A DNA stretch of 64,000 bases, from the NCBI RefSeq assembly GCF_988243305.1, contig NZ_OZ547136.1; one strand, written 5' to 3'. The first letter of the stretch is position 1; every line of letters starts with the position of its first letter. The translations under genes were made by a program, and so were the position numbers. The notes beneath the pieces were generated by a model that was given only the letters and a program-made list of their open reading frames with translations, did not search any database and was not told the DNA's origin. Below, one piece after another: positions 1 to 64,000 of the stretch.

Positions 1-63
1 AGGTGGTTTATTTACAGTCTTAATGAGTGGAAGAGGCGGAGGTTTTTCCTCCGCCTGTGTGCG

Positions 64-1065
64 TCAGAGTTTAGCGAATTTTTCGAGGGTGCGAATAAGC
101 TGCGTGACGAAGCCATATTCGTTATCATACCAGGCGACCGTTTTCACCAGCTGTAAATCGCCCACGGCGGTAATTTCGGTTTGCGTGGCATCAAACACCG
201 ACCCGAAATGGCTGCCAATGATATCGGAAGAGACTATTTCTTCATCGGTATAACCAAATGACTCGTTATTGGTGGTTGCTTGTTTAAGTGCGTTATTCAC
301 CTCTTCGGCAGTCACTTTTTTTGCGAGAATGGACACCAGCTCAGTGACCGAACCTGTTTTGACCGGCACGCGTTGCGCATGACCTTTCAGTTTGCCGCTC
401 AGTTCCGGGATCACCAGACCAATGGCTTTTGCCGCACCTGTAGTGTGGGGAATGATATTTTCTGCCGCTGCACGTGAAGCGCGTAGATCTTTACCACGCG
501 GGCCATCCACCAGTGACTGAGTGCCGGTATAGGCATGAATGGTCGTCATCGTGCCGACTTCTATTCCGAAACTGTCGTGCAAGGCTTTGGCCATCGGTGC
601 AAGACAATTAGTGGTGCATGACGCCACGGAAACAATGGTGTCGTTGCCATCCAGTGTGTCGTCATTGACGTTATAAACGATGGTTTTCATTTCACCGGCA
701 GGGGCGGAAATCAACACCTTCTTCGCACCAGCATCAAAGTGCGCCTGCGATTTCTCGGCGGAGGTATAAAAGCCAGTACATTCGACAATGATTTCTGCGC
801 CTTTCGCTTTCCATGGAATATTTTTAGCCTCTTTTTCGGCGTAAACCGCGATACTTTTTCCATCAACGATAAGTGAATCTTCCGTGAAATCAACGCTCCA
901 GGGGAACGGTCCGTAGTTTGAATCATGTTTCAGCAGGTAGGCGAGAATTTTTGGGGAAGTGAGATCATTAATAGCGACAATGTCTATGTTGCTTTTGACT
1001 TCAAGTAATCGACGCAACACCAGTCGACCGATACGACCAAAACCGTTAATACCAACTTTACTCAT
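64..1065 (-). CDS. gapC: glyceraldehyde-3-phosphate dehydrogenase, GapC-type, intact 333 aa
   Basis: Full-length ORF with N-terminal NAD-binding motif INGFGRIGR and active-site region SCTTNCLAP; position upstream of cybB matches E. coli gapC. Confidence 0.9.
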
Positions 1066-1253
1066 GGTCTTCTCCTGTCAGGAACGTTCGGATGAAAATT
1101 GATCCTTTCCAGGCTTAGACCAGGATGGCGGGATGGGCAATCTACATTCTTGCCGTGAAACGTAACGTACTGAAAACGGGTGAACAATATTTAATGAAAT
1201 TTTAAGAAAAGCTCGTTATGTTAACAGCAAATTGTTTTAAAGCAGGAAATGTT

Positions 1254-1784
1254 ATGGAAAATAAATACTCTAGGTTACAAATCAGCATTCACTGGCTGGT
1301 CTTTTTGCTGGTTATCGCAGCGTATTGCGCAATGGAGTTTCGTGGTTTCTTCCCACGTAGCGATCGGCCGCTCATCAACATGATTCATGTTTCCTGTGGC
1401 ATCACAATTCTCGTGCTGATGGTGGTTCGTCTTTTGTTAAGGCTGAAATACCCAACCCCGCCGATTATACCTAAGCCAAAACCGATGATGACGGGACTGG
1501 CGCATTTGGGACATTTGGTGATCTATCTCCTGTTTATTGCGCTGCCAGTGATTGGTTTGGTGATGATGTATAACCGGGGCAACCCGTGGTTTGCGTTTGG
1601 TATGACGATGCCTTATGCATCAGAGGCCAATTTCGAACGGGTTGATAGCTTAAAGTCGTGGCATGAAACGCTGGCGAACCTGGGATACTTTGTCATCGGG
1701 TTGCACGCTGCGGCTGCACTGGCACACCACTATTTCTGGAAGGACAACACACTTCTACGCATGATGCCGCGTAAACGTTCCTGA
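1254..1784 (+). CDS. cybB: cytochrome b561
   Basis: ORF call 1218-1784 trimmed to ATG at 1254 (MENKYSRLQISIHW...) giving 176 aa as recalled for CybB; AGGAAA upstream; multi-TM haem-binding protein. Confidence 0.9.
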   Translation: MENKYSRLQISIHWLVFLLVIAAYCAMEFRGFFPRSDRPLINMIHVSCGITILVLMVVRLLLRLKYPTPPIIPKPKPMMTGLAHLGHLVIYLLFIALPVIGLVMMYNRGNPWFAFGMTMPYASEANFERVDSLKSWHETLANLGYFVIGLHAAAALAHHYFWKDNTLLRMMPRKRS

Positions 1785-2028
1785 AGGATATTTAAAGAAA
1801 ACGCCTGTACTAAAACCGACCCGTGGTACAGGCGAAGAATACGGGCCTACATCGGAAGCGCCTATTATATTTATTTGTATGACAAATAAAACCATAATCC
1901 TGGTCCATACGTCCATCTGGCTTATCTTTAATCAATTCACCCGATCTTTGATCTCATCAACGGTATCAAAATAAACCAGCGTATAACGTTCAAATCGAAC
2001 ATAAGATTCGATAAACCATGGAGGTTAT

Positions 2029-2202
2029 ATGAAAAAACTGGCACTTATTTTGTTTATGGGAACGCTTGTTTCCTTTTATGCCGATGCCGGGCGCAAACCC
2101 TGTTCTGGTTCGAAAGGGGGGATCTCACACTGTACGGCAGGCGGCAAATTTGTCTGTAATGATGGTTCTATTAGTGCATCGAAAAAAATATGCACTAACT
2201 GA
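2029..2202 (+). CDS. ydcA: small secreted protein YdcA (57 aa)
   Basis: Hand-translated ORF below the 60-aa table cutoff: MKKLALILFMGTLVSFYADAGRKP...KKICTN; signal-peptide-like N-terminus; position between cybB and hokB. Confidence 0.75.
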   Translation: MKKLALILFMGTLVSFYADAGRKPCSGSKGGISHCTAGGKFVCNDGSISASKKICTN

Positions 2203-2275
2203 AGCGTAAAAAAGGGGGGCCATGAGAAAATGAATCCGCTAGTCAGATGCGCGGGGAAAATCCCCGCGCCTGCCC

Positions 2276-2469
<194 letters not shown>

Positions 2470-2483
<14 letters not shown>

Positions 2484-2530
2484 TCGTTGGCCTCGGTTGA
2501 TAGAAATATCGGTCGGGGCCTTCGTCTTTC
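2470..2530 (+). ncRNA. sokB: SokB antisense RNA (approximate position)
   Basis: Inferred from hok/sok family architecture: antisense RNA complementary to the mok translation-initiation region; boundaries not determined from sequence. Confidence 0.35.
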
Positions 2531-2757
2531 TGATTCCCGGTTAGCCTGAAAACAGAAAGTCTCAGGCACCCGTGAGCATCCTATGTGGTTTCCTTAGGGA
2601 CGAAAATAATCACCTGACGAAATTGCGTGCTGTTTTCCAGAATTTTTCGTCATTCGGTTTAGCCCGTTTAATCATTCGTTACTCTCTTCATCCCAATGGC
2701 ATTATTCTTCTCTGCCATAATTGTTGTAAAAATGTGACGCAAAGAGGTTTTTGGTCG

Positions 2758-2784
2758 TAAGAAATTACCGTCAAGTGCCGATGA
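2758..2784 (+). promoter_or_regulatory. candidate sigma-28 (FliA) promoter of trg
   Basis: TAAGAAAT - 11 nt - GCCGATGA, resembling the flagellar class 3 consensus TAAAGTTT-N11-GCCGATAA, about 40 nt upstream of trg ATG. Confidence 0.5.
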
Positions 2785-2823
2785 CTTTCTATCAGGAGTA
2801 AACCTGGAAGAGAGACAACGGTA

Positions 2824-4464
2824 ATGAATACAACTCCCTCACAGCGATTAGGTTTTTTGCATCACATCAGGCTGGTTCCGTTATTTGCCTGCATTCTTGG
2901 CGGTATCTTAGTTCTATTCGCATTAAGTTCAGCTCTGGCTGGCTATTTCCTTTGGCAGGCCGATCGCGATCAGCGGGATGTTACTGCGGAGATTGAGATT
3001 CGGACCGGGTTAGCGAACAGTTCAGATTTTTTGCGTTCAGCCCGGATCAATATGATTCAGGCTGGTGCTGCGAGTCGTATTGCTGAAATGGAAGCAATGA
3101 AGCGAAATATTGCGCAAGCCGAATCGGAGATTAAACAGTCGCAGCAAGGTTATCGTGCTTATCAGAATCGGTCGGTGAAAACACCTGCTGATGAAGCCCT
3201 CGACACTGAATTAAATCAACGCTTCCAGGCTTATATCACGGGTATGCAACCGATGTTGAAATATGCCAAAAATGGCATGTTTGAAGCGATTATCAATCAT
3301 GAAAGTGAGCAGATCCGACCGCTGGATAATGCTTATACCGATATTTTGAGCAAAGCCGTTAAGATACGTAGCGCCAGAGCCAACCAACTGGCGGAACTGG
3401 CCCATCAGCGCACCCGCCTGGGTGGGATGTTCATGATTGGCGCGTTTGTGCTTGCCCTGGTCATGACGCTGATAACATTTATAGTGCTACGTCGGATCGT
3501 CATTCGTCCACTGCAACATGCCGCACAACGGATTGAAAAAATCGCCAGTGGCGATCTGACGATGAATGATGAACCGGCGGGTCGTAATGAAATCGGTCGC
3601 TTAAGTCGTCATTTACAGCAAATGCAGCATTCACTGGGGATGACAGTAGGGACTGTTCGACAGGGTGCGGAAGAGATTTATCGTGGCACCAGCGAAATTT
3701 CAGCTGGCAATGCGGACCTGTCATCTCGCACCGAAGAACAAGCGGCGGCTATCGAACAAACTGCCGCCAGCATGGAGCAACTTACTGCGACGGTGAAACA
3801 GAATGCGGATAACGCGCATCATGCCAGCAAACTGGCGCAAGAGGCTTCTATTAAAGCCAGCGATGGCGGGCAGACGGTTTCCGGTGTAGTAAAAACGATG
3901 GGCGCTATCTCCACGAGTTCGAAGAAAATTTCTGAGATCACCGCCGTCATCAACAGTATTGCTTTCCAGACGAATATTCTGGCACTGAATGCTGCCGTTG
4001 AAGCCGCGCGAGCGGGTGAGCAAGGGCGTGGATTTGCCGTTGTCGCCAGCGAAGTACGGACACTCGCAAGCCGCAGCGCTCAGGCGGCGAAAGAGATTGA
4101 AGGCTTGATCAGTGAATCAGTCAGGTTAATTGACCTGGGGTCGGATGAGGTGGCAATGGCAGGGAAAACCATGAGCACTATTGTTGATGCCGTCGCGAGT
4201 GTCACACATATCATGCAGGAAATCGCCGCTGCCTCGGATGAACAAAGCAGAGGCATAACTCAGGTTAGCCAGGCGATTTCTGAAATGGATAAGGTGACGC
4301 AACAGAATGCTTCTCTGGTAGAAGAGGCCTCAGCGGCGGCGGTGTCCCTTGAAGAACAGGCGGCACGATTAACTGAGGCGGTGGACGTATTCCGTCTGAA
4401 CAAACATTCTGTGTTGGCAGAACCTCGCGGAGCGGGTGAACAAGTTAGTTTCGCTACGGTGTGA
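2824..4464 (+). CDS. trg: methyl-accepting chemotaxis protein III (ribose/galactose sensor)
   Basis: 546-aa ORF with two TM segments, HAMP region and highly conserved MCP signalling domain ([31 protein letters not shown]). Confidence 0.95.
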
Positions 4465-4502
4465 AAATGTTCAAGGAAGGGATCGACAGATCCCTTCACC
4501 TT

Positions 4503-5426
4503 TCAGAACGGCATTGATTTTCGAATAGCGTTAATCATCAACTGGCAACCAGAAGAGAACGTTGCATCTACGCGGGTCAGTATTCCAATCGGTTCGCCTG
4601 CACCATGTCCCGGAACAGGCAGGGCCACCAGTGTGGCATGACGCAGGTCGTCTTTTACAGCGCCAGAAGGGACAAACCACACGTAATCGTATTCAACCGT
4701 AAGTTGACGAGATAGCGAAGCAGACAGCGTTTCGATACAACCCGAAGGAATTTTACATCCCTGGCTCTGCACTAATGCATCTGAATGCTGGCGTGGCGCA
4801 GTGCCTTCTGGTGATACAACGACCGGCCATTCCAGCACCCGGCTTAGCGTTACGTTCTCCTGAAGTAGCGGATGATTAGGGCGGACAACCAGCTTCAGCG
4901 ATTCAAGAAACAGCAGTTCGTAATTAAGTCCGGTCATCAGTTCAGGATCTGACATCCGACCAATGCCGATATCGATTTCCCCGGTTTTTAAACCCGCAAG
5001 AATCATAGGGTTACTCATTGTCGCAACTTGCAAGGTCGTTTCTTTTTGTTGCTGATGAAACTGACCTATAACCGAAGGTAATATCCCCAGTGCCGCAGTA
5101 GGTAGTGCACCAACCCTGACGACATCATTATTAAGACCTTCTTTACGATGAAGCGACTGTCCGGCAGTGTTGATGGCGTCAAGAACTCTGACTGCATGCG
5201 TTAAAAATTGTTCGCCGGGTAAGGTAAGTTGCGCCCCCTGACGACCACGCTCAAACAAGCGAGCGCCCGTCAGTTGCTCCAGTTCATTCAATGTTTTAGA
5301 GAGCGCAGGTTGACTCAAATTAAGGGTTTCAGCCGCGCGCCCCAAAGTTCCTTGTTGTGCGACAGCTACGAATGTATGAAGGTGGCGCAAACGGATGCGC
5401 TGACTAAACAGACTATTTTTTTCCAT
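4503..5426 (-). CDS. ydcI: LysR-family transcriptional regulator
   Basis: ORF call trimmed to internal Met (MEKNSLFSQRIRLRHLHTFVAV...) giving 307 aa; N-terminal HTH plus LysR substrate-binding domain. Confidence 0.85.
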   Translation of the reverse strand: MEKNSLFSQRIRLRHLHTFVAVAQQGTLGRAAETLNLSQPALSKTLNELEQLTGARLFERGRQGAQLTLPGEQFLTHAVRVLDAINTAGQSLHRKEGLNNDVVRVGALPTAALGILPSVIGQFHQQQKETTLQVATMSNPMILAGLKTGEIDIGIGRMSDPELMTGLNYELLFLESLKLVVRPNHPLLQENVTLSRVLEWPVVVSPEGTAPRQHSDALVQSQGCKIPSGCIETLSASLSRQLTVEYDYVWFVPSGAVKDDLRHATLVALPVPGHGAGEPIGILTRVDATFSSGCQLMINAIRKSMPF

Positions 5427-5642
5427 AAGCGATGTTAAAAACGAAGCGGTGTCGCTGACAAGTGAAGTTGTTTGATTATGATAACTTGATTGCAAAATAT
5501 TATTAACAATTAAAGCAATTATGTTACAGCAAAATGGATAATATTGATGTTTTCGCGGCGAGATCACAGTTTGTAAATTCTTCCCGCCGGAGTGAATGCG
5601 GTTACCTACACTCCAGATTACTGACCACTGGAGGCAGACACT

Positions 5643-6986
5643 ATGGCAAACAGCATCACGGCGGATGAGATTCGGGAACAGTTTTCGCAGGCAATGTCAG
5701 CCATGTACCAGCAAGAAGTTCCGCAGTACGGCACGCTGCTGGAACTGGTAGCTGATGTGAATCTGGCTGTGCTGGAAAACAATCCTCAACTGCACGAAAA
5801 AATGGTAAATGCAGACGAGCTGGCGCGACTGAATGTTGAACGTCATGGGGCGATTCGTGTTGGGACTGCACAAGAGCTTGCTACTCTTCGGCGGATGTTT
5901 GCCATTATGGGGATGTACCCGGTGAGCTATTACGATCTCTCGCAGGCGGGGGTGCCGGTACATTCGACAGCATTTCGGCCCATTGATGATGCTTCTCTGG
6001 CGCGTAATCCCTTCCGCGTTTTTACTTCATTACTCCGCCTTGAGCTTATCGAGAACGAAATTTTGCGCCAGAAAGCGGCGGAGATTCTGCGTCAGCGCGA
6101 TATCTTCACCCCACGTTGTCGACAACTGTTAGAGGAATATGAGCAGCGGGGCGGTTTTAACGAAACACAGGCACAGGAGTTTGTGCAGGAAGCCCTGGAA
6201 ACGTTTCGTTGGCACCAGTCAGCAACGGTAGATGAAGAAACCTATCGCGCCTTGCACAACGAACATCGGTTAATTGCTGATGTGGTCTGTTTTCCTGGAT
6301 GCCATATCAACCACCTGACGCCACGTACGCTGGATATTGACCGGGTGCAGTCGATGATGCCTGAATGCGGGATTGAACCCAAAATTCTGATCGAAGGGCC
6401 GCCGCGCCGCGAGGTACCGATTTTACTACGCCAGACCAGCTTTAAAGCACTGGAAGAGACGGTGTTGTTTGCAGGGCAGAAACAGGGTACGCATACCGCG
6501 CGCTTTGGTGAAATAGAGCAGCGTGGTGTGGCATTAACGCCGAAAGGGCGACAACTGTATGATGATCTTCTGCGTAACGCTGGAACCGGGCAGGATAATC
6601 TCACTCACCAAATGCATTTACAGGAAACCTTCCGCACTTTTCCTGACAGTGAGTTTTTAATGCGTCAGCAAGGGTTGGCATGGTTCCGGTACCGTCTGAC
6701 GCCTTCAGGTGAGGCGCATCGTCAGGCGATTCATCCCGGAGACGATCCACAGCCCTTAATTGAACGTGGTTGGGTAGTGGCTCAACCCATTACCTATGAA
6801 GATTTCTTGCCCGTTAGCGCGGCGGGGATCTTCCAGTCAAATCTGGGTAATGAAACGCAGGCACGCAGTCACGGTAATGCCAGTCGCGAAGCATTTGAGC
6901 AGGCGTTGGGCTGCCCGGTTTTGGATGAGTTCCAGCTTTATCAGGAAGCGGAAGAACGCAGTAAACGTCGCTGTGGTTTGCTTTAA
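5643..6986 (+). CDS. ydcJ: DUF1338-family protein YdcJ
   Basis: 447-aa ORF matching recalled YdcJ; divergent from ydcI. Confidence 0.85.
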   Translation: MANSITADEIREQFSQAMSAMYQQEVPQYGTLLELVADVNLAVLENNPQLHEKMVNADELARLNVERHGAIRVGTAQELATLRRMFAIMGMYPVSYYDLSQAGVPVHSTAFRPIDDASLARNPFRVFTSLLRLELIENEILRQKAAEILRQRDIFTPRCRQLLEEYEQRGGFNETQAQEFVQEALETFRWHQSATVDEETYRALHNEHRLIADVVCFPGCHINHLTPRTLDIDRVQSMMPECGIEPKILIEGPPRREVPILLRQTSFKALEETVLFAGQKQGTHTARFGEIEQRGVALTPKGRQLYDDLLRNAGTGQDNLTHQMHLQETFRTFPDSEFLMRQQGLAWFRYRLTPSGEAHRQAIHPGDDPQPLIERGWVVAQPITYEDFLPVSAAGIFQSNLGNETQARSHGNASREAFEQALGCPVLDEFQLYQEAEERSKRRCGLL

Positions 6987-7210
6987 ATTCTGACCATCCG
7001 CCTTTGCAAAAATTTGCCTGATTTTACAAACGAATCAGGCTCATCCCATCGACATAAAAAAATTGCCGATTTATGCATATTCTCTCAGTTCAACAATTGG
7101 ATTATTAATAAATATTGTCTAGAGTGAGCGGTCATAAATAAGCACTTTCTTGCCGCTGAAAACGACCAGCGCGGGACCATTCACAACACCAGAAGGACTC
7201 ACTTTCAGGT

Positions 7211-8866
7211 ATGGATCGTAGACGATTTATTAAAGGTTCAATGGCTATGGCCGCCGTGTGCGGTACCAGCGGCATTGCTTCTCTTTTTTCTCAGGCGGCA
7301 TTCGCGGCAGATTCTGATATTGCCGATGGGCAAACCCAGCGTTTTGACTTCTCCATTCTACAGTCAATGGCGCACGACTTAGCGCAAACCGCGTGGCGTG
7401 GTGCGCCGCGTCCGTTACCTGACACTCTGGCGACAATGACGCCACAGGCTTATAACAGTATTCAATACGACGCCGAAAAATCGCTCTGGCATAACGTTGA
7501 GAACCGTCAACTGGACGCTCAGTTCTTCCATATGGGAATGGGTTTCCGTCGCCGCGTTCGTATGTTTTCTGTTGATCCCGCAACACATCTGGCGCGTGAA
7601 ATTCACTTTCGCCCGGAGTTGTTCAAATACAACGATGCGGGTGTTGATACCAAACAATTAGAAGGGCAAAGCGATCTCGGTTTTGCCGGTTTTCGCGTGT
7701 TTAAAGCCCCCGAACTGGCGCGCCGCGATGTCGTATCATTCCTCGGTGCGAGTTATTTCCGCGCGGTTGATGATACATATCAATACGGTTTGTCGGCTCG
7801 CGGCCTGGCGATCGACACTTACACCGACAGTAAAGAAGAGTTCCCCGACTTTACCGCCTTCTGGTTTGATACGGTAAAACCGGGGGCAACCACCTTTACC
7901 GTTTATGCGTTGCTCGATAGCGCCAGTATTACTGGTGCCTATAAGTTCACTATCCATTGTGAGAAAAGTCAGGTGATTATGGATGTGGAAAATCACCTGT
8001 ATGCGCGCAAAGACATTAAACAGCTGGGCATTGCGCCGATGACCAGCATGTTCAGCTGCGGCACTAATGAACGTCGGATGTGCGACACCATTCATCCGCA
8101 AATCCATGACTCTGATCGTCTGTCCATGTGGCGGGGCAACGGCGAGTGGATTTGCCGTCCGCTGAATAATCCGCAAAAATTGCAGTTCAATGCTTACACC
8201 GACAACAACCCGAAAGGGTTTGGTTTATTGCAACTGGATCGTGATTTCTCTCATTATCAGGACATTATGGGCTGGTATAACAAACGCCCAAGTCTGTGGG
8301 TGGAACCGCGTAACAAGTGGGGTAAGGGCACCATCGGCCTGATGGAAATCCCAACAACGGGCGAAACGCTGGATAACATTGTCTGCTTCTGGCAGCCAGA
8401 AAAAGCTGTAAAAGCGGGTGATGAGTTTGCATTCCAGTATCGTCTGTACTGGAGTGCGCAACCGCCTGTTCATTGCCCATTAGCGCGCGTTATGGCGACG
8501 CGTACCGGCATGGGCGGTTTCCCGGAAGGTTGGGCGCCAGGTGAACACTATCCCGAAAAATGGGCGCGTCGTTTTGCCGTCGATTTCGTTGGTGGTGATC
8601 TGAAAGCTGCCGCACCAAAAGGCATTGAGCCGGTGATTACGCTTTCCAGTGGGGAAGCGAAGCAAATCGAAATTCTCTATATTGAACCCATTGATGGTTA
8701 TCGTATTCAGTTTGACTGGTATCCGACTTCGGACTCCACTGATCCGGTCGATATGCGGATGTATCTGCGTTGTCAGGGCGACGCTATCAGTGAAACATGG
8801 CTGTATCAGTATTTCCCGCCAGCGCCGGATAAACGTCAGTATGTTGACGACCGCGTGATGAGTTAA
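7211..8866 (+). CDS. opgD: glucans biosynthesis protein D (periplasmic, Tat signal)
   Basis: 551-aa ORF; N-terminal twin-arginine motif [14 protein letters not shown]...AFA; MdoG/OpgD family. Confidence 0.92.
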
Positions 8867-9005
8867 TCGTTTTTTCTTCGGCACCTTCTTCGGGAGGTGC
8901 CGTCTGGTTAAACACGATCCCGCTCGCATTTTTCCCTAAGTTAAATGAGTAATCTGATAGTGTGTATTTCAGATACACCTTGTCAGCCACTAACAGGGAG
9001 TGCGT

Positions 9006-9230
9006 ATGTTTCCAGAATACCGAGATTTAATATCCCGTCTGAAAAACGAAAATCCTCGCTTTATGTCCTTGTTCGATAAACACAATAAACTTGATCATGA
9101 AATTGCCAGAAAGGAAGGTTCCGACGGTCGAGGGTACAATGCGGAAGTGGTCCGCATGAAAAAACAAAAGCTACAGTTAAAAGATGAGATGCTCAAAATC
9201 CTGCAGCAGGAGAGTGTCAAAGAGGTGTAA
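9006..9230 (+). CDS. ydcH: DUF465-family small protein YdcH
   Basis: 74-aa ORF from ATG 9006 (MFPEYRDLISRLK...) with GGGAG upstream; table call starts 2 codons earlier. Confidence 0.8.
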   Translation: MFPEYRDLISRLKNENPRFMSLFDKHNKLDHEIARKEGSDGRGYNAEVVRMKKQKLQLKDEMLKILQQESVKEV

Positions 9231-9292
9231 ACTTTCCTAAGCCGCCAGCCAGGCGGCTTTTTTAACAACTGCATGGAGCGACTGGAGATAAG

Positions 9293-9832
9293 ATGACTGA
9301 AACGATAAAAGTAAGCGAATCACTTGAATTACATGCTGTTGCAGAAAATCACGTCACACCTCTTTATCAGTTAATCTGTAAAAATAAAACCTGGTTACAG
9401 CAGTCGCTAAACTGGCCGCAGTTTGTTCAAAGTGAGGAGGACACGCGAAAAACGGTGCAGGGTAATGTGATGTTGCATCAACGCGGCTATGCCAAAATGT
9501 TCATGATTTTCAAAGAAGATGATCTTATCGGCGTTATCTCGTTTAATCGTATTGAACCACTGAATAAAACCGCTGAAATCGGCTACTGGCTGGACGAATC
9601 TCATCAGGGGCAGGGGATCATTTCTCAGGCGCTGCAGGCATTGATTCATCATTACGCCCAGTCTGGTGAACTTAGACGCTTCGTGATCAAATGTCGGGTG
9701 GACAATGTGCAAAGCAACCAGGTCGCCTTGCGCAATGGTTTTATCCTTGAAGGTTGTCTGAAACAGGCTGAGTTCCTGAATGATGCCTATGATGATGTGA
9801 ACTTATACGCGCGTATTATCGATTCACAATAA
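9293..9832 (+). CDS. rimL: ribosomal-protein-serine N-acetyltransferase (L7/L12)
   Basis: 179-aa GNAT-fold ORF matching recalled RimL. Confidence 0.88.
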
Positions 9833-10804
9833 CCCTGCCAGCGGCGTTCGCGTAATGCGCTCCTCGCCGTTAATGACTTTTGGACCACGGACATGAACCG
9901 TGTCGCCATCAAAGGCTTCAACGACGGCGTGGTCGGTTAACTCCACATGTTTTTCAATTATCACCGCACCTGTAATACGGCTCTCACCTTGTATTACAAC
10001 GTGCTCGTCGAGCAGAATCGGTCCGCCACGTACCACGGCATTTCCGCCAATCAAGACATGATGTTTTAACACACAATTACCTTCCACAATGGCATATTCC
10101 GCCACCTGCGAACTGTAATGAATCGTCGGAATGGCATCTTCTTCTATGCCAGCTTTCACCTGCGCGTGACCGTAGACTTTAGCGCAATCGCATAGCCAGA
10201 CGTTGTTCTCTTCATTACCTTCAACGCTGGCAAAATCAAAAACTTCGGCGCGATGTTCAATAAAAGCATACCGGACGACGGCATCGCCATAAATTTGTGC
10301 CTGGTGAACAATACGCGAGGCGCTAACCCTTGCGCGATCATAAATTTGTAGCAGGAGTTGATGGTCGGGCGTTAAGCCTTGTGCGGGGACGATCATAGAA
10401 TGTTGATCAATTAAGGCGTGACCAAGTATTCTACATTGACCACAAACTAATGAGTCACGAATGGTGACGCTGTCACTTATATATGCACCCTGGCTGATTT
10501 CACTATTATCGATCCAGACATTATCCGTTGCGTAAACCTCTCCCCACAGTACGCTGGTGCCGGTGATACGCGTATTACCGGAAATCACCGTTCCGCCGAA
10601 CGCAATAGCATTCTGATCGTAAATCCAGCAATTTCCTTCCTGCGCTAACACCGTTTCGCGATCGATCCAGCCGCCAGCGGTTCCTGCTATCACATCGTTA
10701 AAATCGCTCATGGCGATAATTTGCCGTAATAACACACTTTTTTTAGTGCCATCATCCTGATAACTAAAGGCTCGCTGTTCTTCACTTAGACGATATTTGC
10801 GCAT
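9824..10804 (-). CDS. ydcK: hexapeptide-repeat protein YdcK
   Basis: 326-aa ORF with left-handed beta-helix hexapeptide repeats; convergent with rimL, 9-nt overlap. Confidence 0.85.
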
Positions 10805-10927
10805 AGCGTTTTCCCACAGGTGACTTACTATAACCGTAGCAAATTCTGCGGCTCTGGCTATGCTCGAGAAAATTCCATAAAATGCATTTCAAATATACTT
10901 TATAAATTAAACAAAATGAGTAAGAAG

Positions 10928-11920
10928 ATGCAGAGCGATAAAGTGCTCAATTTGCCGGCAGGCTACTTTGGTATTGTGTTGGGGACGATAGGGATGGGAT
11001 TTGCCTGGCGCTATGCCAGCCAGGTTTGGCAGGTCAGCCACTGGTTAGGGGATGGGCTAGTGATTCTGGCGATGATCATCTGGGGATTATTGACTAGCGC
11101 ATTTATTACCCGACTCATACGCTTTCCGCATAGCGTGCTGGCGGAAGTTCGCCATCCAGTGATGAGCAGTTTTGTGAGTTTGTTTCCGGCAACGACGATG
11201 CTGGTGGCGATTGGTTTTGTTCCGTGGTTTCGCCCACTGGCGGTGTGCCTGTTCAGTTTTGGCGTCGTGGTGCAACTGGCTTATGCCGCCTGGCAAACTG
11301 CGGGATTATGGCGCGGATCTCATCCTGAAGAAGCTACCACGCCTGGACTGTATCTGCCGACAGTTGCCAACAACTTTATCAGCGCAATGGCCTGTGGTGC
11401 ATTGGGCTACACCGACGCCGGTCTGGTGTTTTTAGGCGCAGGCGTTTTCTCATGGTTAAGCCTGGAACCGGTGATCTTGCAGCGTCTGCGCAGTTCGGGA
11501 GAATTACCCACGGCACTGCGGACCTCACTCGGCATTCAGCTCGCTCCTGCACTGGTGGCCTGTAGTGCCTGGCTGAGCGTCAACGGCGGCGAGGGTGACA
11601 CGCTGGCGAAAATGCTTTTCGGTTATGGACTGCTGCAACTGCTGTTTATGCTACGTCTGATGCCATGGTATCTCTCCCAGCCATTTAATGCTTCATTCTG
11701 GAGTTTCTCGTTCGGCGTATCTGCACTGGCAACCACCGGTTTGCATATGGGGAGTGGCAGCGATAATGGATTTTTCCATACGCTGGCGGTGCCGCTGTTT
11801 ATCTTTACCAATTTTATTATTGCAATACTGCTCATCCGTACTTTTGCGCTTCTGATGCAGGGAAAATTGTTAGTCAGAACCGAGCGCGCCGTTTTAATGA
11901 AAGCAGAGGACAAAGAATGA
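10928..11920 (+). CDS. tehA: tellurite resistance protein TehA (TDT-family transporter)
   Basis: ORF call 10820 trimmed to ATG 10928 ([19 protein letters not shown]...) giving 330 aa; multi-TM. Confidence 0.9.
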
Positions 11921-12510
11921 TCATTCGTGATGAAAACTATTTTACTGATAAATATGAATTAACCCGCACACACTCTGAAGTGCTGGAAGCGGTGAAAGTG
12001 GTTAAACCCGGTAAAACGCTGGATCTGGGCTGTGGCAATGGTCGTAACAGTCTTTACCTGGCAGCCAATGGTTATGAAGTTGACGCATGGGATAAAAATG
12101 CCATGAGTATCGCCAACGTCGAGCGCATTAAATCCATTGAAAATCTGGATAATTTACACACCCGGGTCGTTGACCTGAATAACCTCACGTTTGATGGGCA
12201 ATACGATTTTATTCTTTCGACTGTGGTGCTGATGTTCCTTGAGGCTAAAACCATCCCAGGGCTGATTGCCAATATGCAACGTTGCACTAAACCTGGCGGT
12301 TACAACCTGATTGTGGCGGCGATGGATACCGCTGATTATCCATGTACCGTCGGCTTCCCGTTTGCCTTCAAAGAGGGAGAATTACGTCGATATTACGAAG
12401 GCTGGGAGATGGTGAAATACAATGAAGACGTCGGCGAGCTGCACCGCACCGACGCCAACGGTAATCGTATTAAACTGCGTTTCGCCACGATGCTGGCACG
12501 TAAAAAATGA
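11917..12510 (+). CDS. tehB: tellurite methyltransferase TehB (SAM-dependent)
   Basis: 197-aa ORF with SAM-binding motif [15 protein letters not shown] overlap with tehA stop. Confidence 0.92.
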
Positions 12511-12812
12511 TCCGGTAAGAACAAAGCGCGTGAAAATTCCCCACGCTGAGATGGTTTACTGTTCTTCTTTTCGGTAAGCATATTTTTTATCGAAGGGATG
12601 TGAAATTAATCACAGTAGTCGAAGTTTTTTAGCAGCTTAACTTACTGAAATTTAACTACTGGTGATTGACTTAGCCCCTTTTTCGGCATTGACTATGTCG
12701 TCTGAAAAGGGGCTGAAAAATTTATTTTCACCAACACTTTTTTTGCCACAACACGAAGCGGCGCTTTTTGCTATAACTTAGAAAGTAATATAATCATCTC
12801 AGGAAACTATTC

Positions 12813-13481
12813 ATGCTTACCACATCATTTGCGAAAGTTGCAGCTTTATGCGGCTTGTTGGCTCTGTCTGGTTGTGCCTCTAAAATCACCCAGCCAGATA
12901 AATATTCTGGTTTTTTAAACAATTACTCTGATTTAAAAGAAACAACCTCAGCAACAGGTAAACCTGTTTTACGTTGGGTAGACCCGAGTTTTGATCAAAG
13001 CAAATATGACAGCATCGTCTGGAACCCAATCACTTATTATCCGGTGCCAAAACCTTCTACCCAGGTAGGGCAGAAAGTTCTGGATAAAATTTTGAACTAT
13101 ACCAACACCGAAATGAAAGAAGCGATAGCGCAGCGTAAACCACTGGTTACCACCGCTGGGCCGCGTAGTCTGATTTTCCGTGGGGCCATTACCGGTGTTG
13201 ATACCAGCAAAGAAGGGCTTCAATTCTATGAAGTGGTTCCTGTCGCATTAGTGGTCGCGGGGACGCAAATGGCGACGGGCCACCGTACCATGGATACTCG
13301 CCTGTATTTTGAAGGTGAGCTGATTGATGCAGCGACTAATAAACCGGTTATCAAAGTCGTTCGTCAGGGCGAAGGTAAAGACCTGAATAACGAAAGTACG
13401 CCAATGGCTTTCGAAAATATTAAACAAGTTATTGATGACATGGCGACCGATGCCACCATGTTTGACGTTAACAAAAAGTAG
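12813..13481 (+). CDS. ydcL: lipoprotein YdcL
   Basis: 222-aa ORF; signal peptide with lipobox LSGCAS. Confidence 0.85.
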   Translation: MLTTSFAKVAALCGLLALSGCASKITQPDKYSGFLNNYSDLKETTSATGKPVLRWVDPSFDQSKYDSIVWNPITYYPVPKPSTQVGQKVLDKILNYTNTEMKEAIAQRKPLVTTAGPRSLIFRGAITGVDTSKEGLQFYEVVPVALVVAGTQMATGHRTMDTRLYFEGELIDAATNKPVIKVVRQGEGKDLNNESTPMAFENIKQVIDDMATDATMFDVNKK

Positions 13482-13489
13482 TTCCAGAC

Positions 13490-13516
13490 GCGCCATCGTT
13501 AGATGGCGCTTTTTAT
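13490..13516 (+). terminator. rho-independent terminator after ydcL
   Basis: GCGCCATC-GTTA-GATGGCGC hairpin followed by TTTTT, 9 nt after ydcL stop. Confidence 0.7.
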
Positions 13517-14688
13517 TATCGGTTTCTGTCAGCGATTAAATTCAACACCACGTAACAAACGCCTCCGGCAATTAATCCCCAAAACGCAGAACCAATCCCG
13601 AACAGCGTCAATCCACTTGCCGTTACCAGAAATGCCACCACCGCCGCGTCGCGCTCACGCTCATTATGCAGCGCCTGATACAAACTGCCGCCAATGGTAC
13701 TCAACAGCGCCAGACCTGCCAGCATCTGGATCCAACTTACGGGCAGGGCAGCCATCATCCCGGTAATGGCACTACCAAACAGACCTGCGAGCAAATAGAA
13801 AATGCCTGCAACGGCAGCGGCCAGCCAACGTTGATCTTTATCCGGATGCGCTTCCGGGCTTTGGCAAATAGCCGCGGTGATTGCCGCAATACCGACGGAA
13901 TAAACGCCGAAAGGGGAAAAAACCAGTGCCAGCAATCCAGTAAATACAATTAATGGCGAAACAGGAGCTGAATATCCGGCTGCTTTCATTGCTGCGATAC
14001 CCGGTGCGTTTTGCGATGCCATCGTCACCAGAAAAAGGGGGAGTGCAACGCTCAGGCTGTGAGCAAACGAAAAATCAGGGGTAATATAAGTGGGGAGAAC
14101 GGGTTTAAAGACAACATCAGTTGTGACAACGTCACCTTGCGCGATAACGATCACGATCCCAATAATCATCGCGGCAATTACCGCATAGCGCGGCGCAACG
14201 GCCCTGGTTGCCAGCCATACCAGCAACATACTGCCACACAACGTAAATTGACCCTCCAGACTGGCAAACGCCTGTAAACCAAAGCGTAATAAAATCCCGG
14301 CAAGCATTGCCGCCGCAAGCGAGTGCGGAATAATGCGCATCAGACGAGCAAAGAGTCCCGTTATGCCGCAGAGGACTATTAACGCGTTGGTGACAATAAA
14401 AACGCCGATGGCTTCGTTAAGTGTTAGTCCCTGTAATCCGGTGACCAACAAAGCCGCGCCAGGCGTTGACCATGCGGTGAGAACAGGTACGCGATACCAT
14501 AATGTCAGAGCCAGCGTACTGACGCCCATTGCCAGCCCCAGCGCCGTCATCCAGCCAGAGATTTGTGCAGTGGTGGCTCCGGCGACAATCGCTGCTTGCC
14601 AGATTATTGCCGCTGAACTGGCATAGCCAATTAATACCGCCAGAAACCCCGCCAGTAGCGTGGGTGGAGGAATAGAAAACAGACGCAT
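13516..14688 (-). CDS. ydcO: BenE-family inner-membrane transporter YdcO
   Basis: ORF call trimmed to Met at 14688 (MRLFSIPPPTLLAGF...) preceded by GAGGTGA; about 390 aa, multi-TM. Confidence 0.85.
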   Translation of the reverse strand: MRLFSIPPPTLLAGFLAVLIGYASSAAIIWQAAIVAGATTAQISGWMTALGLAMGVSTLALTLWYRVPVLTAWSTPGAALLVTGLQGLTLNEAIGVFIVTNALIVLCGITGLFARLMRIIPHSLAAAMLAGILLRFGLQAFASLEGQFTLCGSMLLVWLATRAVAPRYAVIAAMIIGIVIVIAQGDVVTTDVVFKPVLPTYITPDFSFAHSLSVALPLFLVTMASQNAPGIAAMKAAGYSAPVSPLIVFTGLLALVFSPFGVYSVGIAAITAAICQSPEAHPDKDQRWLAAAVAGIFYLLAGLFGSAITGMMAALPVSWIQMLAGLALLSTIGGSLYQALHNERERDAAVVAFLVTASGLTLFGIGSAFWGLIAGGVCYVVLNLIADRNR

Positions 14689-14779
14689 GGTCACCTCGTG
14701 CGTTATAGCGTACAGGTACCGTAGCATTTGTCCGTTATAACGCACAAGTGATAAACTTCCGCTTTGCCGGAGGAGTCAC

Positions 14780-15316
14780 ATGGAAAATCTCACTCGCTTT
14801 TTATCCACCACACTTAAACAACTACGTCAGCAGCGCGGCTGGAGTCTTTCGCGACTGGCAGAAGCGACGGGCGTTTCTAAAGCGATGTTAGGGCAGATTG
14901 AGCGTAATGAATCCAGCCCGACGGTCGCGACATTATGGAAAATTGCCACCGGGTTGAACGTGCCATTTTCGACATTTATTTCTCCGCCACAGTCCGCTAC
15001 GCCTTCAGTTTATGATCCACAACAGCAGGCGATGGTGATCACTTCACTGTTTCCTTATGATCCACAACTCTGCTTTGAACACTTCTCGATTCAGATGGCA
15101 CTTGGTGCAATAAGTGAATCGACGCCCCATGAAAAGGGGGTAATCGAACATGTCGTCGTCATTGATGGACAACTTGATCTGTGCGTTGATGGTGAATGGC
15201 AGAGCCTTAATTGTGGGGAAGGCGCTCGATTTGCTGCAGACGTCACGCATGTCTATCGTAATGGAGGGGAGCAAACCGTACATTTTCATTCCCTCATCCA
15301 TTACCCGCGCAGTTAA
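14780..15316 (+). CDS. ydcN: XRE-family HTH regulator with C-terminal cupin domain
   Basis: 178-aa ORF; HTH region LSRLAEATGVSKAMLGQIERNESSP; divergent from ydcO. Confidence 0.85.
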   Translation: MENLTRFLSTTLKQLRQQRGWSLSRLAEATGVSKAMLGQIERNESSPTVATLWKIATGLNVPFSTFISPPQSATPSVYDPQQQAMVITSLFPYDPQLCFEHFSIQMALGAISESTPHEKGVIEHVVVIDGQLDLCVDGEWQSLNCGEGARFAADVTHVYRNGGEQTVHFHSLIHYPRS

Positions 15317-15388
15317 GCGGGAAAACTATTTCGCAACGTCGCGCTTGTGGCTAAAATAGCCGCCATTTTTCAGCTACTGGATAAGAAA

Positions 15389-17350
15389 GTGACCGTATCT
15401 TCTCATCGTCTTGAACTGTTAAGTCCGGCACGCGATGCCGCCATTGCCCGCGAAGCTATTTTGCACGGTGCCGATGCTGTTTATATCGGCGGCCCTGGTT
15501 TTGGTGCCCGTCATAATGCCAGTAATAGCCTGAAAGATATTGCCGAGCTGGTGCCGTTTGCCCATCGTTATGGTGCAAAAATTTTCGTCACGCTTAACAC
15601 AATTTTGCATGATGATGAGCTGGAACCCGCGCAACGGCTGATTACTGACCTCTACCAGACCGGCGTCGATGCGCTGATTGTTCAGGATATGGGGATTCTG
15701 GAACTTGATATTCCGCCGATTGAACTGCACGCCAGTACGCAGTGCGACATTCGTACAGTAGAAAAAGCGAAGTTCCTCTCTGATGTTGGCTTCACGCAGA
15801 TTGTGCTGGCGCGAGAGCTGAATCTTGAGCAGATCCGCGCGATTCACCAGGCCACGGACGCGACCATTGAATTCTTTATTCATGGCGCACTGTGCGTGGC
15901 CTATTCGGGTCAGTGCTACATTTCTCATGCGCAAACAGGGCGTAGCGCCAACCGTGGCGATTGCTCGCAGGCGTGCCGTTTGCCATACACATTGAAAGAC
16001 GATCAGGGGCGGGTGGTTTCCTATGAAAAACATCTGCTGTCGATGAAAGATAACGATCAGACTGCCAACCTCGGCGCGCTGATTGATGCTGGCGTACGCT
16101 CCTTCAAGATTGAAGGGCGTTACAAAGATATGAGCTACGTGAAGAATATCACCGCCCATTATCGCCAGATGCTGGATGCCATTATTGAAGAACGTGGCGG
16201 TCTGACGCGTGCTTCATCAGGTCGTACTGAACATTTCTTTGTTCCATCGACGGAAAAGACTTTCCACCGTGGTAGCACAGATTATTTTGTGAATGCCCGT
16301 AAAGGCGATATTGGCGCGTTCGATTCGCCGAAATTTATCGGCCTGCCGGTGGGTGAAGTATTGAAAGTGGCGAAAGATCATCTCGATGTTGCCGTTTCCG
16401 AACCACTGGCAAATGGCGATGGCCTGAACGTGATGATTAAACGTGAAGTCGTCGGCTTTCGTGCCAATACGGTCGAGAAAACCGGAGAAAATCAGTACCG
16501 CGTCTGGCCCAATGAAATGCCAGCAGAGTTGCACAAAATTCGCCCGCATCACCCACTAAACCGTAATCTTGATCATAACTGGCAGCAGGCACTGACCAAA
16601 ACCTCCAGCGAACGTCGGGTGGCGGTAGACATTGAACTGGGCGGCTGGCAGGAACAACTGATTCTGACCCTCACCAGTGAAGAGGGTGTCAGCATCACGC
16701 ATACGCTGGACGGGCAGTTCGACGAAGCCAATAACGCCGAAAAAGCAATGAACAATCTAAAGGATGGTCTGGCAAAACTGGGGCAAACCATCTATTACGC
16801 CCGCGATGTGCAAATTAATTTGCCGGGTGCGCTGTTTGTACCAAACAGTCTGTTAAACCAGTTCCGCCGTGAAGCCGCCGACATGCTGGATGCTGCACGT
16901 CTTGCCGGTTACCAGCGGGGCAGCCGTAAACCGGTTGCTGATCCTGCGCCGGTTTATCCGCAAACGCATCTGAGTTTCCTCGCGAACGTATACAACCAGA
17001 AAGCGCGTGAATTTTATCATCGCTATGGTGTGCAGCTGATTGACGCGGCGTATGAGGCACATGAAGAGAAGGGCGAAGTCCCGGTGATGATCACTAAGCA
17101 TTGTCTGCGCTTTGCCTTCAATCTGTGCCCGAAACAGGCGAAAGGCAATATCAAAAGCTGGAAGGCGACGCCAATGCAGCTGGTTAACGGCGATGAAGTA
17201 TTAACGCTGAAATTTGATTGCCGTCCGTGTGAGATGCACGTCATCGGCAAAATTAAAAATCACATTCTGAAAATGCCGTTACCGGGAAGCGTAGTGGCAT
17301 CCGTTAGTCCGGATGAGCTGCTGAAAACATTGCCGAAGCGAAAAGGGTAA
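15389..17350 (+). CDS. ydcP: peptidase U32-family protein YdcP (RlhA, linked to 23S rRNA hydroxycytidine formation)
   Basis: Large ORF with U32 family sequence; start ambiguous between GTG 15347 and GTG 15389, the latter giving the recalled 653 aa. Confidence 0.8.
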   Translation: MTVSSHRLELLSPARDAAIAREAILHGADAVYIGGPGFGARHNASNSLKDIAELVPFAHRYGAKIFVTLNTILHDDELEPAQRLITDLYQTGVDALIVQDMGILELDIPPIELHASTQCDIRTVEKAKFLSDVGFTQIVLARELNLEQIRAIHQATDATIEFFIHGALCVAYSGQCYISHAQTGRSANRGDCSQACRLPYTLKDDQGRVVSYEKHLLSMKDNDQTANLGALIDAGVRSFKIEGRYKDMSYVKNITAHYRQMLDAIIEERGGLTRASSGRTEHFFVPSTEKTFHRGSTDYFVNARKGDIGAFDSPKFIGLPVGEVLKVAKDHLDVAVSEPLANGDGLNVMIKREVVGFRANTVEKTGENQYRVWPNEMPAELHKIRPHHPLNRNLDHNWQQALTKTSSERRVAVDIELGGWQEQLILTLTSEEGVSITHTLDGQFDEANNAEKAMNNLKDGLAKLGQTIYYARDVQINLPGALFVPNSLLNQFRREAADMLDAARLAGYQRGSRKPVADPAPVYPQTHLSFLANVYNQKAREFYHRYGVQLIDAAYEAHEEKGEVPVMITKHCLRFAFNLCPKQAKGNIKSWKATPMQLVNGDEVLTLKFDCRPCEMHVIGKIKNHILKMPLPGSVVASVSPDELLKTLPKRKG

Positions 17351-17441
17351 AACGCCAGTTTTCTGGTTACTCACAACTCATCAAATCTGCATGATATTGC
17401 CTGCCGGGTAAGGCGTCATGCCGCATCCGGCAACAAATGAC

Positions 17442-17672
17442 TCAACGCTGTCCTGCTTCTGGTTTGCGCGATTTTTGCCAGTAAAAATGCTCGCGCAAAC
17501 CTTCCGCCGACTCTTCCGCCACAGCACGCAATTCATCGCTGTCCGCTTCATGACGCAGTTGATGATCCACATTCTTTACCCACACAAATTCATGTCCTTT
17601 GTGCCCTGCCATGAGTTGTCCTGAGAACAGCGCACACGTTAATAAGACAACCGATAACACCTTCGAAAACAT
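17442..17672 (-). CDS. yncJ: small secreted protein YncJ
   Basis: 76-aa ORF with N-terminal signal peptide MFSKVLSVVLLTCALFSGQLMA. Confidence 0.8.
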   Translation of the reverse strand: MFSKVLSVVLLTCALFSGQLMAGHKGHEFVWVKNVDHQLRHEADSDELRAVAEESAEGLREHFYWQKSRKPEAGQR

Positions 17673-17893
17673 CCCACCACCTTTTTCTGACCTTTTGCCG
17701 CTATGATGCCGATCGTTTCTTGAGGTTATTATTCAGTTTTGCAAATTAGCGCAAAGAAATTCTGGAATCTTCCTTCCTGATTTTGCATTGCATTCTGCCG
17801 TTGCGGCGATTTAGTGCTATTTTCGAGCACATTACACACGGAGGTAAACACTAATGTTTACTTTGTTGATATACTCAGCGGCAGGGAGGCGAT

Positions 17894-18070
17894 GTGAAAC
17901 AAAGCGAGTTCAGACGTTGGCTCGAATCTCAGGGCGTCGATGTAGCGAATGGCAGCAACCATTTAAAACTCAGGTTTCACGGGAGGCGCAGTGTCATGCC
18001 GCGTCACCCCTGCGATGAGATTAAAGAACCATTGCGTAAAGCAATCCTGAAACAACTCGGTTTGAGTTAA
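17894..18070 (+). CDS. hicA: HicA mRNA interferase toxin (58 aa, GTG start)
   Basis: Hand-translated ORF below table cutoff: (V/M)KQSEFRRWLESQGVDVANGSNHLKLRFHGRRSVMPRHPCDEIKEPLRKAILKQLGLS; GGAGG upstream; immediately precedes hicB. Confidence 0.88.
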   Translation: MKQSEFRRWLESQGVDVANGSNHLKLRFHGRRSVMPRHPCDEIKEPLRKAILKQLGLS

Positions 18071-18094
18071 TCGCCAATTAAAAAGGTTAATGAC

Positions 18095-18532
<438 letters not shown>

Positions 18533-18610
18533 TTACAGTTAACGAAAAGTTGTCATTTTTAACAACTGATATAGACTGCCGAATCATCTGCACATAATTA
18601 CGATTCGATA

Positions 18611-20017
18611 ATGAAAAAATACCAGCAGCTTGCAGAACAATTACGCGAGCAGATTGCGTCGGGTATCTGGCAACCCGGAGATCGTTTGCCTTCGTTGCGT
18701 GACCAGGTGGCGCTTTCTGGCATGAGCTTTATGACCGTGAGCCATGCCTATCAGTTGCTCGAAAGTCAGGGACATATTATCGCGCGACCGCAGTCGGGTT
18801 ATTACGTTGCGACACAGGCAATAAAAATGCCGAAAGCGCCAGTCATTCCTGTCACTCGAGATGAAGCAGTCGATATCAACACCTATATTTTTGATATGTT
18901 GCAGGCCAGTCGCGATCCGTCGGTAGTTCCGTTTGCCTCGGCCTTTCCCGACCCGCGACTTTTCCCCCTCCAACAACTAAACCGCTCGCTGGCGCAGGTA
19001 AGCAAAACCGCCACGGCGATGAGCGTGATTGAAAACTTACCGCCAGGAAACGCAGAACTGCGTCAGGCTATTGCTCGTCGCTATGCCTTACAGGGCATCA
19101 CTATTTCTCCTGATGAAATTGTCATTACCGCCGGGGCGTTAGAGGCATTAAACCTCAGTTTACAAGCGGTCACTGAACCGGGCGATTGGGTGATAGTAGA
19201 GAATCCTTGTTTCTACGGCGCGTTGCAGGCGCTGGAGCGGTTACGGCTGAAGGCGTTATCGGTGGCGACGGACGTTAAAGAAGGGATTGATCTCAAGGCG
19301 CTGGAACTGGCGTTGCAGGAGTATCCGGTGAAAGCGTGCTGGCTGATGACTAATAGCCAGAATCCACTCGGATTTACCTTAACGCCGCAGAAAAAAGCGC
19401 GGCTGGTAGCGTTGCTCAATCAGTACAACGTAACGCTGATTGAAGATGACGTTTACAGCGAACTTTATTTTGGACGGGAAAAACCGCTGCCTGCGAAAGC
19501 GTGGGATCACCACGATGGTGTTTTGCATTGCTCTTCGTTTTCGAAATATCTGGTGCCTGGTTTTCGTATTGGTTGGGTCGCCGCCGGAAAACATGCACGT
19601 AAAATTCAACGCTTGCAGTTGATGAGTACGCTTTCCACCAGCTCACCGATGCAGCTTGCACTGGTGGATTACCTTTCCACGCGCCGATACGACGCCCATC
19701 TTCGTCGCTTGCGTCGCCAGCTTGCGGAGCGTAAACAACGTGCCTGGCAGGCACTGCTGCGTTATCTGCCTGCGGAAGTGAAAATTCATCATAATGACAG
19801 CGGTTATTTTCTCTGGCTGGAACTCCCCGCGCCGTTAGATGCGGGCGAATTAAGCCTGGCGGCACTGACGCATCATATCAGTATTGCGCCGGGTAAAATG
19901 TTTTCTACCGGTGAAAACTGGTCACGTTTTTTCCGTTTTAATACCGCGTGGCAGTGGGGAGAACGTGAAGAACAGGCGGTTAAACAATTAGGCAAACTTA
20001 TTCAAGAACGGCTGTAA
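18611..20017 (+). CDS. ydcR: MocR/GntR-family regulator with aminotransferase-like domain
   Basis: 468-aa ORF; N-terminal winged HTH and PLP-fold C-terminal domain. Confidence 0.85.
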   Translation: MKKYQQLAEQLREQIASGIWQPGDRLPSLRDQVALSGMSFMTVSHAYQLLESQGHIIARPQSGYYVATQAIKMPKAPVIPVTRDEAVDINTYIFDMLQASRDPSVVPFASAFPDPRLFPLQQLNRSLAQVSKTATAMSVIENLPPGNAELRQAIARRYALQGITISPDEIVITAGALEALNLSLQAVTEPGDWVIVENPCFYGALQALERLRLKALSVATDVKEGIDLKALELALQEYPVKACWLMTNSQNPLGFTLTPQKKARLVALLNQYNVTLIEDDVYSELYFGREKPLPAKAWDHHDGVLHCSSFSKYLVPGFRIGWVAAGKHARKIQRLQLMSTLSTSSPMQLALVDYLSTRRYDAHLRRLRRQLAERKQRAWQALLRYLPAEVKIHHNDSGYFLWLELPAPLDAGELSLAALTHHISIAPGKMFSTGENWSRFFRFNTAWQWGEREEQAVKQLGKLIQERL

Positions 20018-20261
20018 TAGCGTTTAATTAAATTCCTCTCAGGTTGGGTAATATGAATTTCGAATAGCAGTCATATTTCCTAACTCCTTGTCTATACTCC
20101 AGAAGATAACCTTACAGACGGCATAATGCGCGGTAGCTCACAACCTGATTAAATTTTCTCAGGGGCGAAGGTGTGCCTGCTAGCCGCCGTCTATGGTTAA
20201 ACAAGGAGATATTTTTACGGCACGGCGGCTGAACAATTAATTACGACAGGAGTAAGACTTT

Positions 20262-21407
20262 ATGAGCAAGACATTTGCCCGCAGCAGCCTGTGTGCGCTC
20301 ACCATGACAATAATGACCGCTCACGCCGCCGAACCACCTACCAATTTAGATAAACCGGAAGGGCGACTGGATATTATCGCCTGGCCGGGATACATCGAAC
20401 GCGGACAAACTGATAAACAATACGACTGGGTAACGCAATTCGAAAAAGAGACAGGCTGCGCGGTGAATGTTAAAACCGCCGCGACTTCCGATGAAATGGT
20501 CAGTCTGATGGCCAAAGGGGGTTACGATCTGGTTACGGCATCCGGCGATGCCTCGCTGCGCCTGATTATGGGCAAACGCGTGCAGCCGATTAATACCGCC
20601 TTGATTCCCAACTGGAAAGCGCTCGATCCGCGCGTGGTTAAAGGCGACTGGTTTAACGTTGGCGGCAAAGTTTACGGCACACCTTACCAATGGGGGCCGA
20701 ACCTGCTGATGTACAACACTAAAACCTTCCCGACGCCACCGGATAGCTGGCAAGTGGTTTTTGTTGAGCAGAATCTGCCGGACGGCAAGAGCAATAAAGG
20801 CCGCGTACAGGCCTATGATGGCCCTATCTACATTGCGGACGCTGCGTTGTTCGTTAAAGCCACTCAGCCGCAGTTGGGCATCAGCGATCCGTATCAACTC
20901 ACCGAAGAACAGTACCAGGCGGTGCTGAAAGTGCTGCGCGATCAACATAGTTTGATCCATCGCTACTGGCATGACACTACCGTACAAATGAGCGATTTCA
21001 AAAACGAGGGTGTGGTTGCATCCAGTGCCTGGCCCTATCAGGCCAACGCCCTGAAAGCCGAAGGCCAGCCTGTCGCTACCGTTTTCCCGAAAGAGGGCGT
21101 TACCGGTTGGGCTGACACCACCATGCTACATAGCGAAGCGAAACATCCGGTTTGCGCCTACAAATGGATGAACTGGTCATTAACGCCAAAAGTGCAGGGC
21201 GATGTGGCGGCCTGGTTTGGCTCGTTACCGGTAGTGCCGGAAGGGTGTAAAGCCAGTCCGTTATTAGGCGAAAAAGGTTGTGAAACCAACGGTTTTAACT
21301 ATTTCGATAAAATCGCCTTCTGGAAAACGCCTATAGCAGAAGGGGGCAAGTTTGTTCCCTACAGTCGCTGGACGCAGGATTACATTGCCATTATGGGCGG
21401 TCGCTAA
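20262..21407 (+). CDS. ydcS: ABC transporter periplasmic substrate-binding protein (polyamine-type)
   Basis: 381-aa ORF with signal peptide; first gene of ydcSTUV-patD cluster. Confidence 0.85.
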   Translation: MSKTFARSSLCALTMTIMTAHAAEPPTNLDKPEGRLDIIAWPGYIERGQTDKQYDWVTQFEKETGCAVNVKTAATSDEMVSLMAKGGYDLVTASGDASLRLIMGKRVQPINTALIPNWKALDPRVVKGDWFNVGGKVYGTPYQWGPNLLMYNTKTFPTPPDSWQVVFVEQNLPDGKSNKGRVQAYDGPIYIADAALFVKATQPQLGISDPYQLTEEQYQAVLKVLRDQHSLIHRYWHDTTVQMSDFKNEGVVASSAWPYQANALKAEGQPVATVFPKEGVTGWADTTMLHSEAKHPVCAYKWMNWSLTPKVQGDVAAWFGSLPVVPEGCKASPLLGEKGCETNGFNYFDKIAFWKTPIAEGGKFVPYSRWTQDYIAIMGGR

Positions 21408-21424
21408 CTTCGCTGGAGTGTTTT

Positions 21425-22438
21425 ATGACGTACGCAGTGGAGTTTGACAACGTCTCGCGGTTGTACGGTGACGTGCGCGCAGTAGATGGCGTCAGTATTG
21501 CGATAAAAGATGGTGAGTTCTTCTCTATGCTGGGGCCATCCGGCTCCGGCAAAACTACCTGCCTGCGCCTGATTGCTGGCTTCGAACAGCTTTCCGGCGG
21601 GGCTATCTCTATCTTTGGTAAACCCGCCAGCAATCTGCCACCGTGGGAGCGGGACGTGAATACTGTCTTCCAGGACTACGCGCTATTTCCGCATATGTCG
21701 ATTCTTGACAACGTGGCCTACGGGCTGATGGTCAAAGGCGTGAATAAAAAACAGCGGCATGCTATGGCGCAAGAAGCGCTGGAGAAAGTGGCGCTGGGTT
21801 TTGTTCAGCAACGTAAGCCGTCACAGCTTTCTGGTGGTCAACGTCAGCGAGTCGCCATTGCCAGAGCATTGGTGAATGAACCGCGTGTGTTGTTGCTGGA
21901 TGAACCGCTCGGCGCGTTGGATCTCAAATTGCGTGAGCAGATGCAACTGGAACTGAAAAAGCTGCAACAGTCTCTCGGTATCACTTTTATCTTCGTTACC
22001 CACGATCAGGGCGAAGCGTTATCGATGTCTGATCGTGTTGCGGTTTTCAATAATGGACGCATTGAGCAGGTCGATTCCCCGCGCGATCTCTATATGCGCC
22101 CGCGCACGCCGTTTGTTGCCGGGTTCGTTGGTACATCGAATGTTTTTGATGGACTGATGGCAGAGAAACTTTGTGGCATGACGGGAAGCTTCGCCCTGCG
22201 ACCGGAACATATCCGCTTCAACACCCCCGGCGAAGTGCAGGCTAATGGCACGATCCAGGCAGTGCAATATCAGGGAGCGGCAACTCGTTTTGAACTGAGA
22301 CTGAACGGCGGTGAAAAACTGCTGGTGAGTCAGGCCAATATGACAGGCGAAGAACTGCCTGCCACGCTCACGCCCGGACAACAGGTGATGGTTTCCTGGT
22401 CGCGTGATGTGATGGTGCCGCTGGTTGAGGAGAGGTGA
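21425..22438 (+). CDS. ydcT: ABC transporter ATP-binding protein
   Basis: Walker A GPSGSGKTT, signature LSGGQRQRVA, Walker B LLLDEP. Confidence 0.9.
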   Translation: MTYAVEFDNVSRLYGDVRAVDGVSIAIKDGEFFSMLGPSGSGKTTCLRLIAGFEQLSGGAISIFGKPASNLPPWERDVNTVFQDYALFPHMSILDNVAYGLMVKGVNKKQRHAMAQEALEKVALGFVQQRKPSQLSGGQRQRVAIARALVNEPRVLLLDEPLGALDLKLREQMQLELKKLQQSLGITFIFVTHDQGEALSMSDRVAVFNNGRIEQVDSPRDLYMRPRTPFVAGFVGTSNVFDGLMAEKLCGMTGSFALRPEHIRFNTPGEVQANGTIQAVQYQGAATRFELRLNGGEKLLVSQANMTGEELPATLTPGQQVMVSWSRDVMVPLVEER

Positions 22439-23380
22439 ATGGCGATGAATGTATTGCAATCACCTTCACGTCCAGGTCTGGGTAAGGTGTCCGGTTTCTT
22501 CTGGCGTAATCCGGGGCTGGGGCTGTTTTTACTGCTGCTTGGCCCGCTAATGTGGTTTGGCATTGTCTATTTCGGCTCGCTGTTAACGCTGTTATGGCAG
22601 GGATTTTATACCTTTGACGATTTCACCATGTCGGTAACGCCGGAACTGACGCTGGCGAATATCCGTGCGCTGTTTAATCCGGCGAATTACGACATCATTC
22701 TCCGCACGCTGACTATGGCTGTGGCAGTCACTATCGCCAGCGCCATTCTGGCTTTTCCAATGGCGTGGTATATGGCGCGCTATACCAGCGGGAAAATGAA
22801 AGCGTTTTTTTATATTGCGGTAATGTTGCCGATGTGGGCGAGCTACATTGTTAAAGCCTATGCCTGGACGTTATTGCTGGCAAAAGATGGCGTGGCTCAG
22901 TGGTTTTTACAACATCTTGGGCTGGAACCACTGCTGACTGCGTTCCTTACATTACCTGCGGTGGGCGGCAATACGCTGTCAACTTCCGGGCTGGGGCGCT
23001 TTCTGGTGTTTCTCTATATCTGGCTGCCGTTCATGATCCTGCCCGTGCAGGCGGCGCTTGAGCGTTTGCCGCCGTCATTGTTGCAGGCGTCGGCTGATCT
23101 TGGCGCGCGTCCACGGCAAACCTTTCGCTATGTGGTGCTGCCGCTGGCAATCCCTGGTATTGCCGCTGGCTCTATCTTTACCTTTTCACTCACACTGGGC
23201 GATTTTATTGTTCCGCAGCTGGTTGGCCCTCCAGGATATTTTATCGGCAATATGGTTTATTCCCAGCAGGGAGCGATTGGCAATATGCCGATGGCGGCGG
23301 CATTCACCCTGGTGCCGATTGTTCTCATCGCACTGTACCTGGCGTTCGTGAAACGTCTGGGAGCGTTCGATGCACTCTGA
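22439..23380 (+). CDS. ydcU: ABC transporter permease
   Basis: 313-aa multi-TM ORF abutting ydcT stop. Confidence 0.85.
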
Positions 23381-24164
23381 ACGCGCACCGTTTTTCCTCA
23401 AACTGGCGGCCTGGGGCGGCGTTGTTTTCCTACATTTTCCCATCCTGATAATCGCCGCCTATGCGTTCAACACTGAAGGTGCGGCGTTTAGTTTTCCACC
23501 GCAGGGCCTGACGCTGCGCTGGTTTAGCGTGGCAGCACAGCGTAGTGATATTCTTGATGCCGTGACACTGTCACTTAAAGTGGCGGCGCTGGCGACATTA
23601 ATGGCGCTGGTGTTAGGGACGCTGGCCGCTGCCGCGCTGTGGCGACGAGACTTTTTCGGCAAAAACGCCATTTCGCTGTTACTGCTGCTGCCCATTGCGC
23701 TGCCGGGCATTGTCACTGGTCTGGCGTTGTTAACCGCCTTTAAAACCATCAATCTGGAGCCGGGATTTTTCACCATCGTGGTCGGTCATGCGACTTTTTG
23801 TGTAGTTGTGGTGTTTAACAATGTCATCGCCCGTTTTCGCCGCACCTCGTGGAGTCTGGTTGAGGCGTCAATGGATCTTGGGGCCAATGGCTGGCAAACC
23901 TTCCGCTACGTAGTGTTGCCGAATCTCAGTTCGGCGTTACTGGCAGGAGGAATGCTGGCGTTTGCCTTGTCGTTCGATGAAATCATCGTGACGACCTTTA
24001 CGGCAGGTCATGAACGAACGTTACCGTTGTGGTTGCTCAATCAGCTTGGGCGACCGCGTGATGTACCGGTAACTAACGTGGTGGCACTGCTGGTTATGTT
24101 GGTAACAACCTTGCCGATCCTGGGGGCCTGGTGGCTAACCCGCGAAGGCGACAATGGTCAATAA
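23370..24164 (+). CDS. ydcV: ABC transporter permease
   Basis: 264-aa multi-TM ORF overlapping ydcU end. Confidence 0.85.
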
Positions 24165-24185
24165 CCACTGATACAGGAATATGCT

Positions 24186-25610
24186 ATGCAACATAAGTTA
24201 CTGATTAACGGAGAACTGGTTAGCGGCGAAGGGGAAAAACAGCCTGTCTATAATCCGGCAACGGGGGACGTTTTACTAGAGATTGCCGAGGCATCCGCAG
24301 AACAGGTGGATGCTGCTGTTCGCGCGGCAGATGCAGCATTTGCCGAATGGGGGCAAACCACGCCGAAAGCGCGTGCGGAATGCCTGCTGAAACTGGCTGA
24401 TGTTATCGAAGAAAATGGTCAGGTTTTAGCCGAACTGGAGTCCCGTAACTGTGGCAAACCGCTGCATAGTGCGTTCAATGATGAAATCCCGGCGATTGTC
24501 GATGTCTTTCGCTTTTTCGCCGGAGCAGCTCGCTGCCTGAATGGTCTGGCGGCAGGTGAATATCTTGAAGGTCATACTTCGATGATCCGTCGCGATCCGT
24601 TGGGGGTCGTGGCTTCTATCGCACCGTGGAATTATCCGCTGATGATGGCTGCGTGGAAACTGGCTCCGGCGCTGGCGGCAGGGAACTGCGTAGTGCTTAA
24701 ACCATCAGAAATTACCCCGCTGACAGCGTTGAAGTTGGCAGAGCTGGCGAAAGATATCTTCCCGGCTGGCGTGATTAATGTACTGTTTGGCAGAGGCAAA
24801 ACGGTGGGCGATCCGCTGACCGGTCATCCCAAAGTGCGGATGGTGTCGCTGACGGGCTCTATCGCCACTGGGGAACACATCATCAGCCATACCGCGCCGT
24901 CCATAAAGCGTACTCATATGGAACTTGGTGGCAAAGCGCCAGTGATAGTTTTTGATGATGCGGATATTGAAGCGGTGGTCGAAGGTGTACGTACTTTTGG
25001 CTATTACAATGCCGGACAGGATTGTACAGCGGCTTGTCGGATCTATGCGCAAAAAGGCATTTACGATACGCTGGTGGAAAAAATGGGTGCTGCAGTGGCA
25101 ACGTTAAAATCGGGTGCGCCGGATGACGACTCTACGGAGCTTGGACCTTTAAGTTCGCTGGCGCATCTCGAACGCGTCAGCAAGGCGGTAGAAGAGGCGA
25201 AAGCGACAGGGCACATCAAAGTGATCACTGGCGGTGAAAAGCGCAAGGGTAATGGCTATTACTATGCGCCAACGCTACTGGCTGGCGCATTACAGGACGA
25301 TGCCATCGTGCAAAAAGAGGTATTTGGTCCGGTAGTGAGTGTTACGCTCTTCGACAATGAAGAACAGGTGGTAAACTGGGCAAATGACAGCCAGTACGGA
25401 CTTGCATCCTCGGTATGGACGAAAGATGTGGGCAGGGCGCATCGCGTCAGCGCACGGCTGCAATATGGTTGTACCTGGGTCAATACCCATTTCATGCTGG
25501 TAAGTGAAATGCCGCACGGTGGGCAGAAACTTTCTGGTTACGGCAAGGATATGTCACTTTATGGGCTGGAGGATTACACCGTCGTCCGCCACGTCATGGT
25601 TAAACATTAA
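24186..25610 (+). CDS. patD: gamma-aminobutyraldehyde dehydrogenase
   Basis: 474-aa aldehyde dehydrogenase-family ORF (ELGGKAP; catalytic Cys in GQDCTA context). Confidence 0.9.
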
Positions 25611-25832
25611 GTTAAATGTTAGTGGCTGTTATAGGGCGGCCACTATCGTTTTAGGTTCTGAGTGTAATGGTGATTAAGTATCAGAATGATTACATTAATA
25701 ACTAGCGGAAAAATTAGGCAGTTATTATGATCTAAATGTATGTTGGTGATTTTTCATCCTGTCATAGTTGATTCGCATAAGGCTTTAGAGTATCGTTATT
25801 AACCTAATAATTTATAAGTAGAAGTATTAACA

Positions 25833-26642
25833 ATGAAAGTTCAATTGTATAAATTCACGGAAGATAAAAATAAAACCCTTACCTTCAGGTGGACGAAAAA
25901 ACACTTTGAGTTTTGTATGGATAATAAAATCTTTTTAAATCATAAGGGGAAGAAGTCGTATAAAGAAAGAAATTTATTTCTTTTCTCAAAAGGTGACAAG
26001 ATAACAATTGAAGATAATGTTATTGCTGAAGAATATTCAACAATGCCTGTAAAAAATTTCTCCAGTGTCGGCGCTTTTTCATTCCCGACCTGTCATTTTA
26101 CAGGGAATATACATATAGGTCGATTTTGTAGTATTGCATCAAATGTAAAAATAATGGGTGGAAATCATCCTTTGAATCGTTTTACTACTCACATGATGAC
26201 TTATAACGGTGAATTTGATAAGTTTGCTAAGAGTGAGTTTGAACGTAGCTGGACATTGAAACCATTCATTACCAAACCTGAAAATCCGATTATAGGAAAT
26301 GATGTCTGGATAGGAAATGATGTTGTACTGAAAGGTGGCATCGCAATAGGTGATGGTGCTGTTATTGCTGCCAATTCCGTTGTTACCAAAGATGTGCCCC
26401 CATATGCCATAGTTGCAGGAGTTCCTGCAAAAATAATCAGATTTAGATTTGATTCAAATGTTATTGATGAATTGTTGAGAATAAAGTGGTGGAATTATAA
26501 TTACTCAGATCTTCCGGATAATAACAAATGTGATGATATAAATTATTTTGTTGAAGAGATGAATCGATTGATATCAAATGGAAATATTCAAGAGATGGAC
26601 TATAAAAAATTCAATCTTTCTGAGATATTTAGAGACCTATAA
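25833..26642 (+). CDS. xenobiotic acetyltransferase (XAT class, Vat/CatB-like hexapeptide-repeat)
   Basis: C-terminal 200 aa closely parallels streptogramin and chloramphenicol acetyltransferases (IGNDVWIGNDVVLKGGIAIGDGAVIAANSVVTKDVPPYAIVAGVPAKIIRFRF...IKWWNY); true start may be internal; AT-rich gene. Confidence 0.75.
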   Translation: MKVQLYKFTEDKNKTLTFRWTKKHFEFCMDNKIFLNHKGKKSYKERNLFLFSKGDKITIEDNVIAEEYSTMPVKNFSSVGAFSFPTCHFTGNIHIGRFCSIASNVKIMGGNHPLNRFTTHMMTYNGEFDKFAKSEFERSWTLKPFITKPENPIIGNDVWIGNDVVLKGGIAIGDGAVIAANSVVTKDVPPYAIVAGVPAKIIRFRFDSNVIDELLRIKWWNYNYSDLPDNNKCDDINYFVEEMNRLISNGNIQEMDYKKFNLSEIFRDL

Positions 26643-27043
26643 TTATCTGTTCTGCATTATAAATGGGCAAGATAACCAGTGCGGGGTTTGCAATTTCAAT
26701 GGGACAGCGTCATCAAGGAGGTTGCAATCATCCTGCCATGCATATACTTTACGCCATCTTTTTATATTTACTTTATTCCCTGAAAGTATAAAGCATTTAT
26801 AGACTCCCGCGCGTCTAAAGTATTGATGATAGAAAAATGTGAAAACAAGGTTCCCTTTGAATCAGTAAGCTGTCTGTATAGACGACAGGAGGGGGATGTT
26901 TTCTACTTATTTCAATGTAGATGTCAGGAAAAAGAAGTAAATATTAAGGATAATGTTGTAAACCTGGAGAGTATGAGATGATCTTGCGAACTGTCAGAGC
27001 ACTGATTTCTCTGACAGTACGTGCTGCGTGCAAAATCACTACA

Positions 27044-27139
27044 TCAAATAAACCAGCCAAATCTCATAGAGATAAGAGTAAACAAACCAACAGCAGCAAA
27101 GACATTTATCAGTACTACAGTTCTACTGGAAACATTCAT
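27044..27139 (-). CDS. yncL: small membrane protein YncL (31 aa)
   Basis: Hand-translated minus-strand ORF MNVSSRTVVLINVFAAVGLFTLISMRFGWFI; single TM helix. Confidence 0.75.
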   Translation of the reverse strand: MNVSSRTVVLINVFAAVGLFTLISMRFGWFI

Positions 27140-27333
27140 TTTTGCCACCTTTTATCATTGCCCCTATGTGTATAGTACGGGTTAAGAAAATCCGCAATAA
27201 TACTCATTCTGAAGATGGATAAGGGCAAGTTGCTGTTTGATGATTTTTTCTCAAACTGGTGAAAAAACTTGATGCACGTCAAAAAATGACGCATATTTGC
27301 GCGCGTTTTATTCATCTGGCTGGACGCCCGTAC

Positions 27334-27507
27334 ATGTCTCTCTATCAACACATGCTTGTTTTTTATGCGGTCATGGCAGCAATCGCATTTCTTATCACCT
27401 GGTTTCTTTCTCACGATAAGAAACGCATCCGTTTCTTAAGCGCCTTTCTGGTGGGGGCAACATGGCCGATGAGTTTCCCGGTGGCGCTGTTGTTTTCACT
27501 GTTTTAA
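27334..27507 (+). CDS. ortT: orphan toxin OrtT (57 aa)
   Basis: ORF call 27259 trimmed to internal ATG 27334: MSLYQHMLVFYAVMAAIAFLITWFLSHDKKRIRFLSAFLVGATWPMSFPVALLFSLF. Confidence 0.85.
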   Translation: MSLYQHMLVFYAVMAAIAFLITWFLSHDKKRIRFLSAFLVGATWPMSFPVALLFSLF

Positions 27508-27592
27508 ATCTTACTCACTGGCTTGACGGCACCACGCAGACTTATATCATTTGGATGAATCGATAAATTTCACAAGTGGCTAAGGAGAAAGT

Positions 27593-27826
27593 ATGTCGCA
27601 TCTGGATGAAGTCATCGCGCGCGTGGATGCCGCGATTGAAGAGAGCGTCATTGCCCATATGAACGAATTATTAATCGCCCTGAGCGATGATGCGGAGTTA
27701 AGTCGGGAAGATCGCTATACCCAGCAGCAGCGTCTGCGCACAGCGATCGCCCATCACGGTCGCAAGCATAAAGAAGATATGGAAGCGCGCCACGAACAGT
27801 TAACCAAAGGCGGCACCATCCTCTGA
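27593..27826 (+). CDS. ydcY: small protein YdcY
   Basis: 77-aa ORF with AAGGAG upstream. Confidence 0.85.
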   Translation: MSHLDEVIARVDAAIEESVIAHMNELLIALSDDAELSREDRYTQQQRLRTAIAHHGRKHKEDMEARHEQLTKGGTIL

Positions 27827-28276
27827 TTAAAATGAGCGTCTGGCTACCAACCAGGCGCCAACCACAAGTAAAATTGCGCCACAAATTGGGCCGAACAACG
27901 CCCGTAGTGGTACGCCATGACTGCGGAAGATATCCAGCATCAGACCGCCAATTAGCTGGCTGGCGACCAGTACTGCAATAGTTGTCGCCGCTCCCACATT
28001 CTGATATCCGCTGATACTGGCGAAGACAAAAAACGATCCCAGCAAGCCAGGAATCAGTGTCCACCAACGCACGCTGGACACCAGTTCGCCAAACCCCGCC
28101 ATGCCTTGTTTAAACCATAAAATAGAAACAAAGAGCACAATCCCCACCAGTGAGTTCAGCAACATGGCGATGAGAATGGTAGAGGAGGTCTGGGTGATGC
28201 GCACCATCAGCGTGTTCTGGACTACCAGACCAATTCCGGCGGCAATCAAAAAAGCAAGGGTGAGCGACTGATTCAT
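27827..28276 (-). CDS. ydcZ: DMT-superfamily inner-membrane protein YdcZ
   Basis: 149-aa multi-TM ORF. Confidence 0.85.
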   Translation of the reverse strand: MNQSLTLAFLIAAGIGLVVQNTLMVRITQTSSTILIAMLLNSLVGIVLFVSILWFKQGMAGFGELVSSVRWWTLIPGLLGSFFVFASISGYQNVGAATTIAVLVASQLIGGLMLDIFRSHGVPLRALFGPICGAILLVVGAWLVARRSF

Positions 28277-28791
28277 CCAATCGCGTCCGGTTCAGTGCGT
28301 TCGTCGAGTTGCAACTGCATAAATGTCAGATCCAGCCAGCGCCCAAATTTAGTGCCCACCTGCGGCATTTGTGCGGTGGCGACAAATCCCAGCGAATGGT
28401 GCAGATGCAGCGAGGCCTGATTTTGCGATTCGATCCCGGCGACCATGACATGCTTCCCGCTATCCCGCGCTTCATCAATCAATCGGCTTAACAATTTACG
28501 CCCCAGACCTTTGCCCTGATGATCGGGATGGACATAAACCGAATGTTCCACGGTATGGCGAAAACCATCGAAACTACGCCAGTCGCCAAACGAGGCATAT
28601 CCTGTAACGACGCCATCTTCTTCACTCACCAGCACCGGATAACCTGCTATGGTCCGCGCTTCAAACCAGGCAATGCGGTTATATGCATCCACCGTTTGGT
28701 CATTCCAGATAGCCGCCGTATACAACACGGCGTGGTTATAAATTTCCGCAATGGCAGCACAGTCGGCTTTGCGGGCAAAACGGATGGACAT
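28273..28791 (-). CDS. mnaT: L-amino acid N-acyltransferase (GNAT)
   Basis: 172-aa GNAT-fold ORF; ATGA overlap with ydcZ. Confidence 0.85.
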   Translation of the reverse strand: MSIRFARKADCAAIAEIYNHAVLYTAAIWNDQTVDAYNRIAWFEARTIAGYPVLVSEEDGVVTGYASFGDWRSFDGFRHTVEHSVYVHPDHQGKGLGRKLLSRLIDEARDSGKHVMVAGIESQNQASLHLHHSLGFVATAQMPQVGTKFGRWLDLTFMQLQLDERTEPDAIG

Positions 28792-28971
28792 GTCTGGCCT
28801 CGATTAAATAATGATGATGACGTTATCAATACTATCGAAAACAGCCCGAAGCAACGGATTCCTCGATGAAATTATTGCGTGTTGCAGAGGGGATGTGACG
28901 GCTGCAAACAAAACCAATCCCGTGAGCCTGCTACTATTGATCGATTCATGCCAAAAGCACAGGAGAGCATT

Positions 28972-30009
28972 ATGGGGCAACAAAAACAGCGTAATCGACG
29001 TTGGGTTCTGGCCTCGCGTCCGCATGGCGCGCCGGTTCCGGAGAATTTCCGTCTTGAAGAAGATGATATCGCCACACCGGGTGAAGGACAGGTGTTACTG
29101 CGCACAGTTTATTTGTCACTGGACCCGTATATGCGTGGACGTATGAGCGATGAGCCATCTTATTCACCGCCGGTTGATATTGGCGGCGTGATGGTCGGCG
29201 GCACGGTGAGCCGTGTCGTGGAGTCGAATCATCCTGATTATCAGCCTGGCGACTGGGTGCTGGGCTACAGTGGATGGCAGGACTATGACATATCCAGTGG
29301 TGATGATCTGGTGAAACTTGGCGATCATCCGCAAAATCCATCGTGGTCGCTGGGTGTGCTGGGGATGCCAGGCTTTACCGCTTATATGGGGCTGCTGGAT
29401 ATCGGTCAGCCCAAAGAGGGCGAAACGCTGGTGGTAGCTGCGGCGACAGGACCAGTGGGGGCGACGGTGGGTCAAATCGGCAAACTTAAAGGTTGCAGGG
29501 TGGTGGGGATAGCCGGTGGCGCGGAAAAATGCCGCCATGCTACCGAGGTGTTAGGCTTTGATGTTTGTCTTGACCATCACGCGGATGATTTTGCCGAACA
29601 ACTGGCGAAAGCGTGCCCAAAAGGCGTTGATATCTATTATGAAAACGTGGGCGGTAAAGTATTTGATGCGGTGCTACCGTTACTTAATACATCTGCGCGC
29701 ATTCCCGTCTGCGGCTTAGTGAGCAGCTATAACGCTACAGAGCTACCACCCGGCCCGGATCGTTTACCTCTGCTGATGGCTACGGTGCTGAAAAAACGTA
29801 TTCGCTTGCAAGGATTTATTATCGCTCAGGATTATGGTCACCGCATCCATGAGTTTCAGAAGGAGATGGGGCAATGGGTGAAAGAGGATAAAATCCACTA
29901 CCGCGAAGAAATTACTGACGGTTTAGAGAATGCGCCACAGACATTTATCGGCCTGCTGAAGGGTAAAAACTTCGGCAAAGTGGTGATCCGCGTGGCGGGT
30001 GATGATTAA
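28972..30009 (+). CDS. curA: NADPH-dependent curcumin/dihydrocurcumin reductase
   Basis: ORF call 28879 trimmed to ATG 28972 (MGQQKQRNRRWVLASRPHG...) with AGGAGA upstream, giving 345 aa; medium-chain dehydrogenase fold. Confidence 0.88.
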   Translation: MGQQKQRNRRWVLASRPHGAPVPENFRLEEDDIATPGEGQVLLRTVYLSLDPYMRGRMSDEPSYSPPVDIGGVMVGGTVSRVVESNHPDYQPGDWVLGYSGWQDYDISSGDDLVKLGDHPQNPSWSLGVLGMPGFTAYMGLLDIGQPKEGETLVVAAATGPVGATVGQIGKLKGCRVVGIAGGAEKCRHATEVLGFDVCLDHHADDFAEQLAKACPKGVDIYYENVGGKVFDAVLPLLNTSARIPVCGLVSSYNATELPPGPDRLPLLMATVLKKRIRLQGFIIAQDYGHRIHEFQKEMGQWVKEDKIHYREEITDGLENAPQTFIGLLKGKNFGKVVIRVAGDD

Positions 30010-30206
30010 AGATACGACGGCGGCGTAAGCCGCCATAAAAATCCAGGCAAAAAGCTTATTTTCAGCTTTAATTAACTAACCACGTCATTGTTCTGCTGCT
30101 AATAACAATAAAGGTGAGTGGTTTATGATTATTCACTTTAATACCCCAGGTGAACTCCTTCTGCCATGCAGGCAGGGTTGGACAGAAAACACGCGAAGGA
30201 ATTAAA

Positions 30207-30872
30207 ATGCCTGGAACGGAAAAAATGAAACATGTCAGTTTGACTCTGCAGGTTGAGAATGACCTGAAACATCAGCTTAGTATTGGCGCACTAAAACCTG
30301 GCGCACGCCTGATTACTAAAAATCTGGCGGAGCAATTAGGTATGAGTATTACACCTGTGCGTGAAGCATTATTACGTCTGGTTTCGGTGAATGCGCTTTC
30401 TATCGCACCAGCGCAAGCATTTACAGTTCCGGAAGTGGGGAAACGTCAATTAGACGAAATCAATCGGATCCGCTACGAGCTGGAATTAATGGCAGTTACT
30501 CTGGCTGTTGAAAATCTCACCCCGCAAGACCTGGCGGAACTCGAGGAATTGCTCGAGAAATTACAGCAGGCGCAAGAAAAGGGCGACATGGAACAAATCA
30601 TTAATGCGAACAGGCTATTTCGCTTAGCGATTTATCATCGTTCAAATATGCCCATCCTGTGTGAGATGATTGAGCAACTGTGGGTCAGGATGGGACCTGG
30701 TTTACATTATCTCTATGAAGCGATTAATCCAGCGGAATTACGGGAGCGTATAGAAAACTATCGTCTATTACTCGCCGCGTTAAAAGCAAAAGACAAAGAG
30801 GGATGCAGACATTGTCTTGCTGAAATTATGCAACAAAATATTGCTATTTTATACCAGCAATACAATCGTTAA
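30207..30872 (+). CDS. mcbR: GntR/FadR-family transcriptional regulator
   Basis: ORF call 30150 trimmed to Met-20 (MPGTEKMKHVSL...) giving 221 aa. Confidence 0.8.
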   Translation: MPGTEKMKHVSLTLQVENDLKHQLSIGALKPGARLITKNLAEQLGMSITPVREALLRLVSVNALSIAPAQAFTVPEVGKRQLDEINRIRYELELMAVTLAVENLTPQDLAELEELLEKLQQAQEKGDMEQIINANRLFRLAIYHRSNMPILCEMIEQLWVRMGPGLHYLYEAINPAELRERIENYRLLLAALKAKDKEGCRHCLAEIMQQNIAILYQQYNR

Positions 30873-30907
30873 AGTAAATGCCCGGCAAATACCGGGCATC
30901 AAGGTAA

Positions 30908-33010
30908 TTACTCAAATCGCCATGCAATATTCATGCCGACACCATAATTTCGCCCGGGCGCAGGCTCGTAATATCGCCCGTTTGACTCATTGACAATGAC
31001 AGAACCAACGTATTCTTTATCGAATAAATTATCGACACGACCAAATAAATCCACAGTTAAATTGTGGTAATTGTATTTATACCCGGTGAATAAGCCGACG
31101 AGAGTATAAGACGGCGCTTTGGCCGTATTTTCATCATCTGCCATAATATCGCCCATATAACGCGCTTCCGTACCTGCATACCAGCCATCTTCCGGTACAT
31201 AACCTATCGACGCAAAGCCCATATTACGGGCGATCCCTGGCATCCGATTACCGTTACAATCCTGTTCATTGCAAACATTGCTGCGATAGGTCGCATCGAG
31301 CCAGGTCCAGGACGCTTTTACACGAAAATCTCCCGCGAAACGTTGATCCCATGCCAGCTCAGCGCCTTGACGACGGGTCTTTCCGGCATTTTTGTAAGTC
31401 GTACGCCCACCGCTACTGCTATCGACTACAATTTCATCATCGGTGTCGGTCTGGAACAATGCGAGACTAAGCAGCCCATCACCAATACGCGTTTTACTGC
31501 CGATCTCAATTGTATCGTTGGTGGATGGTTTTAAACCAAAGTTCATACCGCTTTGACCGTCAGCACGATAAGACAGCTCATTAATCGTCGGCGTTTCAAA
31601 ACCTCGCCCGGCTGCCAGATAGATATTCCAGGCATCGGTCATTGCATATTTTAACGAACCGGCAGGTAGCCATTTGTGATAACTGGCATCACCGCTGTCA
31701 TCGCCGTTACCCGAAGTAACGTAATGGTCGTTGGAATCAAACCATACGGAGCTGTAGCGCACGCCAGCATCCAGCGACAGTTTTTCGCTCAGCTGCCACT
31801 GTGTCTGCAAATAGGGATCGACGTTCCACATCAGATTGCGTTCGTCACGGCGCAACTCACCTTTTTGCCCGTATTCCGGCACGCCGCTATTCAGGCGGAA
31901 GTTATTGTAGCCTTTGCGATTTTCACTCATGTTTTCGTAGTTCAGGCCGGTAGTGAACGTGAGCGGAACGCCCAGCTCGCCACGGTGTGTCCAGCGGCTG
32001 TCTATCCCCTGATAATGGCGTTGCAGAGTAATCACGCCGCCCGCATGCGACGGGTTAAGTTGTGGTGCCATCGGGATTGACTGGTACTGGGTCGTTTCTC
32101 GCTCCCCGGCATACATCATCACACTCATATCATCTTGTGCGCTCAGGCTACGTTCATAGCGCAACCCAGCCTGAGTTTGCTTGATGGTTTTTCGCGTGTC
32201 GTACTGTTCAGCGCGTGGCGCTTGTTGCGGATTCGCCTTCCATTCTGCTTCGGTTAGCCCACCTGGGTCATCTGCTTTGATATCCACACTATTGAAAATC
32301 AGGCTTAATTTGCTGGCGTCATCAATGCGTACGCCCAGTTTGGCATTGGCTAAATTTTTCTGTGCGCCACTATGATCACGATAGCCGTGGGTCGTAAAGC
32401 GCGTGGTTGAGACGGTGTAATCGACATCGCCAGGCTGAGTGCCGTCGCCCATTGCGCCTGTTGCTTTCAGCCCATAGCGCCAGCTGCCAAAACTGCCGTA
32501 GTAACTACTGGCTTCAATGGTTGGTGGCTGTTGTCCGGTCTGGGTGATGACATTCATTACACCGCCAGACGCGTTGCCATACAGAGCAGAGAAGGGGCCG
32601 CGCAGCACTTCCACATTTTGTACACTGCTTAAATCGATGTTGGATGTTTGCCCTTGTCCGTCGGGCATGGTGGCGGGAATACCGTCCACATACAGGCGAA
32701 TACCGCGAATTCCGTAAGTGGAGCGGGAGCCAAATCCGCGAATCGACAGCTGTAAATCTTGCGCATAGTTCTGCCGGTTTTGTACCTGCAAACCAGGCAC
32801 GCTGGTCAGTGATTCGGACAAGTTAATGCGCGGTGTTGCCAGGCGCATCTCCTCGCCATCCACCACGCTCACGGCTGCTGGGGTATCCAGTTCTGAAACC
32901 ACCTGCGGTGCGGCACTGACAATCATGGCCTGTTCATCAGCGGCAAAAACAACGGGGGAAAGGACAAGCAGTGCGGGCAAAACGGTCTGTCGGACGGAAA
33001 AAATCTTCAT
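30908..33010 (-). CDS. yncD: TonB-dependent outer-membrane receptor
   Basis: ORF call trimmed to Met at 33010 (MKIFSVRQTVLPALLVLSPVVFA signal peptide) giving 700 aa; C-terminal ...NIAWRFE beta-barrel terminus. Confidence 0.88.
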   Translation of the reverse strand: MKIFSVRQTVLPALLVLSPVVFAADEQAMIVSAAPQVVSELDTPAAVSVVDGEEMRLATPRINLSESLTSVPGLQVQNRQNYAQDLQLSIRGFGSRSTYGIRGIRLYVDGIPATMPDGQGQTSNIDLSSVQNVEVLRGPFSALYGNASGGVMNVITQTGQQPPTIEASSYYGSFGSWRYGLKATGAMGDGTQPGDVDYTVSTTRFTTHGYRDHSGAQKNLANAKLGVRIDDASKLSLIFNSVDIKADDPGGLTEAEWKANPQQAPRAEQYDTRKTIKQTQAGLRYERSLSAQDDMSVMMYAGERETTQYQSIPMAPQLNPSHAGGVITLQRHYQGIDSRWTHRGELGVPLTFTTGLNYENMSENRKGYNNFRLNSGVPEYGQKGELRRDERNLMWNVDPYLQTQWQLSEKLSLDAGVRYSSVWFDSNDHYVTSGNGDDSGDASYHKWLPAGSLKYAMTDAWNIYLAAGRGFETPTINELSYRADGQSGMNFGLKPSTNDTIEIGSKTRIGDGLLSLALFQTDTDDEIVVDSSSGGRTTYKNAGKTRRQGAELAWDQRFAGDFRVKASWTWLDATYRSNVCNEQDCNGNRMPGIARNMGFASIGYVPEDGWYAGTEARYMGDIMADDENTAKAPSYTLVGLFTGYKYNYHNLTVDLFGRVDNLFDKEYVGSVIVNESNGRYYEPAPGRNYGVGMNIAWRFE

Positions 33011-33251
33011 GAAAAAAGCCAGGTTAAGAATGGGAAAACGCCGCCATGGTAATAAAATTGTAAATATATGGAAAACGAAACGGCACGATACGTTAAGTAA
33101 TTGAGAAAATTGTAGTCGTAACGGCAAGAAATGCTCCACATTTGAGAAAATAATGATTACCATTCCCATTTATAACAAGAGCGTAACGATGATTACGCTT
33201 AGCGAAGCATTGTGAAGCAGCAAAAATATCGGTTCATCAAAGGGAGTCGTC

Positions 33252-34313
33252 ATGCATTTACGTCATCTGTTTTCATCGCGCCTGCGTGGTTCATTACTGT
33301 TAGGTTCATTGCTTGTTGCTTCATCATTCAGTACGCAGGCTGCAGAAGAAATGCTGCGTAAAGCGGTAGGTAAAGGTGCCTACGAAATGGCTTATAGCCA
33401 GCAGGAGAACGCGCTGTGGCTCGCCACTTCGCAAAGCCGCAAACTGGATAAAGGCGGCGTGGTTTATCGTCTTGATCCGGTTACTCTGGAAGTGACGCAG
33501 GCGATCCATAACGATCTCAAGCCGTTTGGTGCCACCATCAATAACACGACTCAGACGTTGTGGTTTGGTAACACTGTAAACAGCGCGGTCACGGCGATAG
33601 ATGCCAAAACGGGCGAAGTGAAAGGCCGTCTGGTGCTGGATGATCGTAAGCGCACGGAAGAGGTGCGCCCGCTGCAACCGCGTGAGCTGGTAGCTGATGA
33701 TGCCACGAACACCGTTTACATCAGTGGTATTGGTAAAGAGAGCGTGATTTGGGTCGTTGATGGCGAGAATATCAAACTGAAAACCGCCATCCAGAACACC
33801 GGTAAAATGAGTACCGGTCTGGCGCTGGATAGCAAAGGCAAACGTCTTTACACCACTAACGCTGACGGCGAATTGATTACCATCGACACCGCCGACAATA
33901 AAATCCTCAGCCGTAAAAAGCTGCTGGATGACGGCAAAGAGCACTTCTTTATCAACATTAGCCTTGATACCGCCAGGCAGCGTGCATTTATCACCGATTC
34001 TAAAGCCGCAGAAGTGTTAGTGGTCGATACCCGTAATGGCAATATTCTGTCGAAGGTTGCGGCACCGGAATCACTGGCTGTGCTGTTTAACCCGGCGCGT
34101 AATGAAGCCTACGTAACGCATCGTCAGGCAGGTAAAGTCAGTGTGATTGACGCGAAAAGCTATAAAGTGGTGAAAACGTTCGATACGCCGACTCATCCGA
34201 ACAGCCTGGCGCTGTCTGCCGATGGCAAAACGCTGTATGTCAGTGTGAAACAAAAATCCACTAAACAGCAGGAAGCTACCCAGCCGGACGATGTGATTCG
34301 TATTGCGCTGTAA
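33252..34313 (+). CDS. yncE: beta-propeller protein YncE (signal peptide)
   Basis: 353-aa ORF with signal peptide and repeated propeller blades. Confidence 0.88.
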   Translation: MHLRHLFSSRLRGSLLLGSLLVASSFSTQAAEEMLRKAVGKGAYEMAYSQQENALWLATSQSRKLDKGGVVYRLDPVTLEVTQAIHNDLKPFGATINNTTQTLWFGNTVNSAVTAIDAKTGEVKGRLVLDDRKRTEEVRPLQPRELVADDATNTVYISGIGKESVIWVVDGENIKLKTAIQNTGKMSTGLALDSKGKRLYTTNADGELITIDTADNKILSRKKLLDDGKEHFFINISLDTARQRAFITDSKAAEVLVVDTRNGNILSKVAAPESLAVLFNPARNEAYVTHRQAGKVSVIDAKSYKVVKTFDTPTHPNSLALSADGKTLYVSVKQKSTKQQEATQPDDVIRIAL

Positions 34314-34394
34314 TAGATATGGCGAGGGTGAAAACGGAGAGACTTGCCTGACTTTTATCACGCCGTATCCGGCACCTTCGTCAGTAATTTGAAT

Positions 34395-34422
34395 TTGCCC
34401 GGCACGTAGCCGGGCAATTTTG
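34395..34422 (+). terminator. rho-independent terminator after yncE
   Basis: TTGCCCGGC-ACGTA-GCCGGGCAA hairpin followed by TTTT; lies between convergent yncE and ansP. Confidence 0.7.
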
Positions 34423-34425
34423 CAA

Positions 34426-35925
34426 TTAACTCGCCGTTTCAGGCTTAAACACAATTTCCTGTTGTTCTTCATCTTCCTCGACGACTGGCGCAGTGCTGTG
34501 AATTTCAGCAACGCGTTTGCGCACACCAAACCAGCCTATAACCAGCAGAATACCGATAATCGGCAGCGCCGCGATGGTATAAGTCCCGTTCGGGTAATCG
34601 AACGCCATCAGCACCAGGACGCTCAGCAAAAACAGTAATGTCAGCCAGGAAGTGAAGGGCGCGCCAGGCAGTTTAAAACTGACATCCGCGGCTTTGCCTT
34701 CTTTAATCGCTTTACGCAGGCGCATCTGGCACACGATGATAAACGCCCATGAAGCGATGATTCCCAGCGACGCGAAGTTCAACACAATCTCAAATACGCG
34801 CGACGGCACCAGATAGTTGAGGAATACGCCGACGACATACACAACCAGTGTCGCCAGAATCCCGGCATACGGCACATGCTGACGACTCATTTTCGCCATA
34901 AAACTCGGTGCGGAACCGCCCATCGCCATTGAGCGCAGAATACGTCCGGTGCAGTACAGACCTGAATTCAGGCTGGAGAGGGCAGCGGTCAGCACCACAA
35001 TGTTCATAATGCTGCCGATATATGGCACACCCAGTTTAGAGAAAAACGTCACGAACGGACTTTGCCCCGCCTGATACGCGCTCCACGGCAATAACATAAC
35101 CAGCAACACCACGGAGCCGACGTAAAACAGGCCAATACGCCAAATCACACTGTTAATCGCTTTAGGCACCATGGTCTGCGGATCTTTACATTCTCCGGCA
35201 GCTGTACCCACCATTTCAATGGAGGCAAAAGCAAACACTACGCCCTGAATCAACACCAGCGCAGGCAGCAAACCGTGGGGGAAGAAGCCGCCATTATCGG
35301 TGATTAAATGAAAGCCAGTGGTGTTGCCATCCAGCGGCTGACCACTACCGAGGAACACTGTACCCACGACCAAAAAGGTCACAATGGCGAGCACTTTAAT
35401 AAGCGCAAACCAGAACTCCATCTCCGCAAACCATTTCACACCGATCATATTCATGGTGCCAACGATGGTAAGTGCAGCGAGCGCAAAGACCCACTGCGGT
35501 ACACCACCAAATGCGCCCCAGTAATGCATATACAGTGCAACGGCGGTAATATCGACAATCCCCGTCATCGCCCAGTTGATGAAGTACATCCAGCCTGCAA
35601 CGTAAGCGGCTTTCTCTCCTAAAAACTCACGGGCATAAGAGACAAAACTGCCACTGGAAGGGCGGTGTAACACCAGCTCACCCAATGCACGCAGAATAAA
35701 AAACGAAAACAAGCCACAAATTAAATAGACCAGTGCCAGTGCTGGACCCGCCATTTGCAGTCGGGCTCCCGCGCCTAAAAACAAACCCGTACCAATCGCG
35801 CCGCCAATGGCGATCATCTGTACCTGGCGATTGCCCATCGCTTTGTGATACCCCTCTTCGTGGGCATTAAGCCAGCGGCGTTTCGCGGCGTGTTGATCTG
35901 AAGTGTCGGTGTCGTGTTTACTCAT
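34426..35925 (-). CDS. ansP: L-asparagine permease (APC family)
   Basis: ORF call trimmed to Met at 35925 (MSKHDTDTSDQHAAKRRWLNAHEEGYHK...) giving 499 aa; 12-TM amino-acid permease. Confidence 0.9.
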   Translation of the reverse strand: MSKHDTDTSDQHAAKRRWLNAHEEGYHKAMGNRQVQMIAIGGAIGTGLFLGAGARLQMAGPALALVYLICGLFSFFILRALGELVLHRPSSGSFVSYAREFLGEKAAYVAGWMYFINWAMTGIVDITAVALYMHYWGAFGGVPQWVFALAALTIVGTMNMIGVKWFAEMEFWFALIKVLAIVTFLVVGTVFLGSGQPLDGNTTGFHLITDNGGFFPHGLLPALVLIQGVVFAFASIEMVGTAAGECKDPQTMVPKAINSVIWRIGLFYVGSVVLLVMLLPWSAYQAGQSPFVTFFSKLGVPYIGSIMNIVVLTAALSSLNSGLYCTGRILRSMAMGGSAPSFMAKMSRQHVPYAGILATLVVYVVGVFLNYLVPSRVFEIVLNFASLGIIASWAFIIVCQMRLRKAIKEGKAADVSFKLPGAPFTSWLTLLFLLSVLVLMAFDYPNGTYTIAALPIIGILLVIGWFGVRKRVAEIHSTAPVVEEDEEQQEIVFKPETAS

Positions 35926-36191
35926 TGCTCTCCCTGATTGCTTTAATGAAAAAGTCATATAAGTTGCCATGAACAATGTTTATTCATCCTGGCGATGATA
36001 GTTATCACCATTATTCTTTATGGGTATAAAACTATCGGCGCAGCATCCTACCCGTTATCGATAAACGATGCAAAACATCCCCTTACAATCCTGAAGGGGA
36101 ATAATACAACTGACGAAAAAATGACAAATCCTTTTGCTGGTTAACCTGTGTACTGTCCTACACTTAATCTTTAAAAGATTGTGAGGGGCAT

Positions 36192-36809
36192 ATGATTAAG
36201 GTGTATGGCGTACCCGGATGGGGCTCTACAATCAGTGAGCTGATGCTAACACTGGCTGATATTCCTTATCAGTTCGTTGATGTCAGTGGTTTTGACCACG
36301 AGGGAACCTCACGCGAGTTATTGAAAACCCTGAACCCGTTGTGTCAGATTCCGACACTGGCGCTGGAAAATGACGAGATTATGACGGAGACAGCGGCGAT
36401 TGCATTGATGGTTCTCGATCGTCGCCCGGACCTTGCGCCACCGGTTGGGCGCGCCGAACGTCAGCAGTTTCAACGGCTATTGGTCTGGCTGGTTGCTAAT
36501 GTCTATCCAACATTCACTTTCGCCGATTACCCTGAGCGTTGGGCTCCTGACGCACCCGAACAGTTAAAGAATAATGTTATTGAATATCGTAAATCGCTTT
36601 ATATCTGGCTGAATTCACAATTGACCGCTGAACCTTATGCCTTTGGCGAGCAACTAACGCTGGTGGACTGTTATCTCTGCACCATGCGCACATGGGGGCC
36701 GGGGCATGAATGGTTTCACGATAATGCGCAGAATATCAGTGCGATTGCTGAAGCTGTATGTCAGTTACCGAAATTACAAGAAGTATTAAAAAGGAATGTC
36801 ATTATTTAA
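36192..36809 (+). CDS. yncG: glutathione S-transferase homologue
   Basis: 205-aa GST-fold ORF with AGGGG upstream. Confidence 0.85.
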   Translation: MIKVYGVPGWGSTISELMLTLADIPYQFVDVSGFDHEGTSRELLKTLNPLCQIPTLALENDEIMTETAAIALMVLDRRPDLAPPVGRAERQQFQRLLVWLVANVYPTFTFADYPERWAPDAPEQLKNNVIEYRKSLYIWLNSQLTAEPYAFGEQLTLVDCYLCTMRTWGPGHEWFHDNAQNISAIAEAVCQLPKLQEVLKRNVII

Positions 36810-37054
36810 CAATAATGCCGGAGGTTAATGTTAATGAATCACTGGCGTAATTAACTGGATATCCATTTGTTTGCTATGAATAGTAATTAAAGTTGGTACA
36901 ACTATTTATATGATTGATGTAATTTCGTTTTTTATATGAAATATCAATTTAATATAATCCGAAAATAAAACATCTTTTCGCATGTAGAGAAACATGTCGA
37001 TATGATAGTGCAGTGCAGATCATGTCATCAGGGTAGGGCGGTAGCGTATTTAAT

Positions 37055-37210
37055 CAGGGAAAGATTACGCAACGCTGCTTTTTTGTATTGAACGATTCGC
37101 ATTTTATGTTTAAAAATTGCGATATTCCTTATTTCCTGAAGCTGTTTTTATTGCTTATACATGATCAAATACTCCTTACATAATTAAGGAGAACAAAATG
37201 GAACTTAATA
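37055..37210 (+). repeat. 5'-terminal remnant of an H-repeat (ISAs1-family) element
   Basis: About 155 bp near-identical to the left ends of the elements at 42289 and 46943, including the terminal inverted repeat CAGGGAAAGATTACG and the first 4 codons of the transposase (ATGGAACTTAA), then divergence. Confidence 0.8.
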
Positions 37211-37348
37211 CACGCCAACAATTTGTATTACTTAAATAGACCAGTGAAGGTACGCATCAGAACATCCGGTGAAGTGATTAATATTTCGTTGAATATTTCT
37301 CCCGATTTTTGAAACCTGCTGCTGTAGAAATTCTGAACAGGAGGAATT

Positions 37349-37633
37349 ATGCCTTTAGCAGCCAAACTCACCGACAAAGGCACCCAGCACGACGGTTATT
37401 ACGAGACCGTCATCACCGCCGGGTCATCCACCGTCTTTATCGATGGTCTTCCCGCAGCCCGTCAGGGAGATCCGCTGACGCCGCATGCTAAACCGAAGCA
37501 TCCCCCTCATCCCCGTAAAATCGCCAGAGGTTCTTCAACCGTCTTTATTGACGGCCTGCCCGCCGCCAGAAGCGGTGATGCTGTTGACTGCGGCGGCGTG
37601 GTTATTGGTGGCGGTACGGTAAATATAGGCTGA
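37349..37633 (+). CDS. PAAR-domain protein (T6SS spike tip)
   Basis: 94-aa ORF with repeated GSSTVFIDGLPAARxGD motifs (PAAR motif); strong AGGAGG RBS; 18 nt upstream of vgrG. Confidence 0.85.
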   Translation: MPLAAKLTDKGTQHDGYYETVITAGSSTVFIDGLPAARQGDPLTPHAKPKHPPHPRKIARGSSTVFIDGLPAARSGDAVDCGGVVIGGGTVNIG

Positions 37634-37651
37634 TATGTCTGAGAGGTATTT

Positions 37652-39616
37652 ATGTCCTTAAAAGGTCTTCGCTTTACGCTGGAGGTTGACGGCCAGGAGC
37701 CGGACACCTTTGCAGTGGTGAATTTCAGGTTAATCCAGAACCAGTCATATCCGTTTGTGATGAGTGTGGATGTTGCCAGCGACTCTTTTATGCAGACGGC
37801 GGAGATGCTGCTGGAGAAGAAGGCGACACTGACCATCTGGCAGGGCGCAGTGGCGCAGCGTTATGTCACCGGCGTGGTGGCGGGTTTTGGCATGCAGGAG
37901 AATAACGGCTGGCAGATGCGTTATCACCTGCGTATTGAGCCGCCGTTATGGCGGTGCGGGCTGCGGCAGAACTTTCGTATCTTCCAGCAGCAGGATATCC
38001 GGACGATATCGGCCACGTTACTGAACGAGAACGGCGTCACGGAGTGGACGCCGCTGTTTTATGAGGACCATCCGGCGCGGGAGTTCTGTGTCCAGTACGG
38101 AGAGAGCGACCTGGCGTTTCTGTCCCGGCTGTGGGCGGAGGAGGGAATTTTCTTCTTTGAGCGGTTTGCGGCGGACAGTCCGGAGCAGAAGCTGACGCTG
38201 TGCGACGATGTGGCGGGGCTGTCACAGGCGGGGGAGTTTCCGTTTAACCCGGACACATCGGCAGGAGCGGAGACGGAGTGTGTCAGTATGTTCCGTTATG
38301 AGGCGCATGTCCGCCCGTCATCGGTGCAGAGCCAGGATTACACGTTTAAGGTGCCGGACTGGCCGGGGATGTATGAGCAGCAGGGTGAGAACCTGAACGG
38401 ACAGCTGGCGCAGTATGAGATATTTGATTATCCGGGAAGGTACAAGGATGAACAGCACGGCAAGGATTTCACGCTGTACCGGATGGAGAGCCTGCGCAGT
38501 GATGCGGAAAAGGCCACAGGGCAGAGTAATTCACCGAAGCTGTGGCCGGGAACGCGGTTTACGCTGACGGGGCATCCGCAGAAGATGCTGAACCGTGAAT
38601 GGCAGGTGGTACAGAGCATACTGTCAGGAAGCCAGCCGCAGGCGCTGCACGGCAGCCAGGGGAGAGGAACCACGCTGGGCAATCAGTTAGAGGTGATACC
38701 GGCGGACCGGACGTGGCGTCCACGGCTGCAAAGCAAACCGAAGGTGGACGGGCCACAGAGCGCCATTGTCACCGGTCCTGCGGGAGAGGAAATCTTCTGC
38801 GACGAACACGGACGTGTGCGAGTGCAGTTTCACTGGGACAGGTATAACCCGGCAACGGAGGCGAGTTCGTGCTGGGTGAGGGTGTCACAGGCGTGGGCGG
38901 GGCCGGGGTTCGGTAACCTGGCGATACCGCGGGTGGGCCAGGAGGTGATTGTTGATTTCCTGAACGGCGACCCGGACCAGCCGATAATCATGGGACGGAC
39001 ATACCATGAGGACAACCGTTCACCGGGGAGTCTGCCGGGGACGAAGACGCAGATGACGATACGGTCGAAGACCTATAAAGGTAGCGGATTTAACGAGCTG
39101 CGGTTTGAAGACGCCACCAGTAATGAGCAGGTGTATATCCATGCGCAGAAGAACATGGATACGGAGGTGCTCAACGACCGGACAACGGATGTGAAACATG
39201 ACCATACGGAAACCATCGGTAACAACCAGAAGATAACGGTGGTGAAGGGCCAGACGGTGAATGTGGGGAGCAAAAAGGAAGGTGGTCATGACCAGAAAGT
39301 GACAGTGGCGAATGACCAGACCATTACGGTACAAAACGATCAGCGGCTGGATGTTACCCACGATCGTCACAAGGATGTAGGGAACGATCAAATCAGTAAG
39401 ATAATAGGAAAAGATACCGAAGAAGTCGTGAAATCCCAGGATATTAAAGTTGGAGAAGATTACAGCCTGACAGTTACCAACAGCCTCACCATTAAAGTCG
39501 GTGAATGCTTACTGAAAATGAATAAGGACGGTACTATCATTCTCAATGGTAAAAGTATCCAGATTGAAGGAAAAGATAAAATCAATATTTTCGGCGCAGA
39601 TATTGATCTGGATTAA
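37652..39616 (+). CDS. vgrG: VgrG spike protein (T6SS)
   Basis: 654-aa ORF; characteristic VgrG N-terminus (MSLKGLRFTLEVDG...FAVVNFRL...) and C-terminal Val/Gly-rich beta-helical repeats (VKGQTVNVG..., TVQNDQRLDV...). Confidence 0.9.
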   Translation: MSLKGLRFTLEVDGQEPDTFAVVNFRLIQNQSYPFVMSVDVASDSFMQTAEMLLEKKATLTIWQGAVAQRYVTGVVAGFGMQENNGWQMRYHLRIEPPLWRCGLRQNFRIFQQQDIRTISATLLNENGVTEWTPLFYEDHPAREFCVQYGESDLAFLSRLWAEEGIFFFERFAADSPEQKLTLCDDVAGLSQAGEFPFNPDTSAGAETECVSMFRYEAHVRPSSVQSQDYTFKVPDWPGMYEQQGENLNGQLAQYEIFDYPGRYKDEQHGKDFTLYRMESLRSDAEKATGQSNSPKLWPGTRFTLTGHPQKMLNREWQVVQSILSGSQPQALHGSQGRGTTLGNQLEVIPADRTWRPRLQSKPKVDGPQSAIVTGPAGEEIFCDEHGRVRVQFHWDRYNPATEASSCWVRVSQAWAGPGFGNLAIPRVGQEVIVDFLNGDPDQPIIMGRTYHEDNRSPGSLPGTKTQMTIRSKTYKGSGFNELRFEDATSNEQVYIHAQKNMDTEVLNDRTTDVKHDHTETIGNNQKITVVKGQTVNVGSKKEGGHDQKVTVANDQTITVQNDQRLDVTHDRHKDVGNDQISKIIGKDTEEVVKSQDIKVGEDYSLTVTNSLTIKVGECLLKMNKDGTIILNGKSIQIEGKDKINIFGADIDLD

Positions 39617-39631
39617 TCTGGAGAAATTAAC

Positions 39632-40573
39632 ATGAATATTGAAAATGAAACTGGTTTTCCTCACTTTCAGTTCGAAAAAGTGGGATATTATGGTGAGTTA
39701 TTCACAGTAGTGGTAGTTAATCAGACATTTGATTTTTCATATAGCGGCGGTCTCTGTCTGATTGCGGATGAGCAGCGACTGCCACTGATGACCGACTCCT
39801 GGTACGGCGAACCGGAAAGCAGCAGTCTTAAAACAGCAACCGATTTGGTTTGCAGAAAAGTCAGGGCAGATGTTTTATTAAATGGACACGCATGGCATGC
39901 CACCGGGGAAACCACTCGATGGCAGGCCAGTTTACAGGTGGGTAATCTTCAGCGCCAATTTGATATATGTGGCCCTTGCCAATGGCAATATATATCTAAC
40001 CGCTGGCAACTTAGCGAACCTGAATTAACTGATCGGGTACTGTTACGCCATGAACTGGCGTCAGCCAGTGAATTTAATCCTGTAGGCATTGTTATTCCCT
40101 CCCTGATAACGCTTGGCGATAAATCGCCCTGTCCAGCTCCACAGTTATCTGCCTCACCAGGAGCTATTTGCCGTAGCTGGCCTTCACGATTGCGCTATGC
40201 CAGAGGTTTTACAGAACAGTGGCAAAAGACTGTTCAACCTTTTTATCCAGATGAATTCGATTTTGCATTCATGAATTATTCTCCACCAGAACAACAATAC
40301 GATGGTTATTTAATTGGCAATGAAAAAATTATATTGAACGGCCTGTTACCTTCTAAAATGGAACAAACTTGTTTCCTTCCAGATATTAGACTATTGGCGT
40401 ATTTGTTTTACCGCTCTGATAAAAACGTAGAACTGCGCCCATTGTTGGCTGACACACTGACCATCCACACAGACGATGAGCAACTAACACTACTCTGGCG
40501 CTTAACGCTCCCCGTGGATTCTCTTCCACAACGTATTGTTTTGACGACGGAGCAGAGGGGACCTCATGGCTGA
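39632..40573 (+). CDS. candidate T6SS adaptor/chaperone (DUF2169-like by position and size)
   Basis: 313-aa ORF between vgrG and a PAAR-like effector, overlapping the effector start by 8 nt; family assignment rests on synteny, not on a recognised motif. Confidence 0.5.
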   Translation: MNIENETGFPHFQFEKVGYYGELFTVVVVNQTFDFSYSGGLCLIADEQRLPLMTDSWYGEPESSSLKTATDLVCRKVRADVLLNGHAWHATGETTRWQASLQVGNLQRQFDICGPCQWQYISNRWQLSEPELTDRVLLRHELASASEFNPVGIVIPSLITLGDKSPCPAPQLSASPGAICRSWPSRLRYARGFTEQWQKTVQPFYPDEFDFAFMNYSPPEQQYDGYLIGNEKIILNGLLPSKMEQTCFLPDIRLLAYLFYRSDKNVELRPLLADTLTIHTDDEQLTLLWRLTLPVDSLPQRIVLTTEQRGPHG

Positions 40574-41699
40574 AAATCATATTGGTTGTCGTGAATCGAA
40601 GTACGTTGCGATATGTATTGCGCCTGATGTCTGCAAGGTTGGTGATGCGATAGTGCCGTTTGACAGCTTTCAGAACCTGACACATGAGAAAATTTATATC
40701 AGCAATGTCAGGGCACGGGGCAATCCAATACTGACCGTGGACTGTATTATTGCAGGTACACGAAGTAATGCCGGGAAAGGTGTCAGTTCTGGCACCAGTC
40801 TGGGCAGCGGTGACTGCCGGATACTGACAGGCGTGGATCATATAAAGTGCAAGGGAAAGCCGGTAGCCAGGAATCTTTCGCTGGTTGCCATGAATAATGA
40901 TAATACTGTTGGAAAACTGTATACCCAGACAAACCCGCCAAATCAGATAATACCTGTTAAAGAATCATCGCTTTGGGCCAAGTATCTGGAACTGCAAATA
41001 CAACAGCAAGAGTTTGAGCTTGAGTCCAAAAAGCAAGAAGCAGATGCAATGATAGGATTAGGCAAGGCATTTATTAATGGCTGGTATATGTTGGGTGCAT
41101 TGATTGCCAAAGGTCAGATGCAAAATGACATTGCCCAAATGGAAAGTAATATTGCTCTGGCGAGAGGGTTGGGGATGGATACCCAAATTATGGAGCGGGC
41201 GAATGAGACCAACAGGGAGGTAATGGAAACTATTGATCCTAGAGAGCCATTGTTGAAACCTGCCAATGAAACCCAAGCAATGGCGATGGAGGTTGAGCCA
41301 TGGCTGGAACTTATGACCGGGGTTGGAGCACTGGTGAAAGGTTTGGTCAAGTTTTCAGCGAAGTTTGCAATAAAATCGGTTGGCAGAATGGGGAGGAGCG
41401 GTGCTAAAATTGTGCTGGATGCAAATGGATTGCCTATTCCTGTTCCTCCAAGCGTTGGCGCTGCGGGAAGAGTTCCGAGAGTATTACAAACTGGAGGTAA
41501 TACTCTTGAGGCAAGAACTGCCAGGGAGTTAAATGAATTTTTTGGTAAAAATATTAACAGGAGAGAATGGGGGAAAGCTTTAGAAAAGTTGAAAAAAGAT
41601 TTACGCTTACGAGGTGATCACCATGGTCGAATACTTGATAATGGTGATTATATTGATGACTCAGGAAATATTTTAGGAAACATAGAAGATTATTTATGA
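40566..41699 (+). CDS. candidate T6SS effector with N-terminal PAAR-like (DUF4150-type) domain and unassigned C-terminal domain
   Basis: 377-aa ORF; N-terminal Cys-containing module (VAICIAPDVCKVGDAIVPF...GKPVARNLSLVAMNNDNTVG); helical linker; divergent C-terminal ~110 aa; AT-rich. Confidence 0.6.
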   Translation: MAENHIGCRESKYVAICIAPDVCKVGDAIVPFDSFQNLTHEKIYISNVRARGNPILTVDCIIAGTRSNAGKGVSSGTSLGSGDCRILTGVDHIKCKGKPVARNLSLVAMNNDNTVGKLYTQTNPPNQIIPVKESSLWAKYLELQIQQQEFELESKKQEADAMIGLGKAFINGWYMLGALIAKGQMQNDIAQMESNIALARGLGMDTQIMERANETNREVMETIDPREPLLKPANETQAMAMEVEPWLELMTGVGALVKGLVKFSAKFAIKSVGRMGRSGAKIVLDANGLPIPVPPSVGAAGRVPRVLQTGGNTLEARTARELNEFFGKNINRREWGKALEKLKKDLRLRGDHHGRILDNGDYIDDSGNILGNIEDYL

Positions 41700-42175
41700 T
41701 TAAGAATATACAATCAAGGCTTACCCCGATATCTCATGAATATCCAAGTTGTGATGAGTGCTATGCTAGCCTCTTGATTTACACAGGTAATACTCACCCT
41801 AATGAAATAAGTATTCACTTAGAACTTGAGCCAACATCAATTAATATAAAAGGAGATGAAATTATTACTCTATCGGGAAAGAAAAGATATGCAAAAAATT
41901 CATATTGGATGCTCTCGTCAGAAAATCTAGTGAACTCGAAAGATATTCGAGAACATCTGGATTGGCTACTTCACAAACTTGGACCTAAATCATCAAATAT
42001 TGCAAAATTGCAAGCATTAGAAAATATTTCAATGGGTATTGACTGTACCTGGAGATCATTGAATTGGCACGGTGGGCCAACTTTATGGCCTGAGCAGATG
42101 AAAATAATGGCTAATCTTGGATTGGAGTGTTCATTTGATATTTATTTCGTCGGCAATGAAGATGGCAATCTTTAA
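41696..42175 (+). CDS. candidate cognate immunity protein (cytoplasmic)
   Basis: 159-aa ORF, ATGA overlap with effector stop, no signal peptide, AT-rich; role inferred from position only. Confidence 0.45.
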   Translation: MIKNIQSRLTPISHEYPSCDECYASLLIYTGNTHPNEISIHLELEPTSINIKGDEIITLSGKKRYAKNSYWMLSSENLVNSKDIREHLDWLLHKLGPKSSNIAKLQALENISMGIDCTWRSLNWHGGPTLWPEQMKIMANLGLECSFDIYFVGNEDGNL

Positions 42176-42288
42176 TTATTGCTCGCAAATTTTTAATAAA
42201 CAAATAGCACAATAAAATACTCGGTATCTATGGTATATACCTAATAAACAAGGGCAGGGAAAGATCATCAGAAGTACACTTTTTGTAC

Positions 42289-43580
42289 CAGGGAAAGATC
42301 ACGTAACGCTGCTTTTTTGTACTAAATAATTCGCATTTTATGTTTAAAAATTGAGATATTCCTCATTACCTGAAGCTGTTTTTTATTGAGTATACATGAT
42401 CAAATACTCCTTACATAATTAAGGAGAACACAATGGAACTTAAAAAATTGATGGAACATATTTCTATTATCCCCGATTACAGACAAGCCTGGAAAGTGGA
42501 GCATAAATTGTCGGATATTCTACTGTTGACTATTTGTGCCGTTATTTCTGGTGCAGAAGGCTGGGAAGATATAGAGGATTTTGGGGAAACACATCTCGAT
42601 TTTTTAAAACAATACGGTTATTTTGAAAATGGTATTCCTGTTCACGATACCATCGCCAGAGTTGTATCCTGTATCAGTCCTGCAAAATTTCACGAGTGCT
42701 TTATTAACTGGATGCGAGATTGCCATACTTCAGATGATAAAGACGTCATCACAATTGATGGAAAAACGCTCCGGCACTCTTATGACAAGAGTCGCCGCAG
42801 GGGAGCGATTCATGTCATTAGTGCGTTCTCAACAATGCACAGCCTGGTCATCGGACAGATCAAGACGGATGAGAAATCCAATGAGATTACAGCTATCCCA
42901 GAACTTCTTAACATGCTGGATATTAAAGGAAAAATCATCACAACTGATGCGATGGGTTGCCAGAAAGATATTGCAGAGAAGATACAAAAACAGGGAGGTG
43001 ATTATTTATTCGCTGTAAAAGGAAACCAGGGGCGGCTAAATAAAGCCTTCGAGGAAAAATTTCCGCTGAAAGAATTAAATAATCCAGAGCATGACAGTTA
43101 CGCAATTAGTGAAAAGAGTCACGGCAGAGAAGAAATCCGTCTTCACATTGTTTGCGATGTCCCTGATGAACTTATTGATTTCACGTTTGAATGGAAAGGT
43201 CTGAAGAAATTATGCGTGACAGTCTCCTTTCGGTCAATAATAGCAGAACAAAAGAAAGAGCCAGAAATGACGGTCAGATATTATATCAGTTCTGCTGATT
43301 TAACCGCAGAGAAGTTCGCCACAGCAATCCGAAACCACTGGCACGTGGAGAATAAGCTGCACTGGCGTCTGGACGTGGTAATGAATGAAGACGACTGCAA
43401 AATAAGAAGAGGAAATGCCGCAGAATTATTTTCAGGGATACGGCACATCGCTATTAATATTTTAACGAATGATAAGGTATTCAAGGCAGGGTTAAGATGT
43501 AAGATGCGAAAAGCAGCCATGGACAGAAACTACCTGGCGTCAGTCCTTGCTGGGAGCGGGCTTTCGTAATCTTGCCCTGG
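42289..43580 (+). mobile_element. H-repeat element (ISAs1-family), intact copy
   Basis: About 1.3 kb bounded by imperfect terminal inverted repeats (left CCAGGGAAAGATCACG, right CGTAATCTTGCCCTGG) enclosing one 378-aa transposase ORF. Confidence 0.8.
42433..43569 (+). CDS. H-repeat-associated protein / ISAs1-family transposase (YdcC/YhhI-like)
   Basis: 378-aa [35 protein letters not shown]... matching recalled E. coli H-repeat proteins. Confidence 0.88.
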
Positions 43581-43916
43581 CAGGAGCATAAGACGACGGG
43601 GAACCATGTCAGCCTGGTGGAGGGAAAGCACAGTCTGGAGGTGAAAGGCGATCTGGCGAGGAAGGTGAGTGGCACGCTGGGGATAAAGGTGGACGGGGAT
43701 ATCGTGCTGGAGAGCTGCAGCCGGATAAGCCTGAAGGTGGGCGGTTCGTTTATCGTTATTCAGTCGGGCGGTGTGGATATAGTGGGGCCGAAGATAAATC
43801 TTAATGGTGGGGGGAGTCCGGGGACACCGGTACCGACACTGCAACCCACTGTCCTGAACACTTTAGTCACTAATGATACGGATAGTAATACTGATGATGA
43901 TATCGGTAATGATTAG
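43581..43916 (+). pseudogene. vgrG 3'-terminal remnant
   Basis: GC-rich frame encoding a VgrG C-terminal beta-helix tail (VSLVEGKHSLEVKGDLARKVSGTLGIKVDGDIVLES...GGVDIVGPKINLNGGGSPG) begins directly at the H-repeat right end with no ATG; table call uses a TTG inside the IR. Confidence 0.8.
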
Positions 43917-44087
43917 ACCAGAGTGAAGTTCATGTTCTCGTAGCGGGATAATCATTCAGATAAAGATAACGGATGACGGTAGTAATAATAATACAATAAT
44001 ACTGTGATTTTCTGCTTTCTAAGCAGAGATGCTCTGTGAATGAATAATTCATACTCGTTACATGTTTTATAATCTTAATAAGGACTA

Positions 44088-46166
44088 TTGATAATGATAA
44101 TCAGCCCTCCAATATTGCATGCGCATATAGACACTGAAAAAGACTCTGACTGGGTAAACAGAATGATGTCTGTTGATCCAGAGAGAAATTTCCCAATGAA
44201 TAGCGGTCGTTCTTGGCATGGTGGAGTTCATTTGAACGGCAATCTGTCAGAGACTGTTAGGTGTATTGCCGATGGGAAGGTTATTTCAATACGCCAGCCA
44301 GAACCAGCGAAAAATACAGTTCCCCCGTTAAATTATAACGGAGTTACGGATAAAGGCTATGTTCTGATAAAACATGAAACAGAAATCGGTAGTGGAGAAG
44401 AGGGTAAAATCGTCTATTACTCATTATATATGCACCTGAGAAGCATTGACAGTAATGTGCAGCCGGGAAACACGCTATACCGGAAAGAACCGGTTGGTGC
44501 AGCAGGGATGGTGGACGGACAGAACGCCTTTCATTTTCAGATTTTTTGTGATGATGAAAACATTCAGAAAATCACAGGAAGAATATCACCGGAAACAGAC
44601 CTGAATAAAGATGGACGAACTAATGTGGTTTACGGTGATAGTCATTTTTATCTCCCTACCGGAACACCGATTTATGGGGACATGCCGGAAGAAAACTCGC
44701 TTGCGAACAACAGTCCGGTACAAAGAACCAGCGTGCCATTGTATGTCACAATGAGTTTTGATAAAGGCAATTGTACGATGGTGACGCGTCAGCAGCATGA
44801 AGTGCTGAGTGATTCCTATACTGAAGTAGGTTCTCCCTTGATTAATGCTGATGGTAAGGATTATGAATACAATCTCTATTCCTACGCGCTGCAACTCTAT
44901 CCGAAAAGCCCAAGTGCCGGTTATGAGATGCTGCGTTTTGGTCGGGTTGTTAATACAGAATATGAAGAATTAGTCCCGGCGGATGCGCCGCTGTGGAGAA
45001 CAATCAATACGCCACAGGGTAAAGGCGTTGTTAACTTAGGGGCGAGAGATATCAGGGTTTACAGCGACGGTGATTTTCCACACTGGACAGGGTGGAAACT
45101 GGTGAACGATGATGCGGACACCAACAGCCAGTGCAATTCACCAACAATCCTGTGTACAACCCGCAATGACCTAAGTCGGATGATTTGTCATTTTCCGCTA
45201 GAATGGGACAGCGCCACCGTGGAATCACGGTTTGAGTGGCTGAAATCACCCAATGACGTATTGAGTAAGCCGATGACAGAGCCTGACCTGGATTTGCTGA
45301 TAGAACACTGTAAGGCGCTTTGTTTGGTAGAGAATCCGTTACCTGCCAGGCGTGTATGGCATTTTGATCCCAGGCAGTTTATTGCACATTTCAGGAAATG
45401 TGGATGGTTAGGAGAAAATGATATTATAAGTGTGGTAAGACGTTATCAAAATGCTTATCCCATGACATCAGAACTTACAAGACCATTAAGTAAAGACACT
45501 CTAATTGAGCGGATTACTAGCCAAGGACAAAATAGCAGTGGTGAGATGATAAGACCTGCAGGGTTGAAAAATGAACTGTCAAAGTCACTAAGGAAGTACT
45601 TAATTACAACCCCATTGCGGATTGCGCATTATTTCGGTCAGATGGCGAGAGAAACAGGCAGATTTTCGTCTTTTATAGAGAATGGTGATTTGAGTTATTT
45701 TGATATGTATGAGCCAGGAACAGAACAGGGACTTAAGCTTGGAAATAATGTTGTTGGTGATGGTGCAAGATTTAAAGGCAGAGGTACCATACATCTAACT
45801 GGTCGTGAGAATTATAGAAATTATGGAAAGTATAGAAATCCGTCAGATGATGATTTTTTTACTACAGGACCCAATAACCAACTCCCAGTTGAAAATGCCT
45901 ATTTTTCTTGCGATGCCGGGGGATACTTTTGGGCAAGTAAGCAAAAATACATAATGGTAAGCCATCGATTGACACCTAGTGGTAGTTTAGGCGTTAATTA
46001 TTGGGCGGATAAAGGATGTAGTTTGTCACATGCCAGAGAAGTTACACGGCGAATAAACCCAGCAGCAGATGGCTTCGATTTAGTACGTTGGCCAGCATTT
46101 GAGCATTCTTGGTATGTATTGAATGATGAAATAACACCTCCACTTAATTACATAAGGATTGTTTAA
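44088..46166 (+). CDS. predicted two-domain peptidoglycan hydrolase: M23/LytM-like N-terminal domain plus GH19-like (lysozyme/chitinase-family) C-terminal domain; candidate T6SS cargo effector
   Basis: 692-aa AT-rich ORF. N-terminal region follows the M23 motif order (WHGGVHL, ADGKVISI, GYVLIKHE, YYSLYMHL, NAFHFQIF). C-terminal region carries GH19 hallmarks (YFGQMARETGRF and KGRGTIHLTGRENYRNYG). Start codon uncertain. Confidence 0.6.
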   Translation: MIMIISPPILHAHIDTEKDSDWVNRMMSVDPERNFPMNSGRSWHGGVHLNGNLSETVRCIADGKVISIRQPEPAKNTVPPLNYNGVTDKGYVLIKHETEIGSGEEGKIVYYSLYMHLRSIDSNVQPGNTLYRKEPVGAAGMVDGQNAFHFQIFCDDENIQKITGRISPETDLNKDGRTNVVYGDSHFYLPTGTPIYGDMPEENSLANNSPVQRTSVPLYVTMSFDKGNCTMVTRQQHEVLSDSYTEVGSPLINADGKDYEYNLYSYALQLYPKSPSAGYEMLRFGRVVNTEYEELVPADAPLWRTINTPQGKGVVNLGARDIRVYSDGDFPHWTGWKLVNDDADTNSQCNSPTILCTTRNDLSRMICHFPLEWDSATVESRFEWLKSPNDVLSKPMTEPDLDLLIEHCKALCLVENPLPARRVWHFDPRQFIAHFRKCGWLGENDIISVVRRYQNAYPMTSELTRPLSKDTLIERITSQGQNSSGEMIRPAGLKNELSKSLRKYLITTPLRIAHYFGQMARETGRFSSFIENGDLSYFDMYEPGTEQGLKLGNNVVGDGARFKGRGTIHLTGRENYRNYGKYRNPSDDDFFTTGPNNQLPVENAYFSCDAGGYFWASKQKYIMVSHRLTPSGSLGVNYWADKGCSLSHAREVTRRINPAADGFDLVRWPAFEHSWYVLNDEITPPLNYIRIV

Positions 46167-46170
46167 AACA

Positions 46171-46674
46171 ATGAATTTTAAAAAAACAATAATCACTTCG
46201 GTAGGTTTGATATTTATTTCATTCTCTTTTGTGGCAGAGTGCTCTCAACTCAAAAATTTGAATAATTACTCAGTGATGCTTTGTGGAAAAGTGTCAAGTA
46301 ATATCCTTGATGATATTGGTGGTTATAAAGAAAGAGATAAAAAATCCGAAATGGTAGATTTACTTATATTAATTAGTAATGACGAGCCTATCGGTGTTTC
46401 TGAGACCAAAGTGATTTCTAATGGTAAAATATATTTTAAGGGGGAAAGTACTATGAACTTGGATGCCTCATTCATTATGACAATAAATGGTGGAGTTCAT
46501 ACTGACACTGTCACTTATATATCAAAGAAGAATAAAATTATCGGGGGCTACTTTTATAATAATGAGAGTAAAACTGATAAGCTTAAGGAAGTATATATCT
46601 CAAACACAGGAACTGTATATCATATAAATATTGAAAGTGTCAGCGATGATAAATGTCTTGATAAATTTAAGTAA
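46171..46674 (+). CDS. candidate periplasmic immunity protein (signal peptide)
   Basis: 167-aa ORF from ATG 46171 (MNFKKTIITSVGLIFISFSFVAECSQ...), 4 nt after the hydrolase stop; cleavable Sec-type signal; very AT-rich. Confidence 0.45.
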   Translation: MNFKKTIITSVGLIFISFSFVAECSQLKNLNNYSVMLCGKVSSNILDDIGGYKERDKKSEMVDLLILISNDEPIGVSETKVISNGKIYFKGESTMNLDASFIMTINGGVHTDTVTYISKKNKIIGGYFYNNESKTDKLKEVYISNTGTVYHINIESVSDDKCLDKFK

Positions 46675-46942
46675 CGATAAGGCAAGGATGATTGATTGGG
46701 TTTAGTTAAGTTTCGAGAACAAATTTCCGCGGCAGAGAGTATAAATGTAGGGGCAAGAATGCTAAAATCGTGAAGTGCACCACAACTATAATTCCAGTTT
46801 ACTTTGTTTATTTGATTGTAATTTAACCATTAAATGATTAGGTTTTTTAGAAAAGGACGTCTGATGAATGTTTAAATTAATTTTGAATACATTTCAATTA
46901 TTTTGTTGTATGTTGGCAAGGTCAAATAAGACATAATTTAAT

Positions 46943-47645
46943 GGCAGGGAAAGATCATCGTAAGTACACTTTTTGTACTAAATAATTTGCATTTTATGTT
47001 TAAAAATTGAGATATTCCTCATCACCTGAAGCTGTTTTTTATTACTTATATATGATCAAATACTCCTTACATAAATAAGGAGAACAAAATGGAACTTAAA
47101 AAATTGATGGAACATATTTCTATTATCCCCGATTACAGACAAGCCTGGAAAGTGGAACATAAATTATCGGATATTCTACTGTTGACTATTTGTGCTGTTA
47201 TTTCTGGTGCAGAAGGATGGGAAGATATAGAGGATTTTGGGGAAACACATCTCGATTTTTTGAAGCAATATTGTGATTTTGATAATGGTATTCCTGTTCA
47301 CGATACCATTGCCAGAGTTGTATCCTGTATCAGTCCTGAAAAATTTCATGAGTGCTTTATTAACTGGATGCTTGACTGCCATTCTTCAGATGATAAAGAC
47401 GTCATTGCAATTGATGGAAAAACGCTCCGGTACTCTTATGACAAGAGTCGTCGCAAGGGAGCGATTCACGTTATTAGTGTGTTCTCAATAATGCACAGTC
47501 AGATTCCTTGGAAGATCAAGACGAATGAAAAAAACAATGAGATTACAGCTGTTTCTGAATTTCTTAACATAATGGGTATTAAAGGAAAAATAATTGCACC
47601 GATCCAATGTGATACCAGAAAGACATCGCTAAGAAGATAGCTATA
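46943..47645 (+). mobile_element. H-repeat element, 3'-truncated and degenerate copy
   Basis: Left end and first ~550 bp of transposase gene near-identical to the intact copy, then frameshifted (..[20 protein letters not shown]) and lost about 50 nt upstream of the cyclase gene 3' end. Confidence 0.8.
47089..47640 (+). pseudogene. truncated H-repeat transposase
   Basis: 183-aa ORF identical in N-terminus to the 378-aa transposase but terminating early after indels. Confidence 0.8.
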
Positions 47646-47713
47646 GACAATTATTACCCTCCGTCAGCCCTTGTTAAGCGAGGAGAGACGTAATCTGTCC
47701 AGTCCCCTAATGC

Positions 47714-48811
47714 TTATAAAGCCCATCGATTTCGCCCACTTTCTTTCGCCCGGTATAACGCAGCGTCGGCATCTGAAATAATTTGTTCAGCCGTTTTTGC
47801 GGGAGCAGAACAGGTAATCCCCTGACTAACCGTAACGAATGCATTAACAGCAGATGCCTGATGTGGGATAGCTGCCAGTTTAAGTTCTTGCTTCACTCTG
47901 GCTGCTACCGTCTTTGCTTCCGGCAATGTTGCATTAAAAAGTATGATGGCAAACTCTTCGCCACCATAACGGACAACAACATCCTCCGACTGGCGAGTTG
48001 AACGCTGTAGAGCGTCGGCAACTTGTATTAGACAACGATCCCCAGCAGGATGCCCGTAAGTGTCGTTGTAACGTTTAAAAAAATCGACATCCAGCATAAT
48101 AAGAGCAAATGACCCGCCGTTATCCATCGCGTCGTGTAAGATACTGTTCATTGCACGTCGGTTTGCTATCCCAGTTAAAGGATCACGATGTGCTAATGCA
48201 TCAAGGCGATTAATTAACTGGTTGTTATAACTGTTTTGTACCCATGCTTCTTCAAACCAACGTAACAAAATGAGTCGCCCACCATATAGCGCCAGTGAAA
48301 AAATACACCATACAACAGCAAAATGAATATTGATCTGTTGATTAAGCATAAGACTCGCTATTGGAGTGGTGAACCATAAGGGAATGACAAATGCGAGCAA
48401 TGATGGGGTATGGAAATAAAGTGCGACAACGCCACTAAGCATTAATAATACACATAGTGGATAAGCAAACTGCAGCGTCCAGTACGCAATAAAGTGATAA
48501 CTACACCATGACCATAGCAGGCTCAGGGCAACTAATAGCACCTGGATAGGTAATGTTTTTTGCCGAGGGATGAGTAGTAAACCACTGCAAATCAGCAGAA
48601 TACCCGTTGCAGATATATCAATAGAATGTATAAGGCTTTTTTCATTTAACCAGGGTGGAGTAAGGTCATTAAACAGAACACGGCGCAGCAAAATTATCAA
48701 TGCAAAACTGACATTGATAAAAGCAAACCATGGCAAACTAATTGTCATGCCGCGGATAACCATATCGCGGCGTGTTTGCCACGAGTGATGCGTTTTTCTT
48801 CTTTCAGCCAT
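47714..48811 (-). CDS. membrane-anchored diguanylate cyclase (GGDEF domain)
   Basis: 365-aa ORF: N-terminal multi-TM region and C-terminal GGDEF domain with intact RYGGEEF active-site motif; start codon not resolved. Confidence 0.8.
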   Translation of the reverse strand: MAERRKTHHSWQTRRDMVIRGMTISLPWFAFINVSFALIILLRRVLFNDLTPPWLNEKSLIHSIDISATGILLICSGLLLIPRQKTLPIQVLLVALSLLWSWCSYHFIAYWTLQFAYPLCVLLMLSGVVALYFHTPSLLAFVIPLWFTTPIASLMLNQQINIHFAVVWCIFSLALYGGRLILLRWFEEAWVQNSYNNQLINRLDALAHRDPLTGIANRRAMNSILHDAMDNGGSFALIMLDVDFFKRYNDTYGHPAGDRCLIQVADALQRSTRQSEDVVVRYGGEEFAIILFNATLPEAKTVAARVKQELKLAAIPHQASAVNAFVTVSQGITCSAPAKTAEQIISDADAALYRAKESGRNRWAL

Positions 48812-48857
48812 TTTTTAGCCAAATAAGGGCAGGAGACCTGCCCGATACAGAGTAAAA

Positions 48858-50834
48858 TTATGGTGTCACTATATTGAACCAAAATTCAAAATTATCCATA
48901 TAACCTAACAGCTCGTTGAGCTTTTCCGCATTGCCGGTAATTTTGACATCACCTTTGTCCGTGGCTTCTTTCAGCGTCTCTTCTTTCAGTACAATTTTGT
49001 TCAATACATCACGAGATAGAGAGATAGTGGCATCAGCCTCCGAAGCCTCTACACCAGCGGTATGATTGAGAACACCATTTTCAAGCTCTACCTTATAGGT
49101 GCCGCCATCTTCACCAAAATCGAAATTCAACACGGCTTTGGCATCTGCCGCTTTCTCACCATTAATATGGACGGCAAGATAATCAAAGAACATTTCTGGC
49201 GTCATTGCACGCACAGTGTCAGGGCTGGCAGTATTTGGTGTTGGTAATTTTTGTACGCCGTTACGCAATTCCTGTGCACCAGTGAGATAGAAATTACGCC
49301 ACGGCCCAGATTCAGCCTGATAGCCTAACTGCTCAAGCGCATCAGCTTCCAGATTTCTCGCTGCCTGGTTGTTTGGATCCGCAAACACCACCTTACTAAC
49401 AACTTGGGCAACCCAGCGGAAATTACCCTGGTCATAATCCTGTTTGGCTTTCTGTAAAATGGCATCAGCACCGCCCATATACTCGACGAATTTTTTTGCG
49501 CCTTCTTCTGGCGGTAGTTCATCAAGCGTCGCGGGGTTACCATCAAACCAGCCGAGATAAAGCACGTAAGTTGCTTTCACGTCATGACTTACCGAACCGT
49601 AATAGCCGCGATTCGCCCAGGTGTTAGCCAGTGAAGAGGGCAGTTTAAAGTTTGCGGCAATTTCATCACGGGTCATCCCTTGATTAGCCATGCGCAGAGT
49701 TTGATCATTGATGTAACGATACAAATCACGCTGGCTTTTAAGCAGTTTGACCACGTTATCGTTGCCCCAGGTTGGCCAGTGATGTTGAGCGAGAATAATC
49801 TCGGCTTTATCACCCCACAAATTGAGAGCTTCATTAATATATTTTGACCACGGCAGCGGTTGGCGAATTTTAGCCCCACGCAGCGAATAGGTGTTATGAA
49901 GGGTGTGCGTGACATCTTCAGCGGTTTCGATCAGTTTCTTTTCTTCAATAAACCACAGCATTTCAGAAGGCGCTTCAGAACCTGGCGCCATCAGGAAATC
50001 ATAAGTCAACCCGTCAATAGTTTCTTTTTGTCCGGTTTTGGTGATGTAGTTAGTAGGAGCAATCAACGTGACTGTTCCTGCTGAAGTAGTCGTTCCCAGT
50101 CCAGCCCCCACCTGGCCTTTAACATCAGGTTTCAATAAGTTGCCATACATATAACTGGCTCGTCGGCTCATCACATTGCCAGCCATAATATTTTCGGAAA
50201 CGGCTTCCTCCAAAAATCCGGCTGGCGCATAGATTTTAACTTTGCCTGATTTAACGTCAGCTTCATCAATTACGCCACGAACACCACCGTAGTGATCGAC
50301 ATGACTGTGTGTATAGATAACCGCCACTACCGGTTTTTTGCCGCGATTTTTGTAATAGAGATCCATACCCACTTTGGCTGTTTCTGCTGAAACAAGGGGA
50401 TCAACGACGGTAATACCCTCTTTGCCTTCAATGATGGTCATATTTGATAGATCGAGATTGCGAATCTGATAGACACCTTCAGTTACTTCGAATAACCCGC
50501 TGATATTTATCAGTTGCGCCTGACGCCATAAACTCGGATTCACCGTATCAGGGGCTTTATCGCCTTCTTTGATAAAAGCGTAATGTTGTGGATCCCAGAT
50601 AACATTCCCTTGTTCGCCCTTAATCACGTCTTGAGGGATAGGGGCAATAAAACCTTTATGGGCATCAGTAAAGTCAGTGTTATCGGCAAACGGCAACTGG
50701 TTGGAGAGTAAATTGTTTGCTTGTTGCGTGGCTGCGGTGGCGTCTTTAGGAGCTTCCGCCGCGAGGAGAGGTAAAGAACTGGTGGTGAATAATCCCGTTA
50801 TTAGCAGACTTTTAACGATATGATTAAGCTGCAT
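48858..50834 (-). CDS. alkyl/aryl-sulfatase, metallo-beta-lactamase fold (YjcS/SdsA1-like)
   Basis: 658-aa ORF with signal peptide (MQLNHIVKSLLITGLFTTSSLPLLAA) and MBL metal-binding motif THSHVDHYGG. Confidence 0.8.
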   Translation of the reverse strand: MQLNHIVKSLLITGLFTTSSLPLLAAEAPKDATAATQQANNLLSNQLPFADNTDFTDAHKGFIAPIPQDVIKGEQGNVIWDPQHYAFIKEGDKAPDTVNPSLWRQAQLINISGLFEVTEGVYQIRNLDLSNMTIIEGKEGITVVDPLVSAETAKVGMDLYYKNRGKKPVVAVIYTHSHVDHYGGVRGVIDEADVKSGKVKIYAPAGFLEEAVSENIMAGNVMSRRASYMYGNLLKPDVKGQVGAGLGTTTSAGTVTLIAPTNYITKTGQKETIDGLTYDFLMAPGSEAPSEMLWFIEEKKLIETAEDVTHTLHNTYSLRGAKIRQPLPWSKYINEALNLWGDKAEIILAQHHWPTWGNDNVVKLLKSQRDLYRYINDQTLRMANQGMTRDEIAANFKLPSSLANTWANRGYYGSVSHDVKATYVLYLGWFDGNPATLDELPPEEGAKKFVEYMGGADAILQKAKQDYDQGNFRWVAQVVSKVVFADPNNQAARNLEADALEQLGYQAESGPWRNFYLTGAQELRNGVQKLPTPNTASPDTVRAMTPEMFFDYLAVHINGEKAADAKAVLNFDFGEDGGTYKVELENGVLNHTAGVEASEADATISLSRDVLNKIVLKEETLKEATDKGDVKITGNAEKLNELLGYMDNFEFWFNIVTP

Positions 50835-51139
50835 CTTAAGCGTCTCCAGAATGGATTTTTATTGGGGGTAATTACGGATGAAAATTTTTAGTGAGGGCAA
50901 GAATAACTATAATGGGCGTTAACAAATTGGCAAGCCGGGAAATTGATGTTTTCTTAATGGCATGTTGGCGAAGAATATATTCTGCAAGTTAACGTTTTCA
51001 TTGGCGCTTTATTTAAAAGTGTGTAGTACAAATATGTACAATTTCAAGTAGGCATTATTGCCGTAAAAACGCATTACCGGACACACGACATTCACAACGT
51101 GTGTTAATTTTACTGACATCTTTCAAAAGGAGCACAATC

Positions 51140-51367
51140 ATGCCGCACATAGACATTAAATGTTTTCCGCGTGAACTGGACGAACAACAAAAAGCAGCAC
51201 TTGCTGCAGATATTACCGACGTTATTATTCGCCATCTGAACAGTAAAGATAGCTCGATAAGCATTTCTCTACAGCAGATTCAACCAGAATCTTGGCAAGC
51301 TATCTGGGATGCCGAAATCGCGCCCCAAATGGAGGCTTTGATAAAGAAACCCGGTTACAGCATGTAA
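51140..51367 (+). CDS. pptA: tautomerase PptA (4-oxalocrotonate tautomerase family)
   Basis: ORF from ATG 51140 ([13 protein letters not shown]...) with AAGGAG upstream; N-terminal Pro typical of tautomerases. Confidence 0.85.
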
Positions 51368-51370
51368 TGC

Positions 51371-51940
51371 TTAACCTGCCGTAACACGCTTGCCGCTGGT
51401 AACAAACGTGCCAGCACCTAAATGATGCAACGTATTGAGTTTGTCATCATCAAACTGCCAGCGGCCTTCGACAAATACTCGTGCGTCTGCCGCTGCAGAT
51501 ACCACTTCGCCAAATAGCGTATCGTATTTTTCTTGCGCGGAAGTTGCAGGTAGCAGGCGACACTCCATCCACGCCAGACATTTTTCCTCGACCAGCGGCA
51601 AACCAAGCACCGGGCCTCTCACTACCGGAATGCCGTAGCAATTAAATTTATCTTCTTCACGACCCGACACACTTCCCACCGCCCACGTCCAGTTAGTTGC
51701 TGCAACGCCCGGGATAACGATGCCAAACTTACCATTACGTTCAATCAACTCCCTGGTCCATGTCGATTTATCTACCACAATCGCCACGCGTGGCGGTTCA
51801 AACTCCACCGGCATTGACCAGGCTGCTGCCATAATGTTACGCCGCTGGGATTGCTCATCGAAACTGGTGATCATGACAGTTGGGCCATGATTTAACAGAC
51901 GGCTGGCATGGTGTAATTCGACGGGAATGAATTGGCTCAC
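51371..51940 (-). CDS. yddH: flavin reductase-like protein YddH
   Basis: 189-aa ORF matching recalled YddH. Confidence 0.85.
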   Translation of the reverse strand: MSQFIPVELHHASRLLNHGPTVMITSFDEQSQRRNIMAAAWSMPVEFEPPRVAIVVDKSTWTRELIERNGKFGIVIPGVAATNWTWAVGSVSGREEDKFNCYGIPVVRGPVLGLPLVEEKCLAWMECRLLPATSAQEKYDTLFGEVVSAAADARVFVEGRWQFDDDKLNTLHHLGAGTFVTSGKRVTAG

Positions 51941-52114
51941 GATATCGCCTCGCTATGAAGGGTGTTTTAAAAGCGTAGCTCGTAACGCAATAAGTAACGA
52001 AATTAACGGGATTGGCGATTTGCGAACGTGATGCATGTCCGCGATCGCACAAAATAGCCAGTGCGGCGTCTATTCCAGGTTATAAGTTGAGAAAACCACT
52101 AAGGGAAACGCCTG

Positions 52115-52960
52115 ATGACGCCCATTCTGAATCACTATTTTGCCCGTATTAACTGGTTGGGAGCTGCTGCGGCCAATATTGATACGCTGCGTGCATTGCA
52201 CCTGAAACACAATTGCACCATTCCGTTTGAAAACCTCGACGTTTTGCTGCCCAGGGAAATACAGCTTGATGATCAATCGCTGGAAGAGAAACTGGTGACA
52301 GCCCGTCGTGGCGGTTACTGTTTTGAGCAGAATGGCGTGTTTGAGCGGGTGTTACGCGAGCTGGGGTTTAACGTTCGCAGCTTGTTAGGGCGCGTAGTGT
52401 TATCAAATCCGCCAGCATTACCGCCGCGCACCCATCGTTTGTTGTTGGTGGAAGTGGAAGGGGAAAAATGGATTGCTGATGTCGGTTTCGGTGGACAGAC
52501 GCTAACCGCGCCGATTCGATTAGTTCCCGAGCTCGTGCAGACCACGCCACACGGAGAGTATCGGTTGTTGCAGGAGGGTGATGATTGGGTGTTGCAGTTT
52601 AATCATCATCAGCACTGGCAGTCGATGTACCGTTTTGATCTCTGCGAGCAGCAACAAAGCGATTATGTAATGGGCAATTTCTGGTCTGCGCACTGGCCGC
52701 AGTCGCATTTTCGCCATCATTTGCTGATGTGCCGCCATTTGCCGGACGGCGGCAAGCTGACACTGACCAATTTTCATTTTACCCATTATGAAGATGGGCA
52801 CGCGGTGGAACAGCGAAATCTACCAGATGTGGCGTCGATATATGCCGTGATGCAGGAACAGTTTGGTCTGGGGGTGGATGATGCGAAACATGGCTTTACT
52901 GTGGATGAGTTAGCGCTGGTGATGGCGGCGTTTGATACGCACCCGGAGGCGGGAAAATAA
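52115..52960 (+). CDS. nhoA: arylamine N-acetyltransferase / N-hydroxyarylamine O-acetyltransferase
   Basis: 281-aa ORF with NAT-family catalytic Cys context (RGGYCFEQN). Confidence 0.9.
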   Translation: MTPILNHYFARINWLGAAAANIDTLRALHLKHNCTIPFENLDVLLPREIQLDDQSLEEKLVTARRGGYCFEQNGVFERVLRELGFNVRSLLGRVVLSNPPALPPRTHRLLLVEVEGEKWIADVGFGGQTLTAPIRLVPELVQTTPHGEYRLLQEGDDWVLQFNHHQHWQSMYRFDLCEQQQSDYVMGNFWSAHWPQSHFRHHLLMCRHLPDGGKLTLTNFHFTHYEDGHAVEQRNLPDVASIYAVMQEQFGLGVDDAKHGFTVDELALVMAAFDTHPEAGK

Positions 52961-52973
52961 TTTATGTCAGGTT

Positions 52974-53035
52974 GCCGGATGCGGCGTAAACGCCTTATCC
53001 GGCATACATAGACCTGATAAGCGAAGCGCATCAGG
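52974..53035. repeat. REP (repetitive extragenic palindrome) pair
   Basis: GCCGGATGCGGCGTAAACGCCTTATCCGGC followed by CCTGATAAGCGAAGCGCATCAGG between convergent nhoA and yddE. Confidence 0.8.
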
Positions 53036-53043
53036 CAACGGTT

Positions 53044-53937
53044 TCAGAATTCAATTGCCCATTCGGCATGAAACAAAATCACCGCCGTGCCAGAAATGGT
53101 GACTTTCTCCGGTTGGTTATCACGAATTGTCACCGTCACTTCAATCACGCCGTCACGCCGCAATGCGCGCCCCTGATGGCCTTTAACATGCAACACGTTG
53201 CCATCGTGGGGCAATACATTGTGATGTACCAACCATGCACCCATCGGGCCATTGGCATTGCCGGTCACCGGATCTTCCACAATACCAATGGCAGGCGAGA
53301 ACATACGACCATCGGTTTCGTTTTTGCCTGGGCGGATCTGGAACGGGAAGAAACCATTGCAGCCAATCTGTTTGCTGATAGCGGTCAGCGCAGCAAGATC
53401 AGGCGAAAGGGCGTCGATATCCACTTCTGGTTTCAGTGGGATCATCACTTTTGAGTGTCCTGTGGTTGCCACCTGAATTGGCAAGCCTGGCAGAATATCG
53501 TCTTCAGTGAGATGAAGCGCGTTGATAATTGCCGTGCGAGCTTCACCTTCCAGCGGTGGCTCAAAGCCCGGCGGACCTTGTTCCAGTGAAATACGATAAT
53601 CATCATTGTGATTTTCGATAGTCACGCGATGTTTTCCTGCCAGTGACGTTTGCCAGACCGTGCAATTTCCTAAACCTACCACCTTCGCACGTACATAGTG
53701 CGCAGCTACTGTCGCGTGACCGCAAATAGGCACTTCAACCGTTGGCGTAAAGTAGCGGATGCGCACATCGCTGTCGTCGCTGTGCAGCAGAAAAGCAGTT
53801 TCGGAATGACCTAATTCGCGGGCGATAAGCTGCATTTGCGCTTCACTGAGATTATCGGCGGGGAAAACAACACCGGCAGAATTGCCGCGAAACGGTTGTG
53901 AGGTAAAAGCATCGACGTGGTACACCTGCGGTTTCAT
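53044..53937 (-). CDS. yddE: PhzF-family isomerase YddE
   Basis: 297-aa ORF matching recalled YddE. Confidence 0.88.
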   Translation of the reverse strand: MKPQVYHVDAFTSQPFRGNSAGVVFPADNLSEAQMQLIARELGHSETAFLLHSDDSDVRIRYFTPTVEVPICGHATVAAHYVRAKVVGLGNCTVWQTSLAGKHRVTIENHNDDYRISLEQGPPGFEPPLEGEARTAIINALHLTEDDILPGLPIQVATTGHSKVMIPLKPEVDIDALSPDLAALTAISKQIGCNGFFPFQIRPGKNETDGRMFSPAIGIVEDPVTGNANGPMGAWLVHHNVLPHDGNVLHVKGHQGRALRRDGVIEVTVTIRDNQPEKVTISGTAVILFHAEWAIEF

Positions 53938-54015
53938 TAACGTTCTCCTGTGGCTGGAGAACTATCATAGCCTGCAAGTGGCCGGAGAGCGAAGGGCTAT
54001 CCGGCCAGGGTGAAA

Positions 54016-64000: not shown

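Follow-up and report, generated by a model that had tools for sequence, protein, structure and literature searches.

A diguanylate cyclase-alkylsulfatase gene pair between yncG and pptA of Escherichia coli, probably an old chromosomal unit and lost from most strains

Two neighbouring genes, one for a GGDEF protein and one for a sulfatase, stand between a remnant of mobile DNA and pptA in the 64,000-nucleotide stretch of contig NZ_OZ547136.1 (NCBI RefSeq assembly GCF_988243305.1) that was analysed here as a whole (hereafter, the window), and the locus raises the question whether this pair came in with the mobile DNA or belongs to the older chromosome of E. coli, and whether the two products act together. 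A preliminary description, made from the sequence alone, had placed here open reading frames of 365 and 658 aa with the catalytic motifs RYGGEEF and THSHVDHYGG. Both frames are present (for coordinates see Table 1), and both motifs were found intact in the translations. Its statement that K-12 carries neither gene was also correct, for in the K-12-type strain DH5a the ISAs1 gene ydcC is followed directly by pptA.

Table 1. Features at and around the dgcY-alkylsulfatase locus, in window positions.
Feature	Position	Strand	Basis
yncG (glutathione S-transferase family), ancestral left neighbour of dgcY	36192..36809	+	comparison with island-free genomes
VgrG/ISAs1 island, about 10.9 kb	36810..47721		lies exactly between the convergent yncG and dgcY
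Internally deleted ISAs1 copy	46945..47721	+	alignment to full copies
Truncated ISAs1 transposase ORF	47089..47640	+	first 142 of 314 profile positions
dgcY (MASE5 sensor and GGDEF cyclase)	47714..48811	-	ORF, profile matches
GC-rich hairpin GGGCAGG-TCT-CCTGCCC, then TTATTT	48827..48843	-	between sulfatase stop and dgcY ATG
Alkyl/aryl-sulfatase, periplasmic (predicted), type III, metallo-beta-lactamase fold	48858..50834	-	ORF, Pfam, homologues
Sulfatase stub (first 70 bp of the gene) fused to intact ISAs1 end, WB61 type, 84 genomes	50765..50834	-	junction comparison
Best sigma-70-like promoter match, TTGCCA-16-TATAGT, 10/12	50906..50933	-	upstream of sulfatase; consensus match only
K-12-type deletion endpoint, ISAs1 terminus ...CCCTGG joined directly	51051		junction comparison
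O104:H4-type deletion endpoint, ISAs1 truncated at about base 917 joined	51090		junction comparison
pptA tautomerase, right neighbour, divergent from sulfatase	51140..51367	+	profile/annotation
AVS0282-type deletion endpoint within pptA, ISAs1 terminus joined; yncG lost too	51311		junction comparison

The preliminary description had also spoken of a strain-specific cyclase, but the cyclase is no new one: according to the SalmoNet2 paper (PMC9426430; preprint bioRxiv 10.1101/2021.12.20.473597), strains SMS-3-5 and CE10 are those in which yreP, 'dgcY in E. coli', was first reported side by side with the alkylsulfatase EcSMS35_1714. The SMS-3-5 locus, yncG-GGDEF-sulfatase-pptA, agrees with the window in site and gene order; at the DNA level the window is about 97% identical to genomes that lack the island and carry the same two proteins as SMS-3-5, and its 349-aa product shares a 90% cluster with the SMS-3-5 protein. 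It differs from the SMS-3-5 type in the VgrG/ISAs1 island at the 3' end of dgcY, and in the C-terminus of DgcY, ...RWAL against ...RWEK. DgcY of SMS-3-5 and CE10 is reportedly to be credited to Povolotsky and Hengge in 2016. None of the sources checked gives the name DgcY to this very protein, and our assignment of the window cyclase to DgcY of SMS-3-5 rests on the secondary citation together with the locus comparison. The pair is already known; the direction of change, namely loss, the census of 5,426 genomes and the adjacency across genera are the additions made here. DgcX, which is likewise missing from K-12 (PMC4287979), was considered as the identity of the window gene and rejected. Like DgcY, the E. 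coli proteins DgcX, DgcT and CdgI carry a membrane-embedded sensor followed by GGDEF, but theirs is a MASE4 and that of DgcY a MASE5; moreover, DgcX has an RxxD I-site and is associated with lambdoid prophages at attB. The window gene is without RxxD, lies at another locus, and is chromosomal and probably old.

The mobile DNA next to dgcY had been called a truncated H-repeat, a description that is only partly apt. The transposase ORF does match no more than profile positions 1-142 of 314, but the element is an internally deleted ISAs1 copy, of which the left 695 bp are about 90% identical to full copies; next to them comes a right end that has diverged and that adjoins the stop codon of dgcY (local alignment score of 34, against a mean of 16.7, standard deviation of 3.1 and maximum of 30 after shuffling). 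The window copy is not a complete ISAs1, which would have the full transposase and both termini. In island-free genomes, window positions 36809 and 47722 are only about 8 bp apart.

A survey of complete E. coli genomes detected both genes in 438 of 5,426 (8%), as expected from the earlier suggestion that they are strain-variable. The window-type junction was found in 344 genomes, and the island-free order yncG-dgcY-sulfatase-pptA in 87. The non-carriers displayed at least four distinct right-hand deletion endpoints (window positions 50765, 51051, 51090 and 51311), and at three of these the junction with the ISAs1 terminus CCCTGG is exact; the number of independent losses is inferred from these junction types alone. 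Since junction counts are inflated where nearby pieces are joined, the K-12-type count of 2,375 includes the 84 WB61-type genomes, and that of the third junction, 2,890, includes both the K-12-type and the WB61-type genomes; by subtraction, and not by direct count, about 2,290 genomes are of the K-12 type and about 515 of the AVS0282 type.

The proposal that the pair is accessory and linked to the H-repeat/Rhs island implies horizontal arrival with or beside this island, K-12 representing the original empty site. The pair indeed adjoins mobile DNA, is found in only 8% of the complete genomes, and has a lower G+C content (0.40-0.48) than the pptA-nhoA side (0.50-0.53), which might reflect horizontal transfer at an earlier time. 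Against the accessory reading, however, the 87 island-free genomes keep the pair flush against yncG; the K-12 site is not empty but carries an intact ISAs1 end fused to window position 51051; the endpoints of other strains differ from it and include a stub of the sulfatase gene; and Citrobacter, E. albertii and E. whittamii have the pair or one member of it at this locus too. The accessory reading is therefore largely refuted and is left with a very small probability. Because of the island-free carriers, the relatives with the same locus and the deletion scars, the variability is mainly loss and not gain: K-12 and most E. coli have lost the pair by repeated deletions, mostly anchored at the adjacent ISAs1 end. 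It is highly probable that the pair in the window is the known dgcY-alkylsulfatase unit of the E. coli pangenome, old and chromosomal, and not a cargo of the island.

The cyclase consists of Pfam MASE5 (PF17178; residues 25-206, profile positions 2-192 of 192, E 7.5e-44) and Pfam GGDEF (PF00990; residues 207-362, positions 1-161 of 161, E 1.3e-48), and scores 157.9 bits with the TIGR00254 GGDEF profile against a cut-off of 37.4. Sequence analysis indicated six hydrophobic segments, and this even helix count together with the basic N-terminus is consistent with both termini lying in the cytoplasm; of MASE5, only three loops would then face the periplasm, one of 20 residues and two of about 3 each. 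RefSeq starts the protein of near-identical strains at M17 (window position 48763), giving 349 aa, but the 365-aa start is plausible because homologues from other genera have a similar N-terminal extension, with which residues 1-16 can be aligned. Alignment of the cyclase segment LDVDFFKRYNDTYGHPAGD with IDVDYFKSYNDTFGHVAGD of WspR indicated the presence of the substrate- and metal-binding residues (DxD...KxYND...GHxxGD). As to the I-site, the preliminary description had seen no canonical RxxD, and rightly so: five residues upstream of GG[DE]EF the cyclase has QSED in place of RxxD, and the WspR alignment sets Q274 at the position of the arginine (QSED-VVVRY-GGEEF). The homologues have Q, S or T at this position, the pattern throughout the family being R273-x-x-x-D277.

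Such a degenerate I-site could be taken as a sign that the protein is catalytically dead, or a mere scaffold or receptor like CdgI. This we consider improbable, since the GGEEF motif (RYGGEEF at residues 281-287) is intact, the DVDxFKxYND and GHxAGD stretches match those of the active cyclase WspR, and the Pfam match spans the whole GGDEF domain. Furthermore, 96 of the 365 residues, including every residue of GGEEF, are invariant over 19 homologues down to 48% identity, as are the substrate- and metal-binding stretches upstream of it. It is established for GGDEF enzymes that loss of RxxD abolishes feedback inhibition while catalysis is kept. With a full domain, GG[DE]EF and the substrate- and metal-binding residues, DgcY has the sequence features of a competent diguanylate cyclase and is predicted to be one, placed in the inner membrane. 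A literature search detected no experimental study of DgcY, including no published c-di-GMP assay, and PADLOC gave no defence-system match for either the cyclase or the sulfatase.

The sulfatase matches Pfam Lactamase_B (E 1.1e-16), Alkyl_sulf_dimr (1.2e-62) and the SCP2-like Alkyl_sulf_C (1.6e-43), with the HxHxDH motif, part of THSHVDHYGG, starting at residue 176. On inspection of the sequence, its N-terminus, MQLNHIVKSLLITGLFTTSSLPLLA followed by AEA, resembles a signal peptide of the Sec type. Seven zinc ligands, H176, H178, D180, H181, E287, E306 and H351, were mapped to residues 192, 194, 196, 197, 303, 322 and 367 of SdsAP (numbering of PMC5426288) by a constant offset of 16, an ungapped alignment being assumed. 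Among solved structures the closest is PDB 7TL5 (1187 bits, 79.5% identity over 630 residues), a close homologue entitled 'Lactamase_B domain-containing protein' for which no paper was found, and the other solved relatives are SdsAP (4NUR), YjcS (4PDX), Pisa1 (2YHE) and SdsA1 of P. aeruginosa (2CFU). With SdsA1, SdsAP, YjcS and Pisa1 the window protein has in common the three-domain architecture, the predicted secretion and the zinc ligands HxHxDH plus Glu, Glu and His. K-12 yjcS, at another locus and with 49% protein identity, is a paralogue and not an allele. By these features the protein is predicted to be a secreted alkylsulfatase that belongs with SdsA1, SdsAP and YjcS, adopts the metallo-beta-lactamase fold and binds zinc at two sites; that it hydrolyses alkyl sulfate esters is inferred from its identity to 7TL5 and its homology to the characterised SdsAP and YjcS.

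The two genes are probably co-regulated, as judged from the gene order. Between them lies a hairpin (Table 1) that resembles a terminator or attenuator; Enterobacter hormaechei and E. asburiae have a hairpin here as well, but with another sequence. Followed by a T-run, the hairpin could terminate transcripts ahead of dgcY, a point against simple co-transcription, and it would set the expression of the cyclase below that of the sulfatase. An Rfam search of positions 46800-51500 at E<=1 gave nothing, and therefore no riboswitch is indicated in this region.

For the relatives, we searched genome contigs with a profile of the family alignment, which gave at least eight full-length MASE5 loci among the matches listed, none of these listed matches being from another Escherichia species; further loci came from exact-protein look-ups. 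At the same locus as in E. coli, both genes are present in E. whittamii, only the sulfatase in E. albertii and Citrobacter sedlakii, and only the cyclase in a taxon at Citrobacter-like distance. Elsewhere, the genes form a tandem flanked by tynA and feaB in E. hormaechei, Lelliottia and Leclercia, are also in tandem in E. asburiae, and are adjacent but divergent in the ydbK-ttcA context of Salmonella. The linkage is not obligate: in Hafnia, Mangrovibacter and E. cloacae the cyclase stands alone, and at one tynA-feaB locus it lacks the sulfatase and has a ParE toxin pair in the sulfatase slot. Between genera, the sulfatase is about 85% and the cyclase about 50% conserved.

Adjacency at several chromosomal sites across genera suggests a functional link of cyclase and sulfatase. 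From family knowledge, the sulfatase would cleave SDS and other primary alkyl sulfate esters in the periplasm, yielding alcohol and sulfate, and DgcY would dimerise and convert GTP to c-di-GMP upon stimulation of its membrane sensor, the c-di-GMP favouring production of biofilm matrix over motility. Both may form a single sensory unit, in which the lipid-embedded MASE5 would detect alkyl sulfate esters or the released alcohol and pass the signal to c-di-GMP; the inputs would be detergents, sulfated lipids of dietary or host origin, or the alcohol that the periplasmic sulfatase sets free and that partitions into the membrane. We put this forward tentatively, as a possibility with clearly less than an even chance. 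The view that common descent alone makes the genes neighbours, the sulfatase scavenging sulfur or carbon and the cyclase sensing an unrelated membrane signal without any coupling of function, comes close to an even chance without quite reaching it: several taxa have just one of the two genes, a hairpin like that of a terminator lies between them, and their conservation across genera is unequal, but the adjacency is seen in three contexts, yncG-pptA in Escherichia, tynA-feaB in Enterobacter, Lelliottia and Leclercia, and ydbK-ttcA in Salmonella, and in two orientations, and therefore chance linkage without selection is unlikely.

A coupling of another kind is known from YfiR-YfiN, a module of periplasmic partner and membrane cyclase, and in P. 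aeruginosa SiaD mediates SDS-induced aggregation, linking detergent exposure to c-di-GMP. The sulfatase might likewise control DgcY by direct contact, as in YfiR-YfiN or IsmP-ImcA, and not through substrate or product. The conserved adjacency of the genes is in line with this idea, as is the precedent of ImcA/IsmP (PDB 8WCN), and among solved structures it is ImcA that best matches the GGDEF part; in IsmP-ImcA, too, a periplasmic protein is encoded beside a membrane diguanylate cyclase (PMC10904736). The sensor parts of IsmP-ImcA, YfiR-YfiN and SiaD, however, have no homology to the window pair and the likeness is conceptual only, the predicted MASE5 is almost unexposed to the periplasm, and many taxa have the cyclase without the sulfatase; control by direct contact is thus very improbable.

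DgcY is one of the few diguanylate cyclases by which strains of E. coli differ, which makes it relevant to c-di-GMP biology. Its carriers may control biofilm formation otherwise than K-12 does, a possibility already raised in the literature, and the current understanding stays unchanged unless coupling of cyclase and sulfatase is experimentally shown. If true, the sensory unit proposed above would provide the first signal for MASE5, and could explain why the pair has been kept together at three chromosomal sites of Enterobacteriaceae, including those of invasive Salmonella serovars. The adjacency of cyclase and sulfatase across genera offers in this way a concrete hypothesis for the signal of MASE5.

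The alkylsulfatase gene and dgcY (yreP), which encodes a MASE5-GGDEF cyclase, were identified as two minus-strand ORFs of 658 and 365 aa, in exact agreement with the coordinates of the preliminary description. The pair had been treated as new, but it is the already known dgcY-alkylsulfatase pair, whose first description, with the alkylsulfatase gene as EcSMS35_1714, is traced by the SalmoNet2 paper to SMS-3-5 and CE10; E. coli SMS-3-5 carries at the same locus yncG, a GGDEF protein, an alkyl/aryl-sulfatase and pptA in this order, and the 349-aa cyclase of the window falls into one 90% cluster together with the SMS-3-5 protein. The abstract of Povolotsky and Hengge is said to add 'two membrane-associated DGCs (DgcX and DgcY)' to the K-12 set. 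DgcX, which is the best known of the cyclases that K-12 lacks, was rejected because it carries MASE4 and RxxD and travels with prophages at attB (PMC4287979, PMC10459773). In Salmonella, the cyclase and alkylsulfatase genes have a common regulatory region, and the pair is found mostly in typhoidal and extraintestinal serovars (SalmoNet2, PMC9426430; bioRxiv 10.1101/2021.12.20.473597).

Features of the locus and classes of junction in complete E. coli genomes (window coordinates; for deletion types, the endpoint)
Feature or junction	Position	Strand	Genomes	Remarks
VgrG gene	37652-39616			TIGR03361, 606 bits
Full ISAs1	42289-43581			within island
692-aa ORF	44088-46166			weak Peptidase_M23 match, E 3e-4; 3' end overlapped by 171-aa ORF
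Truncated ISAs1 transposase	47089-47640	+		model positions 1-142 of 314
dgcY ORF	47714-48811	-		365 aa
GC-rich hairpin	48827-48843			directly 3' of sulfatase stop
Sulfatase ORF	48858-50834	-		658 aa
pptA	51140-51367			right flank of pair
Island-free yncG-dgcY junction			87	pair intact
Window-type junction			344	ISAs1 remnant joined to dgcY; pair intact
WB61 type	~50765		84	intact ISAs1 end joined to 70-bp sulfatase stub
K-12 type	51051		~2,290	ISAs1 end fused upstream of pptA; 2,375 including the 84 of WB61 type
O104:H4 type	51090			ISAs1 cut short near base 917; fusion 50 bp ahead of pptA
AVS0282 type	51311		~515	ISAs1 end fused within pptA, yncG also lost; count by subtraction from an inflated count

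The distribution of the pair was surveyed among 5,426 complete E. coli genomes, and junction-specific queries gave the classes listed in the table. Both genes were present in 438 genomes at 97-99% identity, and some match was found in 528, confirming the anticipated strain variability; K-12 indeed carries the ISAs1 end fused at 51051 in place of the pair. The proposal of an island-linked accessory pair is contradicted, however, by the 87 genomes that carry the pair without the island and by the outgroup loci. The complete genome closest to the pair of the window shows 99.0% DNA identity; the exact sulfatase sequence is recorded from a single contig, and the exact 349-aa cyclase from hundreds.

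Three of the four types of deletion keep an intact IS terminus (...CCCTGG) that runs straight into chromosomal sequence, at distances that differ between the types. IS-mediated adjacent deletion yields nested deletions from one fixed IS end, and the pair would have been deleted by this mechanism from the end of ISAs1; if recombination between two IS copies had taken place instead, identical junctions would be expected. The variability of the pair in E. coli appears, from this comparison of junctions, to represent mainly loss and not gain, and the outgroups agree with an old origin: the order is pptA-sulfatase-dgcY in E. whittamii, pptA-sulfatase and next an Rhs gene in E. albertii, where the cyclase has left no remnant, yddH-sulfatase-yncG in Citrobacter sedlakii, and yddH-cyclase-yncG in metagenomic contigs at Citrobacter-like distance. 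The sole hint of foreign origin is the low G+C content of the pair (0.40-0.48 within 47500-51000, against 0.50-0.53 for the adjoining pptA-yddH-nhoA), and such an acquisition would predate the splits of the outgroups.

In the island-free genomes (HS4, 702/18 and SMS-3-5; position 11992/11993 of the island-free genome L002), yncG and dgcY are convergent with abutting stop codons and no intergenic base, and by comparison window positions 36810-47721 represent an insertion of 10.9 kb. Because DgcY ends with ...RWEK in the island-free genomes and with ...RWAL in the island-bearing genomes (window 47714-47722), the island boundary falls at or within the final two codons of dgcY. The 82 bp from the truncation point to the dgcY stop align with the right end of the full ISAs1 at a score of 34 (500 shuffles gave a mean of 16.7, sd 3.1 and a maximum of 30), and the ISAs1 remnant is an internally deleted copy, not one truncated at its end. 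The island contains, besides this remnant, the VgrG gene, several ORFs without family, the full ISAs1 and the 692-aa ORF, which could form a type VI effector-immunity pair with the 171-aa ORF. Three island ORFs in the stretch 37652-46674 gave no match in NCBIfam. By eye, the C-terminal GRGTIHLTGRENY of the 692-aa ORF looks like a lysozyme/chitinase motif.

DgcY consists of MASE5 (Pfam; residues 25-206, E 7.5e-44, profile positions 2-192 of 192) and a GGDEF domain (residues 207-362, E 1.3e-48, positions 1-161 of 161). It matches TIGR00254 with 157.9 bits (cut-off 37.4), and no named E. coli equivalog model scored above its own cut-off in the NCBIfam search. Hydropathy scanning indicated six hydrophobic segments (around 24-42, 63-81, 88-108, 113-133, 138-156 and 163-183), connected by a single loop of 20 residues and otherwise by loops of 3-4 residues. 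Since the number of helices is even, the N-terminus is basic (6 K/R in 23 residues) and the loops are short, the protein fits an N-in/C-in topology with a sensor predicted to be almost wholly buried in the membrane. The RefSeq start of E. coli DgcY is M17, giving 349 aa, and the longer 365-aa start may be the real one; the 16 codons before M17 (48763-48811) align with N-terminal extensions of homologues in other genera, most of which keep one tryptophan and one arginine of residues 1-16. In an Escherichia-like contig (L007, 2307-3410, compared with window 48896-48305), DNA identity is about 95% for the sulfatase, 69-79% for the MASE5-coding half and 86-96% for the GGDEF half, and this dip points to a sensor part that is mosaic or fast-evolving relative to its neighbours.

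The active site was predicted to be intact, and alignment to WspR and ImcA showed that LDVDFFKRYNDTYGHPAGD...RYGGEEF, including the upstream stretch, agrees with the residues of active cyclases. The I-site slot, five residues before GGEEF, is R-S-S-D in WspR, R-P-L-D in ImcA and Q-S-E-D in DgcY, the arginine of DgcY being located one position before the canonical slot. An alignment of 19 homologues with identities as low as 48% shows R273 and D277 in every sequence and always Q, S or T in the canonical arginine slot, so that the doubt raised earlier about the I-site was right and holds family-wide; judged from this alignment, the DgcY family lacks the classical RxxD feedback site.

The sulfatase carries the Pfam domains Lactamase_B, Alkyl_sulf_dimr and Alkyl_sulf_C, behind an N-terminus resembling a Sec signal peptide, and its HxHxDH is located at residue 176. 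The zinc ligands of SdsAP, His192/194, Asp196, His197, Glu303, Glu322 and His367 (PMC5426288), correspond at a constant offset to H176, H178, D180, H181, E287, E306 and H351. The solved structure 7TL5 shares 79.5% identity with the protein, and K-12 yjcS is a paralogue with 49% identity at another locus.

The adjacency of cyclase and sulfatase recurs in three chromosomal contexts without being obligate. In Escherichia the two genes are in tandem and flanked by yncG and pptA; in E. hormaechei, Lelliottia jeotgali and Leclercia adecarboxylata they are likewise in tandem, with tynA and feaB as neighbours. In Salmonella enterica (subsp. indica and subsp. enterica) they diverge, flanked by the ydbK side and ttcA, and in E. 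asburiae they are again in tandem. They are 5.6 kb apart in Shimwellia, and the cyclase stands without a neighbouring sulfatase in Hafnia, Mangrovibacter, E. cloacae DSM 26481 and Aeromonas. Between genera, the sulfatase is conserved at about 85% but the cyclase at about 50%. In a metagenomic tynA-feaB locus (L108), a small gene and a ParE-toxin gene (5370-5892) occupy the usual sulfatase slot, directly 5' of the MASE5 cyclase. Two cyclase-like pieces (6262-6330 and 6488-6556 of the E. hormaechei locus L102; 23 codons, 74% identity) located 3' of the cyclase could be either a small repeat or what is left of a duplication.

The hairpin behind the sulfatase gene is followed by TTATTT in the window and TTTTTT in HS4, and a hairpin of other sequence is present in the equivalent place in E. 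hormaechei and E. asburiae. Because the dgcY ATG lies at most about 16 nt beyond the hairpin, a gap into which a promoter would not fit, dgcY probably relies for its expression on partial read-through or on a promoter within the sulfatase gene. No Rfam family matched within 46800-51500 at E<=1, and no PADLOC defence model matched DgcY or the sulfatase.

From knowledge of the families, the exported sulfatase would convert alkyl sulfate esters to alcohol and sulfate, and DgcY in the inner membrane would make c-di-GMP without classical product inhibition, in response to a signal located within the membrane or at its surface. Four polar residues that are invariant, R43, D65, S153 and N157, all mark predicted periplasmic helix ends, a placement that would suit, but does not prove, the sensing of an amphiphile in the outer leaflet. 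The proposal that DgcY takes the sulfatase's substrate or product as its signal is tentative and rather unlikely.
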